This document shows, piece after piece, positions 1 to 64,000 of a stretch of 64,000 nucleotides of DNA. Position 1 is the stretch's first letter, and each line of letters opens with the position of its first letter. A program made the position numbers and the translations under genes. The stretch is from Minisyncoccota bacterium (GTDB taxonomy: Bacteria; Patescibacteriota; Minisyncoccia; Moranbacterales; GCA-2747515). Location of the stretch: assembly GCA_937936355.1 (NCBI GenBank), contig CALDDM010000002.1:93173-157172 (forward strand). Direction: 5' to 3'. The notes under the pieces are model-generated. The model made no database searches. It saw only the letters and a program-made list of their open reading frames with translations, and was not told where the DNA came from.

Positions 1-1383
1 ATCATTGATCGAGATTACACCAGAGCCAAATATAATGACACAATATACTACAGTTGCCGCAGTAGCTGTTATCAGCATATTACCTGTACCCACTACAAAG
101 ACAGCACACATACCACTTGCAGCGAGCGCATAAGCCCACGCCTTCTCAACATAGGGACGAAAAGGTGTCCTTGTTATGATCAGCCAGAGCACAGCACACA
201 TCACGAAGATTTCAGTCATAACTGATGTATATGCCGCACCATAGTATGAGTATTTTGGTATTAATATAACATTGAGAATGATATTTATTGCAGCAGCTAT
301 CAAAAGTATTTTCATCAGAGTTTTTTGTAAATTTGCTGCTATAGCAACACTCATAAAAAGATGTCCAAAAAATATACCAATCAAAGTAAAGCTAATTACA
401 CGCAAAACGCCAACAGCAGCCACAAACTGATCACCTCCGATCACAGCAATTGCCAATGGAGATAAGAAGAAAAGTCCAATTACCGCAGGAATTACGACGA
501 CTGCAAAGAACTTTATAGCACTTTCAATGACTTCATGAAATTTTTCCTCATTCGTAAATATGTGTCGAGACAGCAATGGAAATATGAGGCCTGTAACCAT
601 TGCTGGGAAGAATATCAATGTTTCAATCACTTTGTAGGCAACACCGTAGATCCCAACATCACCATCAGCCTGAAAAAAAGATAGAAGTATTGCATCTATT
701 TTAAAATATAGAAAGGTAGCGAGTGCACTTATGCCTAGTGGTAAGGATTTTTTTAAAAAGGATTTCCAGTATGGAACATCCCACTGCAACCTAATCTTTA
801 TATACTTTCTTACAAACCAATATACAAGGAAGAAATTTGTGATCATAGCTGCAACAACAGCTATTACTGACCACACAAATGGCAATTTCATCTGAATACT
901 GACAAAAACAATACCGAGCTGCATAAGTTTCCCGGTAAACTCAGCTATAGCAACCTTATCCATTGCTACTTTTTTTTGAAATACACCATTAAGCAGACTG
1001 TAGCTTGATGAGAAAAGGAAGGCAATTGCAATCAGCGCTATCGCAATTTGTGTTTCTTTGTCATATGGCAAGATCCAGGCGAGTAATCCCAAGCACACGA
1101 AAAGGCTCCCAGAAATAAGAAGTCTCAGTAGGAAAATTTTTCCAATAATCACCTCTTCATCAGCACCATCTCTTGAGATTTCTCTTGTGGTGATTGCGTA
1201 TAAACCCATATCTGCAATTGCCATAAACAATCCCATGTAGGACAAGGCAATTGTATACTTACCATAGCCACTATCTCCTAGGTGTCGTGTCAACATACTC
1301 ACGACATAGAGGGCAAGTGCTATAGAAATTATTTTTGTAATACCTACAAAAATAATGTTATATGATATTTTTTGTGCAATCAT
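1..1383 (-). CDS. MOP-superfamily polysaccharide / lipid-linked oligosaccharide flippase (Wzx/MurJ-like); C-terminus cut by window edge
   Basis: Not in the ORF track because it runs off the window. My own minus-strand translation from ATG 1383-1381 is an uninterrupted 461-codon frame down to position 1 (MIAQKISYNIIFVGITKIISIALALYVVSMLTRHLGDSGYGKYTIALSYMGLFMAIADMGLY...GVISIND). It has many hydrophobic spans typical of polysaccharide-biosynthesis flippases. The start overlaps the jag stop (ATGA). Confidence 0.65.
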   Translation of the reverse strand, partial: MIAQKISYNIIFVGITKIISIALALYVVSMLTRHLGDSGYGKYTIALSYMGLFMAIADMGLYAITTREISRDGADEEVIIGKIFLLRLLISGSLFVCLGLLAWILPYDKETQIAIALIAIAFLFSSSYSLLNGVFQKKVAMDKVAIAEFTGKLMQLGIVFVSIQMKLPFVWSVIAVVAAMITNFFLVYWFVRKYIKIRLQWDVPYWKSFLKKSLPLGISALATFLYFKIDAILLSFFQADGDVGIYGVAYKVIETLIFFPAMVTGLIFPLLSRHIFTNEEKFHEVIESAIKFFAVVVIPAVIGLFFLSPLAIAVIGGDQFVAAVGVLRVISFTLIGIFFGHLFMSVAIAANLQKTLMKILLIAAAINIILNVILIPKYSYYGAAYTSVMTEIFVMCAVLWLIITRTPFRPYVEKAWAYALAASGMCAVFVVGTGNMLITATAATVVYCVIIFGSGVISIND

Positions 1384-1868
1384 ACTGCATCAATGATGCT
1401 ATTTGGTTTTACAACAACCTTTCTTTCGTCTCCATCCCCAATACTGTCTGTATCTACGTTTTTATTTGAAGCAAGCGTTGTGTGTATTAGCCGTCTTTCG
1501 TATGGACTCATAGGTCGTAAAACAATTGGCTTCTTTGTTTGTGTCGCTGTTTTCGCTGCGTCTAGCGCAATTCTCTCAAACATCCGCGCTTTTCCCTCTT
1601 TGTATTCATTTACATCAATCGTGAATCTCTTTTTGATACCTTTCTGTCGAGCAATGACATGTGCAAGATGCTCAAATGCTCGCAAATTTCCACCATGATG
1701 CCCTATAAAACGCTGCGCATCTGTCTGTGTTTTAATCATAAATGTACACTCAGATTCTAACTCTGAATCCGACTCACTTAAAACTTCCTTAATTGTTGGA
1801 TCGACATCAAAACCCATTTCCTTGAAAAGGTACACTATGATTTCATGAATTTGTTGTTTTTCATTCAT
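1380..1868 (-). CDS. jag: Jag/SpoIIIJ-associated RNA-binding protein (KH + R3H)
   Basis: ORF 1380..1928. KH-like IGHHGGNLRAFEHL and R3H YERRLIHTTL motifs. Lies directly downstream of yidC as in the conserved rpmH-rnpA-yidC-jag cluster. Start placed at ATG 1868 (MNEKQQIHEII...); the ATG at 1928 is also possible. Confidence 0.8.
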   Translation of the reverse strand: MNEKQQIHEIIVYLFKEMGFDVDPTIKEVLSESDSELESECTFMIKTQTDAQRFIGHHGGNLRAFEHLAHVIARQKGIKKRFTIDVNEYKEGKARMFERIALDAAKTATQTKKPIVLRPMSPYERRLIHTTLASNKNVDTDSIGDGDERKVVVKPNSIIDAV

Positions 1869-1947
1869 AATTGTTTTTAGGAAAATAACACGCTTTGGGT
1901 GGTTGCCACTTGTGTCTTTAACAATCAATACGCTCTTGTAGGGCCTC

Positions 1948-2703
1948 CTAGGCTTTCATAACAAACCATTGTTGCACAACTGTAAACAACGTAGATGTGA
2001 ACCAGTAGAGTGTTAGCCCAGCAGGGAATGTAAATCCTATAAACAACGTCATTGCAGGGATAATGAATAACATTTGCTTTTGCATTGTTTGCGCAAAGTC
2101 AGGGTCTCCAAAGCCTCCTGCGGACTTCTTTTTTTCTTTTGGAACATCTTTCTCTTTGTCAACTTCCTCACCATTTTTCCCCTTTTTTTGCATCATAGCA
2201 ATTTGAATATACGTCAGTATTGCTGTAATGACGGCGAGAAAGTAGTTCACTTCACCAAGTTCTAGAAAACCAAGCCCAACCTCCTTTATACTCTCAATTT
2301 GAGGAGTTATGCTATATAAATCCTCTGCCTTTGGCATAAATTCCTGCTCTCCAGACAGGTTAAAAATAACGCGGTACATCGCAAAAAAGAGAACAATCAT
2401 TACAATAAGCGGTAAACATCCTGCTGCAGGATTAATTCCATGTTCCTTGTAAAGAGCCATCGTTTCTTTGGCAATTTTTTCTTTATCACCTTTATTTTTT
2501 TCTTGTAACTCCTTAATTTTTGGTTGTACTTCTTGGATTTTTTTTTGCGAGTCAATTTGCTTACGTGACAGTGGTAAGAGTGCAAATTTTATCAAAACTG
2601 TTAGAGCGATAATTGCAATTGCAAAATCATTCCACAAGAAATGGTACAGTGCGATTAGTGCATTATAAATTGGTTGGTAAAAAAGCTCGTTAAAAATACT
2701 CAT
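1948..2703 (-). CDS. yidC: membrane protein insertase YidC (short Oxa1-type)
   Basis: 251 aa and multi-TM. Has a basic K/E-rich loop and a C-terminal FPAGLTLYWFTSTLFTVVQQ motif. Conserved position after rnpA. Confidence 0.9.
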   Translation of the reverse strand: MSIFNELFYQPIYNALIALYHFLWNDFAIAIIALTVLIKFALLPLSRKQIDSQKKIQEVQPKIKELQEKNKGDKEKIAKETMALYKEHGINPAAGCLPLIVMIVLFFAMYRVIFNLSGEQEFMPKAEDLYSITPQIESIKEVGLGFLELGEVNYFLAVITAILTYIQIAMMQKKGKNGEEVDKEKDVPKEKKKSAGGFGDPDFAQTMQKQMLFIIPAMTLFIGFTFPAGLTLYWFTSTLFTVVQQWFVMKA

Positions 2704-2807
2704 TCTTTTCTCGTTTAGGTAAATATATCTTTTTCCAATCGTGATGGCGTGTATCTGAAGCTTTCGTGATTTTCTCTTTATCAGAGCTCACTATCTGATC
2801 AGCTGCG

Positions 2808-3137
2808 CTATGGATTTTCACTAAAAACCTGTTCAAATAAATCTTTTGCCTGTGTGTATGATAGCATTTCTGACCGTGACTTGTCAGTAACGACAATATT
2901 GTATTTTTGTGTCTTTTTATCCAAAACATCACGTAGCGCTTGTGTCAACACCCTTCTTTGCCTGTTTCTTTGTACAGCCTTTTTGGAAAACTGCTTACTG
3001 ACAATAATCGCAACCCTTGTTTGCTGTGATTTTATGAAATGTACGCGTACGCCTTGATTAATCCTTTTGGATACCCCTCTTCTTACCACATTTCGTATCG
3101 CTTTGGCTGCGTGCAACCTTTCATTATATGGAAACAT
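2808..3137 (-). CDS. rnpA: ribonuclease P protein component
   Basis: 109-aa basic protein with an RNR-type motif (KAVQRNRQRRVL). Lies between rpmH and yidC. Confidence 0.85.
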   Translation of the reverse strand: MFPYNERLHAAKAIRNVVRRGVSKRINQGVRVHFIKSQQTRVAIIVSKQFSKKAVQRNRQRRVLTQALRDVLDKKTQKYNIVVTDKSRSEMLSYTQAKDLFEQVFSENP

Positions 3138-3201
3138 CTTATTTTCATATTTTCTTACACAAAGAAAAAAGTAGCTTTTGGCTACTTTTCGGTCTCAGTC
3201 T

Positions 3202-3336
3202 CTAAACTGCAAGTCTTTTACGCCCCTTTTTTCTTCGACCTGCCAAGACTTTTCTCCCTGTACTTGTTGCCATTCGCTTCAAAAAGCCATGCACTCTACT
3301 TCTTTTACGTTTTTTAGGCTGATATGTTCTTTTCAT
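3202..3336 (-). CDS. rpmH: 50S ribosomal protein L34
   Basis: Below the 60-aa cutoff of the ORF track. Hand translation of the minus strand gives [44 protein letters not shown] (44 aa), a textbook L34 sequence in the canonical position upstream of rnpA. Confidence 0.92.
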
Positions 3337-3372
3337 TGTTGTGAAGATTTGACATTACTATCGTGTTGCGTA

Positions 3373-3401
3373 ACTGTAGCATTCTCTCCATATAAAGTCA
3401 A
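3373..3401 (-). promoter_or_regulatory. sigma70-type promoter for the rpmH-rnpA-yidC-jag operon
   Basis: Minus strand reads TTGACT (3401-3396), a 17-nt spacer, then TACAGT (3378-3373), about 40 nt upstream of the rpmH ATG. Confidence 0.5.
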
Positions 3402-3448
3402 TTACTTTAATTCTTCGTTCTGCATTATAGTTTAGTTTTTTATTAGTT

Positions 3449-3589
3449 TTGTACACATATTATTCACATTATTCACACTTTATAAACAGTTTTATGCTCT
3501 ATATTGGTTTTTTTTATAAATTTGATGGTGGTATAATCCTTGTTACACACAGTTTATACTCCAAATCTCAGACTTTTTCCTGTGGAAAA
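3449..3589. promoter_or_regulatory. DnaA-box cluster upstream of dnaA (left part of bipartite oriC / dnaA autoregulation)
   Basis: Two abutting direct TTATTCACA boxes at 3460-3468 and 3469-3477, each 1 mismatch from TTATCCACA. TGTGGAAAA at 3581-3589 is the reverse orientation with 1 mismatch. TTGTACACA at 3449-3457 has 2 mismatches. Confidence 0.55.
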
Positions 3590-3619
3590 CATGTCAATTA
3601 CTCTCTAAAATCTGTTTTT

Positions 3620-5014
3620 ATGGCAAATCAAGAACTATGGGAAAAAGCTCTTGCATCGATTGAACTGTCTATTTCTCAAGCAAACTTCAGTACATGGTTC
3701 AAAAATACGATCATTCTCTCTCTTGATGGAGGTCATATTGTGATCGGTGTGCCCAACGGATTTGCCAAGGAGTGGCTTGAGAATAAGTACCAAAACTACA
3801 TCCTTACGGCTTTACGAGAAATTGAGCCCTCGATCTCTGGTATGAGTTGTAGCGTCTATAACCCTCAGACATACACACCTCCTACAGAGAATTCTGAGCT
3901 ACCCCCTGAAACTACACCTACACCACAACAACCTAATCCCCACGCACAAAAAGAATCTGTTGTACCGCAGTTCTCGCCACAGAAAAATACACATAACCTC
4001 AATGAACGCTACACTTTTGATAACTTTGTTGTAGGGGAGCATAATGAGCTTGCTAAGGCAGCCTGTGTCGCTGTCAGTGAGAATCTTGGCAAGATTTATA
4101 ATCCTCTCTTTATCTACGGTCATGTTGGCCTTGGTAAAACACATCTCCTCCAATCTATAGGAAATGCACTGATTAAAAAAGATCCGCAAAAACGTGTTAT
4201 TTACATTACATCAGAGCGTTTTACTACTGAACTTGTAGAGTCTATTAAGAGTAATACAGCAAATCACTTCAAAGATCGTTACACAAACATTGATCTTCTG
4301 ATTATTGATGATGTCCAATTTCTTCAAGGCAAGGATAAAACTCAGCAAGAATTTTTTCATATTTTCAACTCCCTCCATCAACAGGATAAGCAAATCGTAA
4401 TCTCAAGTGATCGAAATCCCAAGGCAATTACAACTCTTGAGGAGCGACTTCGTTCGCGCTTTGAGGGCGGCATGATTGTTGATGTAGGCTCACCAGATCT
4501 TGAAACTCGCTTTGCTATCTTGCGTGAAAAAGCAGAGATTAAAGGTTTTTACGTCTCAGAGGACACACTTCGGTTTGTTGCTGAAAATATTAAAAATAAT
4601 GTTCGTGAGCTTGAAGGAGCCCTTAATCGCATCATCGCTTTCTCTGAACTGAAGAAGCAAGAGCCTACCATGGAACTTGCTCAGGCAGCACTCGCTGAAA
4701 TTATAGAAAGCAGCAAGAAAAAGGCAGTTCAAAGTAAGGATGTTGTCGCTGTTATTTCTTCATTCTATGAGGTTTCTCCTGAAGAATTGATTGTAAAAGG
4801 ACGAAAAAAAGAGGTTGTCCACCCACGACAAGTAGCAATGTACCTCTTACGAAAGGAGTTAAATATGTCTTACCCTGGTATCGGTAAATATTTCGGTGGT
4901 CGTGACCATACCACAGCTCTTCATGCATATGAAAAAATCCATAAATTAGCTGGGGAAGATTCTCGCTTCTCGGAGGAGCTTTCATTTCTCGTGGACCGTC
5001 TTTATACTGTCTGA
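3620..5014 (+). CDS. dnaA: chromosomal replication initiator DnaA
   Basis: ORF 3449..5014. Walker A GHVGLGKTHLL, Walker B LLIIDDVQF, and the C-terminal DNA-binding helix GGRDHTTALHAYEKI. The typical N-terminus MANQELWEKALASIELSISQANFSTWF begins at ATG 3620. The track's upstream extension starts at TTG and runs across the DnaA boxes, so it is rejected. Confidence 0.95.
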   Translation: MANQELWEKALASIELSISQANFSTWFKNTIILSLDGGHIVIGVPNGFAKEWLENKYQNYILTALREIEPSISGMSCSVYNPQTYTPPTENSELPPETTPTPQQPNPHAQKESVVPQFSPQKNTHNLNERYTFDNFVVGEHNELAKAACVAVSENLGKIYNPLFIYGHVGLGKTHLLQSIGNALIKKDPQKRVIYITSERFTTELVESIKSNTANHFKDRYTNIDLLIIDDVQFLQGKDKTQQEFFHIFNSLHQQDKQIVISSDRNPKAITTLEERLRSRFEGGMIVDVGSPDLETRFAILREKAEIKGFYVSEDTLRFVAENIKNNVRELEGALNRIIAFSELKKQEPTMELAQAALAEIIESSKKKAVQSKDVVAVISSFYEVSPEELIVKGRKKEVVHPRQVAMYLLRKELNMSYPGIGKYFGGRDHTTALHAYEKIHKLAGEDSRFSEELSFLVDRLYTV

Positions 5015-5547
5015 TCTACGCGCGCTCCACACTTTCTTTGGAGGGGAGATTTATTTATAGAGCCACCACCCTAACATCTTTACCTATATCAATCCTCATA
5101 CATTTATCTTCCTCATGAGGTTATACAATAATTTCTCATCTCATCTCTTATAGTTATTAGTGGATTTTTTTTACTATAATTTGTGCATAACACCCTTCTA
5201 TACAAAATTTAAACCTATTCACCCAATACCCTCAATGTGAATGTGTTCCAAAAATTATAGATACTTATACATTTTTGTGTGTATTTTTTGTGAGTATGTG
5301 GATAAGCATTGTATGAAGTCTGTATAAATTCTGTAATGGTCTGCGATAAGTTTGTGGGTAAATGCTATACTTACTTGTGGGTAAATCCATAAATAATTTT
5401 TACCTCATTTTTTTGAAAATTTATACTATTATTATACAGAAAAAATAATACATTTGGACTATTTTTTTCGCATTATTACTACTGTTATTACTGTTATCCC
5501 CATATCCACACACTAGTAGTAATAATAAATTATTTATATATAGAAAT
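5015..5547. other. candidate oriC (dnaA-dnaN intergenic, 533 bp, AT-rich, multiple DnaA boxes)
   Basis: Perfect box TGTGGATAA at 5297-5305. One-mismatch boxes: TGTGCATAA 5182-5190, TGTGGGTAA 5353-5361 and 5376-5384, TTATCCCCA 5494-5502, ATATCCACA 5502-5510. Very AT-rich tracts at about 5400-5470 and 5515-5547 could be the unwinding element. No credible ORF. Confidence 0.65.
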
Positions 5548-6732
5548 ATGGTTACAGAAATTCCAACAAAAAATATGGCACATGAAAATCTAAGTGCAAC
5601 GTGTACGTATGAGAATCTAAAAAAATCTGTAAAGGCTATCGAAGGTATGGTTGGTCGTGATTTAGCGATGCCTGTCATTCAGAATATTCTCATTGAAACA
5701 AAAAATCAATCACTTTATCTTAGTGCTACAAATTTAGAAATTGGTGCTGTCCAAAAGGTGCCTGCAAAAACAAATGGTGATTGGAGGATTGTTATCGCGC
5801 CGAAGTTGCTTACAGGTTTTTTAACTGCCATCCGAGGTGGTGAACATATTACCCTCATAAAAGATGGTGAAAGTCTGATTGTTAAGAATGATTCTTATGA
5901 AAGTGAAATAAAAGGTTTGGATGCTGAAGACTTTCCTATCATTCCGCTCTCAGACGTTTCACAAGGTACTTCAGTTGATCTTCAAGCTCTTCAGAGAGGT
6001 CTTACTGCAACTCTTCCATTTGTGACGCATACAGAGATTCGTCCTGAATTGACTGGTGTGTATGTAGCCCTTAAGGGTGATGAGATATATATGGTTGCAA
6101 CTGATAGTTTTCGACTTGGTGAAAAACGTCTATCTGTGAAGACTTTGTTTGGCAAGGACGTCAATCGTGGAACTGAACAGTTTCCTGAAGGTATTATATT
6201 GCCACAAAGAATTTGCCACTACATCAGTCGTTTGGATGTCGCTGAGAATCCCCAGATTACTTGGTATATTCATGAAAATCACCTTTCTCTTCAATACGGT
6301 GATCTTTACATTACAACACGTCTTATAGATGCGAATTATCCTGATTATACGCAAATCATCCCAATGAAAACTGAAACAAATGTCATTTTAAAAAAGGAGG
6401 ACCTCATTGAGTCTATGCGTGTTATGATGGTATTTTCTCAGAATGAGGTTAATGAAATTGTATTACGTGTTAATGATGATGTGATGGATGTTCAAACACG
6501 TAAGCAGGATAGTGGTTCAAGTGTTACTTCACTTAATGTTTCTGTAAGTGGTGATGAGAAGAGTGTTGTTGTAAATCCACGATATATTCTTGAGGGGATA
6601 CAAGGCATTCAATCAGAAGAGGTTTTTATAGGTATTAATACTGACGCAGCTCCACTTCTTTTTCGTGGTTCTGGAGAGAGTGGTATAGATTTGAGTTATA
6701 CGCATATAGTAATGCCTATCAAAAATAATTAG
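5548..6732 (+). CDS. dnaN: DNA polymerase III beta sliding clamp
   Basis: 394 aa with three-domain clamp-like repeats. It follows dnaA. The C-terminal ...YTHIVMPIK is typical. An alternative start is ATG 5575 (MAHENLS...). Confidence 0.9.
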   Translation: MVTEIPTKNMAHENLSATCTYENLKKSVKAIEGMVGRDLAMPVIQNILIETKNQSLYLSATNLEIGAVQKVPAKTNGDWRIVIAPKLLTGFLTAIRGGEHITLIKDGESLIVKNDSYESEIKGLDAEDFPIIPLSDVSQGTSVDLQALQRGLTATLPFVTHTEIRPELTGVYVALKGDEIYMVATDSFRLGEKRLSVKTLFGKDVNRGTEQFPEGIILPQRICHYISRLDVAENPQITWYIHENHLSLQYGDLYITTRLIDANYPDYTQIIPMKTETNVILKKEDLIESMRVMMVFSQNEVNEIVLRVNDDVMDVQTRKQDSGSSVTSLNVSVSGDEKSVVVNPRYILEGIQGIQSEEVFIGINTDAAPLLFRGSGESGIDLSYTHIVMPIKNN

Positions 6733-6756
6733 CTTGTTGAGATAAGATATTTTTTT

Positions 6757-7062
6757 GTGAAAAGTCTACAAAGTTTTTTTTCTAAGAATCGTGAGTTGAG
6801 CATTGATTCAACTGATGATAATACACAGAGTACTGTTGATGATAAGACAGTCTTTTACGTTTTTTCACGCATAATCTCTGAGGAGTATGGCAGAAAGGGT
6901 GAAAAGGCGATTATACCTTCGTTTTATCGTAATCGTATTATTTTTGTACGTTTTTCTGAGTCTTTGTGGGCACAAGAGGTTTGGACGAATAGACAGTATT
7001 TGATACGACGACTCAATGAAAGGGTTGGACAGAAGGTTGTCGTAAATATTAAGCCTCATTAA
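6757..7062 (+). CDS. DUF721 / DciA-like protein
   Basis: 101 aa with a GTG start. C-terminal pattern IIFVRFSESLWAQEVWTNRQYLIRRLNERVGQKVVVNIKP resembles DUF721 proteins, which commonly follow dnaN/recF. Confidence 0.55.
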   Translation: MKSLQSFFSKNRELSIDSTDDNTQSTVDDKTVFYVFSRIISEEYGRKGEKAIIPSFYRNRIIFVRFSESLWAQEVWTNRQYLIRRLNERVGQKVVVNIKPH

Positions 7063-7093
7063 AGCATGTAAAAAACCTCGTTCAACGAGATTT

Positions 7094-9964
7094 TTATTTT
7101 ACAAGGAATTTTTTGGTAGCTTTTGCTGTATTCTTAAGCTCATCAATAACTTCAACCTTAATTTCGAGTGTTGTTTTTCTTTGTTCTTCTGGTATTTTGT
7201 ATGTAAAATTATCAGCTCCAACTCTTGCTACCTCTTTTCCATTTACAGTGTATATAAATTTTTCAATTTTATAAGGCGCATCTTTTTTGGTTTTTATTTT
7301 AACCTCTGACCCCTTATTTTCTATCTCTATTGATATAGAGGGCTTTTGGTCTTTGAAATCGTCTGAGCGACACTCTCGTGGCTCTGGGGCGAATATTATA
7401 TCATCTTCATCATCATAAAAGTCTTCAACAGCATCTTCCCATTTATTGTAAAAGGAATCATTCTCCGGTTTTTTTGGTTCTTTCCCGCGAGGATCTTCTT
7501 TGTTGATGTAGTGAAGAATGTTATGCGCATCAAAAAATGATCGCTTTTTTTCCCTGTCTTCTGGGCAGTATTTGTTTGTTTTACAGTATTTTTGATCTTT
7601 CTTTGAGATTTCACATACTTTTATCTCGTCGGGTTCTTCGAGATCGCCATCAAGGATAGCTTTACCGGTTTTGTGTTCGTCTTTATTGTAAGCATCAAAT
7701 TTTTTACCAGAATCATCTGGAAAGGCTTCTAGGATAAAATCTCTAAAGATTGGAGCTGCAACATTTGCTCCAACACCTCGATCATTCATGGATCGGTTAT
7801 CATTATTTCCACCCCATACTCCAACTGCTATTTCAGGTGTATAACCCATTGTCCATGCATCCCGATTTTCATTTGTTGTCCCTGTTTTTGCTGCTACTGA
7901 TCTATCATTAAACGTTAGGGCACTTCGTTCTCCGAATGCTGGTATTCTATAATCATTTGTTGAGAGTATGTGTGAGATCATACTGGTATATTTAGGATCT
8001 ATGATCTGCTCACCCTTTTGCGCTTTTGAATTATTCTCTAATTCTTCACCGTTGCGATCACGGATCATGAGTATACCTTTTTTTTCATGTTGAATTCCAC
8101 CTGTTGCAAGGGTTCCAAAAGCTGCTGTATGATCAAGAAGTGTTACTTCACCACCACCTAACACAAGAGAGAGTCCATATCGATCTGGATCGTTAAGGGT
8201 GGTGATACCCATATTCCTAACGAGATTCAGTGTATCGTCTAATCCTACGAGATATAACGCTTTTACAGCAGGTATGTTAAGGGATTGAGCGAGTGCATCT
8301 TTTATCTTAACCGGACCTTGGAATTCCCCTGTGTAATTTTGTGGTATATAGTCTGGTGCTCTGTCAACAGGAAATTCTGTCTCTACGTCGTAGAGGATTG
8401 TTTCAGGTGTATACCCTTCTACGAAACTTTGTAGGAATACATATGGCTTAAAAGATGATCCTGGTTGTCTTTTAGCGAGTGCTACGTTAACTTGACCGTC
8501 AATTTGTTCGTCGAAATAGTTGCGAGATCCTACCATGGTTAGAATTTCACCTGTATCAGGATCAATTGCTACGAGACTTGCATTTTCTGCTCCGTAATTT
8601 ACTTCATTAGCAAGCGCTTTCTCTTGTACTATTTTTTCTGCAATTTGTTGTTTTTCCCAATCGAGTGTTGTTATGATTGTTAATCCGTTTTTTTCGAGGT
8701 ACTCAGCACCGTACTTTTCTTCAAGTTGGTCTCGTATGTAAAAGACAAAATGTGGTGCATTTATTTCTTCGCGGTTTTTTGCGATTTTCTTTAGGACATC
8801 TACATTCTTAAAGTCCTGGGATTGTTTTTGTGTTATAAATCCTAAATCAACCATCTCTGTCAGAGCTCTTTCTTGACGACCTTTGAGGATTTCTTGGTTA
8901 AGTCCGTATGGAGAATAGCGTGATGGTGCTTGAGGGAGGGAAGCGAGAATTGCAGCCTCATCATATGTTAAGTCTTTGGCGTCTTTATTGAAAAATGTCT
9001 TTGCAGCTGCTTGGATGCCATAAGCATTTGATCCATACGGTATTTCATTTAGGTAGAGTTCGAGAATTTCTTCTTTTGAAGCAGTGAATTCGAGTTCTAT
9101 TGCTAGAATAGCTTCCTTTATTTTTCTAGTGATGGATCTTTCAGAGGTGAGAATGGAATTTTTTATGAGTTGTTGTGTGATCGTTGAACCACCGCTCTTT
9201 ACACCTATACCAAAAATTTGTGACCGAACGGCTCTTAGGATTGCTTTGATTTTGATACCATGATGATTGTAGAAATCATGGTCTTCCAATGCTATTGTTG
9301 CATGACGGATCGTGTCAGGTATTTGATTACTTGGGATTATTGTCCTTTTTTCTTCTCCATGGATATTATAGAGTAGTATTTCACCAGTTCGATCATAGAT
9401 CTTCGTACTTTCTGCTACAAATCGTGAGTTCACCTTACCAACTTCAGGCAGGTCTTTTGAGAAGTATATGAAAACACCAACAAGGAAGATGCATCCAATG
9501 ATCATAAGAATGCAAAAAGCTTTTGCCATACGTAAAAGCCATTTTTTTACAGTACTATTATTTTTTTTACCTCCAGGGTGGTTTTTACCTCTTTTTCTTT
9601 GGAGATCTTGAGATGATGCTCTTTTTGTTTTTCTAAACCTCCCTTGTAACGCTGTGGATATATTTTCGCGTTTTGTGATCGTAAATTCTTGACCATGACG
9701 GAACGTCTTTTTTTCTGAGAAATGTTTTTGCGTACCTTCTATTACAGTATTCTTTGTGGGCGGTGTCTGAATTATATTTTTTTTAATACTTAATACTTTT
9801 TCTTTCGTTTTTTTTGTAAATACTGTTATTTTTTGTGTGGTTTGGTGTGCGCGTATTTTTCTTCCTATGCCTGCACAAAAATCCCCAAAGGCACCTTTTT
9901 GGTTTTGTGGATTACTTATCTCTATTTCAGTAGATCTTTTTTGTCTATAAGGATTAACTCTCAT
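7094..9964 (-). CDS. bifunctional class A penicillin-binding protein (transglycosylase/transpeptidase) with long basic N-terminal and C-terminal extensions
   Basis: GT51 motifs EDHDFYNHHGI, GGSTITQQL, RKIKE. Transpeptidase motifs SSFKP, SLN, KTGTT. TM helix AFCILMIIGCIFLVGVFIYF at about aa 150. AAGGAG lies just upstream of ATG 9964. Confidence 0.9.
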   Translation of the reverse strand: MRVNPYRQKRSTEIEISNPQNQKGAFGDFCAGIGRKIRAHQTTQKITVFTKKTKEKVLSIKKNIIQTPPTKNTVIEGTQKHFSEKKTFRHGQEFTITKRENISTALQGRFRKTKRASSQDLQRKRGKNHPGGKKNNSTVKKWLLRMAKAFCILMIIGCIFLVGVFIYFSKDLPEVGKVNSRFVAESTKIYDRTGEILLYNIHGEEKRTIIPSNQIPDTIRHATIALEDHDFYNHHGIKIKAILRAVRSQIFGIGVKSGGSTITQQLIKNSILTSERSITRKIKEAILAIELEFTASKEEILELYLNEIPYGSNAYGIQAAAKTFFNKDAKDLTYDEAAILASLPQAPSRYSPYGLNQEILKGRQERALTEMVDLGFITQKQSQDFKNVDVLKKIAKNREEINAPHFVFYIRDQLEEKYGAEYLEKNGLTIITTLDWEKQQIAEKIVQEKALANEVNYGAENASLVAIDPDTGEILTMVGSRNYFDEQIDGQVNVALAKRQPGSSFKPYVFLQSFVEGYTPETILYDVETEFPVDRAPDYIPQNYTGEFQGPVKIKDALAQSLNIPAVKALYLVGLDDTLNLVRNMGITTLNDPDRYGLSLVLGGGEVTLLDHTAAFGTLATGGIQHEKKGILMIRDRNGEELENNSKAQKGEQIIDPKYTSMISHILSTNDYRIPAFGERSALTFNDRSVAAKTGTTNENRDAWTMGYTPEIAVGVWGGNNDNRSMNDRGVGANVAAPIFRDFILEAFPDDSGKKFDAYNKDEHKTGKAILDGDLEEPDEIKVCEISKKDQKYCKTNKYCPEDREKKRSFFDAHNILHYINKEDPRGKEPKKPENDSFYNKWEDAVEDFYDDEDDIIFAPEPRECRSDDFKDQKPSISIEIENKGSEVKIKTKKDAPYKIEKFIYTVNGKEVARVGADNFTYKIPEEQRKTTLEIKVEVIDELKNTAKATKKFLVK

Positions 9965-10184
9965 AGTCTCCTTTTAGAGTTTACCTCTATGCATTGCTCA
10001 TTCTAGCGTGAATTTCTTGTTGCGTAAAATATACTACGCCTATAAGTGATGATAAATTTCGTTTATTGCGAAAAGTTCTTTTTTGTGATGATATACTTTC
10101 AAATTCTTTGATTTTTTTACGTGACGTCTTTCTTGTAAATATATGATTGTGATTTTTTAGGGATTGGGAGTTTTTTTACTCTCC

Positions 10185-11594
10185 TTATTTACTCACATCT
10201 ACGAGGAATTTGTATAGATTTCTTTTTCCAACGATCATAGGGTATTGCATACCCTCTCTGTCGACGATATTGACTTTTGCTACGATTCTTTTATTGTCAA
10301 TTACAAACGGAATTTTTATAAGTGGTCGGAAGCTTGATCCGCTGGAGGCAAAAACAGCCGAAACATCAACGAGATCTGGTATGTTGTCTCTGACCTCACT
10401 AAAGATTTTTTCTGCAACATTATCAGCGTTGTTACGTGATATTTCGTACTTTGAAAAGTCAATTTTTTGCCACTCGTCTACCAGGTGTTCATACCCGATT
10501 TTCTTAGCTAACTCTATATCAATAGATGTTGTGTATGCTCCTGTGTCTATTTTTGCTTTTACTTCCTCCTCAAGATCATTTTTTCCAATGAGTCGTACCT
10601 TCTCTACTGATCCAATAACTTTTTTACCTGACGTTTCTTCAAGTTCTTGTTCGATCTCACCACCAAAGAGGTTTTTTCCGACACGTACACCATGCTCAAC
10701 AGATTTAATTTTTAAACCTTCAACGCGCTCTAGACGTCTTTTTAGGCCGGCCATGTTGGCAACTTGAATCGATAGTCCTGGTCGTGCATTTATCTCAAGA
10801 AAGACTGGCCCTCTATCTCTATCGATTGCCACATCGGCACCAAGAAATCCTAGTCCAGATGCAATTTGAGATTTGACGGCAAGGTGTAACATTTCGTCCC
10901 AGTGTGGTATTTTGATTCCGCGTAATAATAGTCGCGATCCTGGGATGTATTCAATGAGTGTTGATTTACCTTGTACTGCTGTCGTTGTTGTGCCTGTTGC
11001 AAGATCTATGCCCACACCGATCCCACCCTGCTGTAGATTTGCTTTTCCATCAGACTCTTTTGTTGGCAGGCGAAGCATTGCCATGATGGGCACGCTGTTG
11101 TAGATAATGATTCGTATATCTGGAATTCCTTTATAGGAATATGGCTTGAGTTGACTTGCGAGCTTTAGTCTTTCCTCAAAAAAAGCTACGTCTGGTGACC
11201 CTGATAATGAAAAAGCACCATCTAGAATATTTCTGATATGCGATTTGATATCTTCTACGGTAACAGGTTTTCCACTCGATTTTACCCATACATTTTCAAG
11301 GCCTTTTTTTCTCCCAAAGACAATGAGGATTCCTGCTCCTCCAAGGCCATTGTTTGGCTTGAGAACAAAACTATTTGGGAGTGTGCTCCAATCAAAATTT
11401 TCAAGTGTCGAGAGAGACGAAATTTTTGCGATGAGATGGGGTACTGGCACACCATTGGATTTGAGCATTTTCTTTGAAATGATCTTGTCATCTGCTAAGA
11501 TGCGTGTACTTTTCAGATTGTTTGGTCTTATGTATGTGAGGTTTCTTGCATTCATGCCGAGAACCTTACTTCCTGCTTTAAAAAAATCTAACAT
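10185..11594 (-). CDS. RimK-related ATP-grasp ligase fused to a C-terminal retropepsin-like ('Zn_protease' family) domain
   Basis: 469 aa. The N-terminus LGMNARNLTYIRPNNLKSTRILADDKIISKKML plus ...FLEINARPGLSIQ matches the alpha-L-glutamate-ligase-related ATP-grasp pattern (recognised from memory). The C-terminal ~140 aa carry KIDTGAYTTSIDIELAKKIG ... YPMIVGKRNL, an aspartyl-protease-like DTGA signature. Confidence 0.7.
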   Translation of the reverse strand: MLDFFKAGSKVLGMNARNLTYIRPNNLKSTRILADDKIISKKMLKSNGVPVPHLIAKISSLSTLENFDWSTLPNSFVLKPNNGLGGAGILIVFGRKKGLENVWVKSSGKPVTVEDIKSHIRNILDGAFSLSGSPDVAFFEERLKLASQLKPYSYKGIPDIRIIIYNSVPIMAMLRLPTKESDGKANLQQGGIGVGIDLATGTTTTAVQGKSTLIEYIPGSRLLLRGIKIPHWDEMLHLAVKSQIASGLGFLGADVAIDRDRGPVFLEINARPGLSIQVANMAGLKRRLERVEGLKIKSVEHGVRVGKNLFGGEIEQELEETSGKKVIGSVEKVRLIGKNDLEEEVKAKIDTGAYTTSIDIELAKKIGYEHLVDEWQKIDFSKYEISRNNADNVAEKIFSEVRDNIPDLVDVSAVFASSGSSFRPLIKIPFVIDNKRIVAKVNIVDREGMQYPMIVGKRNLYKFLVDVSK

Positions 11595-11678
11595 AGATAA
11601 GTGACAAGTAATTATCGTGATGTGTGCATCTTAGGTGATGTTAGCTTCTTCTCACCTTAATCTGACAGCCTTTTTGTG

Positions 11679-12389
11679 TTACTGAATTTTTTTGAGCACA
11701 TCGCGAAAGCGTATATATTCAGCTGCTCGTAAACCTGTCCACTTTCCAAGGAATATATGGAATGGGATTAGTAATAAGATGCTATAGGGATTCCTTAGTA
11801 TAAAGCTGATAACGCTTTGTCCAATTTCTGTAGATGAGGAGAGTAATGCGAACCCTATTAGTGCGATAATTAATGTTTCAAGTGCAAGTATAATTGCTGC
11901 TCGTGATCCTTTTTCTATTTGTACCGATACAAATTTTTCTACTAATGTAATTATAATAAGAAGGGCGAAGAGCTCTGTATTTGCGAAGCCAATTTTTGAC
12001 ATCATACCACCAAGAGTTAGAAGTCCAAGAACGGAAAGTGTAACAACTGTGATGGTTATGGCAACACGTGGTAGATATAAAAGACGAAGTTTTTTGAGTG
12101 CAAACCGCATAAGCATTCCAACAACTATCACAACAACGTAGGTTGCTATTGCATATCTGAGACTTGCTATGTTGTCACGTGCTATTGCTATAAAGGCGAT
12201 TGTGATGATGGATGGTGTGTAAATGCCAAATGCTTGCATGCCAATTACTTGACGCAGTAACACAACAATCGTTGCAATTATTGGGAAAAGGAGCAGTATT
12301 GTAACAGTTTCTACAGGAACATTTTGAGAGGTAATAAAATCAATTAAGCAACTAATTTTTTCCCCGTCAAGTGTGCAAGTTTTTGACAT
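11679..12389 (-). CDS. 7TM membrane protein of the '7TM usually fused to inactive transglutaminase' type, here stand-alone
   Basis: 236 aa with about 7 hydrophobic helices. C-terminal GKWTGLRAAEYIRFRDVL resembles that family's ending. Lies directly upstream of, and on the same strand as, the ATP-grasp gene (84-nt gap). Confidence 0.6.
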   Translation of the reverse strand: MSKTCTLDGEKISCLIDFITSQNVPVETVTILLLFPIIATIVVLLRQVIGMQAFGIYTPSIITIAFIAIARDNIASLRYAIATYVVVIVVGMLMRFALKKLRLLYLPRVAITITVVTLSVLGLLTLGGMMSKIGFANTELFALLIIITLVEKFVSVQIEKGSRAAIILALETLIIALIGFALLSSSTEIGQSVISFILRNPYSILLLIPFHIFLGKWTGLRAAEYIRFRDVLKKIQ

Positions 12390-12523
12390 GTCTTGTGTAG
12401 TTAATGATTCTTTTCTTGTTTATTATATCACTCTCTATGAGGTGTGGTATTTTCTTGTATATCTAAATAGATCGATATTAAATCATGAAATGTGTATTTG
12501 CACAAGCTTTGCTTGTTGATGCT

Positions 12524-13033
12524 CTATTTTGTTTTTTCTGAGAATTTGTATGAATTTACGTGACACAACGCGACTGCAAGGGCATCTGCTGTATCATCTG
12601 GTTTTGGAACCTCTTTTAAGTTTAGAACTTTTGTGATCATTTGTTGCATTTGTATTTTGTCTGCACGTCCATAGCCTGTGAGTGATTGTTTGATTTGTAG
12701 TGGAGTGTAGCCTGTTATTTTTAGTCCGTTGCTGTGACATTTTTCAACTATTACACCTCGGGCTTGTGCTACGGTAATGATTGTTTTTTGATTTTTGAAA
12801 AAGAACAGCTCTTCGATCGCTGCTACATGAGGTTGGTGTGTCGCAATAATTTCGGCTAGATCTTGGGCTATTTCACTGAGGCGTATTTCGTCAGTGTCGT
12901 TTTTATTGGTTGTGATGTCTCCATAGGCAATTACTTGTACTTTTTTGTCTGATTTGCTCGTGTTTGTGTCCAAAATTGCCCAACCAATAATTGCTGTACC
13001 TGGATCAATTCCTAGAATTCTGTAATTTGCCAT
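12524..13033 (-). CDS. ruvC: Holliday junction resolvase RuvC
   Basis: 169 aa. ILGIDPGTAIIGWAIL carries the catalytic Asp; ...DDTADALAVALCH is the C-terminal acidic motif. Confidence 0.9.
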   Translation of the reverse strand: MANYRILGIDPGTAIIGWAILDTNTSKSDKKVQVIAYGDITTNKNDTDEIRLSEIAQDLAEIIATHQPHVAAIEELFFFKNQKTIITVAQARGVIVEKCHSNGLKITGYTPLQIKQSLTGYGRADKIQMQQMITKVLNLKEVPKPDDTADALAVALCHVNSYKFSEKTK

Positions 13034-13282
13034 AGAGTTTGGTTGATTGTTTATGTAGAGCTTTTTGCTTACATTTTTCGTTGTGATGCGTGACGATGCT
13101 TCCTGAGTCTATATGTCCTCTTTCCTTCACTTTTCGCATAGCTTATTGTTATCTCTCCCTTTTGTCTGCATCGCGCGCTTTTTTGATAGTTTTTATGATA
13201 ACTAGCTGACTTTACTTGATGGAATTTTGAGGTTACTTAGCATTATTTAGTATACCGTATTTTAGCGTGGTACAATTTTTAC

Positions 13283-14791
13283 ATGAAAAATATTATTAAA
13301 TTTAAGATAAAAAGAATCCTTATTCTTGTATGTGTTGTTTTTTTCTGTGTTGCAGCGTGGCATGTGTGGAAGCCTTTGCCGCAAGGTGTTTCAGTTGTCG
13401 GTGGTATTCATACACTAGAGAGTTCGCAGGTTCGTTTCTTGCGTGACCATACCTATGTTGATAGCTCTGGTGTTTCTGTGAAAAAGCAGGAAATTTTTGA
13501 TGAAGTTTTTTCGATTATAGACGATGCTCAGGATTTCATAGTAATTGATATGTTTTTATTTAACGATTTTCTTGGTCGATCAACATTTTCATATCGCGCA
13601 CTTTCAGGAGAGCTAGCACAGCGACTTATAGACAAGAAGATTGTCTCACCAGACATTACAATTATTTTTATCACCGACCCAATTAATCATGTTTATGGAG
13701 GAGATTCATCCACGCTAATCACTTCTTTGCGTACATTTGGTATAAATGTTGTAGAAACCGATTTGCGTCAATTACGGGATTCAAATCCTTTATATAGCGG
13801 TCTGTGGCGTAGTGTTTTTGCATGGTGGGGAAATAGTACCTCTGGTGGTTTTTTGCCTCACATTATGGATGCTCGTAGACCAAAAATTACCCTTCGTACA
13901 TATCTGCGACTTCTTAATTTTAAGGCGAATCATCGCAAAATTATGGTTGCAGGATCTGCAAGTAATACTGCAACAACACTTATTACGTCTGCTAATCCTC
14001 ATGATGGATCGAGTGCTCACAGTAATGTTGGACTTGTAGTTCTTGAAAAACGATCTTCATCTGGTTTATGGCAAGATGTCATTTTTTCTGAGCAAGCTGT
14101 TGCTGCTTTTAGTGACAGCGACGCTTTTGAGGCTTTGGATGTTTTCATGGAGCCTACTCAAGAGAATGTAGGGGATGACTCTTTAGGTGATGATCGCGTT
14201 ACACTACAACTTCTTACTGAGAAAAAAATTAAGCAAGTGCTACTTGAAGATATAAACCGATCTGGTGGGGGAGATGCTATCGATATGCTTATGTTTTACA
14301 TTTCAGACCGAGATGTAGTACGTGCTTTGGTGAGAGCTGCAAATCGTGGTGCAACTATTCGTCTTGTCTTTGATCCGAATAAAGATGCTTTTGGTCGTGA
14401 GAAAAATGGTATACCAAATCGACAAGTTGCACATGATCTTATAGAAAAAACAGATAATATTTCAGTTCGATGGTGTCTCACTAATGGGGAGCAGTGCCAT
14501 AGCAAAATTACACTTTTTACATACAATTCTGGAGAGCGCTTGTTACATGTAGGGAGTGCAAATCTCACACGTCGTAACATTGGCAATTATAATCTAGAGG
14601 CGAATATTGTCGTGCGTTCCCAAAGTGGTTCTAGCACAGCCATTACAGATGCTACAAACTTTTTTGAATCTGTCTGGACAAATAAGGATGGTAAATTTTC
14701 CTCTGTGGACTACGATGTGTATGCAGATGATAATCGTTTTCGCGTTATTCTCTACTCCATTATGGAAGCTACAGGTATGAGTAGCTTTTGA
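13283..14791 (+). CDS. phospholipase D / cardiolipin-synthase-like protein, N-terminal TM anchor
   Basis: Two HKD-like half-sites: NHRKIMVAG...ITSANP and CHSKITLFT...HVGSANLTRRN. TGGTACAAT extended -10 about 15 nt upstream of the ATG. Confidence 0.7.
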   Translation: MKNIIKFKIKRILILVCVVFFCVAAWHVWKPLPQGVSVVGGIHTLESSQVRFLRDHTYVDSSGVSVKKQEIFDEVFSIIDDAQDFIVIDMFLFNDFLGRSTFSYRALSGELAQRLIDKKIVSPDITIIFITDPINHVYGGDSSTLITSLRTFGINVVETDLRQLRDSNPLYSGLWRSVFAWWGNSTSGGFLPHIMDARRPKITLRTYLRLLNFKANHRKIMVAGSASNTATTLITSANPHDGSSAHSNVGLVVLEKRSSSGLWQDVIFSEQAVAAFSDSDAFEALDVFMEPTQENVGDDSLGDDRVTLQLLTEKKIKQVLLEDINRSGGGDAIDMLMFYISDRDVVRALVRAANRGATIRLVFDPNKDAFGREKNGIPNRQVAHDLIEKTDNISVRWCLTNGEQCHSKITLFTYNSGERLLHVGSANLTRRNIGNYNLEANIVVRSQSGSSTAITDATNFFESVWTNKDGKFSSVDYDVYADDNRFRVILYSIMEATGMSSF

Positions 14792-14833
14792 TTCGCTGAT
14801 TATGCATCTTGATGCATATCTCTCTGATTTTGC

Positions 14834-17497
14834 CTATTTGTTTTTTAATATGAAGCTCTTGAGTGTGTTGTTTCCTGCGATGTAGGCTGTTTGGTTTGAT
14901 TCGTCAACTGTGAAATGCTTTGCTTGTGCTAGTGATCTGTGGGTAAAGGTTTTCTGTATAGAAAATGTTTCTTTTTCTATTTGTGTGAGTGTTGCGTTTT
15001 TTTTATCGATGACCCAGAGGTAGTCTGCATTGTTGCTTGTGTAAAGAAGGTTTGCTGTAATTTTTGTATTACCTGAAATGGAAAGATCACCTTTTTTCCC
15101 AGACTCGAACACAAAGATTTTTCCATTTGTCGCTGTGTATATCCGTCCATCAATTGCAATATCCTCAGTCTCTGTAAGGTCAGTGTTGTCTGTAATCCAC
15201 TTTTTTGCGTCATCAAATCCGCCGACTGTTCTTGTGTAGCGTGTGAGCGCATCATTTGTATCAAGTATGTAGAGTCTGCGTTGATAAGTGTGAATGCTCT
15301 TTATTTTTGTATTGTCTAGCTCACTGCTATTTGTTTCTATATTTTGCTTTGTGAAGACACGATCTGTTGGGTTAAATGCGTAGATGAGGTTTTGATCTGT
15401 GATGAAGATAATTAGCTTGATGTCTGGCATGATTGTAGCGTGCGTTATCTCCCCAATGTTTTGTGGTAAGCTGATTTCTTTGGATGCACTTCCCGTGATT
15501 TGCATGATCGATTTTGCAGAGGGAAGATAGAAAGATCCTTGGTATGGGAGGATATTTTTGGCACTAATGTTTTGACTGAGAATTTTTGGGTCCTGCGTTG
15601 TGTTTACTATATTTTGCGTGGTTACTGTGTTGTTTCCTTGTGTCTCTCCAACAGTTGCTGTCTCGCGGAGCTCATCTTCCAACTTCTTTTGTTGCAGCTC
15701 TTTCTGTGCTTCTTGCTCTTTAGCTACTTCCTTTTGTTTTGCTTTGTAGTTCATGATGAGAACTGTGCATACACACAATAAAATCACAAAGCCGATAAGT
15801 TTCGTGCCTGCTGTGATTTCTGACCATCGATATTGAAATTGCGAATGAAGTGGATCGCTTTTAGATTGTGCTTTATTCCAAAGATTGCGGGTGCTCTCTA
15901 GTGTTCTCAATAGTCGCGATGAGCCTAATTCTTCTTGCTCCCACATCTCCTCCTGATCGCTGTTATCTTTTGCATTGTATAGTGATCCTAGGAGATCAGT
16001 CCTATCATCTGTTGTAAGCTCTGTAAGCTTTGTAAGATTTTTTGTTGTTTTTTGAGTGGCCTCTTCTTTTTCTGGAACTTTATTTTTTTTAACTTTATTC
16101 TCCTGGATTCTGCGAAGGATCAGTGGTTTTTGGTGTCCTGTCACTGTTGGCTCATTACTGATTGTGGTGGCTGAGTTTTGTTCTTCCCATTGTGTTACTT
16201 CTTTGATTTTTTGCGTTGTTGAAGATTTCAGTTCTTGTGATTTCCTCTTAGTTTTTAGCCAGAGATCTTTTACGTTGGAAGGGGTGGGCGCTATGTTCGC
16301 GTGAGTGTCTTCCCCTTGTGTATTCATTAATTGGGTAAAGACACCTTCTCTCTTTTGCTTGGCTGATGTGAGAGTGTTTACTGCACGATCTTTAATTTTG
16401 CTTGTGACTTCACTTTCTTGTAGTTTTTTGCGTGTCTTGGTTGCCTCATATTTGATGCGCCTTGTATTTGCGGTGAAGAACTCTTTCGTGCTATATGTTG
16501 CATCGCGTGTGAAATCACCTATCCTTATGATGAGAGGGTGGCTATTGTTCTCATAATCAGAAGTTCCACTGATGTATATGTGTCCCGTTCTTTTGTCTGT
16601 GTAGTCTGATTTTAATTTTTTTTTGTCGCTTTGTGTTGAAGTGTTTGGTGTTGGGTAATTAGCTTCTTGCTTATCGCACTCTTTTTTTGTATAGGATTTT
16701 GCGCTAAAAGCATTTTTTGGTAATGGGATTTTATCTGATGTATTTTCTTGTCTTTGACCTTCTGAGATATCGCCTTTTTGCTTGCTTTCTGTATTACCGG
16801 GCTTTTCGATAACTTCAAGTAGTTGTGTAGAAGCTAAGACGCTTTCGTTTACTAAGGCAGTTGTGAGGAATTGTGCAAATTCTTCTGCTTTAAACCGTTC
16901 TGCATTACGTGTTAATTCATCGAGAGGGATGAGATCTAATAGCTCACGTGATGTTACGATGATTTTGTCGCCAGCTACAATCTCTCCGTGTGCAGTGTCG
17001 ACAAATGTTTTGAGTGGATTGATTTCATCTTCACTTGGGGATAGGCCATCGCTAAGATGTAGGAGGTTACCATCGCGCAGAAGGAAGATGTGTCCTTGAC
17101 CGGTTGTTGTGAAATAAATGTTCTGTTCGTTGTAGCAACAAAGAGCACTGTCTAATTGGCCAATCCAGCTAATGATATCGTTTTTCGCTAGTTCCGCGAG
17201 AGCTCTGTTAGTGTGGTGGAGAGCCTCGATAAAACTTTCATTGATCGATCTTTTTGGAGATGCAAAATATTCTTTTTTGAATTCAGCGGTCAGGAAATGT
17301 ACGATGTGCGTGTTGGCGCTTGTCATATCTCCTATCGCAAAAAAACCACAAACACTACCTAGGTGTTTTTGTGTGAAGTTTTTTCCCGCAAAGTTGACTT
17401 GCTCGATGAAAGTTCTGTGTCGCGGTGTTGCTGCAACAAAGACATCCCATTTATGGATTGTGAGACCTTTTTTAATTTGTGTTGTGCGAGTAGGCAT
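14834..17497 (-). CDS. large single-pass membrane protein: degenerate PP2C-like N-domain, K/Q/T/E-rich linker, TM, extracytoplasmic beta-rich domain
   Basis: 887 aa. The N-terminal ~230 aa align by eye to the PP2C/SpoIIE layout (ALCCYNEQNIYFTTTGQGHIFLLRDGNLLHLSDG; IVAGDKIIVTSRELLDLI), but the metal-binding Asp positions are replaced. TM LIGFVILLCVCTVLIMNY at about aa 575. The C-terminal ~270 aa are repetitive beta-strand-like sequence. Confidence 0.45.
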   Translation of the reverse strand: MPTRTTQIKKGLTIHKWDVFVAATPRHRTFIEQVNFAGKNFTQKHLGSVCGFFAIGDMTSANTHIVHFLTAEFKKEYFASPKRSINESFIEALHHTNRALAELAKNDIISWIGQLDSALCCYNEQNIYFTTTGQGHIFLLRDGNLLHLSDGLSPSEDEINPLKTFVDTAHGEIVAGDKIIVTSRELLDLIPLDELTRNAERFKAEEFAQFLTTALVNESVLASTQLLEVIEKPGNTESKQKGDISEGQRQENTSDKIPLPKNAFSAKSYTKKECDKQEANYPTPNTSTQSDKKKLKSDYTDKRTGHIYISGTSDYENNSHPLIIRIGDFTRDATYSTKEFFTANTRRIKYEATKTRKKLQESEVTSKIKDRAVNTLTSAKQKREGVFTQLMNTQGEDTHANIAPTPSNVKDLWLKTKRKSQELKSSTTQKIKEVTQWEEQNSATTISNEPTVTGHQKPLILRRIQENKVKKNKVPEKEEATQKTTKNLTKLTELTTDDRTDLLGSLYNAKDNSDQEEMWEQEELGSSRLLRTLESTRNLWNKAQSKSDPLHSQFQYRWSEITAGTKLIGFVILLCVCTVLIMNYKAKQKEVAKEQEAQKELQQKKLEDELRETATVGETQGNNTVTTQNIVNTTQDPKILSQNISAKNILPYQGSFYLPSAKSIMQITGSASKEISLPQNIGEITHATIMPDIKLIIFITDQNLIYAFNPTDRVFTKQNIETNSSELDNTKIKSIHTYQRRLYILDTNDALTRYTRTVGGFDDAKKWITDNTDLTETEDIAIDGRIYTATNGKIFVFESGKKGDLSISGNTKITANLLYTSNNADYLWVIDKKNATLTQIEKETFSIQKTFTHRSLAQAKHFTVDESNQTAYIAGNNTLKSFILKNK

Positions 17498-17764
17498 GGC
17501 ACCGAAATATAACTAAGTTTTTTGACTTTATGTATTTTTTATAGTATTGTTTGTCTTCTTAAATAGGGAAGTCCTTACAATAGGTTTTATTATACATCAT
17601 AGAGGCCACAATGTTTGAATTTTTATTGTAGGCGTAGTACACTTGTTCTATTGGTGGAAATTCAAGGCTTTTACACTTTGTATCCATACTTTTATGTGAC
17701 ATGACCGCCTGTCAGTAATTGTTGTCGGGGTTTCTCGTTGAAGTGTAGGCTCTAAAACAGATAT

Positions 17765-18367
17765 ATGCCAGAAATTCTTGAAGTATTGATGGGATCTCGA
17801 TCACGTGCGCGAATTATGCGGTTTTTTGTTTTGAATCCTGGCAAGGAGTTTCTTTTCGCTGAGATCAGAGAAAAAACACAAACATCACTTGGTGATGCTC
17901 GTCGGGAGATCGCTGCTTTTGAAAAGATTGGTTTAGTAAGCGTTGGAACGCGTGATCGTAAAAAGATCTACTCAATTAATGAGGGTTTTGTGTATTTTAA
18001 TGAGCTTCGTAATCTTTATGTGAAGTCGAATGTCTATCCTCAGTGTACTGAAGTAAGGAATATTAAGCGTATTGGTAGTGTGAAGCTTGTCATGATTAGT
18101 GGTGTTTTTATGAACTATTCTCGTTCCGAAATTGACCTTTTGATTGTTGCTGATGATACGAGTCGTACAAAAATAGATAGTTCAATCGCAGCTATTGAGG
18201 CAGAGCTTGGCAAAGAGGTTCGCTACATGCTCCTTCGTTCTGAGGATTTTCAATATCGTCTTGATATGATGGATCGTTTTCTGATAGAATTTTTTTCTGG
18301 TCCGCATGATGCCATTATTAATAAAGTTCCTCGCCTTAGTCGTTTTATCTCTGAGATGAAGCGCTAG
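17765..18367 (+). CDS. winged-helix (ArsR-like) transcriptional regulator with uncharacterised C-terminal domain
   Basis: 200 aa. N-terminal SRSRARIMRFFVLNPGKEFLFAEIREKTQTSLGDARREIAAFEKIGLVS fits a wHTH pattern. Confidence 0.5.
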   Translation: MPEILEVLMGSRSRARIMRFFVLNPGKEFLFAEIREKTQTSLGDARREIAAFEKIGLVSVGTRDRKKIYSINEGFVYFNELRNLYVKSNVYPQCTEVRNIKRIGSVKLVMISGVFMNYSRSEIDLLIVADDTSRTKIDSSIAAIEAELGKEVRYMLLRSEDFQYRLDMMDRFLIEFFSGPHDAIINKVPRLSRFISEMKR

Positions 18368-18395
18368 TCGTTTTTTCTGTGATTATTCTTGTCTT

Positions 18396-19535
18396 ATGTC
18401 TCAGCCCTACGATCCTTTCTTCATCCTTTTGATGGTTAGTGTTTTTTTGGCCTTGGTAAATATGTGGTTTGTATTTTCTCGCGGTGCGCGTGCACGGCGA
18501 GAAAGGGAGGAAAATAAGCGTGACATTGCACTTCAAGCAGACCGTTTGAGTGCAATAATGGAGCGACTAGAACGTGTTGATCAGGGTCAAGACCGTATCA
18601 ATCAAAACGTAGACTCTAAGTTGGAGAATATTCATCGTGCAGGTCAAAATCAGTTTCGTGAAGCGCGTGAGATCATAGGTGAGATAACACTGAAGTCTGA
18701 TCGACTTATTGAAAATGTTTCTAAACGCCTTGGTGATCTAGATAAAACTAATCAGAAAATAGTTGATTTTTCTGCGCAAATAAAGGATCTTGGCGATGTG
18801 CTTAAGAATCCAAAGCAGCGTGGTGTGATGGGTGAGTATATCTTGGAGCATGTTCTTGCGAACGCTCTTCCTCCGACTAGCTATAAAATGCAACATGGCT
18901 TTTCTGGTGGAGAGGTTGTCGATGCGGCGGTTTATGTAAAAGAAAAGATTGTTCCTATTGATGCAAAGTTTTCGCTTGAGAATTATGAGCGGTTTCTTGC
19001 AAGCGAAACAAATGCTGATCGCGATCTTTATCAAAAGGCTTTTCGTCAGGACCTTAAAAAGCGCATAGATGAAACATCAAAATACATCCGACCTGATGAA
19101 GGTACAACAGATTTTGCATTCATGTTCATCCCTTCTGAGGCTATTTACTATGACCTCCTTGTTAACACGGTTGGATCTGCAGATGCTGGTAGTGTTAATA
19201 TGATTGAGTATGCTTTTCGAGATAAGCATGTTGTCATTGTTTCACCGACGTCATTTTTGGCTTATTTGCAGACCGTCTTGCAGGGGCTTCGCGCGCTTGA
19301 AATCGAAGATAATGCAAAGCAAATTAAAAAAAGAATAGCAGAACTTTCTCGTCATTGGAGTGCTTTTGATCTCTATATGCAGAAATTGCAAAAGTCTATG
19401 GGCGTTTCTGTTAATCATTTTAATAGCGCATATAAGGAGCTTGGAAAAGTAGATCGTGATGTTATGCGTATTACTGATCGGAGTGATCGTACTATTGTTC
19501 CTGGCTCAATAGATCGACCGCAAGATTTGGATTAG
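18396..19535 (+). CDS. rmuC: DNA recombination protein RmuC
   Basis: 379 aa with an N-terminal TM and coiled coil. Core GVMGEYILEHVL...VDAAVYVKEKIVPIDAKF...FMFIPSEAIYYDLL is typical of RmuC. Confidence 0.85.
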   Translation: MSQPYDPFFILLMVSVFLALVNMWFVFSRGARARREREENKRDIALQADRLSAIMERLERVDQGQDRINQNVDSKLENIHRAGQNQFREAREIIGEITLKSDRLIENVSKRLGDLDKTNQKIVDFSAQIKDLGDVLKNPKQRGVMGEYILEHVLANALPPTSYKMQHGFSGGEVVDAAVYVKEKIVPIDAKFSLENYERFLASETNADRDLYQKAFRQDLKKRIDETSKYIRPDEGTTDFAFMFIPSEAIYYDLLVNTVGSADAGSVNMIEYAFRDKHVVIVSPTSFLAYLQTVLQGLRALEIEDNAKQIKKRIAELSRHWSAFDLYMQKLQKSMGVSVNHFNSAYKELGKVDRDVMRITDRSDRTIVPGSIDRPQDLD

Positions 19536-19619
19536 AATGGAGTTTCGAGTATTGGTTATGATGTGTTACCATGGGCGTCATAGCATAGATTTATTTAGGT
19601 CTTTATGGAGGGAGTAATC

Positions 19620-20012
19620 ATGGATCATTATCGCAGACGCTTGAAGCGTTTTGGTATGCCGCAGCGAGAAAATACTGCGTTTTTTGATAATGCTATTGTA
19701 CAAATCGTCTCTATAGCTGTAGGGGTTCTTATGATTGTTGCTTTGGGTGTTTTGATGTTACGTTTTTCTCCAGACCTATCTTCAGTGCGATTGCAGTACA
19801 GTATATATTTTGGTACGGCTTTGCGTGCACAATGGTGGAGTCCGTATGTCTTGCTCGCGATGGGTTTGATTTTTTATCTTGCAAATCTTGGGGTTGCAAG
19901 TGTGTTGTATAATGCAAAACAAAGAATTGCTGCGTATAGTTTGCTCCTGGGTGGTTTTTTTATACAAATTTCTCTCCTTGTTAGTGTGATCAGCATTTCG
20001 CTAAATAACTGA
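19620..20012 (+). CDS. small integral membrane protein, unknown function
   Basis: ORF 19605..20012 with 3 hydrophobic helices. GGAGGG lies 7 nt upstream of ATG 19620, so that start is preferred. Confidence 0.45.
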   Translation: MDHYRRRLKRFGMPQRENTAFFDNAIVQIVSIAVGVLMIVALGVLMLRFSPDLSSVRLQYSIYFGTALRAQWWSPYVLLAMGLIFYLANLGVASVLYNAKQRIAAYSLLLGGFFIQISLLVSVISISLNN

Positions 20013-20125
20013 TTCTTCTCCTTAGTTTGGCGCCACCGCTTCGCTTTCTCTTTCAAAATATTTATACAAGTAGAAGGTAGCTCCTCGTGCTAAGAATTGT
20101 AAAGTTTTGATTTAAAAGAAATTTC

Positions 20126-21814
20126 ATGAAATTTTCTTTCCCGAGTCCAAAGACTGACAATGCAAAGGATTATCGTAGGCAGCGTTCACTTGAGGTGATT
20201 CCCGCGATTCTTACATGGACTACGCTTATTGGTATGGTTGCTTTTTCTTATTTCACACCAGTCGCAGTTGCGATTTTTATTATAGCTTTTGATATTTATT
20301 GGATTCATCGGACTGTCTTTATTTCCTACTATTCAATTAAAGCGTATCGGAGACTTAAAAATGACCAAAAAATTGATTGGTTTGCTCGATGTAAGGGGGT
20401 TGAAGACCTTTCTTTGTATAAAGATATCATAAAAGATCGGATTCTTTCTAATTGGAAATTGCGCAAGCATGCAACTCGTGAGGAGGGTAAGCGTTTGCGT
20501 GTCATGCTTTCGCAAGACAAGAAGCTCCTTCTTGACCTTGAGGAATTGCAACAAGAAGATGTTATGGCATGGGAGGATGTGATTCATGTTGTGATGTTGC
20601 CCACTGCTACTGAGTCAGCGCTTAATATAGATCCTGCACTTGAGGCTATTGAAAAAAGCCGCTATCCGAATGAGAAAATTATTATTCTTTTGGCTACGGA
20701 GGAGCGCGAAGACCTAGTTAAGCGTGAGGAGAAGGTTCAATTTCTCACGCATAAATATAAGGATGTTTTTGCAGATTTTATAGTTTCAGTTCATAGGGTT
20801 GCAGATGGTGAGATGAAGTGTAAGGCTTCTAATGCTACGTATGCAGCAAAAAAATTACAAAAATATCTTGATGAAAGAGGTATTGATTATAAGCGCGTCA
20901 TTCTTTCAAATTTTGATTGTGAAAGCGTTGCCCATCCCGAGTATTTTGGAGCTTTGACGTATGCATATATTACTGAGCCAAAACGTCTGCAACGCGCATA
21001 TCAACCAATTCCTTTGTACCACAACAATCTGTGGGAAACGAATGCTTTTGTACGAGTAATTGTTACAAGTTCTTCTTTTTGGCACATGTTTCAAAGTACA
21101 CGGCGTGAAATGGTAACTTTCTCTTCTCATGCGGAAGCGTTTGATACTTTGGTTAAAGTTGATTTTTGGCCAGTTGATATGATTAGTGAGGATTCGATAA
21201 TCTATTGGAAGGGTTATGCATACTTTAATGGTGACTACGCAGTGAAACCGCTTTATGTTCCTGTTTCTATGGATGCTGTCCTCGCTGAAACATACTGGAA
21301 GACAATTGTTAATCAGTATAAGCAAAAGCGTCGCTGGGCGTATGGCATCGAGAATTTTCCAATTATTATGCGGGCGATTTGGCCAAACAAAAAAATACCG
21401 ACTTTTGAGAAAATTCGTATCGGCTTTGAAATGCTCGAAGGCCATCACTCATGGGCAACATCTGCGCTGATGCTTGCACTTCTGGGATGGCTTCCTCTTA
21501 TTTTTGGTGGTCCAGAGTTTAATGAGTTAACGCTTGCTCATAATCTACCCCTTGTAACTCGTTACCTTATGACGATTGCAATGTGTGGATTGATTGTTTC
21601 TGTCGCTCTATCTTTTCTTCTGCTACCGCCACGACCTGAGCATTTGTCGCGAAAGCGTTATGTTTATATGGCGACACAGTGGCTTCTGGTTCCTGTTATC
21701 GCACCTCTTTTGGGTGCTTTGCCTGCTATTGAGTCGCAGACACGTATTTTATTGAAGAGGTATTTCACAGAGTTTTGGGTTACAGAGAAGGTTGTTAAAA
21801 AAGTTGTGAAGTAG
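20126..21814 (+). CDS. membrane-embedded processive family-2 glycosyltransferase (cellulose/chitin-synthase-like)
   Basis: 562 aa. N-terminal 2 TM and C-terminal about 4 TM. Cytoplasmic GT-A core with FDCES, SEDS and the Q(x2)RW motif (QKRRWAYG). Confidence 0.7.
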   Translation: MKFSFPSPKTDNAKDYRRQRSLEVIPAILTWTTLIGMVAFSYFTPVAVAIFIIAFDIYWIHRTVFISYYSIKAYRRLKNDQKIDWFARCKGVEDLSLYKDIIKDRILSNWKLRKHATREEGKRLRVMLSQDKKLLLDLEELQQEDVMAWEDVIHVVMLPTATESALNIDPALEAIEKSRYPNEKIIILLATEEREDLVKREEKVQFLTHKYKDVFADFIVSVHRVADGEMKCKASNATYAAKKLQKYLDERGIDYKRVILSNFDCESVAHPEYFGALTYAYITEPKRLQRAYQPIPLYHNNLWETNAFVRVIVTSSSFWHMFQSTRREMVTFSSHAEAFDTLVKVDFWPVDMISEDSIIYWKGYAYFNGDYAVKPLYVPVSMDAVLAETYWKTIVNQYKQKRRWAYGIENFPIIMRAIWPNKKIPTFEKIRIGFEMLEGHHSWATSALMLALLGWLPLIFGGPEFNELTLAHNLPLVTRYLMTIAMCGLIVSVALSFLLLPPRPEHLSRKRYVYMATQWLLVPVIAPLLGALPAIESQTRILLKRYFTEFWVTEKVVKKVVK

Positions 21815-21934
21815 TTGTAATGTAGATCACGATATTTTTTCGAAGTAATGCGAGAAATTTTTTGGTAGTGACTTTGCATTTTCTTTGAAATATCTTTATA
21901 CTTGTACGTTATTCTAACTGGGTCACATCGTTTT

Positions 21935-22984
21935 ATGTCTCTTTATCTCCCAGCCTTTATTGCTTCTTTTTTTCTGACAACCTTTTCCCTGATTGTCATG
22001 ATTATCGCTCTCTATCGATTTCCTCGGCTTCTCAGCCTTTTTCGTGTGCCTATCGGATTACGGCATCTTGATTCAAGGAGAGCTGTGCGATGTGGCGGTA
22101 TTGCTATAGCAGTTGGTTTTTTTGGTGCAATTTTTTTTGAGCATCGCCTCGTTATAGATGCGCAGACTGAATTTTTTTTGATTGGAGCTTTACTTTTTAC
22201 TTTGTGGGGTTTGCTTGATGATTTCTTTGCGCTTTCGTGGCGTATTCAACTTCTTTTACAATTTGCTACTGCTGTACTTATTGGATCTTTGGGTGTGCGC
22301 ATTTTGGGTGTTGACTTTATGGGTTGGATTGATTTTTCTGCTGGTAGTCTTTTTGACTTATTGGGAGTGCTCTCTCTTTCTCTAACTGTTTTATGGATTG
22401 TTGGCTTGCTGAATGCACTTAATTGGAGTGATGGAGTTGATGGTCTTGCCGGTGGTGTTGTTGTGATCGCTGGCTTTACGCTTTTCTCTCTTTCTTTAAG
22501 GGAGGAGGTTTATCAACCACCGATAGCAATTTTATGTGCAGCGCTTTTTGGTGCTGCGTTGTCATTTACGTTGTTTAATATAGCTCGGTTTACACCGTTG
22601 AGATTGCCATTTCGTTTTATTGCAGGATCTTCTGGCTCGTATATGATGGGTTACACATTGGCGGTTCTTGCAATTTTTTCTGGAGCTAAAATTGGAACCG
22701 CTCTTCTTGTTATGATCGTACCTCTTGTTGATGCTTTGAGTGTCATTTATGATCGTGCTCGTAGTGGTGTGAGTCTTTTTCGTGGAGATGCTCGACATTT
22801 TCATCACATACTGATGTCCCATGGATGGAGCACATCCCGTATTTTGATGCTGTACTATGGATTGACCCTTTTTGGGTCTTCACTGGCGTTGACCACCCAA
22901 TCAACTGGTAAAATTACAGCATTTATTTTGTATGCATTTGTTTTATTTTTTGTAATTAGCTTCGTACGGAAGAAAACTTTATGA
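21935..22984 (+). CDS. polyprenyl-phosphate N-acetylhexosamine-1-phosphate transferase (MraY/WecA family, GT4)
   Basis: ORF 21902..22984. Multi-TM. LLDDFFALSWRIQL and NALNWSDGVDGLAGG signature motifs. ATG 21935 is preferred over TTG 21902. Confidence 0.85.
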   Translation: MSLYLPAFIASFFLTTFSLIVMIIALYRFPRLLSLFRVPIGLRHLDSRRAVRCGGIAIAVGFFGAIFFEHRLVIDAQTEFFLIGALLFTLWGLLDDFFALSWRIQLLLQFATAVLIGSLGVRILGVDFMGWIDFSAGSLFDLLGVLSLSLTVLWIVGLLNALNWSDGVDGLAGGVVVIAGFTLFSLSLREEVYQPPIAILCAALFGAALSFTLFNIARFTPLRLPFRFIAGSSGSYMMGYTLAVLAIFSGAKIGTALLVMIVPLVDALSVIYDRARSGVSLFRGDARHFHHILMSHGWSTSRILMLYYGLTLFGSSLALTTQSTGKITAFILYAFVLFFVISFVRKKTL

Positions 22985-23406
22985 AAGTACCCTCTTTTAT
23001 TTTTGCTTTTGTTTTTCTTACTTTGTTTCTACTCTTTACTTTGATCACTCCTTATACGGATCGCCTTTCCTTGGTTGGCGGTAGTCTTTTGTTTATACAG
23101 ATTCGTGACACACAGCCAGAGTGGTCGCGTGGTTTATCTGGCCGGACTGATTTGTGCAAATATTGTGGCATGCTTTTCATTTTTCCTGTAGCTTCTGAGC
23201 GCGGGTTTTGGATGAAAGATATGCTCTTTTCCATAGATATGGTGTGGCTTAAGGGGGGCTCAATCGTCCATATTGAGGAAAATGTTTCACATAAGACTCC
23301 TGAGAAAGTATACAAGCCTCCCGTCTTTGTTGATGCAGTTCTTGAACTTCCGTCTGGTGGGGCTGCCAGACGCTCTCTGGACATTGGTGACACGATACGT
23401 TTCTAA
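22981..23406 (+). CDS. DUF192 domain protein
   Basis: 141 aa with an N-terminal TM/signal. FWMKDMLFSIDMVWL...VLELPSGGA is typical DUF192. The start overlaps the upstream stop (ATGA), implying translational coupling to the GT4 gene. Confidence 0.75.
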   Translation: MKVPSFIFAFVFLTLFLLFTLITPYTDRLSLVGGSLLFIQIRDTQPEWSRGLSGRTDLCKYCGMLFIFPVASERGFWMKDMLFSIDMVWLKGGSIVHIEENVSHKTPEKVYKPPVFVDAVLELPSGGAARRSLDIGDTIRF

Positions 23407-23509
23407 TGCAGACTTGTTTGACGATTTTCCCTTATGTTGTAAAATGTAAACTATACTTTACATCTTTAGCGTTTTTTTGGAGGCGTTATCTTTTAAAAAA
23501 TATACTATT

Positions 23510-24247
23510 ATGTTGCATTCTGATATCCATACATTTGACGATTCTGGTGATGTCCTTTCGTCGTGTGCGCAGCATCTTTCTCAACTTCTTGCTCGTTACC
23601 ATGATCGGGAAATTTTTCTCTTAATTTCGGGTGGTAGTGTCTTGGATATCCTGGACGTGATTCAGGCTGATTATGTTGGTCCTCACGTGCGAATGTGCGT
23701 TATTGACGATCGGCATGGAGTTGCAAAGGCGGATCAAAATTATTATCAACTTTCACAGACTGACTTTGCGAGTAAGTTCATTGTGGCTGGAGGTATGGTG
23801 TGTGATACCAGCTTTGATGATTCGAGGAGTCTCGAGGCATCTGTAAATCTATTTAGCGCACACATAAAAGGCATTGTTGATCGTAAGCGTTGTGATGATT
23901 CTGTAATAATTTCAGTTTTGGGTATAGGCTCTGATGGTCATACTGCTGGTATTATGCCTTATCCAGGCGAGGAGCTTTTGTTTTCTGAGCTCTTTGATAG
24001 TGCGCGTGATGATTACGTTGTAGGCTATGATGCCGGTGACAAGAATGTATTCCCTTACCGTGTTACAGTAAATATGCGGTTTTTGCGTGAAGTCCCTTCG
24101 CATTGTATTGTGTATGCTGTAGGATCTGAAAAAGAAAAAGCTTTACATGAAGTTTTGAGTGACTCATCTGAGCTTAATGTTTTTCCCGCTCAAATTATTC
24201 ATGACATGAAGGATGTTTATCTTTACACAGATCAGCGCATTCGTTAG
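23510..24247 (+). CDS. pgl: 6-phosphogluconolactonase-like (glucosamine-6-P isomerase/6PGL family)
   Basis: ORF 23477..24247. LISGGSVLDIL and VLGIGSDGHTAGIMP motifs. ATG 23510 preferred. Confidence 0.7.
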   Translation: MLHSDIHTFDDSGDVLSSCAQHLSQLLARYHDREIFLLISGGSVLDILDVIQADYVGPHVRMCVIDDRHGVAKADQNYYQLSQTDFASKFIVAGGMVCDTSFDDSRSLEASVNLFSAHIKGIVDRKRCDDSVIISVLGIGSDGHTAGIMPYPGEELLFSELFDSARDDYVVGYDAGDKNVFPYRVTVNMRFLREVPSHCIVYAVGSEKEKALHEVLSDSSELNVFPAQIIHDMKDVYLYTDQRIR

Positions 24248-24323
24248 TTGTTTTTATTTATATCAATTGCCTGGACTATATGATCTAATATATGAGATTA
24301 TTTATTTATCAATTTGAATTATT

Positions 24324-25205
24324 ATGCGACCAAAAGAATTAAAAACTAAAATCTTTCTTGATAGTGGGAATCCAGCAGAAACAAAGGAGGCTTTGGGTTT
24401 GATAGGCTTTCTTGATGGGCAAACAACTAATCCATCATTAATCGCTAAGCATCCAGATGCTCAGAAGCGAATTTCTTCTGGGGATCGCTTTAGCGTTTCT
24501 GAGGTTCGTCTTTTTTATAAGGATATTGTACATGAGATCGAGTCTTTGCTTGAACATAATGCTTCTATTTCTATAGAAGTGGCCGCCGATGCTACTACCA
24601 AAGCGGCTGAGATCATCGCACAAGCTCATGATATGAGAACATGGGTAGCACACCCTCATATAAAGATACCTATTACGCATGAGGGTTTGGTTGCTGGTGA
24701 GCAATTGATTGAAGAGGGGATTCACTTAAATTACACGCTGAATTTTTCGCAGCAGCAAGCTGCTGCTGTGCATGCTGCCTCGAGAGGCAGTGAATTCGAG
24801 CAGGTCTACATCTCACCCTTTCGTGGTCGGCTAGATGACAGCGGTGTTGCAGGCGCACATGTGATTAACAATATTCAGGACGCATATGCCTTTATATCTT
24901 CTCCTGTTGGTGTTCTTGTTGCGAGTGTGCGTGATTATGAGACCTTTTTATATGCATTGTACAGAGAGGTTGATATCATAACAGTTCCCTTGAAGATACT
25001 TTCTCAATGGTCTGTAGATGACTTGCAGGTTCCTCACCACATGGATGATCCATCTTATGGCAAGGAAACTGTCTTTATACCTAAGGAAGACTTAGACTTT
25101 GATGCACCATGGCAGTCATTTGACTTGTCCCATCCAAAGACAGATGAGGGGCTGGTGAAATTCGCTTCAGATTGGGCAAAAATTGTCGATGTTTCTATGG
25201 AATAG
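24324..25205 (+). CDS. tal: transaldolase
   Basis: 293 aa. KIFLDSGNPAETKEA...DGQTTNPSLI and HIKIPIT (Schiff-base Lys context). Confidence 0.85.
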   Translation: MRPKELKTKIFLDSGNPAETKEALGLIGFLDGQTTNPSLIAKHPDAQKRISSGDRFSVSEVRLFYKDIVHEIESLLEHNASISIEVAADATTKAAEIIAQAHDMRTWVAHPHIKIPITHEGLVAGEQLIEEGIHLNYTLNFSQQQAAAVHAASRGSEFEQVYISPFRGRLDDSGVAGAHVINNIQDAYAFISSPVGVLVASVRDYETFLYALYREVDIITVPLKILSQWSVDDLQVPHHMDDPSYGKETVFIPKEDLDFDAPWQSFDLSHPKTDEGLVKFASDWAKIVDVSME

Positions 25206-25251
25206 TTTTAAGATTTTTTCAATACACCTTTACTACATATTATTTCTGCTT

Positions 25252-26508
25252 ATGAATTCTCCGTATACTAATGCCCTGGAGCAGCTTGATCGTGTTGCTT
25301 CGATCATGGAATTGAATAAACAAACGCATAAGCGATTACAGCTGCCTGAAAAGTTCCACGTCGTTTCTATTCCTGTTGTGATGGATGATGGAGAAGAGAG
25401 AATTTTTATAGGATATCGTAGTCAGTACAATAGTATCTTGGGCCTCTATAAGGGCGGTATTCGTTTTGCGAGTACGGTTGATAAGGATGAGGTGAAGGCT
25501 CTCTCTTTTTGGATGACAATTAAGACTGCTGCTGTTGGGTTGCCTTTGGGTGGTGGAAAGGGGGGTGTTATTGTTGATCCTCGAGGTATGAGCGAGGGTG
25601 AGTTAGAGCGTTTAAGTCGTGGTTGGGTGAAGGCACTTTTTGATGTGATTGGTCCGCGACAAGATGTGCCGGCACCTGATGTTGCTACTAATCCACGCAT
25701 CATGGGTTGGATGACTGACGAGTATTCCAGGATTGCTGGCGAAGCATCACCAGCAGCCTTTACGGGTAAGGATGTGAAAGATGGCGGTATTGTTGCACGC
25801 AGCACATCGACTGCACGTGGTGGATTTTATCTGCTCGAGAAAATTAGGAAGGATAGTGGTAAAGAGCCAGGGGAGATGCGTGTGGCTATCCAAGGGTTTG
25901 GCAATGCTGGTTCATTTTTTGCAAAAATTGCATATGATGCTGGGTATAAAATAATAGGTGTTTCTGATTCTCGTACCTCTGTGATGAGTCAGGGTGGCGC
26001 TGGATTTGATCCGTACGAAGTGCAGAAAATCAAGGAGGAGCAAGGTGCCTTGCAAAATGTGGATGTGCATGATGCGGATGGTGCTGCGTTGCGTGTTGGG
26101 CAACCTCTGGATGTTTTGGGTATGAAGTGTGATGTTTTGGTTCCAGCTGCTGTAGAGAATCAGATTACGCAGGATAATGTTGAGAATGTTGTTGCGCCTT
26201 TGGTTATCGAATTGGCAAATGGTCCAACTACACCAGAGGCTGATCGGATACTTTTTGAGCGAGGCACCTTGGTTGTGCCTGATGTCTTGGCAAATGCTGG
26301 TGGTGTTATTGTCTCCTACTATGAATGGTATCAAAATATTAATGATGAGCAGTGGACTGAGGATGAGGCCAATGAAAAGCTTCGCTTGCAGATTTCACAT
26401 GCTCACAGTTCGATTGAATCTATTGCGCAAGAGTATAAGTCTTCCCTGCGTGATGCTGCATATATTTTTGCATTGCGCGCGTTAGACGATGCGCTACGGA
26501 AGGGATGA
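25252..26508 (+). CDS. Glu/Leu/Phe/Val-family dehydrogenase, most like glutamate dehydrogenase
   Basis: ORF 25183..26508. YKGGIRF, PLGGGKGGV (catalytic Lys region), and Rossmann GFGNAGSF. ATG 25252 (MNSPYTNALEQL) avoids overlap with tal. Confidence 0.88.
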   Translation: MNSPYTNALEQLDRVASIMELNKQTHKRLQLPEKFHVVSIPVVMDDGEERIFIGYRSQYNSILGLYKGGIRFASTVDKDEVKALSFWMTIKTAAVGLPLGGGKGGVIVDPRGMSEGELERLSRGWVKALFDVIGPRQDVPAPDVATNPRIMGWMTDEYSRIAGEASPAAFTGKDVKDGGIVARSTSTARGGFYLLEKIRKDSGKEPGEMRVAIQGFGNAGSFFAKIAYDAGYKIIGVSDSRTSVMSQGGAGFDPYEVQKIKEEQGALQNVDVHDADGAALRVGQPLDVLGMKCDVLVPAAVENQITQDNVENVVAPLVIELANGPTTPEADRILFERGTLVVPDVLANAGGVIVSYYEWYQNINDEQWTEDEANEKLRLQISHAHSSIESIAQEYKSSLRDAAYIFALRALDDALRKG

Positions 26509-26672
26509 GATAATCAACTACCCCAATCCAAGTATGCGGGGTAAGACGCTGAACTTACGTGTAATGTCTTTGGTGGCAGAGCTGTGAGGTGCTTGATTTT
26601 CTATACCGCTTCATTTTGGAAATACAGATGACTTTGTCACGGTATTTCATTTGATTTGGATCACAAATAAAA

Positions 26673-26700
26673 AGGCCCCGCAACAAATGGGGCTTTTTTT
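26673..26700. terminator. bidirectional rho-independent terminator between gdh and yebC
   Basis: AAAAGGCCCCGCAACAAATGGGGCTTTTTTT. A GC stem (GCCCC/GGGGC) is flanked by an A-run and a T-run. Confidence 0.8.
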
Positions 26701-26711
26701 AGTTGAATCTC

Positions 26712-27428
26712 TTATTCTTGCTCGACATTCGTAAAGATGTCTTGGACGTCGTCGAGATCATCGAGGACTTCATGGAGGTTTTCAAAGGCTGCCTTTGTAT
26801 CCTGAGAGAGTAAGACGGTCTGGGATGGTTCATAAACGAGGAGTGCTTCTTTGATTGTGTAGCCACTGTCTGTAAGCGATGTTTGTGCTGTGTGAAAGTC
26901 TGCTACTTCTGTTGTTATGACGAGTATGTCTCCATCTTTTTTTACATCTATTGCTCCAGCGTCAATTGCTGTGAGCTCTGCTGCGTCAAAGTCTTTCGGT
27001 TCGATGATGATGATGCCGACGTGAGAGAAGTTGAAGCTTACGCTACCACTGGGGACGAATTTACCGCCATTTTTCTTGAGCGCTGTTTTTACTTCTGTGA
27101 TTGATCGATTGGTATTGTCTGTTGCGCAAACGATAATGAATGCAGATCCTTCGGGTCCCATTGCCTCGTAGATAACTTCTTCAATGCGGTTTGTGCCATC
27201 GCCACCCACAGCAGATTTGATGGCGCGATCGATGTTGTCCTTGGGCATATTTACCTTCCTCGCTCCCTCAATTGCCGTTTTTAATGCATAATTTGTTTCT
27301 GGGTCTCCGCCACCACTTTGTGCGGCTAAGATGATGAGTTTAGAGGCGCGTGAAAAGACTTGTGCACGCTTTGCATCTTGAGCGCCTTTGCGATGTTTGA
27401 TATTTGCCCATTTCGAATGACCTGCCAT
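26712..27428 (-). CDS. yebC: YebC/PmpR-family transcriptional regulator
   Basis: 238 aa with the hallmark N-terminus MAGHSKWANIKHRKGAQDAKRAQVF. Confidence 0.92.
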   Translation of the reverse strand: MAGHSKWANIKHRKGAQDAKRAQVFSRASKLIILAAQSGGGDPETNYALKTAIEGARKVNMPKDNIDRAIKSAVGGDGTNRIEEVIYEAMGPEGSAFIIVCATDNTNRSITEVKTALKKNGGKFVPSGSVSFNFSHVGIIIIEPKDFDAAELTAIDAGAIDVKKDGDILVITTEVADFHTAQTSLTDSGYTIKEALLVYEPSQTVLLSQDTKAAFENLHEVLDDLDDVQDIFTNVEQE

Positions 27429-27630
27429 TTTTTTGGATTATCTTGATATTGTATTGCTAGACTAGCATTTCGTACTATACTCGTAAAGAGGGGCTTTTTG
27501 GTTTTTATGTGAAATGATGATAAGGCGATGTGGTTGTTTCACTATAAGCGCTGACTATGCTGATTTACTTCCAATCTATCGTGTCGTTTAATGTGTTTAG
27601 ATTTGAGGATGCTTATATAAAATATATTTG

Positions 27631-28347
27631 ATGGCTAATTTTAATACGCACATTACGATCGCGGCGGCAGGTGCTGGTTTGGCTAGTACCGCCCTTTTTA
27701 AGGCTGGTTATGCCAGTGCGCCTGAAGCACTTGTCCTTACACTCGCTGGGACAATTGGAGGGATTTTGCCAGATGTTGATCTGAAGTATTCTTATCCGAG
27801 TAAGATTATTTTTTCGGTTTTGGGTACACTTATCGGCTTACTTGCTGTTTTTTCTGTGCAGCGTGATGTGAGTGTGGTGGAGTTGTGGGTTTTTGGCTTG
27901 CTTGTTTTTGCTGTGATTCGCTACCTCTTGTGGGGTGTGTTTCATAAATTGACGGTTCATAGAGGTGCTATTCATAGCGTGGCAGCTGGTGTCTTTTTTT
28001 CTCTTGCAACCATAAATCTCAGTTATCATATTCTTGGGCATGACGCAGCCTTTGCGTGGTTTTTGGGATTTTTCATTTTCTATGGCTTTTTGATTCACCT
28101 TATTCTTGACGAGCTCTATAGTGTTGATTTTATGAATCATCGCGTGAAGCGTTCATTTGGCACTGCTTTGAAAATTGTTGACTTGCGTAAGCTGCCCAAT
28201 AGCTGTCTCATAGTGGGACTTTCTGTTTTCCTGTGGTTTCTTGCGCCTGAGAGCGAAGCTTTTGTTGAGGCTCTACTTAATCCTACGAATCGTGATTTTT
28301 TTCGAGACGACTTTTTGCCGAGATTTGAGCAGGGATTTCTGTATTAA
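27631..28347 (+). CDS. YdjM/DUF457-like membrane-bound metal-dependent hydrolase
   Basis: ORF 27628..28347. Multi-TM with conserved-looking ILPDVDL and HRGAIHS motifs. Confidence 0.65.
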   Translation: MANFNTHITIAAAGAGLASTALFKAGYASAPEALVLTLAGTIGGILPDVDLKYSYPSKIIFSVLGTLIGLLAVFSVQRDVSVVELWVFGLLVFAVIRYLLWGVFHKLTVHRGAIHSVAAGVFFSLATINLSYHILGHDAAFAWFLGFFIFYGFLIHLILDELYSVDFMNHRVKRSFGTALKIVDLRKLPNSCLIVGLSVFLWFLAPESEAFVEALLNPTNRDFFRDDFLPRFEQGFLY

Positions 28348-28416
28348 TGTGGTAATTTGGAATACGAAGATGTCATCATTATTACTATACTCAGATTTGC
28401 TTGTTGATACTTTTAC

Positions 28417-28444
28417 TTGACAAAATTGTGAAAATATGTAAAAT
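28417..28444 (+). promoter_or_regulatory. near-consensus sigma70 promoter (unit 1 of the secreted-protein island)
   Basis: TTGACA 28417-28422, a 16-nt spacer, then TG-TAAAAT ending at 28444. It shares the extended pattern TTGACAAA...ATATGTAWAAT with the promoters at 29290 and 30621. Confidence 0.65.
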
Positions 28445-28522
28445 GCTTATAGCTACTCCGTCAGAGGGTGGCATGTTGTTTAATATTTTTCCCTAATGAT
28501 GAGCATAAGCTCGGAGTGATAA

Positions 28523-29230
28523 ATGAAAAGAACTATATTTACAGTTGCGGTAGGTGTGTTGATTGTGATGGGTTGTGAAGGGCAACAGCAATCACAACCC
28601 GCCACACCATCACAGGCTGAGAGACCCGTTTCACATGTGGGAGGGGTTTGTGACGCAGATGGAAATTGCGCTTCAGATTCGCAATTAGATACGAATAACT
28701 ACAGAAATTTATCTAATGAAGGTTTTCAGAATCAGCCATCAGTGCAATCACGGGGTGGTGGTTTCGCCTCGGCTCCTCGGATGCAAGAAATTGTAGCACC
28801 GCAGGGCGCTGACTACACACCACCTCAAAAACCTCGATCAAAAGGATTGTTGCGAGGCTTGAAAGAATCCGTTTCAAAAAATTTTGGCTTCCCTGAAGGT
28901 GAGACATGGCCTGAGCTTCGCAACAGGTTCATTACGCCTTCCTGCCAGAGAAAGGAGCATTATGGTGGGGGCTTTACTTACCATGGTCGATGTCAGGACT
29001 ATGTGGATGGTCAATTGCGTAAATGGCGTGACGAGATGGTCCTCGCTCATCGAGGTAAGCATCCTCAAAGAAAAACTATTACTGACGTGGATCGAGACTT
29101 CAAGAACGCTGCAAAGCAGCATATACAGAATTTAAGATGTGATGCTCAGAGTGATAAAGACTTCTGGGAAAATGGCATCAACGCAGGTTGTGGTGTAGGA
29201 TCACAACAAGGCGGCTTTAACGAAAAATAA
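28523..29230 (+). CDS. secreted lipoprotein-like, Cys/Gly/Gln-rich, unknown family
   Basis: 235 aa. Signal peptide with a lipobox-like LIVMGC. 9 Cys in the full 235-aa ORF (8 after the lipobox Cys). GGAG 6 nt upstream of the ATG. No motif I recognise. Confidence 0.6.
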   Translation: MKRTIFTVAVGVLIVMGCEGQQQSQPATPSQAERPVSHVGGVCDADGNCASDSQLDTNNYRNLSNEGFQNQPSVQSRGGGFASAPRMQEIVAPQGADYTPPQKPRSKGLLRGLKESVSKNFGFPEGETWPELRNRFITPSCQRKEHYGGGFTYHGRCQDYVDGQLRKWRDEMVLAHRGKHPQRKTITDVDRDFKNAAKQHIQNLRCDAQSDKDFWENGINAGCGVGSQQGGFNEK

Positions 29231-29245
29231 TTAGAAAACAGCCGG

Positions 29246-29273
29246 CGCCCTCGAGATTCTCGAGGGCGTTTTC
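29246..29273 (+). terminator. rho-independent terminator
   Basis: GCGCCCTCGAG-ATT-CTCGAGGGCG forms a 10-bp GC-rich stem, followed by TTTTC. Confidence 0.8.
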
Positions 29274-29289
29274 ATTTGGGTTTGGTATA

Positions 29290-29318
29290 TTGACAAAATA
29301 TATATTTTATGTAACAAT
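29290..29318 (+). promoter_or_regulatory. sigma70 promoter (unit 2)
   Basis: TTGACA 29290-29295, a 16-17 nt spacer, then TGTAACAAT. Confidence 0.55.
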
Positions 29319-29390
29319 CATCTCACAATCTACATATAAAAGGTAGATGGTATAGAGTTATTTTACATTTTATCCCAACGGAGATTTATC

Positions 29391-30101
29391 ATGAAGTTTC
29401 TGCACTTCCTCATTGCCGCTCTTGTTGTTGCACTTTTGTATCCGCTTATGAATTCAACTGTGACAACCTCAATAGATCACGGTAGTCGTATCGCTGAGAA
29501 TTTTGCTACGCAGGGGACGCAGTTCCTCGCAAGTGTACTTAATCTTGGCTGGGTTATATTGCTTTTTTTGCTTTTTTATAACCTTTTGCCGAGAGTACAA
29601 AATGTTCTTAAGTCCGCCTCTCCTGGTGGAAAAGCGCGGAATTCGAAGGTTCTTGAGCCCATTATGTATGTTCTGACTTGTGCGGCAATGCACTTTTTTG
29701 TTTTCATACCGTATTTTGAGAATTTCATCAGTCATTTTTCTGTTGATTCTCGATACAGAGCTTATGTCTATATTTTTACCCTTTTGATTACATCATACGT
29801 TGTCTATAAAGTTATTGACTGGATCCTTGATCACATTGGTGTGTCAATAGGCCTCGCGCTTCTTGCGGTTGGTGGGTATTTGCTTTATGGCTTTGGAGGG
29901 CTTCCCTCCGGTCTTGCAATACCCCCGGTAAGTGGTGTGAATTTTGACAGTATTTCCCAATTTTTGCGAAATGCCTCTCAGGGTCCATACTTCAAGTATG
30001 TGTTGATTGTGGTAGGTATTATAGCTTTGCTGTTTGTTTTACCTAAATTACTCAAAGGAAGGGGAGAAAGGATGTTAAGTAGATTACGACGGAATCGCTA
30101 A
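29391..30101 (+). CDS. polytopic membrane protein, unknown family
   Basis: 236 aa with about 6 hydrophobic helices and a basic C-terminal tail (KGRGERMLSRLRRNR). ACGGAG 7 nt upstream of the ATG. Confidence 0.55.
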   Translation: MKFLHFLIAALVVALLYPLMNSTVTTSIDHGSRIAENFATQGTQFLASVLNLGWVILLFLLFYNLLPRVQNVLKSASPGGKARNSKVLEPIMYVLTCAAMHFFVFIPYFENFISHFSVDSRYRAYVYIFTLLITSYVVYKVIDWILDHIGVSIGLALLAVGGYLLYGFGGLPSGLAIPPVSGVNFDSISQFLRNASQGPYFKYVLIVVGIIALLFVLPKLLKGRGERMLSRLRRNR

Positions 30102-30161
30102 AAGAATGAAAAGAAATTTTGCGAGATTGTCTATTCCTTCACTTGATTTTTGGAGAAAAAA

Positions 30162-30557
30162 ATGACGCACGTTATTGGCGTTCTACTAGTATTACTCTTT
30201 CCTGTGCTAACATTAAAATCATACAGCTTAGGTCGTGATCTGCATGCGGTGTATTTTGCAACAGCTTCTCTTATAGTGCTTGTGATGCTGATTATAGTTT
30301 TTACGGGTGCCAGACAGCTTACAGCGATGGATATGGGTAAGTTTCTGATGTCTATTATAATCACTCTTGGTGTTTTCGCTGGTGCCCTTTTTGTAGGTGT
30401 TTCTCAGTTACCGGCAGTGATCCTGGCAATGATTGCCCTTGTCGTTGTATCGATACGGACATTTACAACGACGCCACATCCCCCGAAAGAGGTGGGGGAA
30501 GATGAAGAACAAAAGTTACTTGAATATAAGCCATCAGATAATTTTATAGACAAGTAA
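30162..30557 (+). CDS. small 4-TM membrane protein with acidic tail, unknown family
   Basis: ORF 30150..30557. GGAG 6 nt upstream of ATG 30162. Confidence 0.5.
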   Translation: MTHVIGVLLVLLFPVLTLKSYSLGRDLHAVYFATASLIVLVMLIIVFTGARQLTAMDMGKFLMSIIITLGVFAGALFVGVSQLPAVILAMIALVVVSIRTFTTTPHPPKEVGEDEEQKLLEYKPSDNFIDK

Positions 30558-30572
30558 GAGAAAGATATGTGT

Positions 30573-30600
30573 GCCGCCTGAAATCAGGCGGCCATTTTCT
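30573..30600 (+). terminator. rho-independent terminator
   Basis: GCCGCCTG-AAAT-CAGGCGGC followed by CATTTTCT. Confidence 0.8.
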
Positions 30601-30620
30601 ATGCTTTTTTCAGTCTTGAC

Positions 30621-30648
30621 TTGACAAATATTAGAAAATATGTATAAT
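30621..30648 (+). promoter_or_regulatory. sigma70 promoter (unit 3)
   Basis: TTGACA 30621-30626 (preceded by a second overlapping TTGAC), a 16-nt spacer, then TATAAT 30643-30648. Confidence 0.7.
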
Positions 30649-30770
30649 TCTGATATCTAGAAAATTATAAGAAAACTAGATGTAGTTGTTTAATAATGTA
30701 GTAAAGTGATAGTGCACCATAGTGGTGCTTTTACCCCAAGAAACGAGTCTCCGGGCTCGGAGGTTAAAAA

Positions 30771-31100
30771 ATGAAAAGATATATAAGAAAGACGCTGATT
30801 TCACTGATTGTGATTGTAGGCATGACTGGCATTGCGCAAGCATCTTGTCCGAAAGGTTTTACGCAATCGCAATGTGATGCCGATAAAATGCCGGCATTTG
30901 GCGCGGGTGTAAATATAGATCGTGATGAGATCGCGCGAAGATGTGCGCACTGGCTACAAAAGATCCAGAATGCACCAGATCAGCGAGCTCGTCATTATTA
31001 TGAGATTTATCATGCTAGCTGCCAGCAAGCAGTTCTCGAAGAGCAGTTTAGTGCTGGCGGATGGACGATGGGCCAGCCGTACAATGGTCAAGGAAACTGA
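30771..31100 (+). CDS. small secreted 4-Cys protein, unknown family
   Basis: 109 aa. Signal peptide MKRYIRKTLISLIVIVGMTGIAQA|S. GGAGG 7 nt upstream of the ATG. Confidence 0.55.
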   Translation: MKRYIRKTLISLIVIVGMTGIAQASCPKGFTQSQCDADKMPAFGAGVNIDRDEIARRCAHWLQKIQNAPDQRARHYYEIYHASCQQAVLEEQFSAGGWTMGQPYNGQGN

Positions 31101-31101
31101 T

Positions 31102-31374
31102 ATGAAAAATAAATCAAAACAACCTCTTGATTGGTCTGAAGGCTTTAAATTTGCACTCAAAGAAACAACGAAGGCGGCGATTATTGTTGCAGTTTGCGTA
31201 GCTTTGGCACTTTTTTTGTTTTCTGATGTATTGCTCGCTAGTGAATATGGAAGTGGTCTTCCTGGTGAAGACATGCGAAATGCCATTCTCGGGAAAAATT
31301 GGCCTAAGTGGGTTCCAGGTCTCATGATCTTTGGTTTTATTTGCGCTGTTATACATGGTCTCTTTAGAAAGTAG
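31102..31374 (+). CDS. small 2-TM membrane protein, unknown family
   Basis: Internal ATG of ORF 30922..31374, 1 nt after the upstream stop (TGATATG). Product MKNKSKQPLDWSEGFKF... The N-terminal part of the track ORF overlaps the preceding gene out of frame, so it is rejected. Confidence 0.5.
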   Translation: MKNKSKQPLDWSEGFKFALKETTKAAIIVAVCVALALFLFSDVLLASEYGSGLPGEDMRNAILGKNWPKWVPGLMIFGFICAVIHGLFRK

Positions 31375-31422
31375 GCACCTGTATCTGATAGGCAATGATC
31401 AAATTTAAATGGGATTAAGAAA

Positions 31423-31806
31423 ATGAGAAAAATTCTTATCATTCTGGCGCTTTGTGTTGGCGTTATCTATGGTGAAAAAGGAGACGGTCCTGCTACGAGC
31501 TTTGCAGAAAGCGTGGTACCGACTGTGGAAAAATTACTTTTACCGATTGCGAGCTATCTCGGTCAAAAGAACTATACTGATCAGCGTGTAGCACAAGATG
31601 CTCGTTCACCTGTAACAGATTATCGTACTGCTCAGCAGTCGGGTAATGCAGGGTGGGGCTCTGTGCAACAAAGTACATTCTGTGAATGCATACGGATGTT
31701 TGTTGCGCAGAACAGTCATGTATACTCCTCTAAAACGGAGTTGCTTGATACAGCAGTTTCTTACTGCGAATATGACTTTGGGCCACGGACGGCCTGTCGA
31801 TTGTAA
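31423..31806 (+). CDS. small secreted Cys-containing protein, unknown family
   Basis: 127 aa. Signal peptide MRKILIILALCVGVIYG. 4 Cys in the C-terminal third. Confidence 0.5.
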   Translation: MRKILIILALCVGVIYGEKGDGPATSFAESVVPTVEKLLLPIASYLGQKNYTDQRVAQDARSPVTDYRTAQQSGNAGWGSVQQSTFCECIRMFVAQNSHVYSSKTELLDTAVSYCEYDFGPRTACRL

Positions 31807-31857
31807 GGATGCACTATTAGAAAAAGAATAATAAGATAGACAGAAAAGATTAAATTC

Positions 31858-31889
31858 GCAGCCAGTGATTCACTGGCTGCTTTCTTTTT
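31858..31889 (+). terminator. rho-independent terminator
   Basis: GCAGCCAGT-GATTC-ACTGGCTGC forms a 9-bp stem, followed by TTTCTTTTT. Confidence 0.85.
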
Positions 31890-31951
31890 GTTGCATTTAA
31901 CTTTATTCTCCGTGATACAATGGATAATTATAAGTCTTTCATGTGACAGCT

Positions 31952-33784
31952 ATGGAGAGGATGTTGCAGCCACTTCTAGACCGCGAGAATTTGACTACGC
32001 CAGCCCAGGAGGGTTTAGATGTTTCTGCACGGAAGAATTTGGCATTTTCTTTGGATCGATCAGGCACTGATCATTTCCCGCGTAAAAAAAATGAAGCTCG
32101 ACATGAGCATCGGACGTTGCTGTATGAAAAAGAGTGGCGTGCTGCTGAGGATTTGTGGTCACTCTATGAATACATAGAGAGTTTGCAGGATGAAAATCTC
32201 GAAGAGATTTCAATTGGTTTGCGTGGAAAGATTCTTGAAGCTCTGGAGGATCGAGATGTGCCGTTTATGCGGTGGCAGGAATATCGTGCTGTTCGTGGAT
32301 CATATAATGATGGAGAAAGTTCTCCAGAAGTGAGTCATCGGTACAAAGAATTACGAAAAGATCCTGATATTTGCTTTAAGGAGCATCTCGCTGGTTTTTA
32401 TGAGAATATAATGGGGAAAGCTGAGACTGTTGCGCGCATCAAAGCCTTGCCGTACGAGGAACAGGTTACGGAAATCGCAAAGATTATTGGTGAGGGTCTT
32501 TTTGAGTCAGGCTCAGGGGATCATGAAAAGAGATTGGCTTATGTGCGAGAGTTGATTTATTCTATGCCCAATAGAATTCTCATCGAATATTTTGACGTCG
32601 ACTATGAGGAGGGCATAGAAGAGGTCTTATCTGGAGATTGGGCGAATAATCATACTGTGCAAGAGCTGGTTTTTCAAGCGCTTGATATTCAGGATGTAGA
32701 TTTTTCTGGCGTCAATGTAGATGTGCAAGTGGGTAATTTGCCAAATAGGGCGCTTGGCATACAATTTTCAGAATCTCCCATAACGTTGTTGAAGGACTTA
32801 GATCAAGTGGAACGATCTTCTGAGGTTCGTCTGCATGAGCATTTACATAATTATTTGGAGTTTTTACAGATGGGGAGCCTGCCGTATGTAGAAAGATTTT
32901 TTTCCGCTGTAGAATTTGATGTTACAGATGAGTTGAGCGTGCTACGAGCACGTGATCATTGTATGGAGAAGCTGCGTGCTATAGTGCAGGATTTATCTGA
33001 AGAGTTTTTGGTACAAATGGGAGGTGACCCGCAGAAATTTATGCAGGCTTTGACTGTTTATGTCGAAGAATTTCTAGAGGTTTTGGAGTCTGATGTTGTG
33101 CGGCAGGACTTGACTGATGAAAAGCTGGTTGTCGCGCAGTTGGGTCTGGATCGAGAAAGGGCTGCAGAAGACATCAAAGGACAGTTAAAAGACACTTTTC
33201 AGTATTACGCTGATACGTTTTATGTCGCTCAGAAATGTGATGTTCTTGATGAGGTGTGTGGTCTGACAGTTATTCATCATGCTGGTAATCCTGAGCGGAT
33301 ATTTAAGGCATTGGCGCATGAGGTTGGTCGTAAAAAAGCACTTCTGTTGCGTCAGGTGCGCGCTCTTGAGAGTCCGGAATTCTTTGAGAATGATGGTGGC
33401 TTTGGTGAATTTGGCACAGGGTATGATTTCTCAGATCCTCGTAAATGGTTTCAGGACGAAGAGTTTCTCCAAGGTGTTGTAAGGGATGTGCAGGGGATTT
33501 CAGGAGAGGAGCGATCATTTTTTTCGCAGATAGAGATTGACCCTAATAGTGTGATCTCACGAGAGGTGATGCCAGAAATTACAATTGAGGATTTTGAGCG
33601 TACGCAGTCTGCAATGGATCAGCTGAAAAGTCTTGGTTTTATGCCGCAATTATACGAGTATGTCCATGAGCATTATGATGATTTGTTGCAGGAACAAGAA
33701 GGTCAGGAGGGTGTCTCCGAGCAATCTGCGCACTTATTAGATGACTTAGAAGATGGCTTAGAGCTTGGTACGCGGAAATACTAA
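31952..33784 (+). CDS. large acidic cytoplasmic protein with a single HExxH motif, unknown family
   Basis: ORF 31943..33784 (GTG 31943; ATG 31952 or 31961 are possible starts). No signal peptide or TM. Strongly acidic. Motif RLHEHLHNYLEF at about aa 295-306. Extended -10 TGATACAAT at 31913-31921. Confidence 0.5.
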   Translation: MERMLQPLLDRENLTTPAQEGLDVSARKNLAFSLDRSGTDHFPRKKNEARHEHRTLLYEKEWRAAEDLWSLYEYIESLQDENLEEISIGLRGKILEALEDRDVPFMRWQEYRAVRGSYNDGESSPEVSHRYKELRKDPDICFKEHLAGFYENIMGKAETVARIKALPYEEQVTEIAKIIGEGLFESGSGDHEKRLAYVRELIYSMPNRILIEYFDVDYEEGIEEVLSGDWANNHTVQELVFQALDIQDVDFSGVNVDVQVGNLPNRALGIQFSESPITLLKDLDQVERSSEVRLHEHLHNYLEFLQMGSLPYVERFFSAVEFDVTDELSVLRARDHCMEKLRAIVQDLSEEFLVQMGGDPQKFMQALTVYVEEFLEVLESDVVRQDLTDEKLVVAQLGLDRERAAEDIKGQLKDTFQYYADTFYVAQKCDVLDEVCGLTVIHHAGNPERIFKALAHEVGRKKALLLRQVRALESPEFFENDGGFGEFGTGYDFSDPRKWFQDEEFLQGVVRDVQGISGEERSFFSQIEIDPNSVISREVMPEITIEDFERTQSAMDQLKSLGFMPQLYEYVHEHYDDLLQEQEGQEGVSEQSAHLLDDLEDGLELGTRKY

Positions 33785-33789
33785 CCGTA

Positions 33790-33822
33790 GCGCGGTAGGT
33801 TCTGCTTGATAATGGACCGCGC
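33790..33822. terminator. hairpin between convergent genes (putative bidirectional terminator)
   Basis: GCGCGGT-N19-ACCGCGC forms a 7-bp GC stem, followed by ATTTTAT. It fills the 41-nt gap between the two stop codons. Confidence 0.45.
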
Positions 33823-33825
33823 ATT

Positions 33826-36800
33826 TTATCTGTGCTTTGGTACGGCGTAAATCATACCAACCTCTTTTGACTTGGGTGTGAAAAATCTCCTTGCCTTATC
33901 GATAACTTTTTCCCACAAAGATTTTTCTGTTGGTTGGATCATTTCCTTTTTTACCGTGGTCATTTTTGCCGTATTACTTGGCACGGGCTCTCCGCGCATA
34001 TTGGCCATTGCTCGTGCAATAATTGCTTCTTGCTCCTCGTCGGAAAGGTCACTGAGCTTAGGTGTGACTTTTGAGCTTTCTTTTTGCGCAGAACTCCAGG
34101 TCCATGTTTTTTCATTTTTTGTATAAGACACCCCTTCTGGAATTGTGTTTGCAAATTCGTAATCATATTCAACATCGTCAATGTTGCTACCTGTCGGTGA
34201 TCGTAGTTCCACATATCCAGCGGAGTTATTAAGAGAGATTGCGCTGTGCTTCTTTGTGATGTACTTTGATTCACCTGGCTTTAGACTAAAGGATTTTTTG
34301 AGTGGATGATTGCGAGCACTCTCTTCGTCTTTTCCTGTTGCAATGCTCCAGTCTTTTAGTTTTACTTTTTTCTTATCTTTGTTTGTGATCACAATATATT
34401 CTGCACCACTATCTTTCCCTTCTGGGTTTGGCATAATCTGAGTGATGCGAATTTTTCGCTTTGGATAAGATTTTATCTTTATATCAAATTGTTTGGTGGT
34501 TGATTCTGTGTTAGATGAGACTGTGACTGATGCTATGTATGTGCCTTTGTCTTTGTATTTATGTGTAGTGTCTTTTTTGGTGCTTTTTTTGCCATTGCCG
34601 AAGTCCCATCGTATATCTACGTCATCTTCATCTGCGCCTGAAAATTCTACTTCAAATTCTGCCGTGACATCTTTGTAGAGATTGTCTGTGTTGATGTCTG
34701 TGATGATGATCTCTTCGCCAAAGATATTTGGCCTACCGGGGGTTTGTGTTTTTGAAAATCGCCACCTCTTTCCAGTCCAGCCATATGAAATGCCTTTTGC
34801 TGCTGTGTCGTAGGCTAAAGTGCTTGCTATTTTTTCACCAGGATCGATAAGGGAGAGCGTTTCTGTTCCGGAGTTGTTGAGGGCGAATTTGTATGTATCA
34901 CGATCTACTACTTTGTACTCACCAGGGTCGATGACTTCATCGCTGAATGTGTATTTTCCTGATTTTGATCCGTCTTTTAGAGTCCATGATGATAGGTTTA
35001 CAGTGGATTGTGTAGGATTATAGAGTTCGATATATTCCACAACGCTCCCAGTTTCTGCGTCTGGGTTAGCTAGTATTTCGTTAAGAATGAGTGGTGGATA
35101 GGTATCAAGGGTTACTTCAAATGTCTCTGTTGTTGCATTGCTATCTACTCCCGCATCTGCTTCTTGTTTTTTCGATGAAGCATTGGGTGTTCCTGGTGTT
35201 GGGATTAGGGCTTGGACGAGGTTTTCTTTTAAATCTAATCTTTCTCGAATGAGACTCACGCCTTTGGTGGTCTCGCTGTATGAGACTCTATCTTTCTCAT
35301 TTTCATTTGGAGCGATAAGCGTGAGGAACTCTTCACCGGAATTGTTGAGTGCAAATGTAAAGGTCGGTTTTTCTATTGCTATATAGGCACCAGCCGCTAT
35401 AAGATCGTCGTCTTCAAAGGTGTACTTTCCTGATGCGGATCCGTCTTTTAGCATCCATCCGCTTAGGGATATGTCCCGTGCGTTGGGATTGTAGAGTTCG
35501 ATGAACTCTTTGGCAAATGAGCTCTCATCATCAGGGTTGGGGAGGATTTCTGAGATGATGATAGCAGGGTAGATGGCGAGAATTTCAGTTGATGACTCTG
35601 TCTTTGGAGTGTTCTCATCAGTGATCTTGTCACTTTCTTTTTCCTCGGTAAAAATATTTTCTTCTCCAGGTGTCAGGGTTGTGGTCTGTGCCCATGTGCC
35701 AGTATTCCTATCAAAGCTGAGGCTTATGTCTTCGAGGGCTGTGGTATAGGTTACTTCTGACTTTACCTTCTCATCAGGACTTTGTAGTGTTACGGTCTCT
35801 GTGCCGGAATTATTAAGAGCGATTTTGGATTTTTCTCTGTACAATACACTGTATGATTGGGGTTGTACTGTAAGGTCTTGGATTGTATGCTTTCCCGATA
35901 TAGAAGCATCGCTTAGTATCCACCCTGCTAGATCGATAGTGCTTTCGTTTGGATTGTAGAATTCAACAAATTCACCTTGAATATCTTCTCCCGCAGGATT
36001 GGCGAGAACTTCTGTGAGGATGATTTCTGCAAATGGACCTGTTTGTGTTACTTGTTGATCGGCAGGCGCGTTGTTTTGATTGCTACTATCTTGGCTAGCG
36101 CTTTCACTGCTTTGACTTTGCTCAGTGGCTTGTGATGTGATAATGTTCTCACTTTCTGGTGTTGGCGTTGTCGTGACGGTCCATACTCCATCTATTTTGC
36201 TGTAAGAACTACCTTCAGAGATGTTAGTGTATGTCTGTTTGTCAGAGAGGGATCCGTCTGGTTTAGTCAGGGTGACTGTTTCATCGCCTGTGTTGTTGAG
36301 CGCGAAGCCAAATATGCTCCTGTAAACCGTCAGAAGGCTTTTTGGAGCTATCGTATCATTGCTGTCTAGTGCGTGCCGTCCACCTGCTGATGCGTCGCTG
36401 AGTGTCCAGTCTTTTAGTGTCACCTCTGTATCTGATGGATTATACAGCTCGATAAATTCACTTTCTGCATCACTGCCTGGTGGGTTGGGATAGATTTCAC
36501 TTAGTGTAATATCTGGGAGTTCTGCAGCAGGTGTGAGTGAGGTTATTTTTGCGGTAGTTTTGACCTCACTTTCATTTTGTGCTGTTTTGATACCATCACT
36601 TTCTGGTGCACATTGTAGGACTTGTATGATGTTTGGTGCGTTTGGTGTGAGTGTGTTGGAAGGACTTTGTGTTTTATCTGAGGTTGAGAAATTGAGGCTT
36701 CGTCCTTCTTGTGGTGCTGTAAATTTTACATGTGCTATGATTTCGTCTTGTGCATTTTTGAGGGTGACTGTCTCATCACCTGTGTTGTTGAGCGCGAAGC

Positions 36801-38187
36801 CAAAGTCGCTGCGAAATATTGTCTTGTGCTCTCCTGTCCTAATGGTAGCGTCAATAGGGAATTTATAGGCGCCTTTACTTGCGTCGCTTATCGACCAATC
36901 TGCTATCGAGACATCGTAATCATTTGAATTATGAAGCTCGATATACTCACCTGTTGTATCTGCCCCAATCGGGTTGGGAAGTACTTCGTTGATGGTGATG
37001 TTGGTTGTAGTGCCTCCATCTACCTCTTCTTCATCAGCTTTGGTATTATTGTCATTGTTTGAGATGGTGTTTGTGGTTTTAGTATCTTCTGTTTCCTCAC
37101 TGCTTTCATTTTCTTCACCGACTTTTATCCCCTCATTTGCTGTAAAGACATTTTGTGCACCTGGCGTTGGTGTCGTCGTAGTCTCGAGATTACCATCAGT
37201 GGTTAGTTTTGTACGTGCTTGCGACGTGCCCTCCGGTGTGTCACTAAAACTGATTGTGTCGCTTGTTTCGCCCAAAGGGTTTTGTAGTGTGATCGTTTCC
37301 TTGTCGGTGTTGTTGAGGGCAAAGATAAAGTCGCTGCGCATGAGTATGAGATATCCTGCTGCTGGCACTGTAAGCTCTGCTAGTGACTGGGGTTTGTCAC
37401 TTGCATCTACTAGCGTCCAGTCTGTCAGTGTCTGTGGCGAATTTGATGGATTATAGAGCTCGATAAACTCACCTTCCGCATCGCTGCCTTGTGGGTTAGG
37501 CAGTGCCTCTGAGATAATGATTGCTGGATATGTTATGGGTTCCGATGTGCTGTTGTTAGAGTTGTCCTGAGCACTTCCATTTTCTGTGTCACTCGCATTG
37601 TCTGTTGTGTTTTCTATATTGGTGTTGTTCGACTCTTCGACAATATCGCTTTGTGTGCTGTCTTTTTCCTCAAGATCTTCTTGTGTGCTGGTTTCTTGTA
37701 CATGCTCAGATCCAGGTGTGGGATCATGGAGCTCGGGTGTGCTGGACTTTTCGCTGCGATTCCAAGACTTGCCTTCGGTAGAGCTTGTGAATGTTAGTGT
37801 GTCGATGACTGTTCCATCTGCTGTGGTGAGAAAGATGTCGTCTCCAGTGTTGTTGAGTGCAAATGTAAAGTCGGCACTATGTGTGAGGACTGCGTATGAG
37901 AGTGGGGAGATTATAAAGCCCTCTGCAAATGTGTATGAACCTCTACCTGTGCGATCATTTATCGATATGTCAGATAGATCGATAGGTGTTTCACTTGCGT
38001 TGTGAATTTCGATAAATTCATTGCCGCTATCAGCTCCTGTGGGGTTTGGTAATGCTTCTGAGATGTAGAGATCTGTATATTGAGAAGATGATTCCTGTGC
38101 TTGTGCTGTATGAGTGAGCGCGATGTAGGTCGCTATGAAAGCAGCGAATGCATAAATTGCTAGTGTGCTTTTTGATTTGATATCCAT
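33826..38187 (-). CDS. giant secreted/cell-surface protein: 8 lamin-tail-domain (LTD) modules + 1 PKD-like domain
   Basis: 1453 aa. N-terminal signal/anchor LAIYAFAAFIATYIALTHTAQAQE. Eight modules begin I(S/N/T)E(A/V/I)LPNPxGxDxxxEFIELYNP... and contain F(G/T)FALNNTGDE (aa ~39, 219, 395, 558, 720, 873, 1030, 1245). PKD-like DIRWDFGNGKKSTKKDTTHKYKDKGTYIASVTVS at about aa 1190-1225. Confidence 0.8.
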   Translation of the reverse strand: MDIKSKSTLAIYAFAAFIATYIALTHTAQAQESSSQYTDLYISEALPNPTGADSGNEFIEIHNASETPIDLSDISINDRTGRGSYTFAEGFIISPLSYAVLTHSADFTFALNNTGDDIFLTTADGTVIDTLTFTSSTEGKSWNRSEKSSTPELHDPTPGSEHVQETSTQEDLEEKDSTQSDIVEESNNTNIENTTDNASDTENGSAQDNSNNSTSEPITYPAIIISEALPNPQGSDAEGEFIELYNPSNSPQTLTDWTLVDASDKPQSLAELTVPAAGYLILMRSDFIFALNNTDKETITLQNPLGETSDTISFSDTPEGTSQARTKLTTDGNLETTTTPTPGAQNVFTANEGIKVGEENESSEETEDTKTTNTISNNDNNTKADEEEVDGGTTTNITINEVLPNPIGADTTGEYIELHNSNDYDVSIADWSISDASKGAYKFPIDATIRTGEHKTIFRSDFGFALNNTGDETVTLKNAQDEIIAHVKFTAPQEGRSLNFSTSDKTQSPSNTLTPNAPNIIQVLQCAPESDGIKTAQNESEVKTTAKITSLTPAAELPDITLSEIYPNPPGSDAESEFIELYNPSDTEVTLKDWTLSDASAGGRHALDSNDTIAPKSLLTVYRSIFGFALNNTGDETVTLTKPDGSLSDKQTYTNISEGSSYSKIDGVWTVTTTPTPESENIITSQATEQSQSSESASQDSSNQNNAPADQQVTQTGPFAEIILTEVLANPAGEDIQGEFVEFYNPNESTIDLAGWILSDASISGKHTIQDLTVQPQSYSVLYREKSKIALNNSGTETVTLQSPDEKVKSEVTYTTALEDISLSFDRNTGTWAQTTTLTPGEENIFTEEKESDKITDENTPKTESSTEILAIYPAIIISEILPNPDDESSFAKEFIELYNPNARDISLSGWMLKDGSASGKYTFEDDDLIAAGAYIAIEKPTFTFALNNSGEEFLTLIAPNENEKDRVSYSETTKGVSLIRERLDLKENLVQALIPTPGTPNASSKKQEADAGVDSNATTETFEVTLDTYPPLILNEILANPDAETGSVVEYIELYNPTQSTVNLSSWTLKDGSKSGKYTFSDEVIDPGEYKVVDRDTYKFALNNSGTETLSLIDPGEKIASTLAYDTAAKGISYGWTGKRWRFSKTQTPGRPNIFGEEIIITDINTDNLYKDVTAEFEVEFSGADEDDVDIRWDFGNGKKSTKKDTTHKYKDKGTYIASVTVSSNTESTTKQFDIKIKSYPKRKIRITQIMPNPEGKDSGAEYIVITNKDKKKVKLKDWSIATGKDEESARNHPLKKSFSLKPGESKYITKKHSAISLNNSAGYVELRSPTGSNIDDVEYDYEFANTIPEGVSYTKNEKTWTWSSAQKESSKVTPKLSDLSDEEQEAIIARAMANMRGEPVPSNTAKMTTVKKEMIQPTEKSLWEKVIDKARRFFTPKSKEVGMIYAVPKHR
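34093..38073 (-). repeat. intragenic tandem coding repeats (LTD modules, period about 480-500 nt)
   Basis: DNA-level conservation between modules. For example, 36271-36312 versus 36763-36804 (GGTGACTGTYTCATCRCCTGTGTTGTTGAGCGCGAAGCCAAA, 40/42 identical, offset 492 nt). GGATTRTAGAGYTCGAT recurs at about 35017, 35487, 36437 and 37449. Confidence 0.7.
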
Positions 38188-38358
38188 GTTAAAAATTACC
38201 GTCTTCTCCTCCGCGTACTGTTGTATTTTTATGTGTTATATCTACAAGCAGTTTTGCAATACGATCTTGATTCATTGATAAAAACCGACCTCATACTATA
38301 TCATATAAATTTATTTTAAGCACATACATGCTTTTTGCTATTCTCTGTATGCATGCAA

Positions 38359-38396
38359 AAAAACTGCTAGCACTTTATTTGCTGACAGTTTTTTGT
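38359..38396. terminator. bidirectional terminator-like hairpin downstream of the bPH gene
   Basis: AAAAAACTGCTAGCACTTTATTTGCTGACAGTTTTTT. AACTG/CAGTT and AGCA/TGCT pairings are flanked by an A-run and a T-run. Confidence 0.55.
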
Positions 38397-38409
38397 GGTG
38401 GGCTTATTT

Positions 38410-39000
38410 TTAATCGTGTGCTATCTCGTGGTCAACTTGTTCTTTCTTTATGGCTTCGGGGTGCGCACGTTTGGAGATAGCCTGGCGATTCAGATGCATG
38501 ATCAGCGTTTTGATTTTTTCTGGTCTTCCTACGTGACGGAACATGAATTTTCCTTGTGAACCAGCAGTTTGTACATAGACATCGCCATAGTTGAAAATGG
38601 TTTGAATGATGCCTTGTATCTCGCTCTCCACATCTTGTATGTGTGTGTAGTCGAGCTCGCTTGTTGAGCGTGCAAAAAACCCCTTTTGTTCGACGTTGAT
38701 GACACGCGCACTTGTTATGATCCAGATATCCAAAAAATAATCCACCCAAACAAAGAAGCTGTAGAGCCATGTGACGAGGTAAAGCATTGCTGTTCCAAAA
38801 TAGATCGCTGGTATGAGCTGTGGCGTGCCATTTGCCTGCATGATGCGCGCTGCATAGATTGAGCAGGCTGTGACTAGGATGAGAAAGAAAGCTGCGATAA
38901 TGAAGCGTGACGCAAGATCAAACCAGTGTCTGTGTACGACGGCATACGTTCTCTCTTTGGTATGTGTCGTTGAGTGAATGATTTTGTCAAAATTATTCAT
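38410..39000 (-). CDS. membrane protein with bacterial PH (YdbT/bPH_2-like) domain
   Basis: 196 aa. 2 TM followed by WIITSARVINVEQKGFFARSTSELDYTHIQDVESEIQGIIQTIFNYGDVYVQTAG, a bPH pattern. Confidence 0.7.
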   Translation of the reverse strand: MNNFDKIIHSTTHTKERTYAVVHRHWFDLASRFIIAAFFLILVTACSIYAARIMQANGTPQLIPAIYFGTAMLYLVTWLYSFFVWVDYFLDIWIITSARVINVEQKGFFARSTSELDYTHIQDVESEIQGIIQTIFNYGDVYVQTAGSQGKFMFRHVGRPEKIKTLIMHLNRQAISKRAHPEAIKKEQVDHEIAHD

Positions 39001-39209
39001 TAGTATTGCGTCAATTGTTCAAAGGGTATCATAGCAAATAGAGCTGTGGTGATCGTGACAAGAATGAGTGTTCCAATGATAAAAAATACTGTTGTCATCG
39101 TTGCTATCTTTTTGTCAATGGAATAGCGTTGCAAATGAAATGTGACGATGATGCATGCTATGAGTACGCATATCAGAAAAACAAAGTAGAGTAGTGCAAA
39201 AAGTTGCAT
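39000..39209 (-). CDS. small 2-TM membrane protein
   Basis: 69 aa and hydrophobic. Its stop overlaps the start of the downstream bPH gene (TAATG). Lies 27 nt downstream of ruvB. Confidence 0.45.
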   Translation of the reverse strand: MQLFALLYFVFLICVLIACIIVTFHLQRYSIDKKIATMTTVFFIIGTLILVTITTALFAMIPFEQLTQY

Positions 39210-39236
39210 GATATGGAGCTTTGGATTGATTTATAC

Positions 39237-40262
39237 TTAGCTTTCGTATGGGTGGCCGAGATAATCGTATGCATGCTTGGTAGCAACGCGACCTCTCGGT
39301 GTCCGATCAAGGAATCCGTTTTGTGTTAGGTAGGGCTCATAAACATCTTCGATTGTCTGCACTTCTTCGGAGAGGGCATTTGCAATGGTATTGATGCCGA
39401 CTGGTCCTCCGCCAAATTTTTCGATGATGAGTGTGAGAAAGTCTCGATCGGTCGGCTCTAGTCCTGCGTTATCTATTGCGAGCATGTCGAGTGTTTTTGT
39501 GACTGTGTCTAGTGAAATTGTATCATGCTCGTGCACTTGAGCGAAGTCACGTGCACGCTTTAAGAGCCTGTTTGCAATACGTGGTGTTTGTCTTGCGGCG
39601 TTGCCAAGTTTTTTTGCGGCATCTTGATTAATGCCTATTTCGAGGATGTTTGCTGAGCGAGAAATGATGCTTTGGATATCGTCGATATCGTAGAATTCAA
39701 GTCGATGAATTGCACCGAATCGATCACGTAGGGGTCCTGTTAATGTGCCCATGCGTGTTGTTGCGCCGACGAGCGTGAATTTTGGGAGGTCGATTTGTAA
39801 TGCTTGTGCACTTGGCCCCTTGCCTACAACAAGGTCGAGTTTATGATCCTCCATTGCTGGGTAAAGTACTTCCTCAACGGATTTGTTGAGCCTGTGAATC
39901 TCATCGATAAAAAGTATGTCACCGTCACTCATGTTTGTAAGTATTGATCCGAGATCACCTACGCGCTCAATAGCTGGACCTGAGGTTACCTTGATATTGG
40001 CACTCATTTCTTTTGCGATGATGTTGGCGAGTGTTGTTTTCCCTAGACCCGGTGGTCCGTAGAGGAGGATGTGCTCGAGTGCATCACCTCGTTTTTTTGC
40101 TGCATCAAGAAAGATGCGCAATTGCTTTTTGAGTGTTTTTTGACCAACATACTCTTCGAGAGTTTGTGGTCGTAGTGTAATATCAAAAGTGACTTCTTGT
40201 ACATCCTGTTCTGCGGGTACGCTTTCTCCTTCTAATTCTTGTTTTGATGAGGTATTGAGCAT
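39237..40262 (-). CDS. ruvB: Holliday junction branch-migration ATPase RuvB
   Basis: 341 aa. LRPQTLEEYVGQ, Walker A GPPGLGKTT, Walker B LFIDEIHRL, and RTPRGR near the C-terminus. Confidence 0.95.
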   Translation of the reverse strand: MLNTSSKQELEGESVPAEQDVQEVTFDITLRPQTLEEYVGQKTLKKQLRIFLDAAKKRGDALEHILLYGPPGLGKTTLANIIAKEMSANIKVTSGPAIERVGDLGSILTNMSDGDILFIDEIHRLNKSVEEVLYPAMEDHKLDLVVGKGPSAQALQIDLPKFTLVGATTRMGTLTGPLRDRFGAIHRLEFYDIDDIQSIISRSANILEIGINQDAAKKLGNAARQTPRIANRLLKRARDFAQVHEHDTISLDTVTKTLDMLAIDNAGLEPTDRDFLTLIIEKFGGGPVGINTIANALSEEVQTIEDVYEPYLTQNGFLDRTPRGRVATKHAYDYLGHPYES

Positions 40263-40359
40263 AGTGGGTGTTGTAACTTTTATATATGCAGCTGGCTTTG
40301 CTACTTCTTCAGGTTTTGAATTGCTCTGTAGGTTCCATTATACGGTGCTTTCTAGGGTA

Positions 40360-40388
40360 TTGACAAATTTTTGTATGTATGCTATATT
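40360..40388 (+). promoter_or_regulatory. near-consensus sigma70 promoter driving a non-coding unit
   Basis: TTGACA 40360-40365, a 17-nt spacer, then TATATT 40383-40388. Confidence 0.65.
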
Positions 40389-40395
40389 ATCTAGT

Positions 40396-40669
40396 CATGC
40401 AAGGCGGGCCCGCTCTCCTTGATCTGACATACTTTACAAATGGTTTTTTTGACTCTGTAGGCATGCTTGGGTATTCTATCTTTTTATCTAAGTATTAGAA
40501 TGTCATGTCCAGATCGGGTAGGGTGGTTCCGGCTGCGCTATTCCTCGACGGGCCTTCTCCCTATGTTCTTGCTTACCAGCTCCATGGGTTGTGTCTACAG
40601 TGTCTAGATTGCCATTTCCTGCAGAGAATAGTCTTGCGTCTTACTCAACCTTTTAGGTTGAGTTTTTTG
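40396..40669 (+). ncRNA. candidate structured ncRNA (~270 nt), family unassigned
   Basis: Bounded by the promoter above and a terminator CTCAACC-TTTTA-GGTTGAG+TTTTTTG (40644-40669). No ORF over 35 codons and none with an SD. Locally GC-rich segments sit in an AT-rich spacer. A 5' hairpin GUCAUGCAAGG[CGGGCCCGCUCU]CCUUGAUCUGAC is possible. A long-range 9-bp helix CTCTGTAGG (40453-40461) / CCTGCAGAG (40618-40626) is possible. Confidence 0.45.
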
Positions 40670-40778
40670 TTATGATCTCCTTTTTACATAATATAAGTGA
40701 AAAGATTTTTATAAGCTCAAAAAATCGTGGTGTTGTATTTCTTTGAGTACGTCTTCTGGGATAATTTTTTTGCATGAT

Positions 40779-40812
40779 AAAATGCCTCGTCACATTATGA
40801 CGAGGCATTTTT
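40779..40812. terminator. bidirectional rho-independent terminator
   Basis: AAAA-TGCCTCGTCA-CATTA-TGACGAGGCA-TTTTT forms a 10-bp perfect stem, immediately 3' of the minus-strand gene ending at 40815. Confidence 0.85.
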
Positions 40813-40814
40813 CC

Positions 40815-41255
40815 TTAATTCTCTTTTTCGTCGGTTTCTATCCACCTGACGACTGTCCGGTAGGTTGGTTGAATTTCTTTCAATTCTTCACCATCCCTCC
40901 CTTTTAAAATAGAGAGCTTCCCGTTTTTTGTGAGGACTATTTTTTCAGTGAGTCCGTTTTCTTGTGTGGGTTGCTTGATCTTGCTTATTCGCTCTTCGAT
41001 ACACCTTGGTATTGTGTTCAACCTATCGATACAGGCTTGTATGTCTCGCTCTATTCTTCTCGTTTCCAGAAAAGCCTCTTTTGACCGATAATTTTCTGGA
41101 TATTTACTTTGATCGTGGATTGATATCGCTATTGCCGATATGTTCCAGAAGATCGTTAGGGCTAGGCTAACAAAAAAAGTTTTGATCACGAACCATAAAG
41201 GCTCTATTTTTTTGAGGTTTTCCTCTAGAGCAGGGTTTTGGTTTTCGCTTTGCAT
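40815..41255 (-). CDS. single-pass membrane protein, unknown family
   Basis: 146 aa. TM LWFVIKTFFVSLALTIFWNISAIAISI. No recognised motif. Confidence 0.45.
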   Translation of the reverse strand: MQSENQNPALEENLKKIEPLWFVIKTFFVSLALTIFWNISAIAISIHDQSKYPENYRSKEAFLETRRIERDIQACIDRLNTIPRCIEERISKIKQPTQENGLTEKIVLTKNGKLSILKGRDGEELKEIQPTYRTVVRWIETDEKEN

Positions 41256-41406
41256 CTCATTCTCCTTTTTGTCCTGGGGGTTTAGGACATGATACTATAG
41301 CATAATATTATTATTTTGTAAATACACCCTCCTTTATATATTGACATTTTGCTAGTATAATGCTATTTTTCTTTTGCATGAAAAATGTGCGATTAAAGGA
41401 GTTATT

Positions 41407-42510
41407 TTGAAAATTGATAAAAAGAAAGGACCTGAGCTGGTAGCGGCTGTAGATCATTTGCTCGAGTGCTCAATGCGCGACCGTCCGAAGAGTGCTTATT
41501 TGTTTGACCTGGCACGTCGAGGCGCATCTTCACAGGGTTGGGGTGCGTTGGCTGTGTTTTTTTATAGAAATAATCGAGGCTCGACCTATGTAGAGCGCGC
41601 ACGTCAACAGGCTAGGAAATCCTTTGAGGATATCCTTGCGCTGAGCGCCGTACAGAGCGCTGCGCTTGGTGATGTGCGAGGTGTCTATCGTGCGCAAAAA
41701 GATGGACACGAGCTTTCGCAGAAAAGTATCGATGCCCTTTATGAGGCTGTCAGTATGTATCCGAGGGGTCCTGCTGGAGAGAGTGATCTGCGATTGGCGT
41801 TTTTGCTACAGCCTTCACCACATCTGGTGGTACAGTCTCTTATAAGGAGCCGGATTCGTGTATTGGATGATGTGCAAAAAATACCACATGATACGAAGGG
41901 TTTTGGCACGTACTGTGACAAGATCATTGCGCTACTGAGACCTACAAGTCATATTGTGCCTATGATCCATCTCGCGTGCATTACAACTGTGTGTGATGCT
42001 TCAGTTAGACGTATTGTGCGGTATGTTGTCGCGTCTGAGGATCGAAGCCTCTTCTCGTCGGTAAGATTGTTACTCGAAAAGTATGATGTTTCCGTAAGTC
42101 TGATGAGTCAATATGTTAATGCTGCAATGGATTGTGGCGTTGTGTGGAATGTCCAAACTTTTGAAAAGTACGTAGGTCAGAGACCCTCGACACCTCAAAG
42201 AAAAGAGATGCAGAATCGCTATCTTTTGTCAGGAAAAATTATTGAAATTGACCGATCAGTCGAATACTTCGGAAGGCGATTTAGGCGCTCTGAAGTTGGC
42301 GATGCATTTGATAAGCTGATCCATACTGGAAGCTTGGCGCGTGCCTTGGACCTTTTTGACGAGGTTTCACAAAGAAGGAAGAAGGTGTTACTTGCCACAG
42401 CGATCTCGCATGGCATATTAGGGATTGCAGAATCTGCCGCCAAGAGGCTTGGTAGTACACTGACAGATCATCAATTGATTTTGCTTTCTTGCAATCACAA
42501 AAATTTGTAA
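41407..42510 (+). CDS. all-alpha-looking cytoplasmic protein, unknown family
   Basis: ORF 41374..42510. AAGGAG (41396-41401) lies 5 nt upstream of TTG 41407, so that start is preferred. R/A/L-rich and visibly GC-richer than its surroundings. No recognised motif. Confidence 0.5.
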   Translation: MKIDKKKGPELVAAVDHLLECSMRDRPKSAYLFDLARRGASSQGWGALAVFFYRNNRGSTYVERARQQARKSFEDILALSAVQSAALGDVRGVYRAQKDGHELSQKSIDALYEAVSMYPRGPAGESDLRLAFLLQPSPHLVVQSLIRSRIRVLDDVQKIPHDTKGFGTYCDKIIALLRPTSHIVPMIHLACITTVCDASVRRIVRYVVASEDRSLFSSVRLLLEKYDVSVSLMSQYVNAAMDCGVVWNVQTFEKYVGQRPSTPQRKEMQNRYLLSGKIIEIDRSVEYFGRRFRRSEVGDAFDKLIHTGSLARALDLFDEVSQRRKKVLLATAISHGILGIAESAAKRLGSTLTDHQLILLSCNHKNL

Positions 42511-42544
42511 TCGTACGTGGCATGGCCATGTAGGATCAATGAAT

Positions 42545-42580
42545 AAAAAGTCCGCACTCTTAGATGAGTGCGGACTTTTC
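42545..42580. terminator. bidirectional rho-independent terminator
   Basis: AAAAA-GTCCGCACTC-TTAGAT-GAGTGCGGAC-TTTTC forms a 10-bp stem between convergent genes. Confidence 0.85.
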
Positions 42581-42603
42581 ATTGAACATCAGCATCTCAA
42601 TCT

Positions 42604-45600
42604 TTAAAGCATTGTGACGCGACGGACCTCCTCTAGCGTTGTTTCGCCGCTCAAGGCTTTCAGGAGGCCATCTTCTTCTATGGTGATCATACCTGTTTCT
42701 TTGGCAACGGATTCTATGTCACTTGCAAGAGCTCCTCGCATTATTGCGCTAACGATTGCATCATTTAATACAAGGACTTCGCTGAGAGCTATGCGACCTT
42801 TGTAGCCAAGGCCATTACATTTTGCACATGATCCTGGTGTATACGTTGTTCCTTCTGTTATTTTTGGGATCGTAACCTTGGGATTGCTTGCTACGCGATC
42901 GAGGAAGCTTGTGATGATTGTTTGCTCTTCCTGTGTAAGTTCGCGATTTTGTTTGCATGAGCAGAGTTTGCGTACTAGGCGCTGAGCGATGATGGCGTTG
43001 AGCGATGCTGTGATGTCATCCCGCGAGAGATTTAAGTTTTCGAGTCTGCTCAATGTTGCGATTGCGCTGTTGGTGTGTAGTGTGGAGAGGACAAGGTGTC
43101 CTGTCTGCGCTGCGTCTGTTGCTGTGCTGGCAGTCTCTGTATCCCGAATTTCTCCAAGGAAGATTACATCGGGGTCTTGTCGCAAGAGTGAGGTCAGTGC
43201 ATTTGCAAATGTGTAGCCCTTTTCTGTATTTACCTGTGTCTGTAATATTCCAGGAATCTGATATTCAATTGGATCTTCAATGGTGATGACTTTGATTGCG
43301 TCTGTCGCTATCATTTGCAGGATGCTGTAGAGTGTTGTGGTTTTTCCTGATCCAGTTGGACCGGTATTGAGAATCATGCCATGAGGTTTACGTACTTGTT
43401 GCATGATACGCTCTTGGTTATATGGTGTGATTCCAAGCTCGCTGATGTCTGTATGAATTGCATCGCTTGTTAGTAGTCGCATTACTACTGTTTCTCCAAA
43501 TCCGCCGACGATGATTGAGACACGAACATCTGCCGTTGCTTCTTTTGTCTCATCGAGACCTTCATAAAAAATACCGAAACGACTGTCGGTTACGCCTTGT
43601 CGTGCAGTTGTTGGTATGTTTGCGAGTACTTTGATCTCCCCAAGGATCTGCTGAAAACTTGTTAGCTCTATTGACGCGATTGTTTGTAGTGTGCCATCGA
43701 TACGCAGGCGAATTTGTACGTCTTTGTCATTTGGCTCAATGTGGATGTCACTTGCGCGTAAGTGTGTTGCATAGCCTATGATTTGAGGTAATACATTACT
43801 ACTGGTTGCTTGTGCTATGGTTGTTTGCATCTCACTGATACTATTTGCTTTTTGGGATGCATTTATAGTGTGCTGTTGTGAGATGGTGAGTCGTTTGGTT
43901 AAGGTTTGTGACATGAGGCTGTCGTAGAGATCTTGAATCATGCCTGATTCGGATGTGACACGCCACACCTCATCGATCGATGTGGATCCTTCAAGTGCTT
44001 TTAAGATACCATCTTGTGTCATTGTGACGAATCCTTCTTCAATTGCTTGCTTGGTGAGCTCTGCTTCGCCATGCATCTCAAGAATCATTTCTTCTAGTTT
44101 GTCACCAATTGTGAGTGCCTCAAAAATCCCAATACGTCCTTTGTATCCACTATCCCCACACTTCACGCAACCAACTGGCCTGTAAAGTGTTGTAATAGTT
44201 TTTGGTGTTTCAATCTCCGCTTTTGGTGAGATGAGGCTTATCATCTTCATCAATGTTTCTGCTACTTCTTGTGCTGGTTCATATGTCTGTTTACAGTGTT
44301 TGCACAGTTTTCGCACAAGGCGTTGTGCGAGAAAGATGTCAGATGCTGACGGTATTAGTGTTGGTCGAATTCCCATCTCAGTAAGGCGGGCTATGGTGCC
44401 AATTGCTCCATTGGTGTGGAGTGTCGAAAGGACAAGGTGTCCTGTGAGCGCTGCACCGAGCGCTACTTCTGCCGTTTCCTCATCGCGGATCTCTCCCACA
44501 AGGATAATATCTGGATCTTGTCGTACGATTGATCGCAAAGCATTTGCGAATGAGAAGTCTTGATCATGCGTTGCTTCTGTTTGAACAATTCCTTCGATTT
44601 GATACTCAATTGGGTTTTCTATCGTAATGATTTTGTTTTGTTCATTGGTCAGGTGCTTTAGTATGCTGTAGAGTGTTGTGGTTTTTCCTGATCCAGTTGG
44701 TCCTGTTGTGAGGATGAGGCCGTCAGTTTTTCCAAGTGCACCCATAAGGTCCTTGTGGGCTTTTCCTCTGAGTCCAAGGCTCTCTATAGAGGTTGTCATA
44801 TCGCCACCGAGGACGCGCATCACGATGTTTTCTGATTTCTTTCCCGGAATGATGCTCGTTCGTATGTCTACCTTTTTCCTGCTTGTCGTGTTGTCTTGTG
44901 CTTGTTCCTCGATATCAAAAGAAAAGCGACCATCCTGCGCTTCGCCTCGGATGTTAATTTTCATACTACTCATCAGCTTGATGCGCGAAACGATCGTAGG
45001 GAGGTTTGCGAGTGGGATGTGCACGACATCTTTGAGTAGTCCGTCAATGCGATAACGTAATCGAACATGATCTGTTTGAGGTTCAATGTGGATGTCACTT
45101 GCCTCTAGTGCGATTGCACCTGTTAAGATGATGCTGAGAATTTCTGTTGTTGAGAGTGATTCGATATCCTTTGAGAGTTTGAGGAGTTTGCCAGTGCTTG
45201 CCTCAAAAGCTTTTAGGTCGGCGCTCCCCAGGGATAAGCGCATCGTGTCGAGCTTGTCCGTGATGAGTACGTTTTTGTAGATGTTGAGACCTTTTTGCAA
45301 TGAGGCTCCTGAGATTACTGTGAGCAATACTGTGACGCCTTGGTTTTGTTCCAGGTTTTCAATGTGTTTTAGTAGACGCTTGTCTTCTGGTTTGCTTGTT
45401 CCGAAGTGGAGTTTGCGACCACTTTTGTGAAAGCAAATGACATTTAAATCGTGAGCGATGTTTTCCGGTATTAGAAAGATATCCTCTGTGGATAGTGGTG
45501 TGATGTTGAGGTCGGCGTATGGTAGGCCAAGTTTATTTGCGAGGCGCGCTGTGTACTGTTCGCCGCCCTTTTTGCGCATGCGTGTGATTTTGTCTGTGAG

Positions 45601-45651
45601 GATTTGATCTTTTTTGCGCGCAACTTTTTGTCCTTGAATGACTTGGATCAT
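42604..45651 (-). CDS. tandem-duplicated (two-module) type II/IV secretion-family ATPase, PilB/GspE-like
   Basis: 1015 aa. Module 1 (aa ~1-590): GspE-N-like N-terminus, Walker A GPTGSGKTTT, Walker B DPDIILVGEIRD, His box GHLVLSTLHTN, CKHC...CVKCGDSGYKGR. Module 2 (aa ~620-1015): GPTGSGKTTT, DPDVIFLGEIRD, GHLVLSTLHTN, CSC...CAKCNGLGYKGR. Confidence 0.85.
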   Translation of the reverse strand: MIQVIQGQKVARKKDQILTDKITRMRKKGGEQYTARLANKLGLPYADLNITPLSTEDIFLIPENIAHDLNVICFHKSGRKLHFGTSKPEDKRLLKHIENLEQNQGVTVLLTVISGASLQKGLNIYKNVLITDKLDTMRLSLGSADLKAFEASTGKLLKLSKDIESLSTTEILSIILTGAIALEASDIHIEPQTDHVRLRYRIDGLLKDVVHIPLANLPTIVSRIKLMSSMKINIRGEAQDGRFSFDIEEQAQDNTTSRKKVDIRTSIIPGKKSENIVMRVLGGDMTTSIESLGLRGKAHKDLMGALGKTDGLILTTGPTGSGKTTTLYSILKHLTNEQNKIITIENPIEYQIEGIVQTEATHDQDFSFANALRSIVRQDPDIILVGEIRDEETAEVALGAALTGHLVLSTLHTNGAIGTIARLTEMGIRPTLIPSASDIFLAQRLVRKLCKHCKQTYEPAQEVAETLMKMISLISPKAEIETPKTITTLYRPVGCVKCGDSGYKGRIGIFEALTIGDKLEEMILEMHGEAELTKQAIEEGFVTMTQDGILKALEGSTSIDEVWRVTSESGMIQDLYDSLMSQTLTKRLTISQQHTINASQKANSISEMQTTIAQATSSNVLPQIIGYATHLRASDIHIEPNDKDVQIRLRIDGTLQTIASIELTSFQQILGEIKVLANIPTTARQGVTDSRFGIFYEGLDETKEATADVRVSIIVGGFGETVVMRLLTSDAIHTDISELGITPYNQERIMQQVRKPHGMILNTGPTGSGKTTTLYSILQMIATDAIKVITIEDPIEYQIPGILQTQVNTEKGYTFANALTSLLRQDPDVIFLGEIRDTETASTATDAAQTGHLVLSTLHTNSAIATLSRLENLNLSRDDITASLNAIIAQRLVRKLCSCKQNRELTQEEQTIITSFLDRVASNPKVTIPKITEGTTYTPGSCAKCNGLGYKGRIALSEVLVLNDAIVSAIMRGALASDIESVAKETGMITIEEDGLLKALSGETTLEEVRRVTML
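43322..43359. repeat. 38-nt exact intragenic repeat, copy 1 (Walker-A region of ATPase module 2)
   Basis: ATGCTGTAGAGTGTTGTGGTTTTTCCTGATCCAGTTGG is identical to 44663-44700. The offset is 1341 nt (447 codons, in frame). The flanks are diverged. Confidence 0.85.
44663..44700. repeat. 38-nt exact intragenic repeat, copy 2 (Walker-A region of ATPase module 1)
   Basis: Same 38-mer as 43322-43359. Confidence 0.85.
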
Positions 45652-45849
45652 GATGGTGTGATAGAAAATGGGTCAAAGATATGTCTCTTCTTACCTCCCA
45701 GTATATCATCTTCTGTGGTCATGGATGAACTTTTTTCTGACTGACCAGCGTCTCTGTGTCATCTGTCTTCACTCTACCTTCTTCCTTCTTGTTGCATCTT
45801 GCTGAAGCCTCTTTTGTGTGATTTTGCCTGACCACCTTTGGCTGAGGCT

Positions 45850-47028
45850 TTATTTTTTTGTCAGGTTCTTTTGTAGTAGAGTAACGAGATTTTGTTGGGC
45901 TTCTTGGGCATCTGGCACGCGAAATGCGATTTCATAAAAGCCTGATTTTTCCTTGGGTCCAAAAACTTCTTCCGGCAAGTTTGCTTTGCTTGATGTATCG
46001 ATGAGGCAATAGAATTGGTGTGTACCTGTGGATTCCCCAACCTCGTGCTGGTCTTTTTCCTGATATATGATTGCAATGTAGTCTGCCTTTGTGTGATTGC
46101 TTCTTATTTTTGTGATGATGCTTGGGATGAGGTGATGCGTTGTGTTGGTGGACGTAAAGTCTTCAGATGAGATGAGTGTTGTCACGATCTTACCATCTTC
46201 GTGTGTTGTGAGCCTTGTTAGGGCTTTACCCCATAGCTTGAGGCGAGCAAGGGGTTGACTAGAGAAGAGCTCATCGATGATTAGTTGTTGATTGGCGCCA
46301 TGCTCGATCATGGTGCTTGCTATTGTCAGTGCGCGAGGTGTCGTGTGTGTAGCACGAAAGCTGTCTGTTGCTACGATGACGCCTGCAAGAAAACACTGTG
46401 CCACTTCTTTTGTGATAGCGTCAGGATATGTTTTTTGACAGAGATTAGCCATAATTTCACTCACTGAAGATGCGGTGAGCGTCACGATATTAATATGTCC
46501 GTATTGTTCATTTGCCCCACCGCGATCGATATTGATGATTGGGAGATCATAGAATAGGTCTGGCATCTGTAGGCCAAGTGGTCCAAATGACTCTTTGTCA
46601 GGGGCGCCGACTGCGATCATTGCATCGTATGGAAAGTCTGCGAGGCCAAACGAAAAGTCGCGGGAGTCTATGGTTCCATTTTTTGGAGTGACGCGAATCT
46701 CTACAGTGTCTTCTGTTCGCTCACTCCTGATGTTGGTGACGTCGTTGTGCGCTGTTTTGAATGTCAGAACAAAATCTCGTGTGTGAGAGAGTGAGTGGCG
46801 AATGTTTTTGGGCTGCGGTAGGAAAGCATACATTTCGCGGTAGTTTGCTGTGTCGTCATAAGCAATGGTTGCTTCGATTCCAATCGCTTCGCACACGAGT
46901 GCGAGTCCATAGCTTGCGGCGATGATGTCTCCATGGATTTGCGGGGTTGTTTCTTCGGGAATAATAACGAGCAAGTGCTGTGCACTTGCAAGAATCTTCT
47001 GAAATTGTTCTGTGGGGGAGAGTGCCAT
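45850..47028 (-). CDS. DHH-family (NrnA-like) phosphoesterase homolog with degenerate catalytic motifs
   Basis: ORF 45850..47064; ATG 47028 (MALSPTEQFQKIL) preferred. Layout LLVIIPEE...HGDIIAASYGLAL, ...INIDRGGANEQYG (the DHH position reads DRG), GVIVATDSFR. Confidence 0.55.
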   Translation of the reverse strand: MALSPTEQFQKILASAQHLLVIIPEETTPQIHGDIIAASYGLALVCEAIGIEATIAYDDTANYREMYAFLPQPKNIRHSLSHTRDFVLTFKTAHNDVTNIRSERTEDTVEIRVTPKNGTIDSRDFSFGLADFPYDAMIAVGAPDKESFGPLGLQMPDLFYDLPIINIDRGGANEQYGHINIVTLTASSVSEIMANLCQKTYPDAITKEVAQCFLAGVIVATDSFRATHTTPRALTIASTMIEHGANQQLIIDELFSSQPLARLKLWGKALTRLTTHEDGKIVTTLISSEDFTSTNTTHHLIPSIITKIRSNHTKADYIAIIYQEKDQHEVGESTGTHQFYCLIDTSSKANLPEEVFGPKEKSGFYEIAFRVPDAQEAQQNLVTLLQKNLTKK

Positions 47029-47125
47029 GGGGTGTCGTTTCAGTGTAACGTAGTATTTTAGCAAGTGAGAGATAACAGGTCAACAAATTGTTCTTTTTAG
47101 ATAAGAGATATGGTATTGTTGTCTC

Positions 47126-47596
47126 ATGGAAGGCATTACGATTCACAATCAACAAGAAAAAGAGATTAATTCTATAGGGGCGATGCATTTGTTTGCCTCT
47201 GATTTTTCTCAGAGCTTGTGCGGGGGGCAGGTGATCTGTCTGGAAGGGGATCTGGGAGCTGGTAAAACAACTTTTACACAAGGCTTGTTGGCAGCACTCG
47301 GTGCTCAGGGTCCGTATGTGAGTCCAACATTTCTCATAATGAAATGTTATGAGCTTGATGTTGTTTTCCGCGGACATACGCAGAATATTAATCGTGTTTA
47401 TCATATTGATGCCTATCGAATTACATCTGCAGATATGATAGAATTGGGCTGGGAAGAGATCCTCTGTGACCAAGAGGCCCTTGTTATTGTTGAATGGCCA
47501 CAGAGAATTTCTGATATTTTGCCGCAACTCCCACGCCAAAGAAATCTTTTTTTAGAGCATGGTGACGAGGAGGGTAAGCGCATTGTGCGGTATTAG
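47126..47596 (+). CDS. tsaE: tRNA t6A37 biosynthesis ATPase TsaE
   Basis: 156 aa. P-loop LEGDLGAGKTTFTQGLL, ...SPTF, HIDAYR. Confidence 0.88.
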   Translation: MEGITIHNQQEKEINSIGAMHLFASDFSQSLCGGQVICLEGDLGAGKTTFTQGLLAALGAQGPYVSPTFLIMKCYELDVVFRGHTQNINRVYHIDAYRITSADMIELGWEEILCDQEALVIVEWPQRISDILPQLPRQRNLFLEHGDEEGKRIVRY

Positions 47597-47616
47597 AGTA
47601 AATTTAAGAAAAATCA

Positions 47617-48366
47617 ATGAAGAAGGAATTGGTATGGAGCGTTACTTGTCTCGCACTACTTTCTGGCTGCGCTGCTGGTGAGGTTTCTGAGCAGGGCTCA
47701 GAATTATCTACACGTGATGGTGGTATTGCCAATCAGCTTGACGCACTTGAGAAGACAGAGGAGGTCGTCGATGGCGCGGTAGAAGCGAAAGATGCACAAG
47801 TGGAAGGGTTTATGAATGAAGATAATACATCATTAGATATTAAGACAATGGAAAAAGATTATTCGCAGGTACCAGAGGAAATTGATATGAGTCTTGCGCA
47901 GACATGCACAGGCGCAACGATCACGACCAATAAAGGTGTGATCAGCCTGAAACTCTATGGAGAAAAAGCGCCGATTGCAGTTGCGAACTTTTGTACGCTT
48001 GCCAAGAAAGGATTTTATGATGGTGTGATTTTTCACCGTGTGATCGAAGGATTTATGATTCAGGGTGGTGATCCAACCGGTACTGGTACTGGTGGCCCAG
48101 GATATACCTTTGAAGATGAGTTGCCATCTGCAGGTGAATATAAGCTTGGTTCGTTGGCGATGGCAAATGCTGGGCCAAATACTAATGGTAGTCAATTTTT
48201 TATCGTTAGCGGTCCAAATGGTGTACAGCTCCCACCGCTCTATGGACTCTTTGGTGAGGTGACTGAGGGTATGGATGTTGTTGCTGCTATTGAGGCAGTT
48301 GATACGGCGGCTATGGACAAGCCAGTTGAGGATGTTGTTATTGAGAAAGTCACCTTAGAGGAATAA
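47617..48366 (+). CDS. cyclophilin-type peptidyl-prolyl isomerase, lipoprotein
   Basis: 249 aa. Lipobox LLSGC. FHRVIEGFMIQGGDP, MANAGPNTNGSQFFI. Confidence 0.9.
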   Translation: MKKELVWSVTCLALLSGCAAGEVSEQGSELSTRDGGIANQLDALEKTEEVVDGAVEAKDAQVEGFMNEDNTSLDIKTMEKDYSQVPEEIDMSLAQTCTGATITTNKGVISLKLYGEKAPIAVANFCTLAKKGFYDGVIFHRVIEGFMIQGGDPTGTGTGGPGYTFEDELPSAGEYKLGSLAMANAGPNTNGSQFFIVSGPNGVQLPPLYGLFGEVTEGMDVVAAIEAVDTAAMDKPVEDVVIEKVTLEE

Positions 48367-48371
48367 TTCTT

Positions 48372-49370
48372 ATGTTTGAAGAGTCGGAGAAGGGTGGGTT
48401 GGAGGCAGAGCAAAAGAAGCTTGAGTTTCTTTTGGATTCGATAATGGATCAATTTCTAGAAGATTCAGAGGCATTAAGCCCTTGTGTTGATTTTTTGGAA
48501 TCGCAAATTGGATCGGTGGGGATAGGTTCGAGTGAGTATATTCAGAAAATTGCTGAAATGGAAGGTGTGTTGCATGCGCTGGAAGGTCTTCGAGAGCAAA
48601 GGCATGATAGGCGCAATGATATTAAGCGAAACATTGACAAAAAGATTTTGACGTATTTGAGTGATGATGATGCTTCTATCGCTGGCTTAAGTGAGGTTGT
48701 GGGAGTTTTTGTTCGAGAGCGACAAAGGGCGAAGTTGTTTTTAAAAATGGGAATTACAAAAAAAGAAGCTGAAGAAATGAAACCTGCACACTTGGAGGGT
48801 TTGATGGAATGCTTACGATTGATTGAGGATTCCATTCAGAATACAAAGCCGATAGGTGTAGGAACAACCTCACAAGTTTTTGCTATTACAGGTAAAGATG
48901 AAATTTGTATTAAAGTTCTTAATGAAAAAGATGCGCATAATGCACCTCATGAATTTCAAATGTTGAACGATCTTGATGGTCATGAGGTTGATGGTGTGCG
49001 ATCGCCAAAGCCTCTTAAGGCCTATTCTGGAGGTGATTTGAATGCTGTTTTGATGGAAAATTTTGATGCGACAGAGATGACGCATGTATTAGATGGCGGT
49101 GTCGCGTTGCCGGATCAATTTGATTTGGATGCCTTTGAGGGTTCGTTGAAGGCTTATGTTGATTCGTTGCATGAAATGGGTGTAGCCCATGGAACTATAG
49201 CCCCGAGAAATGTTATGATTGATCGAAAAACAGGTTTGCCGCGCATTGTTGATTTTGGAAATGCTGCAAGAGAAAAGGAGGTTGATCAGAATATGTGGGA
49301 TATTCTTGTTTCAAAAGATTCCGCAGGTGTGCAGCAGTGTATTTCAGGTTTACGTAAGCTTGTTGAGTAA
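48372..49370 (+). CDS. helical N-domain + minimal protein-kinase-like fold (RIO/Bud32-like) lacking the catalytic Asp
   Basis: 332 aa. G-loop-like IGVGTTSQVF, beta3 Lys ICIKVL, catalytic-loop HGTIAPRNVMI (expected HGD...N), IVDFGNA, and a very short C-lobe. Starts 5 nt after the PPIase stop. Confidence 0.55.
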   Translation: MFEESEKGGLEAEQKKLEFLLDSIMDQFLEDSEALSPCVDFLESQIGSVGIGSSEYIQKIAEMEGVLHALEGLREQRHDRRNDIKRNIDKKILTYLSDDDASIAGLSEVVGVFVRERQRAKLFLKMGITKKEAEEMKPAHLEGLMECLRLIEDSIQNTKPIGVGTTSQVFAITGKDEICIKVLNEKDAHNAPHEFQMLNDLDGHEVDGVRSPKPLKAYSGGDLNAVLMENFDATEMTHVLDGGVALPDQFDLDAFEGSLKAYVDSLHEMGVAHGTIAPRNVMIDRKTGLPRIVDFGNAAREKEVDQNMWDILVSKDSAGVQQCISGLRKLVE

Positions 49371-49391
49371 AAGGTTTGGGCATTTTTGATA

Positions 49392-49419
49392 TTGACAAAT
49401 TTGCTCAATGATGTATAGT
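49392..49419 (+). promoter_or_regulatory. sigma70 promoter
   Basis: TTGACA 49392-49397, a 16-nt spacer, then TG-TATAGT ending at 49419. Confidence 0.65.
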
Positions 49420-49439
49420 ATAAATAAAGGAGATTTGAT

Positions 49440-49652
49440 ATGATTGACCCCACGGTAGCAAAAAAAGCAATGGAAAAAGCCAAAGAGCTTGTTCGAACAG
49501 GTGGGGAAGGTGATTTTGTAGAATCTGCAAAATCTGAAAAGCTGCCCTTTTATGTGACGTCGGTAGCGGCAGACCTATCCTTTCCCTTACATATTTTGGT
49601 TGTTGAAGGTAAAACCTTCTCAATCGGTCTTAGAAAAGACACTTTAAACTGA
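49440..49652 (+). CDS. small soluble protein, unknown family (own promoter, SD and terminator)
   Basis: 70 aa. AAGGAG 49427-49432 lies 7 nt upstream of the ATG. Confidence 0.55.
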   Translation: MIDPTVAKKAMEKAKELVRTGGEGDFVESAKSEKLPFYVTSVAADLSFPLHILVVEGKTFSIGLRKDTLN

Positions 49653-49677
49653 CCTGTGATGGTCAGTATTTTTTTTG
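49649..49677 (+). terminator. rho-independent terminator
   Basis: CTGACC-TGTGAT-GGTCAG followed by TATTTTTTTT. The stem begins inside the stop-codon region of the 70-aa gene. Confidence 0.7.
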
Positions 49678-49787
49678 AAAAATTGTTACCAAAAAAACAT
49701 GAGGCTTCAATGCTTTGCTTGTTTTTCTTGTTATATTAGCTTGAATAGATTTTGATTATCTGGCGATGTTGTAATCAATGTCGCTCT

Positions 49788-50477
49788 TTATCGCTTCAAG
49801 AAATCTTCATAAGAAATCCAATTGTCCAAGACATCGATATTATCACCCGCTTGCTTGAGGGTGTGTATTTGATGTGACCTGGCAATAATTTCTTTTACAA
49901 ATTCTGCGAGTTTAAAGAGATCTTTATCACCGATGAATCTTACTATGTCCTCATTGCTTGGTATGTGAATTTCTAGATCGGAGCTAATCTTATTCTTGCC
50001 CTGTGTTAAGCTTTGAGCTTTTTTATTTGTGAGTGTGATGCCGATAGACGTGTATGGTAATTTTCCTCGAGCAATATCTTTGAGCTCCTCAAGGGATTTG
50101 CCGTTGTGAATTATTGCATCTGCACCATAGTCAAAATCAACTGGTCTTGCACCAGTTGGTACGAAGCGGTAGTTTTCATCGATTGATTGTAAACCGGTAT
50201 TAATGCCTTCAGCAAAAGCTGAAAGCCTTGGTTCTTCGTGTCGGGTTGCTTGCGCAAAGTCTATGTTTAGAGCGTCAGCGAGAGCGATATGCTTCTTCAT
50301 TACAGCTTTGTTGTTTCTATTTTCAAATACACTAGATCCGCTTTGCAGTGCCTGCATCGCATGGTTTTTGTATTCTTCATACTTTAATGTCGACTTGGCA
50401 TCACCAATAAAAAGGCGCTCTGCTTGTTCGCCGCTTATGTGATGCTCTTCAAATTTTTCTGATTTTAGCCTTTCCAT
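49788..50477 (-). CDS. unknown-family protein co-transcribed with the Gam-like gene
   Basis: ORF 49788..50537; ATG 50477 (MERLKSEKFEEHH...) preferred. Lies 36-96 nt downstream of the Gam-like gene on the same strand. Segment GADAIIHNGKSLEELKD could be a D...ExK nuclease-type motif, but this is weak. Confidence 0.45.
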   Translation of the reverse strand: MERLKSEKFEEHHISGEQAERLFIGDAKSTLKYEEYKNHAMQALQSGSSVFENRNNKAVMKKHIALADALNIDFAQATRHEEPRLSAFAEGINTGLQSIDENYRFVPTGARPVDFDYGADAIIHNGKSLEELKDIARGKLPYTSIGITLTNKKAQSLTQGKNKISSDLEIHIPSNEDIVRFIGDKDLFKLAEFVKEIIARSHQIHTLKQAGDNIDVLDNWISYEDFLKR

Positions 50478-50572
50478 ATAGATACATCTTATCACGATTA
50501 TATTTTTTGATGATGGTACCACTGGTGATTTATCCATAAAAAAGTAGCAGGTGTTTGCCTGCTACTGTAGTA

Positions 50573-51115
50573 TTATGCGATGATTTTATCGATCGCACGG
50601 GTGAAGACGGTGCGCCAACCCTTTACCTTGGGTTTTACGTAGAATTCATCCTGTGCGATATATTTGACGCACGCAACTTTTGGACGATCTTTGAGGAGTT
50701 GATCTCTGTCAACCTCTTCAATTGTACGCACATACTTTTTCAACCCATTTTTTTTCAGGTATTCAACTACGTACTGATCAGAATTTTCTGATTCGACGCG
50801 ACCTGGTGTTTTGCGCCAACCGTATGTTCCAGACAGACTCTCTACTGATTTTTTCTTCTGAGTTAACACTTCTTTACGAGGCTCAGCATAGCTGTGCAAC
50901 ATATAGACCATATGGTCGATCTCTTGCGTAAGCGACGCAAGAAGCGAGGCGTGTGAATCTTTGGCTTTCTGGATCTCTTCATCCAAGGCCTTTTTTTCAG
51001 ATTGTAGGGACTGTGTCTTGAATCTGATTTGATCAAGTAGTTTCTGCGCCTCATCCGCAGATTTAGGTGTAAGGATGTTTGAAATTTTAAAGCGATTGGC
51101 AATACCCATGGGCAT
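50573..51115 (-). CDS. Mu Gam-like host-nuclease inhibitor / DNA-end-binding protein
   Basis: 180 aa. By eye it is colinear with phage Mu Gam: an N-terminal coiled coil, then SLSGTYGWRKTPGRV...YLKKNGLKKYVRTIEEVDRDQLLKD...DEFYVKP (compare Mu LVTGDVSWRVRPPSV...LERLGLQRFIRTKQEINKEAIL...EDFSIIP). Confidence 0.7.
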   Translation of the reverse strand: MPMGIANRFKISNILTPKSADEAQKLLDQIRFKTQSLQSEKKALDEEIQKAKDSHASLLASLTQEIDHMVYMLHSYAEPRKEVLTQKKKSVESLSGTYGWRKTPGRVESENSDQYVVEYLKKNGLKKYVRTIEEVDRDQLLKDRPKVACVKYIAQDEFYVKPKVKGWRTVFTRAIDKIIA

Positions 51116-51223
51116 CTCCTTGTGATGTAAATGAACGATATGTCTACACTACAGATATCTTTCTTATTTGTCTTTTTGTCGACGGCACTCGACAAATATT
51201 GATCGATTTGATATTCTCAAGCT

Positions 51224-51976
51224 ATGAATATTTCTCACATATTAGTGCATCTTGGCTTCACAGAAGCGCAACAAAAGGTATACCTCTCCCTTCTTTATGA
51301 TGGTGAGGCTGGTGCTCGCATGATCTCCTCTCGCACAGGTATTACGCGGACATCTGTTTATGATCAAATTGAAACATTGAAAGACCGAGGCTTGGTCGCC
51401 GACTACACAACAGAAGGGGCGACAACTTTTCTCGTCAAAGACCCAGAGCAGATTGTGCGACTACTCAAGGAGGATATTGACGTTACGCAAGGACATATTG
51501 CGTATGCGCAAGATATTTTGCCAACATTACAAAAGAGGGTGTCGTCTGATCAGCCACGTATTGTCTTTTTTGAGGGGGTGGAGGGCATAAAGCAGATGAT
51601 GAAGGACATGTTGTGGCATGACGGTATAATGCTGCAGATTTATTGGTCATACAGTGAGACGTTGAAAGTTTTTGGAGAGGACTTTTTGCTGTGGTTTAAT
51701 AGTCGTCGGATAAAAAATGAGATTGCTGTACAGGCTATTTGGCCTGTGGGAATGAAAAAAAAGAAAGATCATATCTTTGCTGACAGGGACAGGCTTGTTG
51801 AGCGGCGTTATGTGACATGTGCCGATGTGCCAGCGATGAGTTATATTATCTACGAAGATAAAGTGCTATTCCTTAGCTCCGCTCGTGAGGCTTTTGGTTA
51901 TGTTGTGACGAGTCGTGAGCATGCCACATTGCAGCGGATGCAGTTCCAGGCTTTGTGGAAGGCGTCTAAGGTGTGA
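51224..51976 (+). CDS. TrmB-family transcriptional regulator
   Basis: 250 aa. N-terminal LGFTEAQQKVYLSLLYDGEAGARMISSRTGITRTSVYDQIETLKDRGLV is a TrmB-type wHTH. Confidence 0.7.
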   Translation: MNISHILVHLGFTEAQQKVYLSLLYDGEAGARMISSRTGITRTSVYDQIETLKDRGLVADYTTEGATTFLVKDPEQIVRLLKEDIDVTQGHIAYAQDILPTLQKRVSSDQPRIVFFEGVEGIKQMMKDMLWHDGIMLQIYWSYSETLKVFGEDFLLWFNSRRIKNEIAVQAIWPVGMKKKKDHIFADRDRLVERRYVTCADVPAMSYIIYEDKVLFLSSAREAFGYVVTSREHATLQRMQFQALWKASKV

Positions 51977-52008
51977 TGCTTCGCATGATTTTTGTGTGGT
52001 GATAATTC

Positions 52009-54882
52009 GTGTATGATGAAACTATGGTAACGAAAGAAAAAAATAAGCGGAAACTTCTGATGCTGCTGGACGGAAATGCGATTATCCACAGGGCTTTTCA
52101 TGGTGTGCCACCACTCACACTTGCCGATGGAACACCCTCAAATGCTGTGTATGGTTTTGCCTCGACACTTTTGTCAGTTCTAGAAAAATTTCAACCTGAT
52201 TATGTTGTTGCTACATTTGATTTGCCTGGAAAAACCTTCCGTCATGACTTGTATCCTGAGTATAAAGGGAAGCGTAAAGCGATGGATGAAGACTTGATAC
52301 CGCAGTTCGACCTTGTTAAGGAGGTCGTACGGGGCTTGAATATTGAAATTGTGGAGAAGTCTGGTTTTGAGGCTGATGATGTGATTGGCACCCTTGGCGT
52401 GCAGGCTACTGCTGCGGGTGTTGATACGGTTATAGTGACGGGGGATCGGGATACATTGCAACTTGTAGATGATCATGTGAAGGTTTTTACGATGTCACGT
52501 GGTCTGCATGATATGCGCTTGTACGATGCAGAAGCTGTCTATGACAAGATGGGTGTGCATGTGGCGCAGGTTGTTGATTTTAAGGGTATTTGTGGAGATA
52601 GTAGTGATAATATCCCTGGCGTTAAGGGTATTGGTGAAAAAGGAGCGCAGCAACTTCTTGAGAAATATGGTGATTTGGACGGCGTGTATGCCCATATCGA
52701 TGAGATTTCTGGAGCTCAGCATAAAAAGCTTGTTGCAGACAAGGAGATGGCTTATCTTTCTCGTACGCTTGGTGTGATTGATTGCGCTGTGCCTGTGAAG
52801 TTGTCTTTGTCTGCATCTAGTAGTGCTGACATTGACTTTTCTGGTGGTCGTGCGGTTTTTGGGAAGTTTCAGTTTACGAGTCTTATGAAGCGACTTGATA
52901 AAAAGAATGCTCTTGAGGGCGATCAGTCTGAGGGTGATCAGCGCGACTCATCTAGTAGTGCAGAGGGTAGTGTTTCTCAGAAGAAAAAACAGACTAAAAG
53001 CTCAAAAAAATCTACCAAGAAAGATGGTTCGAGTATGGAGAATTTTCGTATTTTGGAGGGTGTTCTTGCGCGCGAATATATGGGTGTGCATGAGCGCGAT
53101 GTAGTTTGTGCTGTTTTTGATTTTGATGCTTCACGTATTGTGGGAGCTGCTTTTGTTTGTGTGTCTGCCGATGGTGAGGTGGGTAGTGCTGCGTATATTC
53201 CACGTAGTGATGATTTGGCTCAGGCATTTGATTTTTTTATTGGTCCGCAGGGTGCTCGTTTGTGTGTTTATGACGCAAAGGCTCTGTGGCATTCCTGCAA
53301 GAGTGTAGTGAGTCATGATTCTGATTCTCGTATAACATCAGAATCGCGCTGCTCTCAGGTGGAGCTTTTGCCTGTTATTTGGCGAGATGTACACCTTCTT
53401 GCGTATAGTGCGCGCACGGGGCGCAAGATCGACGTGGAGAGTTTGGTCTATGAAGTCGTTGGCAGTGCTTATGTGGAATCAGTTGCTGGTGCGCAGATGG
53501 CGCTTGATTTGCGCGATGATGGTGCTGTGCGTATGACGTGTGCGCAGCAGGCTTGGCAGCAGGCAAAGGTTTATGTGCGAATGGTGGCTGAGATGGATGA
53601 TATTGCATCGCATCAGCGAGATGTTTCTCCTAGAACGTCACAAGACGTGCCTACTGTGTGGCATGTTTTTAATGATCTTGAAATGCCACTTGCACGGATA
53701 CTGTATGACATGGAATGTGTGGGTATCGGTTTCGATGAGCGTGTTTTTGAAAAGATCTCCACTAAGACAGAGAAGTTACTTGCTCGCTTGACGCAGGAGA
53801 TTTATGACCTTGCAGGGAGTGAGTTTAACATTAATTCTACAAAGCAATTGCGCACTGTCCTTTTTGAGACACTGCGGATTCCTACGGACAGTATCAAGAA
53901 AACGAAGACAGGCTTCTCAACTGCTTCTAGCGAGCTTGAGAAAATAAAGCAACTCCATCCTATTGCGCATAAAATTGAATCGTATCGTGAGCTTTTTAAA
54001 CTGAAAACGACTTATATTGACACTTTGCCACTTCTTGCACGTGTCGATAGTCGTATTCATACAACATACAATCAGGCTGTGACGTCGACTGGTCGTCTCT
54101 CTTCCTCTGATCCTAATTTGCAAAATATCCCTGTACGCACTGAGGCTGGTCGCGCTTTGCGTGAAGCCTTTGTTGCCCGTTCTGGTTATAGCTTTATAAG
54201 TGCTGATTACTCACAGGTTGAATTGCGATGCGTGGCACATGTCGCTCAGGATAAGGCGATGATTCAGGCATTTCATGAGAATGCAGATATTCACACTTTT
54301 ACGTCAGCTCGCGTTATGGGTAAGGCGATGGAGGACATAACTAAAGCAGAGCGATCACGTGCAAAGGAGTTGAATTTTGGTCTGATTTACGGCATGGGAG
54401 CAACGAGTTTTGCCAAGGCTTCAGGTTTGAGTAATGCTGAGGCGCGTGCATTTATAGAGAAGTATTTTGACACATTTCATGGTGTGCGTGACTATATGGC
54501 ACAAACAAAGATTTTGGCACATGAGAATGGCTTCGTGGAGACAATTGAAGGGCGTCGTTACCATATAAATGGTATAGCATCCAAGAATGCGATGATGCGA
54601 GCTGGTGCCGAGCGTGCTGCGATTAATATGCCGATACAGGGATTGGCAGCTGAGCTTATGAAGCTGGCAATGATCGCAGTTGATTGTCATATCAGATCAC
54701 ACTACCCCGATGATGATGTCCAAATGCTATTGCAGGTGCATGATGAAATTATTCTGGAAGTGCCAGACGTAATTGTGAAAGATGTCATGGTGGATGTGCG
54801 TAAGGTTATGGAGGGTGTGCACACTTTGGATGTGCCACTTGTTGCCGATGCTGAGATTGGACAGCATTGGGGTGCATTATAG
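52009..54882 (+). CDS. polA: DNA polymerase I (5' nuclease + degenerate 3'-5' exo-like region + family A polymerase)
   Basis: 957 aa. 5' nuclease LLDGNAIIHRAFHG. Pol motif A SADYSQVELR, motif B RSRAKELNFGLIYGM, motif C LQVHDEIILE. The exo I position reads FDFD (no DxE). A K/S-rich low-complexity insert lies at about aa 300-345. Confidence 0.93.
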   Translation: MYDETMVTKEKNKRKLLMLLDGNAIIHRAFHGVPPLTLADGTPSNAVYGFASTLLSVLEKFQPDYVVATFDLPGKTFRHDLYPEYKGKRKAMDEDLIPQFDLVKEVVRGLNIEIVEKSGFEADDVIGTLGVQATAAGVDTVIVTGDRDTLQLVDDHVKVFTMSRGLHDMRLYDAEAVYDKMGVHVAQVVDFKGICGDSSDNIPGVKGIGEKGAQQLLEKYGDLDGVYAHIDEISGAQHKKLVADKEMAYLSRTLGVIDCAVPVKLSLSASSSADIDFSGGRAVFGKFQFTSLMKRLDKKNALEGDQSEGDQRDSSSSAEGSVSQKKKQTKSSKKSTKKDGSSMENFRILEGVLAREYMGVHERDVVCAVFDFDASRIVGAAFVCVSADGEVGSAAYIPRSDDLAQAFDFFIGPQGARLCVYDAKALWHSCKSVVSHDSDSRITSESRCSQVELLPVIWRDVHLLAYSARTGRKIDVESLVYEVVGSAYVESVAGAQMALDLRDDGAVRMTCAQQAWQQAKVYVRMVAEMDDIASHQRDVSPRTSQDVPTVWHVFNDLEMPLARILYDMECVGIGFDERVFEKISTKTEKLLARLTQEIYDLAGSEFNINSTKQLRTVLFETLRIPTDSIKKTKTGFSTASSELEKIKQLHPIAHKIESYRELFKLKTTYIDTLPLLARVDSRIHTTYNQAVTSTGRLSSSDPNLQNIPVRTEAGRALREAFVARSGYSFISADYSQVELRCVAHVAQDKAMIQAFHENADIHTFTSARVMGKAMEDITKAERSRAKELNFGLIYGMGATSFAKASGLSNAEARAFIEKYFDTFHGVRDYMAQTKILAHENGFVETIEGRRYHINGIASKNAMMRAGAERAAINMPIQGLAAELMKLAMIAVDCHIRSHYPDDDVQMLLQVHDEIILEVPDVIVKDVMVDVRKVMEGVHTLDVPLVADAEIGQHWGAL

Positions 54883-54992
54883 ATTTCGTCTCTTTTTTGG
54901 GTATTAGAGTTATTTGCTTGAAAAGCTTTGTAGAGGAGATCGTGATTGGGTGTTGTGTTATAATGATTTTTATAAGAATTATAGGGGAATTT

Positions 54993-56249
54993 ATGGAGCA
55001 GATTATACATTTTGTCCGACAGTATTGGAAGATTTTTGTGCCGGTTTTGATTGCTCTTTTGGCAATTGTGTTGCTTAAGGGTTGTACTAAGAAGGATGAT
55101 GTTGTTGTTGATACGAAAGAAGAGGTTCAGGAAGTGGTGCAAGGTGATTATTTGCCCTATGATGCCCCTGCAAATGCTTCACCGCTCACCGGTGAGTCGT
55201 GTGCGAACTACGATAAGCGTGCATTTGGGGTGATGTTTTCTGGTAGTACAGATGCTCGACAGGTATATCATAACCTTGATAAGGCGGATTTTGTTTTGGA
55301 GATGCCACATCGTCCGATGCATGGTGAGCCAAGAATTCTTGCTGTTTATCAGTGTGATACTCCTGACAAAGTTGGTCCGATGCGAAGTGGTCGCGTAGAT
55401 CATATCAGTGTTGCACAGTCAGTTGGTGCAATTTATGCGCCATGGGGTAAGTCAAGCATTGCGGGGGCCCTTCTTTCTCGAGAGAGTGTCGAGCATATAG
55501 AGGTTGGTGACGGTATTCGTGCAAATGATGGGTCTCGTGTTGGCTTTATAGATCGCAGTATACGTATGACGAGTGCCAACCCTGCCTTTGCTGATGTGTC
55601 AGGCTTGATAAGTGCTGCTGCAGACCGTGGGTATAATACTTCATCTCAAACAGAGTCTTTTGCGCATCAGGGCGAGCCAGCTCTTGAGGATCGACCGAGC
55701 TATCAGAAGATTAATGTGAAATTTGAAGGAGATAGTCGGGTGCAGTATTTCTATGATAAAGAGACTAACAGCTATCTGCGTACATATGGCGATGATCCGC
55801 ATGTTGACTTTGTCTCGAAGCAACAGTATGCCCCAAAGAATATTATTACAATCATCACCAAAAAAGAAGCGTGGTGGGTTGATAATGATTTTGCGCAACG
55901 TGGTCTAGATAATCCATGGGAGGGTGTGCCGACTGATTATCAAAATCGTGATAATGGTCAATATCCAAACATGCAGTTAGGAGATCCGTGGTTTGATACA
56001 AAGTTTGAGGATGAGGCGCGATTCTTCTTTAATGGTCGCGAGATCGATGGTACGTGGAGGCGAGCTGATGCGCCAAATGCCCCATTTGAGTTTTTTGATG
56101 AGAATGGCGCCCCTATTCGTTTTGCACCAGGTCAAATATGGCTCCATGTCTTGGGACACAAGCAGAGAGTTTCACATACATCTGAGGAGGAGTATCTTGA
56201 AGAGCAGGCTAAGGCAGAGCGCGAAGCGGCATCTGGTGGTGCGCTCTAG
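54993..56249 (+). CDS. DUF3048-like lipoprotein
   Basis: ORF 54867..56249; ATG 54993 (MEQIIHFVRQYWKIFVPVLIALLAIVLLKGC) gives a signal/lipobox. GPMRSGRVDH and later pattern resemble DUF3048. Confidence 0.55.
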   Translation: MEQIIHFVRQYWKIFVPVLIALLAIVLLKGCTKKDDVVVDTKEEVQEVVQGDYLPYDAPANASPLTGESCANYDKRAFGVMFSGSTDARQVYHNLDKADFVLEMPHRPMHGEPRILAVYQCDTPDKVGPMRSGRVDHISVAQSVGAIYAPWGKSSIAGALLSRESVEHIEVGDGIRANDGSRVGFIDRSIRMTSANPAFADVSGLISAAADRGYNTSSQTESFAHQGEPALEDRPSYQKINVKFEGDSRVQYFYDKETNSYLRTYGDDPHVDFVSKQQYAPKNIITIITKKEAWWVDNDFAQRGLDNPWEGVPTDYQNRDNGQYPNMQLGDPWFDTKFEDEARFFFNGREIDGTWRRADAPNAPFEFFDENGAPIRFAPGQIWLHVLGHKQRVSHTSEEEYLEEQAKAEREAASGGAL

Positions 56250-56352
56250 TCTTTTACTGATAAAGCGTCATACTGCGCGGTTGTAGTTGGCGCTTTTTTT
56301 GTTGCTCCTATAGAATGTATACAAGGTAAGCGATATTTTTGACTATACATCT

Positions 56353-57300
56353 GTGATATTCTTTTTTTATGGCAAAGAGGCATTTCAACCGCTTGAGCGT
56401 ATTAGAGCGCTACGAGATCGATTTTTGGTAAAAAATCCTGCAGGCAGTGGCTACCATTTTCTTGATTGTGATGACGGAAAGAGTCTTGGGGAAATTGGCC
56501 ATGTACTTAGCGCACAAAATCTCTTTGCTCAGGAGCAACTTGTCGTGATCAAAGATTTTTTCTCCTGCAATGATGCTCATGCTCAAAAAGAGTTGATTCC
56601 ACTTCTTGAGCGCTCGGGCGATGATGTGATTGTTGTTTGGGAGCGGTGCGTTCCCCGCAAAAATGCAAAGCTCTTTACGTGGCTTGTGCAGAATTCTTCT
56701 GACACGCAATTATATAACTTTCTTGAGGGTCCAGCGCTATCTCAGTGGGTTTCAGGTCGGTTTAAGTGGTATGGAGGAGGCGCTGATGCACGTGCTTGCA
56801 CTCTACTTGCTTCTGGCATTGGTAACGATCTTTTTCGCCTTGATTGTGAGATACTTAAACTTGTAACGTATGCTTCTGGACGTACAGTTACGTCGCAAGA
56901 CATTATGCTGCTCGTGAAGATGGACGTGGGTGGTGATATTTTTGGTGCTGTAGAGATTCTTGCGTATGGTGATCGTGTGCAGGCTTTACGTCTCATGCAT
57001 AAACAAATTGCTTCGGGGGATGATATTCATTATATTTTTTCTATGTACTTGTATCAGGTGCGAACACTCCTGGCAATATCTGGTATGTACCATGATAAAG
57101 ATCAGAGAGATAAGTCTATTATCGCAAAAGCGTGTAAATTACATCCTTATGTTGTGCAGAAATCCTTACCAATTCTTGCGAGGGTTTCTCAGCGTCAGTT
57201 ACTGCGTGCGCATGACCTACTCGCATCTATCGATCAAGATATGAAGCTTGGAAAAAGAGATGTGCAGACGGCGCTTACACACTTTGTGACCACCTTTTAG
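56353..57300 (+). CDS. holA: DNA polymerase III delta subunit (HolA)-like
   Basis: 315 aa with a GTG start. N-terminal IFFFYGKEAFQPLERIRAL pattern, and size and helical C-terminus consistent with HolA. Assignment is by pattern only. Confidence 0.6.
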   Translation: MIFFFYGKEAFQPLERIRALRDRFLVKNPAGSGYHFLDCDDGKSLGEIGHVLSAQNLFAQEQLVVIKDFFSCNDAHAQKELIPLLERSGDDVIVVWERCVPRKNAKLFTWLVQNSSDTQLYNFLEGPALSQWVSGRFKWYGGGADARACTLLASGIGNDLFRLDCEILKLVTYASGRTVTSQDIMLLVKMDVGGDIFGAVEILAYGDRVQALRLMHKQIASGDDIHYIFSMYLYQVRTLLAISGMYHDKDQRDKSIIAKACKLHPYVVQKSLPILARVSQRQLLRAHDLLASIDQDMKLGKRDVQTALTHFVTTF

Positions 57301-57384
57301 AGAACGTATCCATGCGCTATGTGTGGCCTGCTGATGAGATTTTGATGGGTGTTGTTACAAAATATATTCTTTTTCCAATAAAAA

Positions 57385-57424
57385 AACCACTCTCGTGCAG
57401 CACGCGTTTTGAGTGGTTTTCTCT
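57385..57424. terminator. bidirectional terminator between holA and rpsT
   Basis: AAAAAAACCACTC...GAGTGGTTTTCTC forms an outer 8-bp stem with an inner CGTG/CACG stem. Confidence 0.7.
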
Positions 57425-57435
57425 GAAAGAGTTGG

Positions 57436-57705
57436 CTATTTTGTAGTAGCTTCTTTGAGCGCTTTTGAAAGGCGTGATTTTTTACGTGATGCCGCGTTTT
57501 TCTTGATCACGTTTTTTTGGACGCCTTTGTCAAGGCTTTTTTGTACATTGATGAAGAGATCCTTTGCATCGTCGAGCTTTTTTTCTTGGAGTGCTGTTTG
57601 AAAAGCTTTGATCGCGCTACGAAATGATCCGCGTACTTGTCGGTTGCGTAGCGTTTTTGTGACTGATTTACGCATCTCTTTCTTGGCAGAATTTTTGATT
57701 GGCAT
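57436..57705 (-). CDS. rpsT: 30S ribosomal protein S20
   Basis: 89 aa. MPIKNSAKKEMRKSVTKTLRNRQVRGSFRSAIK is a typical S20 N-terminus. Confidence 0.92.
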   Translation of the reverse strand: MPIKNSAKKEMRKSVTKTLRNRQVRGSFRSAIKAFQTALQEKKLDDAKDLFINVQKSLDKGVQKNVIKKNAASRKKSRLSKALKEATTK

Positions 57706-57992
57706 AGTGGCTTATTTTCTAGATATTCTCTAGAGAAAGTTAAGATTTTACTGGAGGGTGATGTGTTGTAGATACAGGCAAGAGCGTGCCCCAACAAATC
57801 GAATTTACGGCTAGTTGATTATTTATATCACAAGATGTAGCTTTCTGCAAGATCTTCGTTTTGTTTTCTATATGGTCAAAATTCTTTTTGTGGATTTGTA
57901 GTGGTATACCTGTTAGAATTGCAGTATTATTCGCATGCAAATATAATATTTTTGACTGTAGATTTTGTGGGTGATTTTCTAAATTATATGTT

Positions 57993-58562
57993 ATGATTCG
58001 TTTTTTGACGGGAACTGTTTTGGCTAAAGATCTTACTGAGTTGACTGTGGATGTGTCAGGTGTGGGGTATGGCTTGTGGGTGCCAGAAAACACAAGTGCA
58101 AGTACTTCTGAGGGTGAAGATGTGCGTTTGTATGTTTATACGCACGTGCGAGAGCAAGAGATCACGCTTTATGGATTTCTTCATGAGAATGAGCGACGTA
58201 TGTTTGAGATGCTTATTGGTGTGAGTGGTATCGGACCCAAGGCGGGACTTGCGATTCTTGGTGTGGCCGATGTTAGCGCTCTGAGCGCTGCGATCCTCAA
58301 CAAGGATACATCAATTCTTACGAATGTCTCAGGTATCGGCAAGAAAACTGCCGAAAAGGTGATTATAGAGTTGCAGGGTAAGGTTGAGAATTTTGCTGTG
58401 GGTGATGCTGCGAGCGCATTGCGCGATAGTGGCGCTATTGATGCCTTGAAATCGATGGGGTACACCGTGGGCGAAGCGCGCGCAGCGCTTGAAGGCATTG
58501 ATCCATCTGTGCAGGATGTCAGTGAGCGGATCAAGCTTGCGCTCAAGAGTTTGGGTAAGTAG
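57993..58562 (+). CDS. ruvA: Holliday junction DNA helicase subunit RuvA
   Basis: 189 aa. MIRFLTGTV..., HhH motifs GVSGIGPKAGLAIL and NVSGIGKKTAEKVI, and a C-terminal domain III. Confidence 0.92.
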   Translation: MIRFLTGTVLAKDLTELTVDVSGVGYGLWVPENTSASTSEGEDVRLYVYTHVREQEITLYGFLHENERRMFEMLIGVSGIGPKAGLAILGVADVSALSAAILNKDTSILTNVSGIGKKTAEKVIIELQGKVENFAVGDAASALRDSGAIDALKSMGYTVGEARAALEGIDPSVQDVSERIKLALKSLGK

Positions 58563-58623
58563 GCGATCTTGGATTGGTAAGAGCCTCTTTTAAGCGTGTC
58601 TTGTGAGATATCTTTCAGAATAT

Positions 58624-58838
58624 GAAAAAAGCGCCCCGATAAATAATCGTGGGCGCTTGGTACTTCCGGTCAGACGGTACAGGCTTACAAGCATGTCGCA
58701 CGGTCTGTTCGCGCTTTCCACTAACCTGTTGCTTTATAATCTCATTATAACTCCTTGCCTCACTTGAGGTCGTTGAAATTCCGGCGATTTTTTCTCTGGA
58801 TCGCTGCCTTTTCTTACCCAGCTAAGGGCACGTGACAG
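58624..58838 (-). ncRNA. candidate structured ncRNA (~215 nt), family unassigned
   Basis: On the minus strand, promoter TTGACA (58873-58868), a 17-nt spacer, then TATTAT (58850-58845). Minus-strand terminator AGCGCCC-N14-GGGGCGCT+TTTTTT (58656-58624). The only SD-preceded ORF is a 3-codon MRL*. Several hairpins are visible (GCGAU-N11-AUCGC; CCUC-AAGU-GAGG; AGACCGU...ACCGUCU). Confidence 0.45.
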
Positions 58839-58844
58839 TAGATA

Positions 58845-58873
58845 CATAATATCATATAATATATATTATGTCA
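58845..58873 (-). promoter_or_regulatory. sigma70 promoter for the candidate ncRNA
   Basis: See the ncRNA entry. The -35 lies only about 6 nt from the terminator hairpin of the upstream pseudouridine synthase gene. Confidence 0.6.
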
Positions 58874-58878
58874 ATACA

Positions 58879-58904
58879 TAAAAAACCGCTTACAAGAGCG
58901 GTTT
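58879..58904 (-). terminator. rho-independent terminator of the pseudouridine synthase gene
   Basis: Minus strand: AAAACCGCT-CTTGTA-AGCGGTTTTTT. Confidence 0.75.
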
Positions 58905-58928
58905 TGGTGTGTTTATTGTTGATCCTTT

Positions 58929-59648
58929 TTATTTTTCAGATCTCTCTGTGATTTTTGCGATGTTCTCTGGGCGACATTTGCCTGCTGGGAGATCTTCGAG
59001 CTTGATGTTTGCGATGCGAATCCGTTTGAGGTCTGAGATGGTAAGTCCGAGGGCACCGCACATTTTACGGATCTGCCTATTGCGGCCCTCTGTGAGGGTT
59101 ATGGTAAACATATTTGCTGTTTTGCGTTTCACTTTAGCCTTTGCTGCTATTTTTTGTTCGCCGCTGTCGCTGATGCGTATTGTGCCAGATGCTAGTTTTT
59201 TGATTCCGCTGTCGCTGATTGGACTCTGGAGCGTAACGAGATATTCTTTTTCATGCTTATATTTGGGATGCGTTATTGCGTTCGCGAGCTCGCCATCGTT
59301 TGTCATGAGGATTAGTCCGCGTGACTCTTTATCGAGTCTTCCTATTGGGAAAACACGGTTTTTGCCAAAATCAAAATCAGCAAGGGATTTTGAACCTTCT
59401 TCAGGAGCTGCTGATGTAATTACGCCTTTTGGCTTGTTGAAAGCAAGAAGGATTTTTTGGGACGCCTCTTCTTGTTTCTTGATGCGCTTTCCATCTACTG
59501 TGATCGTTTCAGAGCCGTCTACTTTTTTGCCAAGTGCAATGTGCTGACCATTTACCGTGATTCGCTTTTCGACGATCATTTTTTCTATAGCACGGCGCGA
59601 TGCTACGCCGCAGCTCGCGAGATATTTTTGTATACGAATTTTTTCCAT
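58929..59648 (-). CDS. RsuA/RluB-family rRNA pseudouridine synthase (S4 domain + catalytic domain)
   Basis: 239 aa. S4-like IRIQKYLASCGVASRRAIEKMI. Catalytic GRLDKESRGLILMTNDGELAN. Confidence 0.88.
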   Translation of the reverse strand: MEKIRIQKYLASCGVASRRAIEKMIVEKRITVNGQHIALGKKVDGSETITVDGKRIKKQEEASQKILLAFNKPKGVITSAAPEEGSKSLADFDFGKNRVFPIGRLDKESRGLILMTNDGELANAITHPKYKHEKEYLVTLQSPISDSGIKKLASGTIRISDSGEQKIAAKAKVKRKTANMFTITLTEGRNRQIRKMCGALGLTISDLKRIRIANIKLEDLPAGKCRPENIAKITERSEK

Positions 59649-59757
59649 AATAGGTAGTTTTTAGTAGAAGTAAATCTACCATGTAATTGTCTTTTTGTAC
59701 AGTATATTTTTTAATTCCCTTGTTGACGCTTGTGTCCAAGGCCGATACCATGTTCAT

Positions 59758-60708
59758 ATGGATAATAATGACATGATGATTCCAGAGGGTGGTTTATTAC
59801 AAAGTGAGCAGTGGGCTGCTTTTTGGTGTGCATCTGATAAGGAGGTGGTGGAAATTTCCTATGGAGGTCATGTGATCTTTGGCGTCCGTACCTTATTGCC
59901 TGTTGTTGGGTTTCATTATCTCTATGTCCCAAGGTTGCCCGAGATTAGTGATGGCTTGTTGCGCGCTATTGTTCGTGCTGCTCAAGACCACCATTGCCAT
60001 TGGGTTCGTGTAGATTTGATGCGTCAGAGTGATGTGGATATTTTGCAAGGAATGTCTGTTGGTGCTTTGCGCGCGCCACATGATATGCAACCAGCTGAAA
60101 ATTTCATCATCGATATCGATGATGCGCCAGAAGATTTGCTCGGGCACATGAAGGCAAAGACACGTTACAATATCCGCCTCGCACAAAAAAAGGATGTAGA
60201 GGTATCAGTTGTGCGCGCAGGCGATCATGATTTTACCGAGTCTTTTGGATCCTTCTATCGCCTTGTAGAGGAAACCGCTCGACGAAAGGGTGTGCGATTC
60301 CATGATAAGTCGCATTATGCGCACATGTTTACGGCGCTGTCGCGCGATGTTATTGCTTTGTATGTTGCAAAATATCAGAATGAAATTATCGCAGCAAATA
60401 TAGTGACGTTTTATGGTGATACGGTGACGTACCTACATGGTGCCACAGGAGAGGCGCATCGCAGTGTGATGGCGCCGTTTCTTCTGCAATGGCAGGCAAT
60501 TCTGGACGCAAAGGATCGTGGGTGTACACGCTGTGATTTGGGTGGGTACTATACGTCAACAGATGATCCTGGTAAGCAGGGCATCTCACGCTTCAAAAAG
60601 GGTTTTGCACCTCAGGTAATTCCCACGGTGTCTGCTGGATCGTGGGACATTACTATTTCTCCTTTGTGTTATAGGGCGTATCAGTTTCTGCGCAAATTAA
60701 AGGGGTAA
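59758..60708 (+). CDS. FemAB/FemX-family peptidoglycan interpeptide-bridge aminoacyltransferase
   Basis: ORF 59695..60708; ATG 59758 preferred. KAKTRYNIRLAQKK, ...YLHGATGEAHRSVMAPFLLQWQAILDAKDRGCTRCDLGG is a typical FemAB pattern. Confidence 0.8.
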   Translation: MDNNDMMIPEGGLLQSEQWAAFWCASDKEVVEISYGGHVIFGVRTLLPVVGFHYLYVPRLPEISDGLLRAIVRAAQDHHCHWVRVDLMRQSDVDILQGMSVGALRAPHDMQPAENFIIDIDDAPEDLLGHMKAKTRYNIRLAQKKDVEVSVVRAGDHDFTESFGSFYRLVEETARRKGVRFHDKSHYAHMFTALSRDVIALYVAKYQNEIIAANIVTFYGDTVTYLHGATGEAHRSVMAPFLLQWQAILDAKDRGCTRCDLGGYYTSTDDPGKQGISRFKKGFAPQVIPTVSAGSWDITISPLCYRAYQFLRKLKG

Positions 60709-60714
60709 ACATAT

Positions 60715-60740
60715 GGAGGGAAATATTTCCCTCCTTTTTT
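60715..60740 (+). terminator. rho-independent terminator
   Basis: GGAGGGAAA-TA-TTTCCCTCC followed by TTTTTT. Confidence 0.8.
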
Positions 60741-60778
60741 AATGGTTAATTTTTGAAATTTCGTTTATACTTGATTTC

Positions 60779-62122
60779 ATGGAATCTCTCTTAATCTTTT
60801 TGAAGAAAATCATTCCGCGGCAACTCTTTAGGGTGTTGCAGCCTTTTTACCACCGACTTCTTAATTGGCTTGCTGCAGTGTGGTATCGTCACCCGAGTGA
60901 GGAGATGATCGTCATTGGTGTGACTGGAACAACTGGCAAGACAACAGTTGTTTATATGATTGCCCAGATGTTGCAGAATTCTGGTAAGACTGTGGGGTAC
61001 ACTTCTACGGCAATGTTTGGTGATGGTAAAAAAGAGTGGCTTAATGATAAAAAAATGACCATGCTTGGCCGTTTTTTTACGCAGCGTATGCTCCGTACTA
61101 TGGTGGATAATGGCTGTGAATATGCGATTGTCGAGACAACATCAGAGGGTGCTGTGCAATTTCGTCATCGATATATCAACTATGACCTTTTTCTGATAAC
61201 AGGGTTGTACCCTGAGCATATAGATTCACATGGAAGCTTTGAGAATTACAAAGCTGCTAAGCTTTCTCTTTTTGCGCATTTGACATCTTGTCCGGAGAAA
61301 CAGATTACTCGTCAGGCTAAAGAACTTGCCAAGAGCATCATTGTGCACGGTGACGATGAGCACGCAGTAGACTTTCTCGCTTTTGATGGCGTTGGTAAAC
61401 ATGTCTTTGCGCGTTCTGGATCGCAGATTGCCCATCTTGCAGGTGACAAGATGTATTATAAGTATATAGAAACAACTTCTCGTGGTGTGCGATTTCAATT
61501 GGAGGGTGAGGATGTTCAATTGCAGCTGCTCGGTGACTTTACTGCGACCAATGCCTGTGCTGCAGCAGTTGTTGGTAAAGTCCTTGGTCTGTCGCTTGCA
61601 GAGATTGGAAGTGGGTTGGAGGGTATTGAAGGTATACCAGGACGTTTGGAGCGTTTGCACTGCGGTCAGGATTTTGAAGTGATTGTTGACTACGCGTTTG
61701 AGCCTGTTGCTGTCAAAAAACTTTATGAAACTGTATCACATCTTTTGCCTGAGCGAATCATCCATGTACTTGGTTCGACTGGGGGTGGGCGTGATGTAGC
61801 GCGCCGTGGTGAACTGGGCACGATTGCTGGACATAACGCGTCAATCGTCATCGTGACCAATGAGGATCCGTATGATGACGATCCGATGGAGATTATGCTA
61901 GGTGTTGCTCGAAGTGCGCGCGATGCAGGTAAGTCTGATGACCGGGATCTCTACATTATTGAAGACCGTCGCCGTGCTATAGAAAAGGCGTTAAGCTTAG
62001 CTGAGCCTGGTGATGTGGTCCTCATCACGGGGAAGGGTTGTGAGCAGGCGATTGCAGTCGCTGATGGCAAAAAAATCCCATGGGATGATCGTGTCATTGC
62101 GCGTGAGATGCTCTGTTCGTAG
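60779..62122 (+). CDS. Mur ligase family protein, MurE-like (UDP-MurNAc-tripeptide synthetase)
   Basis: 447 aa. P-loop VIGVTGTTGKTTV, ...VTNEDPYDDDP (compare MurE DNPR region), LITGKGCEQ. It lacks the usual MurE N-terminal domain. Confidence 0.75.
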   Translation: MESLLIFLKKIIPRQLFRVLQPFYHRLLNWLAAVWYRHPSEEMIVIGVTGTTGKTTVVYMIAQMLQNSGKTVGYTSTAMFGDGKKEWLNDKKMTMLGRFFTQRMLRTMVDNGCEYAIVETTSEGAVQFRHRYINYDLFLITGLYPEHIDSHGSFENYKAAKLSLFAHLTSCPEKQITRQAKELAKSIIVHGDDEHAVDFLAFDGVGKHVFARSGSQIAHLAGDKMYYKYIETTSRGVRFQLEGEDVQLQLLGDFTATNACAAAVVGKVLGLSLAEIGSGLEGIEGIPGRLERLHCGQDFEVIVDYAFEPVAVKKLYETVSHLLPERIIHVLGSTGGGRDVARRGELGTIAGHNASIVIVTNEDPYDDDPMEIMLGVARSARDAGKSDDRDLYIIEDRRRAIEKALSLAEPGDVVLITGKGCEQAIAVADGKKIPWDDRVIAREMLCS

Positions 62123-62224
62123 ATTTGAGATAGGCTATGAAGCGCCTTTTTACAGTCGCTTTGCAGTTGACTTATTATAATATATGTAGTATGGTATATT
62201 TAAGTAAAAGAAGAGGATAATAAA

Positions 62225-62551
62225 TTGCTTACAGTACTAAAAGAAGTGCCTGGGGAAAAAAACTTTCAAGCAGAGCAAATCTTTCGTGATTTGGAAGATT
62301 TTGTTACTGGATCTGGTCAGGATTTTTCGCTTTTTGTGGCTGCGTTCATGGCTCGTGATGAGGTATTGAAGCCCGATGATATCGCCGAGGCTTTGTATGA
62401 TTTCGCAATGGATGGTGGTTGTCTGGATAATACGGATTTAACGCTAAGTTGCTTGGAGTGCGCGCTCCGCCTCAAGGCAGATTTTCCACTATGCTTCGAG
62501 GAGCTCAGAGCTCTGCAGGTACAAACAATGCGACCAACGCTCTTGTTGTAG
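62225..62551 (+). CDS. small acidic protein, unknown family
   Basis: 108 aa with a TTG start and GAGGA 7 nt upstream. TTGACT promoter-like element at 62167. Confidence 0.4.
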   Translation: MLTVLKEVPGEKNFQAEQIFRDLEDFVTGSGQDFSLFVAAFMARDEVLKPDDIAEALYDFAMDGGCLDNTDLTLSCLECALRLKADFPLCFEELRALQVQTMRPTLLL

Positions 62552-62781
62552 TATGTATTGATTTTATAGAAAGCGCGCTGTCAAATCTATGATGGTGCGT
62601 TTTTATTATGCGAAAAACTGAATGGGATATTCGTGATGAAGTCATATGTGTTTCTGGGCTCGGGAAGCATAAGAACTCACATAAATCCTAGCTCTGCTGC
62701 GAAAGGTGCCGCATGAGCATGTGAGTTCTGGGTTATCTCTTTGTTTAACTGAGGTATCGTTGATACTTGTGAGGAATTCTT

Positions 62782-63243
62782 TTATACGAGAAATGTTTCG
62801 ATGAGCCAAATACAGCCGAGTGAGACGAGTGTTCCTACTGTTATGCCTCCGGCTACTTCGTTTGCATAGTGACCTACGCGCTCTTTGAGCTTCGGGAAGT
62901 CTTCTTTGTGTTCGATATCATCAAGTGTTGCGACAAGCTTGTTGATGGTTTTTCCTTGGAGGCCGATATTTATACGGACCCGCATCGCGTCGTAGATGGT
63001 GATGATTGCAAAGCCTGCGGCTACCGCGAATGCAGGGCTTTCTACGCCATTGTAATATCCAATCATTACGACGAGTGATGTAACAAATGCGCTATGTGCG
63101 CTTGGAAAATGTCCAGGTGCAAAGGCATAATCCCAGTTTAGGCCGTGGCGCAGTGTAAAGCGGAGAAATTTAATGCCTTGTGCAATTGCAAGTACGACGA
63201 TCGGGATGAGGAAGAGTTTGTTGGTAAGGATAAAGGTGTCCAT
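62782..63243 (-). CDS. DUF212 / divergent PAP2-family membrane protein
   Basis: 153 aa. GHFPSAHSAFVTSL and YDAMRVR motifs, 4 TM. Confidence 0.75.
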   Translation of the reverse strand: MDTFILTNKLFLIPIVVLAIAQGIKFLRFTLRHGLNWDYAFAPGHFPSAHSAFVTSLVVMIGYYNGVESPAFAVAAGFAIITIYDAMRVRINIGLQGKTINKLVATLDDIEHKEDFPKLKERVGHYANEVAGGITVGTLVSLGCIWLIETFLV

Positions 63244-63418
63244 ATTTTTATATGTGGGATTTCGAGGTTCTTATTACACAGCATTGTATCATGATTGTGT
63301 TTTATGCGGTATATTTCCTCATATTTTCACCTTCCTTTTTCTCGTGGCTTCTTTTCTTTTTCTTTACTTGACATGTATTTTGTGTTACTTTTTAATTATT
63401 ATAATTGTACAATTTTTT

Positions 63419-63997
63419 ATGGGATTTTTAGGAGTTTTGGGTGCCGGTGTGATTGCTTTGGTAGCAGCTGTTATCGGTATTTATAATGGACTAGTTCGTT
63501 TACGTGCAAATGTTGATGAGGCGTGGAGTGGTATTGATGTTCAGTTGAAGCGTCGTTATGACTTGATTCCAAACCTTGTCGAGACAGTAAAGGGCTATGC
63601 AAAGCATGAGAAGGAAACCTTGACCGAGGTAATGGAAGCTCGCTCCAAGGCAACTTCTATGAATATTGATATTTCTAAAGTGACACCAGAGATGATGTCG
63701 CAGTTTTCGCAAGCGCAATCTGGTATCAGTGGAGCTCTTGGTAAGCTTTTTGCTGTTGCAGAGGCGTATCCAGATCTCAAGGCAAATGAAAATTTCCTTA
63801 AGCTTCAAGAAGAATTAAGTATTATAGAGGATGCTATTCAATCATCCCGGCGATACTTCAATGGTACTGTGCGAGACTATAATGTACGTATAGAAACTGT
63901 GCCAAGTAATATTATTGCTGGCATGTTTAATTTTGCTAAGCGAGAATTCTTTAAGATTGCTGAGGTTGAAAAGGAGAATGTAAAGGTTCAGTTTTAA
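63419..63997 (+). CDS. lemA: LemA family protein
   Basis: ORF 63173..63997; ATG 63419 (MGFLGVLGAGVIALVAAVIGIYNGLVRLRANVDEAWSGIDVQLKRRYDLIPNLVETVKGYAKHEKETL) gives the canonical LemA N-terminus. The upstream extension of the track ORF is rejected. Confidence 0.9.
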   Translation: MGFLGVLGAGVIALVAAVIGIYNGLVRLRANVDEAWSGIDVQLKRRYDLIPNLVETVKGYAKHEKETLTEVMEARSKATSMNIDISKVTPEMMSQFSQAQSGISGALGKLFAVAEAYPDLKANENFLKLQEELSIIEDAIQSSRRYFNGTVRDYNVRIETVPSNIIAGMFNFAKREFFKIAEVEKENVKVQF

Positions 63998-64000
63998 TTT

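Follow-up and report, generated by a model that had tools for sequence, protein, structure and literature searches.

By definition, a phage moron carries a promoter and a terminator of its own; morons often code for membrane proteins or lipoproteins that work at the envelope (PMC3594210). On bacterial chromosomes, many hotspots of horizontal transfer lack recognizable mobile elements, and it is recombination at the core genes on either side that renews their content (PMC5635113). The locus described here is a 5.4-kb block of seven genes (P1 to P7), all on the + strand, between ydjM and a giant LTD gene in a 64-kb window (the whole stretch of DNA that was analyzed). As with the morons HK97 gene 15 and lambda bor and lom (PMC3594210), the block is extra DNA in comparison with its relatives, its units 1 to 3 carry their own promoter and factor-independent terminator, and its products are predicted to be of the same kind, i.e., small inner-membrane proteins and lipoproteins at the envelope. 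Unlike morons, it lies outside any phage or prophage and matches nothing in collections of viral, phage, or plasmid sequences, its GC content is the same as that of its surroundings, and it consists of four tandem units, one of which encodes a predicted cytoplasmic protein of 607 aa. With the mobile-element-free hotspots (Oliveira et al. 2017, PMC5635113), the locus shares a variable content of zero, one, or seven genes between the same conserved flanks, the lack of an integrase, tRNA, or repeat, a cargo of obscure function, and nearby recombination and repair genes (ruvB and the yebC/ruvC region). Those hotspots were, however, defined in well-sampled species, whereas the comparison here spans three genomes of an uncultured, small-genome lineage.

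The first-pass annotation had placed small genes between the ydjM-like and LTD genes, followed by a larger one, and all seven ORFs (the six small genes P1 to P6 and then P7) were found on the + strand where it had put them (Table 1). They form four transcription units (P1, P2-P3, P4-P5-P6, and P7), and the genes around the block encode GDH, YebC, YdjM, LTD, bPH_2, and RuvB. The stop codons of P7 and the convergent LTD gene face each other across a 41-nt gap that contains a GCGCGGT...ACCGCGC hairpin, possibly a weak terminator.

Table 1. Features of the seven-gene block and its flanks (positions counted from the first nucleotide of the window)
Feature	Position	Strand	Description
ydjM-like membrane protein gene	27631..28347	+	Conserved left flank; Pfam YdjM, E = 5e-10
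Unit 1 promoter	28417..28444	+	TTGACA-16-TAAAAT; 11/12 in promoter scan
P1	28523..29230	+	235 aa, predicted lipoprotein; lipobox Cys18
Unit 1 terminator	29244..29270	+	Intrinsic; 12 pairs, 8 G:C; T-rich tail
Unit 2 promoter	29290..29318	+	TTGACA-17-AACAAT plus TG extended −10; 10/12 with TG
P2	29391..30101	+	236 aa, integral membrane protein; ~6 hydrophobic helices, basic C terminus
P3	30162..30557	+	131 aa, membrane protein; ~4 helices, acidic C-terminal tail; cotranscribed with P2
Unit 2 terminator	30573..30592	+	Intrinsic; 8 pairs, 7 G:C
Unit 3 promoter	30621..30648	+	TTGACA-16-TATAAT; 12/12; followed by 122-nt leader
P4	30771..31100	+	109 aa, predicted Sec-secreted; signal-peptidase site AQA/S (cut at the slash); 85-aa mature part, 4 Cys
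P5	31102..31374	+	90 aa, membrane protein; two helices; start 1 nt after P4 stop
P6	31423..31806	+	127 aa, predicted secreted; short signal peptide; 4 Cys in C-terminal 40 residues
Unit 3 terminator	31858..31880	+	Intrinsic; 10 pairs, 7 G:C; tail TTTCTTTTT
Putative P7 promoter	31913..31921	+	Extended −10 TGaTACAAT, read from sequence; directly 3′ of unit 3 terminator
P7	31961..33784	+	607 aa, acidic, predicted all-helical cytoplasmic; 613 aa if start is GTG 31943
Hairpin GCGCGGT...ACCGCGC	33790..33822	.	Read from sequence
Giant LTD/PKD surface-protein gene	33826..38187	−	Right flank, conserved but fast-evolving; Pfam LTD and PKD

Synteny around the block is shared with two relatives, L082 and L084, both of them short metagenome contigs, giving three genomes with the window included. 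Relative to L082, amino acid identity is 78% for YdjM and 72% (over 665 aa) for LTD; relative to L084, it is 72% for YebC, 72% for bPH, 79% for RuvB, 57% for YdjM, and 41% for LTD. The island is absent from both contigs: in L084, the ydjM stop lies 2 nt from the LTD stop, and in L082, a single unrelated 127-aa ORF occupies the space between the two genes. The same flanking genes therefore enclose three different contents (seven genes in the window, one unrelated gene in L082, and none in L084), and the lack of the island in both syntenic relatives identifies the block as an insertion or deletion at a variable junction. The word "island," used by the first-pass annotation, thus turns out to be literally true. 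The same annotation had named a lack of conservation among relatives as an argument against its reading, which applies insofar as the genes are absent from these relatives. No trace of P1 to P7 was detected in 49 related loci by blastn, tblastn, or phmmer.

Pfam and NCBIfam gave no recombinase domain (integrase or transposase) in the island proteins, the window holds no tRNA, and repeats flanking the island, direct or inverted, do not exceed the size expected by chance. There are likewise no phage genes near it and no significant PHROG matches. A classical genomic island or integrative element finds no support here, as there is no integrase or transposase, tRNA target, or flanking direct repeat.

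None of the seven proteins could be assigned to a family in Pfam, NCBIfam, PHROGs, or PADLOC, in agreement with the initial impression that no family was recognizable, and PDB sequence searches with P1, P4, P6, and P7 returned nothing. When 1.84 billion representatives of ~15 billion proteins were searched exhaustively with phmmer, P1, P4, P5, P6, and P7 each recovered only themselves, as did P2 and P7 in a word-indexed search (for P2, of a 5.8-billion-cluster collection). Clustering at 90% identity leaves each of the seven as a singleton. As these searches detected no relative and the genes are missing from the corresponding junction in the two nearest genomes, the island is a lineage-specific add-on, and it corresponds to no recognizable system.

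Parsimony alone, applied to two syntenic relatives, would favor gain of the island over repeated loss. The alternative is that these are ancestral, fast-evolving envelope genes, native to the clade, which the lineages of L082 and L084 lost in separate deletions, an explanation that we regard as fairly unlikely. Under that explanation, the orphan appearance of the proteins would come from the clade being almost unsampled, and sampling is indeed very thin, as the best YebC identity among 185,579 species representatives is 45 to 47%. The adjoining LTD gene is itself fast-evolving (41% identity to L084 versus 72 to 79% for its neighbors), and the promoters in the island belong to the genome's general type. 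The island is also fully native in composition and codon usage: the GC content is 0.40 to 0.44 in the island and 0.41 to 0.45 in the flanks, the tetranucleotide distance of the island to the rest of the window gives a z of −0.97, and the codon scores of P1 to P7 in the annotated frame (f0, −3.87 to −4.09) coincide with the background (−3.86 to −4.08). As the island is indistinguishable from the window in all three respects, there is no compositional sign of foreign origin, and the comparison with the flanks that had been proposed speaks for native sequence. Independent loss nevertheless requires two nearly precise deletions (with the stops 2 nt apart in L084 and another ORF in place in L082), and metagenomes that do hold relatives of the flanking genes offer no homologue of any of the seven proteins, not even of the 607-aa P7.

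The promoters of units 1 to 3 are the highest-scoring promoter-like sites (sigma-70-like) on the + strand between 24 and 40 kb, and all three open with TTGACAAA. The pattern that the first-pass annotation saw shared at 28417, 29290, and 30621 is thus strong and alike among the units, but it is not unique to the island, since the TTGACAAA −35 form recurs in look-alike intergenic promoters at 40360 and 49392. We therefore consider the promoter type to be the genome's general strong-promoter type and reject an island-specific signal. The promoters at 40360 and 49392 would drive unrelated short transcripts. Promoters 1 and 3 are identical at 35 of 44 nt (80%; positions 28412 to 28455 for promoter 1), compared with 15 to 28 for 35 other promoter pairs. 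These regions are near-duplicates, which suggests that units 1 and 3 are probably under common regulation. The extended −10 upstream of P7 has no good −35 and is absent from the list produced by the promoter scan.

The three terminators, with stems of 12, 8, and 10 pairs, bear out the GC-rich hairpins previously noted at the ends of the units. No other T-tailed hairpin on the two strands of the 64-kb window reaches seven G:C pairs (the next best has five), and the three lie 14 to 52 nt 3′ of the stop codon and 20 to 30 nt 5′ of the following promoter. The three best promoters and the three G:C-rich terminators alternate exactly around the ORF groups, and together they justify the earlier remark that strong signals are unusually dense here. 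Such a combination of a strong promoter and a very strong terminator would allow each of units 1 to 3 to be expressed and insulated independently, and it should keep transcription from running on into the LTD gene, which is convergent. The strong signals may also simply mark highly expressed native genes, as the same promoter type occurs at 40360 and 49392.

The predicted features of P1 to P6 are consistent with a location in the envelope. The lipobox of P1 (VAVGVLIVMGC, with Cys18) fits a PROSITE PS51257-type pattern, which P4 and P6 do not; after it come a Q/S/P/G-rich linker and a C-terminal part that is helical and contains three Cys pairs (the AlphaFold2 [AF2] model of P1 has a pLDDT of 45). 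P4 has its signal peptide only if translation begins at 30771, a start with a strong Shine-Dalgarno site (GGAGG); in the NCBI/ENA record, the protein starts 17 codons downstream and has 92 aa. Cysteines make up 3.2, 4.7, and 3.6% of mature P1, P4, and P6, respectively, compared with 0.76% (maximum, 2.6%) in 41 other proteins of the window. Hydropathy, from which the helix counts of P2, P3, and P5 (about six, four, and two) were taken, supports three small polytopic membrane proteins, and the lipobox, signal peptides, and Cys enrichment likewise uphold the three signal-peptide proteins with Cys pairs that had been described. Of the earlier proposal of a surface/host-interaction or toxin-immunity system, the first half is in keeping with the predicted localization, which fits an envelope or surface role, but no toxin, immunity, or defense domain accompanies it.

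In monoderm bacteria, loci for Sec-dependent bacteriocins and their immunity proteins consist of a gene for a small signal-peptide Cys protein followed by one for a small membrane protein. The position of P4, with its signal peptide and disulfide-capable cysteines, directly 5′ of P5, whose start lies 1 nt past the P4 stop, resembles this layout, which is in itself nonspecific. It is conceivable, if quite unlikely, that P4 and/or P6, and perhaps P1, are secreted toxins or bacteriocins directed against bacteria or a host, with P5 and P2/P3 as the immunity proteins. In the island, genes for small, Cys-rich, Sec-secreted proteins are interspersed with genes for small polytopic membrane proteins, and presence or absence varies among the relatives, which is common for such loci. 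The island differs from bacteriocin loci, however, in having no sequence or profile similarity to them, no transporter, and no regulator; searches of Pfam, NCBIfam, PHROGs, and PADLOC revealed no toxin, immunity, bacteriocin, transporter, or defense domain. Unlike most bacteriocins, P4 and P6 in their mature forms are not cationic but neutral to acidic (pI 6.2 and 5.3). The pairing is also incomplete across the units, as the secreted protein of unit 1 lacks a membrane partner and the membrane proteins of unit 2 lack a secreted one, and there are neither polymorphic-toxin hallmarks nor paralogous cassettes.

P7 matches the very acidic, predicted cytoplasmic protein of about 610 aa that had been described, with a lone HEHLH and a putative extended −10 promoter (TGaTACAAT): its pI is 4.56, it has 124 D+E and 63 K+R residues, and it has no hydrophobic segment. 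Like zincin HExxH metallopeptidases, P7 has one HExxH motif in a predicted helix (residues 292 to 296 of the 607-aa form), with Glu residues 4 and 15 positions past the second His. HEH tripeptides occur three times (residues 48, 292, and 569) compared with ~0.06 expected from the composition, and the gene adjoins the envelope genes. Even so, we consider it very unlikely that P7 represents a new metallopeptidase of the zincin type, or a metal-binding enzyme, with a role in processing or regulating the proteins that the island exports. HExxH arises in 5.5% of 20,000 composition-preserving shuffles of P7, so the motif is compatible with chance, and the protein differs from zincins in lacking a profile match and an identifiable third ligand or fold. 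No peptidase family matched in Pfam and NCBIfam at an E value of ≤1 and no PDB sequence in phmmer at an E value of ≤10; phage, plasmid, and viral-contig collections also gave no match to P7. The single-sequence AF2 model (pLDDT, 41; pTM, 0.24) is too poor for fold comparison. Furthermore, P7 is predicted to be cytoplasmic while its putative substrates are exported, and transcriptional coupling is lacking too, since P7 would be read from a promoter of its own behind a strong terminator. The HExxH motif is most likely a chance occurrence, and the suggestion of a possible metalloenzyme, which was based on it, finds no profile or structural backing.

An independent gene caller recovered the same genes on an identical contig, and two independent assemblies are identical across 20.7 kb, including both island junctions. 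For P4, P5, and P7, two gene callers give different starts. While the missing homologues and the disputed starts could point to chance ORFs in a noncoding or misassembled stretch, this is highly improbable for some or all of the genes, given that the annotated frame has the best codon score (with this genome's table) in all seven, that each has an upstream Shine-Dalgarno site, that promoters and terminators sit exactly around the ORFs, that the lipobox, signal-peptide, and membrane-helix features are coherent, and that the two assemblies agree.

On balance, we lean, with about even confidence, toward regarding the block at 28.4 to 33.8 kb as a lineage-specific accessory islet of four self-sufficient transcription units, i.e., moron-like envelope cargo at a hotspot of gene turnover. 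The hotspot would be the convergent junction of ydjM and the giant LTD surface-protein gene on the chromosome of a poorly sampled bacterium that is probably Patescibacteria-like. Recombination at the conserved genes on either side may have brought the islet in, the donor being an unsampled relative or a mobile element of similar composition. Its units would act in the manner of phage morons or hotspot cargo, as extra genes that are independently and probably highly expressed. Given their predicted localization, the products may serve to decorate or modify the envelope of the cell, e.g., for attachment to a host or partner or for the exclusion of phages or competitors. A more far-reaching reading, which we hold to be distinctly unlikely, is that the seven genes form a new self-contained, envelope-acting system of ultra-small (CPR-like) bacteria that came recently from an unsampled mobile element and that combines disulfide-bonded exoproteins and their cognate partners in the membrane with a metal-binding cytoplasmic protein that carries the HEH motif. 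If so, the system would mediate the attachment to or exploitation of host cells, or it would exclude phages or competitors.

The interval between the ydjM-like gene and the convergent, giant LTD/PKD gene is filled by seven open reading frames (ORFs), all on the plus strand and here called P1 to P7. A second assembly, analyzed with an independent gene caller, gave the same gene calls; its contig is 100% identical to the window across 20.7 kb, both junctions included, making a misassembly unlikely. Start sites differ in the NCBI/ENA annotation for P4 (92 aa, with loss of the signal peptide), P5 (96 aa), and P7 (613 aa); the P4 and P5 starts adopted here (region 30771-31374) have better Shine-Dalgarno sites than the NCBI/ENA starts.

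Genes of the island and its flanks (window positions)
Feature	Coordinates	Strand	Length	Remark
ydjM-like gene, left flank	27631-28347			Pfam YdjM, E = 5e-10
P1	28523-29230	+	235 aa	
P2	29391-30101	+	236 aa	
P3	30162-30557	+	131 aa	
P4	30771-31100	+	109 aa	
P5	31102-31374	+	90 aa	
P6	31423-31806	+	127 aa	
P7	31961-33784	+	607 aa	613 aa if the start is GTG at 31943
LTD/PKD gene, right flank	33826-38187	-	1453 aa	convergent

Using a codon table from 41 other window genes as the reference, we found that the annotated frame had the best codon score in all seven ORFs, with scores inside the native range, and that each gene is preceded by a Shine-Dalgarno sequence. The GC content of the island (0.40 to 0.44) is similar to that of the flanks, and its tetranucleotide profile is nearer to the window mean than average (z = -0.97). 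Based on these results, P1 to P7 are real genes by intrinsic criteria and are compositionally native, which is also the outcome of the comparison of codon usage and GC content with the flanks that a first-pass annotation, made from the sequence alone, had proposed.

The surrounding sequence is ordinary chromosome near the replication origin. The origin-proximal genes YidC, DnaA, and DnaN lie at 2 to 6.7 kb (1948-6732) together with the cumulative GC-skew minimum, which places the chromosomal replication origin at the start of the window; the island is on the leading strand, ∼25 kb away from this origin. Other genes in the window encode PBP1, RmuC, TAL, GDH, YebC, RuvA, RuvB, RuvC, PolA, a MurE-like protein, FemAB, and a fused double PilB. 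The last is a 1,015-aa protein (42604-45651, minus strand) with two T2SSE (PilB-type) ATPase domains in one chain and an MshEN domain.

Strong expression signals are concentrated in the island. The top three plus-strand promoter-like sites within 24 to 40 kb are located at 30621 (12/12), 28417 (11/12), and 29290 (10/12, with TG), and the top three terminator-like hairpins of the same region are at 29244-29270, 31858-31880, and 30573-30592. Over the full 64 kb and both strands, these three alone among T-tailed hairpins have seven or more G:C pairs, the next best having five. The alternation of promoters and terminators fits the ORF groups exactly, giving unit 1 (P1), unit 2 (P2-P3), and unit 3 (P4-P5-P6), while P7 (unit 4) has an extended -10 element, TGaTACAAT, at 31913-31921, directly past the third terminator. 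The island of orphan genes with strong signals described in the first-pass annotation was borne out at the level of genes, promoters, and terminators. The promoters of units 1 and 3 (28417 and 30621) are identical at 35 of 44 nt, compared with 15 to 28 in the other 35 strong-promoter pairs in the window, a similarity pointing to shared ancestry or a shared operator. Leaders are 72 to 122 nt long and fold modestly (z-scores of -2.3, -0.7, and -1.9), too modestly for us to propose a riboswitch or attenuator, and no Rfam family was detected in the whole window or, at a permissive threshold, in the island.

The TTGACAAA form of the -35 element also occurs outside the island, in look-alike intergenic promoters at 40360 and 49392. 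The first of these, a strong promoter (TTGACA-17-TATATT, with TG), and a terminator at 40643-40663 flank a candidate conserved small RNA (40360-40668, plus strand; transcript of ∼270 nt). Its core (40441-40608) aligns with positions 12092-12261 of L084, one of two syntenic metagenome loci, at 86% identity by blastn (∼90% by eye), and the promoter hexamers are likewise conserved there; the neighboring coding genes are 71 to 79% identical. The RNA folds with a z-score of -3.4, has no match in Rfam, and is overlapped by a 48-aa ORF. Another short unit (49392-49667, plus strand) is built in the same way, with a TTGACAAA-type promoter at 49392 and, ∼255 nt on, a terminator-like hairpin (49648-49667) with a T-run; it contains no ORF of at least 120 aa on that strand and has no Rfam match.

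The predicted products are mostly envelope proteins. P1 has a lipobox pattern match (Cys18), beyond which a linker of low complexity leads into a C-terminal helical part that carries three pairs of Cys residues. P4 has a predicted cleavage site (AQA/S) and four Cys residues; in P6, the signal peptide is short and four Cys residues lie close to the C terminus. Cysteine makes up 3.2 to 4.7% of the mature P1, P4, and P6 proteins, against a background of 0.76%. Hydrophobic helices number ∼6 in P2, ∼4 in P3, and ∼2 in P5. P7 is acidic (pI 4.56), lacks hydrophobic segments, and has a predicted all-helical structure. Its single HExxH motif (HEHLH, residue 292) is of a kind that appears in 5.5% of P7 shuffles. 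The tripeptide HEH occurs three times in P7 (residues 48, 292, and 569; ∼0.06 expected by composition) in helical contexts that resemble one another (HEHxxx[LY]L), and a search for internal sequence repeats in P7 found none accompanying these tripeptides. Single-sequence AlphaFold2 models were unusable (pLDDT of 41 for P7 and 45 for P1).

None of the seven proteins had a significant match in Pfam, NCBIfam, PHROGs, or PADLOC; Pfam domains are also missing from about a third of the other window genes. PDB sequence searches with P1, P4, P6, and P7 gave no match, nor did searches of viral contigs, phage records, and plasmid records with P7, P1, P2, and P3. All seven proteins form singleton clusters at 90% identity, and their only source is this organism (a single 164-kb NCBI/ENA contig and a single Logan assembly), for which the source run is ERR9287626. 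The large protein collections were queried with all of the proteins except P3: a word-indexed search with P7 and P2 returned self matches only, and an exhaustive phmmer search with P7, P1, P4, P6, and P5 concatenated returned exactly five self hits and no others. The latter search covered 1.84 billion representatives of ∼15 billion proteins, and for proteins of 90 to 130 aa its E-value threshold excludes only relatives above ∼35 to 40% identity. No paralogy was found among P1 to P7 or between them and any window ORF.

A scan of 185,579 species representatives with YebC gave best identities of only 45 to 47%, scattered over phyla, leaving no close genome and no synteny information. Weak best matches to Paceibacterota and Patescibacteria, together with the genes present in the window, point tentatively to a Patescibacteria-like organism. 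A metagenome scan with YdjM yielded 49 loci, two of which, L082 from metagenome Ga0114957 and L084 from metagenome Ga0209187, keep the local synteny. The other 47 were not used, as they have at most 54% identity and unrelated neighborhoods (the top seven by YdjM identity were inspected directly; the rest have no flanking-gene homologue in the tblastn table).

The presence/absence comparison, likewise proposed in the first-pass annotation, showed that the block is absent from both syntenic loci. In L084 (YebC, 72% identity; YdjM, 57%; bPH_2, 72%; RuvB, 79%; a small membrane-protein ORF, 55%), the stops of ydjM and the LTD gene are 2 nt apart. At least the small hypothetical ORFs of the flanks are conserved in L084, unlike the island. 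In L082 (YdjM, 78%; C-terminal half of the LTD protein, 72%), the junction holds one 127-aa ORF on the opposite strand (875-1258, minus strand), which belongs to no Pfam family and does not resemble P1 to P7. The blastn alignments with the relatives end where the flanking genes end, and no remnants of P1 to P7 were found by tblastn and phmmer in any of the 49 loci. The junction therefore contains zero, one, or seven genes across three related genomes, and the different ORF in L082 indicates that the site is variable. From these three genomes, one gain in the window lineage appears more parsimonious than two near-precise losses. Of the possible marks of insertion, we found no integrase, transposase, tRNA, or flanking repeat, and no convincing att-like repeats or terminal inverted repeats.

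The LTD/PKD gene is only 41% identical to its L084 counterpart (3753-8693), compared with 72 to 79% for YebC, bPH_2, and RuvB, and so evolves much faster than its neighbors; a single in-frame stop near 2479 apparently interrupts the L082 counterpart (1279-3306). On the side of YebC away from the island, RuvC adjoins YebC directly in L084 (1238-2749) and lies ∼13.7 kb from it in the window (12524-13033; 13283-26508). The intervening block, with a PLD-like gene, an 887-aa orphan, RmuC, a GT4 glycosyltransferase, DUF192, TAL, GDH, and a 6PGL-like gene (Glucosamine_iso domain), represents a larger rearrangement or insertion.

The reading with the best support is that the island is an accessory islet, specific to this lineage, that occupies a turnover hotspot and adjoins a fast-evolving giant surface-protein gene. 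It would consist of insulated cassettes, each expressed independently, with most products destined for the envelope; we infer function only from this predicted localization. The first-pass interpretation is supported in part. It holds as to island and orphan status, but a function at the level of a system is not demonstrated: its toxin-immunity suggestion has the layout as its sole backing, and its metalloenzyme suggestion for P7 only the chance-level motif.

Read in this way, as an islet of orphan envelope genes at a hotspot, the island is a fresh instance of a feature type that is already known. Phage morons carry their own promoter and terminator and encode small membrane proteins or lipoproteins (PMC3594210), an architecture that the islet resembles, although it differs from them in two of the features tested, phage context and deviant GC content. 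In genomic behavior, the islet resembles the hotspots lacking mobile elements that Oliveira et al. described (PMC5635113). It does not qualify as a classical genomic island with respect to integrase, tRNA, repeats, or composition.

The practical value of the islet is limited, and it makes no long-standing question directly testable. It contributes seven protein sequences, including one that is 607 aa long, without a relative in ∼15 billion public proteins (P3 aside, for the large collections). If our reading is right, the islet would illustrate cleanly, on a small scale, how new envelope functions are acquired by a streamlined bacterium that is poorly sampled: ready-to-express cassettes would enter a hotspot beside a giant surface protein that evolves fast, without any mobile-element machinery being visible.

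What the first reader, a model, noticed from the sequence alone, without database searches (positions are those of the whole stretch)
42604..45651. Covalently duplicated PilB/GspE-type ATPase encoded as an orphan
One uninterrupted 1015-codon frame carries two complete secretion-ATPase modules. Each has its own Walker A (GPTGSGKTTT), Walker B (ILVGEIRD / IFLGEIRD), His box (GHLVLSTLHTN) and Cys-cluster (CKHC..CVKC versus CSC..CAKC). Canonical PilB/GspE/PilT proteins are single-module and act as homohexamers. A tandem fusion would therefore build a pseudo-hexamer from three chains, with two non-equivalent site classes. Only module 1 keeps the GspE-N-like domain, and module 2 has a CxC instead of CxxC, so the halves are already specialised. 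No PilC-like platform, PilM/N/O, prepilin peptidase or pilin gene (no G-F-T-L-I-E type leader in any small ORF) is recognisable in this 64-kb window. The gene is insulated by a 10-bp-stem terminator on one side and a 198-bp spacer on the other.
Basis: partly seen in the sequence, partly recalled or inferred. Interest (0 to 1): 0.72.

Follow-up and report, generated by a model that had tools for sequence, protein, structure and literature searches.

The report
Two-in-one pilus motor ATPase gene
This gene really does encode two complete PilB-type pilus-motor ATPases fused into one protein, a design conserved across Moranbacteria-type ultra-small bacteria that also keep a normal pilus motor elsewhere, and apparently never described.

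Summary
Window 42604-45651 (-) is one 1015-codon ORF with two full T2SSE modules: 358.7 and 357.9 bits, each covering profile positions 10-370 of 370, and 43% identical to each other. Only module 1 has an N1D.

It is not an artefact. At least 118 homologues from independent assemblies (Moranbacteria and related Patescibacteria) share the architecture, including an inter-module linker of exactly 40 residues. Every PilB/GspE-defining residue is invariant or at least 90% conserved in both modules. Module 2's CxC is family-wide.

"Orphan" is true only locally. The window holds no other pilus gene. In relatives the gene always sits in the same housekeeping string (DHH - tandem ATPase - RuvB - bPH_2). 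One NCBI record carries both the tandem gene and a canonical operon (two-component system - PilB - PilC - pilins - PilM - PilN) more than 100 kb away.

So it is an extra, second motor. My best reading is that three chains build one six-module ring that matches a trimeric PilC. This is inferred, not shown, and a stacked double ring is not excluded. A diverged three-module relative and two further apparently independent duplications exist. No paper describing such fusions was found. Verdict: new variant of a known kind.

The parts
42604..45651 (-). Complete CDS of the two-module PilB/GspE-type ATPase (1015 aa plus stop)
   Evidence: identical protein P0001 in NCBI/ENA on a 164-kb contig
45262..45651 (-). 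N1D (residues 1-130), a GspE-N/MshEN-like domain present only once per chain
   Evidence: Pfam MshEN at residues 41-107, 24.3 bits. pLDDT 82-90 over residues 31-120. No c-di-GMP motif.
44782..45180 (-). N2D of module 1 (residues 158-290), with arginine fingers R264 and R279
   Evidence: alignment to PilB of G. metallireducens; invariant in the family
43954..44781 (-). CTD of module 1 (residues 291-566): Walker A 317-324, Asp-box E349, catalytic E387, pore-loop D390/E392, T403, H405/H412, R447, Cys 450/453/495/498 (CxxC...CxxC)
43834..43953 (-). Inter-module linker (residues 567-606). It is exactly 40 residues in all 118 family members, with the motif (I/L)xxLY(D/E)xLMSQSL(S/T)R. Predicted as a helix (569-583) plus a short strand.
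43441..43833 (-). N2D of module 2 (residues 607-737), with arginine fingers R710 and R725
42607..43440 (-). CTD of module 2 (residues 738-1015): Walker A 764-771, Asp-box E796, catalytic E834, pore-loop D837/E839, T850, H852/H859, R894, Cys 897/899/942/945 (CxC...CxxC; one-residue deletion relative to CxxC)
42542..42579 (-). Intrinsic terminator after the stop codon (10-bp G+C-rich stem, 6-nt loop, T run). It lies between the ATPase gene and the convergent ORF 41374-42510.
   Evidence: -29.2 kcal/mol, z = -8.35
45652..45849 (-). 198-nt spacer between the upstream DHH-like gene and the ATPase start codon
   Evidence: no convincing promoter consensus found
45850..47064 (-). Upstream same-strand neighbour: DHH-family (weakly NrnA-like) protein, the conserved partner in gene order
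   Evidence: weak NrnA hit. Its orthologous position carries PF01368 DHH in L001, L002, L005, L006, L088, L090 and L092.
38410..40262 (-). Downstream conserved neighbours RuvB (39237-40262) and a bPH_2 protein (38410-39000). In the window they are separated from the ATPase by two lineage-specific ORFs of unknown function.
   Evidence: RuvB and bPH_2 follow the tandem gene in L001, L003-L007, L090 and L092, and RuvB in L088

Best explanation
SHOWN:
- The gene encodes a genuine single-chain, two-module motor ATPase of the PilB/GspE clade, laid out as N1D - N2D1 - CTD1 - fixed 40-residue linker - N2D2 - CTD2.
- It belongs to a family conserved in Moranbacteria-type Patescibacteria. The family arose from one old internal duplication and has been inherited as a unit ever since.
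- Both modules keep every nucleotide-binding, catalytic, arginine-finger, pore-loop, His-box and zinc-site residue.
- The gene sits in a conserved housekeeping gene string, not in a pilus operon.
- Relatives with the same gene also encode PilC. At least one record also holds a complete canonical type IV pilus operon with its own single-module PilB.

INFERRED:
- Both modules hydrolyse ATP.
- The protein is a second, accessory motor that docks on the same PilC/PilM platform as the canonical PilB. It could serve a second mode of filament dynamics, for example an alternative extension mode, retraction, or DNA uptake.
- Three chains form one six-module ABABAB ring. The fixed linker ties CTD1 to N2D2 as one rigid 'packing unit', and CTD2 packs on N2D1 of the next chain.
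- That ring would pair chain for chain with a trimeric PilC, whose own internal duplication presents six alternating Cyto1/Cyto2 domains to the six N2Ds.
For: Architecture and reality:
- One ORF with two full T2SSE hits.
- At least 118 full-length homologues at 44-66% identity and 96-100% coverage from NCBI, ENA, JGI and Logan assemblies.
- The linker is exactly 40 aa in all of them.

Catalytic competence of both modules:
- Walker A, Asp box, GEIRD, His box and RxRIDG are about 90% or more conserved in both.
- The equivalents of PilB-Gm R271, R286, E357, E395, E400, T411, H413, H420 and R455 map to invariant or at least 90% conserved residues in each module.
- N2D and CTD are about equally conserved in the two modules (0.66/0.78 against 0.67/0.74).
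- The modules superpose on PilB cores 5TSH and 5IT5 at TM about 0.90.

One old duplication:
- m1-m1 and m2-m2 identities exceed m1-m2.
- The m1 clade has bootstrap 75, and the m1 and m2 subtrees have matching topology.

Accessory motor:
- The string DHH - tandem - RuvB - bPH_2 is conserved.
- PilC lies on the same contigs.
- Record JBFOMZ010000137.1 holds the tandem gene at about 123-126 kb and HisKA-RR-PilB-PilC-pilins-PilM-PilN within its first 20 kb.

In-ring model:
- PulF/PilC is modelled as a trimer with a ring of alternating Cyto1/Cyto2 domains, each binding one N2D (PMC10790770).
- The rigid bodies of PilB hexamers are N2D plus the neighbouring CTD (PMC5424180).
- The three-module relative P0002 has modules only 60-66% identical at the DNA level, so it is an evolved protein and not an assembly artefact. 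Its middle module is m2-type N2D plus m1-type CTD, so every CTD-to-N2D junction type in it already exists in a two-module ring, and 2 x 3 = 6.
Against: - No oligomer was modelled or measured. AlphaFold2 gives good domains (mean pLDDT 80.6) but pTM of only 0.47 for the chain and 0.61 for the CTD1-linker-N2D2 construct, and the linker helix scores only about 62-66 pLDDT. A rigid CTD1|N2D2 unit is therefore not supported by the models.
- A trimer would present only three N1Ds where canonical hexamers present six.
- PilB hexamers work with C2 symmetry, which an ABABAB ring can only approximate.
- The rate-covariation test between domains did not discriminate.
- Whether every tandem-bearing genome keeps a canonical PilB is unknown. 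In L005 and L088, PilC sits alone 5.6-6 kb from the tandem gene and no canonical PilB was seen.
- Whether these genomes have a PilT is unknown.
- The conserved neighbours (DHH, RuvB) could instead hint at a DNA-related role.
- P0002 is known from a single contig.
Confidence: 0.5

Rival explanations
1. Stacked double ring. Six chains form a canonical PilB-like hexamer from module 1 (six N1Ds, six N2D1s facing PilC and PilM). A second coaxial hexameric ring of module 2 hangs beneath it, as in KaiC (CI/CII), EccC or type II AAA+ proteins. Ring 2 would regulate or boost ring 1.
For: - The ATPase C-terminus can carry a coaxial ring. Solved GspE hexamers 4KSS and 4KSR are C-terminal fusions to the Hcp1 ring; the query aligns to chain residues 26-407 of 581.
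- Natural tandem RecA-like or AAA+ duplications usually stack (own knowledge: KaiC, ClpB, p97, EccC).
- This model keeps six N1Ds and all canonical contacts.
- A short structured linker of fixed length fits it as well.
Against: - The force output of PilB-type motors goes through the N2D/pore face to PilC. A second ring would have no partner to act on.
- N2D2 is as conserved as N2D1.
- The chimeric middle module of P0002 (m2-type N2D, m1-type CTD) would need a lateral N2D(m2)|CTD(m1) packing that does not exist in a stacked two-module parent.
- Three stacked rings for P0002 seem less plausible than a dimer giving six modules.
Confidence: 0.25
2. A motor that does not act on pili. The tandem ATPase works with other partners, for instance in DNA uptake or processing, as suggested by its fixed position between a DHH (NrnA/RecJ-family) gene and ruvB. 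In that case it really is functionally an orphan with respect to the pilus machinery.
For: - It is never found in a pilus operon in the 12 tandem loci inspected, and DHH - tandem - RuvB synteny is conserved down to 44% protein identity.
- A canonical PilB already serves the pilus operon.
- The tandem protein evolves much faster (about 49% identity among family members) than the canonical PilB (73-100% among the 120 best hits).
Against: - It keeps the PilB/GspE-clade signature, including pore-loop residues, the tetracysteine site and an N1D of the type that binds PilM/GspL.
- No alternative partner is conserved next to it apart from housekeeping genes.
- Synteny in small, slowly rearranging CPR genomes near oriC may be inherited rather than functional.
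- In one lineage PilC lies only 5.6-6 kb away.
Confidence: 0.15
3. One module is a degenerate, regulatory pseudo-ATPase, like the non-catalytic alpha subunits of F1 or an inactive D1/D2 ring. Only the other module does the work.
For: - Module 2 has CxC instead of CxxC and lacks an N1D.
- One distant tandem representative (P0135) has lost the Walker A lysine in module 1.
Against: In this protein and in all 118 family members, both modules keep the Walker A lysine, the Asp-box Glu, the catalytic Glu, both His residues and both Arg fingers.
Confidence: 0.05
4. Artefact: two ordinary adjacent pilB-like genes joined by a sequencing or assembly error.
For: None found. It was a reasonable prior for a single metagenome-derived sequence.
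Against: - The identical protein is present in two sources, and at least 118 homologues from independent projects have the same uninterrupted architecture.
- The linker is 40 aa in every one and carries a conserved motif.
- m1 and m2 co-diverge.
Confidence: 0.01

Closest known systems
PilB, the type IVa pilus extension ATPase (Geobacter metallireducens 5TSG/5TSH/6OLJ; Thermus thermophilus PilF 5IT5/5OIU)
   Same: - Each module has the N2D + CTD core at 41-42% identity and TM about 0.9.
- All defining residues are present.
- Module 1 has an N1D.
   Different: - Two cores in one chain, joined by a fixed 40-residue linker.
- One N1D for two cores.
- Module 2 has CxC in the zinc site.
- The gene lies outside the pilus operon and co-exists with a canonical PilB.
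- PilF multiplies N-terminal domains, not the ATPase core.
GspE, the type II secretion ATPase (Vibrio 1P9R, 4KSS/4KSR, 4PHT)
   Same: Same clade, with the tetracysteine motif and an N1D that binds GspL/PilM-type partners.
   Different: No secretin or T2SS genes are expected in monoderm-like CPR cells. The nearest machinery in relatives is a type IV pilus operon.
PilC/GspF platform protein, and TadB/TadC
   Same: This is a precedent within the same machine for 3 x 2 = 6. PilC is an internal duplicate modelled as a trimer with six alternating cytoplasmic domains, whereas Tad systems use two single-domain paralogues (PMC10790770).
   Different: It is a membrane protein, not the motor. The matching 3:3 pairing with a tandem ATPase is my inference.
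KaiC, T7SS EccC, and type II AAA+ proteins (ClpB, p97, NSF)
   Same: Tandemly duplicated P-loop ring ATPase modules in one chain (own knowledge).
   Different: These stack their modules into coaxial rings. They belong to other families and act on threaded substrates or a clock cycle.
Sliding clamps: PCNA (2 domains x 3 chains) and bacterial beta clamp (3 domains x 2 chains)
   Same: They give the same arithmetic as the two-module family and the three-module relative P0002 if the modules sit in one ring (own knowledge).
   Different: They are unrelated, non-enzymatic folds and serve as an analogy only.

Membership tests
PilT-like (T2SSE, PF00437) secretion/pilus ATPases | Full-length match to the T2SSE profile above the gathering score | tested here: met
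   Module 1 scores 358.7 bits and module 2 scores 357.9 bits, both covering profile 10-370 of 370, against a cut-off of 24.9
PilT-like ATPases | Walker A GxxGxGK[ST], Asp-box Glu, atypical Walker B with catalytic Glu, His box, and two arginine fingers (PMC5424180) | tested here: met
   Module 1: K323, E349, E387, H405/H412, R264/R279. Module 2: K770, E796, E834, H852/H859, R710/R725. All are invariant in 118 sequences.
PilB/GspE clade (as opposed to PilT/PilU) | Tetracysteine zinc-binding motif in the CTD | tested here: met
   Module 1 has CxxC...CxxC (C450, C453, C495, C498). Module 2 has four invariant Cys, but the first pair is CxC (C897, C899, C942, C945). Zinc binding itself was not tested.
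PilB/GspE clade | Closer to PilB/GspE than to PilT in sequence and structure | tested here: met
   PDB sequence search: PilB, PilF and GspE at E = 1e-84 to 1e-92, against PilT at about 1e-31. Foldseek: 41-42% identity and TM 0.88-0.91 to PilB, against 24-25% identity to PilT4.
PilB/GspE clade | N-terminal N1D (GspE-N/MshEN) that anchors the ATPase to PilM/GspL | tested here: inconclusive
   There is one N1D per two cores. Pfam MshEN scores 24.3 bits, just above the 23.1 cut-off, and the domain is well folded in the model. Partner binding was not tested.
NCBIfam TIGR02538, type IV-A pilus assembly ATPase PilB (equivalog) | Whole-protein score above the curated cut-off of 675.65 | tested here: inconclusive
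   The score is 804.4 bits, but it is summed over two modules. The canonical single-module PilB of a relative scores 590.9, below the cut-off. The model therefore does not decide equivalence for this lineage.
Type IV pilus extension motor (functional membership) | Encoded with, or shown to act on, PilC/PilM/pilins | tested here: not met
   No pilus gene in the window and no pilus operon within 10 kb in the 12 tandem loci of relatives; a lone PilC lies 5.6-6 kb away in L005 and L088. Partners exist elsewhere in the genome, so the working hypothesis stands but the feature is not met by gene context.
Ring-forming hexameric motor | Six ATPase cores per ring, with N2D packing on the neighbouring CTD | not testable with these tools
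   Only monomer AlphaFold2 was available, giving pTM 0.47 and 0.61. No multimer prediction and no coordinates could be obtained.
MshE-type c-di-GMP receptor ATPases | Tandem 24-residue RLGxx(L/V/I)(L/V/I)xxG... motifs in the N-terminal domain (PMC5013675) | tested here: not met
   The relaxed motif is absent from 118 of 118 tandem proteins and from 120 of 120 canonical Moranbacteria PilBs

The most novel reading that the evidence does not exclude
A natural, covalently linked PilB heterodimer assembles as a trimer into a six-site ring with two fixed, non-equivalent classes of active site. It pairs one-to-one with the trimeric, internally duplicated PilC platform. In Moranbacteria it acts as a second motor beside the canonical PilB and supplies a function that other bacteria give to a separate ATPase (retraction or DNA uptake). 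The three-module relative would then form the same ring from two chains.
Probability: 0.3. Interest if true: 0.8.

Novelty: new variant of a known kind. Interest (0 to 1): 0.6.

Why it matters
Two questions about PilB/GspE/PilT motors are still argued from crystal and cryo-EM snapshots and from AlphaFold models: how they coordinate their six sites (C2 versus C3 cycles), and how a hexamer couples to a platform protein now modelled as a trimer.

A natural fusion fixes the order of two distinguishable modules in the ring. That gives the handle engineered covalent rings gave for ClpX-type machines: one site class can be mutated at a time, the stoichiometry can be read directly, and each N2D can be asked which half of PilC it contacts.

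It also shows that Moranbacteria-type CPR bacteria, whose lifestyle is thought to depend on pili and DNA uptake, carry a second, fast-evolving pilus-type motor. Current annotation hides it under the generic name 'GspE/PulE family protein'. The separate duplications in P0127 and probably P0132, and the three-module form, suggest that this architecture is an accessible and selectable solution.

Tried and rejected
The taxonomic range therefore rests on source names (Moranbacteria, Moraniibacteriota, Parcubacteria and Patescibacteria groups).
2. A 1092-aa ORF in a Rubrobacter MAG (L016) looked like a tandem by regex but has only one real module. Rejected.
3. The source contig could not be retrieved: P0001 is not on record in the look-up of encoding contigs, and no accession or name came from the cluster look-up.
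4. The c-di-GMP-binding MshEN motif is absent from both the tandem and the canonical PilB, so it says nothing about regulation.
5. Rate covariation between domains (mirror-tree partial correlations): like domains co-vary most, and the discriminating pairs differ little (0.18-0.25). Inconclusive.
6. AlphaFold2 of CTD1-linker-N2D2 alone gave pTM 0.61 from only 20 sequences. That is about what the larger domain alone would give, so it neither supports nor excludes a rigid junction unit.
8. Six literature searches found no description of fused or duplicated T2SSE ATPases, and a seventh found nothing on PilT in Moranbacteria. The library lacks most subscription-journal papers, so absence is not proof.
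9. PilT status of these genomes could not be determined. No PilT lies within 10 kb of the tandem gene or of the two canonical operons. The only PilT-like gene seen was in a Saccharibacteria locus (L010).
10. The promoter scan gave nothing above background near the start codon.


Full report
**1. The observation**

The window has an uninterrupted ORF at 42604-45651 on the minus strand (1015 aa, ATG start).
- Walker A at residues 317 and 764
- GEIRD at 386 and 833
- the His box at 404 and 851
- four cysteines per half: CKHC/CVKC, and CSC/CAKC

Pfam reports two T2SSE stretches in the whole protein. Scanned separately, the halves give almost identical full-length hits of 358.7 and 357.9 bits, each covering profile positions 10-370 of 370. 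The two cores (158-566 and 607-1013) align end to end at 43% identity, E = 1e-104.

Only the first core is preceded by an N1D. Pfam MshEN matches residues 41-107, just above its cut-off, and AlphaFold folds the region well.

The terminator after the stop codon is real (10-bp stem, -29.2 kcal/mol, z = -8.35), and so is the 198-nt upstream spacer.

**2. Not an artefact, but a family**

A search of 5.8 billion proteins returned the identical protein (NCBI and ENA, 164-kb contig). Among the 120 best hits, 118 further proteins of about 1000-1070 aa match at 44-66% identity over 96-100% of the query. Where sources name them, they are 'GspE/PulE family protein' or 'PilB' from Candidatus Moranbacteria, Moraniibacteriota, or the Parcubacteria or Patescibacteria group (taxonomy).

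All have two Walker A and two Walker B motifs. In an alignment of 118 of them, the inter-module linker is exactly 40 residues in every sequence and carries the motif (I/L)xxLY(D/E)xLMSQSL(S/T)R.

An exhaustive HMMER search with module 2 against 1.84 billion cluster representatives found 13,285 relatives at E <= 1e-30. Only about 15 of the top representatives are two-module proteins. The architecture is therefore rare overall but well established in one lineage.

**3. Both modules look catalytically competent**

McCallum et al. (PMC5424180) list the residues that define this ATPase family. I aligned each half to solved PilB/PilF chains and verified that chain numbering is UniProt +20.

| PilB (G. 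metallireducens) residue | Module 1 | Module 2 |
|---|---|---|
| Arg fingers R271, R286 | R264, R279 | R710, R725 |
| Asp-box E357 | E349 | E796 |
| Catalytic E395 | E387 | E834 |
| Pore-loop E400 | E392 | E839 |
| T411 | T403 | T850 |
| His-box H413, H420 | H405, H412 | H852, H859 |
| R455 | R447 | R894 |

All are invariant or at least 90% conserved across the family. N2D and CTD are about equally conserved in the two modules.

The CxC of module 2 is a one-residue deletion relative to CxxC and is family-wide, whereas module 1 keeps CxxC. The AlphaFold2 model (mean pLDDT 80.6) superposes on PilB cores at TM about 0.9 and 41-42% identity, against 24-25% identity for PilT.

**4. Evolution**

Identities run m1-m1 63% and m2-m2 59% between proteins, against 48% for m1-m2 within a protein and 47% between proteins. 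In a bootstrapped NJ tree of 86 cores:
- the main m1 group is a clade (bootstrap 75)
- the m2 sequences group together in the full tree
- the m1 and m2 subtrees have the same internal branching, as expected if the two modules have co-diverged since one old duplication
- the canonical single-module PilB of Moranbacteria is a separate clade (bootstrap 100)

Deep branches are unresolved.

Two other tandem proteins look like independent duplications, because their own two modules are each other's closest relatives: P0127 (bootstrap 100) and P0132 (full tree only, bootstrap not computed). One distant representative, P0135, has lost the Walker A lysine in module 1.

P0002 (1460 aa) has three complete modules. 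They are only 60-66% identical at the DNA level, so it is an evolved protein and not a mis-assembly. Its middle module combines an m2-type N2D with an m1-type CTD.

**5. 'Orphan' is local only**

In the window I found no pilus component by any of three methods:
- Pfam on all ORFs of at least 110 aa
- a six-frame scan for prepilin leaders
- tblastn with every protein of two canonical Moranbacteria pilus operons

The window is a housekeeping region next to the replication origin: YidC, DnaA, DnaN, PBP1, RuvC, RuvB, RuvA, PolA, TsaE and others.

In relatives the tandem gene sits in the same string, DHH-family gene - tandem ATPase - RuvB - bPH_2 protein, down to 44% protein identity.

The same genomes do have pilus genes:
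- A lone PilC lies 5.6-6 kb from the tandem gene in L005 and L088.
- Contig-length fingerprints link PilC and tandem proteins on five contigs.
- NCBI record JBFOMZ010000137.1 (150,260 bp) carries the tandem gene at about 123-126 kb, with the same neighbours as the window. Within its first 20 kb it carries a canonical operon: histidine kinase, response regulator, single-module PilB (582 aa), PilC, three pilin-like proteins with class III leaders, PilM and PilN.
- The same operon occurs on a 304,559-bp JGI contig whose length matches that of tandem protein P0041.

The canonical PilB is far more conserved (73-100% among the best 120 hits) than the tandem protein.

**6. What it most likely is and does**

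Shown: a real, conserved, two-module PilB/GspE-clade ATPase with two intact site classes, encoded apart from the pilus operon, and co-existing with PilC and (in at least one genome) with a canonical PilB.

Inferred: it is a second motor for the type IV filament machinery.

For its assembly I prefer a single ring of three chains (ABABAB), for four reasons:
- PilC/PulF is itself an internal duplicate, modelled as a trimer that offers six alternating cytoplasmic domains to six N2Ds (PMC10790770). A tandem ATPase would match it chain for chain.
- The rigid bodies of these motors are N2D plus the neighbouring CTD. A linker of invariant length fits a connector inside such a body (CTD1|N2D2).
- The three-module relative keeps only junction types that already exist in such a ring, and 2 x 3 = 6.
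- A second stacked ring would have no obvious mechanical output.

This remains inference. AlphaFold2 did not fix the inter-module geometry (pTM 0.47 and 0.61), and no multimer prediction was possible.

**7. Rivals**

- Stacked double ring (about 0.25). It is favoured by precedent (KaiC, EccC, type II AAA+), by the GspE-Hcp1 C-terminal fusions in the PDB, and by keeping six N1Ds.
- A role outside pili, for example DNA handling, suggested by the DHH/RuvB synteny (about 0.15).
- A degenerate regulatory module (about 0.05). The conservation data contradict it.
- An assembly artefact (about 0.01).

**8. Comparison and novelty**

Each module passes the sequence and fold tests for the PilB/GspE clade. 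The gene-context criterion for a pilus extension motor is not met, and the ring architecture could not be tested. Six literature searches found no description of fused or duplicated T2SSE ATPases, and a seventh found nothing on PilT in Moranbacteria. Database names are generic. I classify it as a new variant of a known kind, with interest 0.6. It offers a natural covalent handle on ring-ATPase coordination and on the ATPase:platform stoichiometry, and it is an unrecognised second motor in a major CPR lineage. Its function and oligomeric state are still unproven.

Noticed in passing
L002:10001-14383 (protein P0002, JGI 3300022698 contig Ga0248662_100121): A three-module relative (1460 aa) with three complete ATPase cores. 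The modules are 60-66% identical at the DNA level. The middle module is a chimera of an m2-type N2D and an m1-type CTD, as expected from an old unequal crossover. It is known from one contig only.
   Followed up: yes
proteins P0127, P0132 and P0135 (representatives): Further tandem PilB-like proteins. The two modules of P0127 are each other's nearest relatives (bootstrap 100), and the same holds for P0132 in the full tree only, which suggests independent duplications. P0135 has lost the Walker A lysine in module 1 (GSGTT).
   Followed up: partly
window 33826-38187 (-): A 1453-aa protein with eight Lamin-tail (LTD) domains and a PKD domain. Shorter LTD/PKD proteins occupy the same neighbourhood in relatives (L002, L090), so this looks like a conserved large surface protein close to the tandem ATPase.
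   Followed up: no
window 40815-42510: Two ORFs with no family hit (146 aa on the minus strand; 378 aa on the plus strand, convergent on the ATPase gene) lie between the tandem ATPase and ruvB. Relatives have only small or no ORFs there, so this looks like a lineage-specific insertion.
   Followed up: partly
window 1-6800: A replication-origin region: an R3H protein, YidC, DnaA (3449-5014) and DnaN (5548-6732). Cumulative GC skew reaches its minimum at about 2-4 kb and rises steadily across the rest of the window.
   Followed up: no
window 10185-12389 (-): A sugar-transfer-type ATP-grasp fused to a zinc-protease-like domain, next to a 7TM_transglut membrane protein. The same pair, sometimes with extra RimK-like ATP-grasp genes, recurs near the tandem ATPase in relatives (L005, L090, L092).
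   Followed up: no
window 50573-51115 (-): A phage Mu Gam-like protein (DNA-end binding) encoded among housekeeping genes.
   Followed up: no
L089:6652-17647 and L091:8510-19475: The canonical Moranbacteria pilus operon is preceded by a histidine kinase and response regulator pair. It contains large pilin-like proteins (457-501 aa) with CarboxypepD_reg or PilX_N hints. No PilT or prepilin peptidase lies within 10 kb.
   Followed up: partly
L005:2760-3980 and L088:10001-11224: In one Moranbacteria lineage PilC stands alone between clpP and pnp, 5.6-6 kb from the tandem ATPase, instead of next to a canonical PilB. Whether that lineage still has a single-module PilB is unknown.
   Followed up: partly
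window 31943-33784 (+): A 613-aa, very acidic protein with no hit in Pfam. The neighbouring small ORFs at 28.5-31.8 kb are also unannotated.
   Followed up: no
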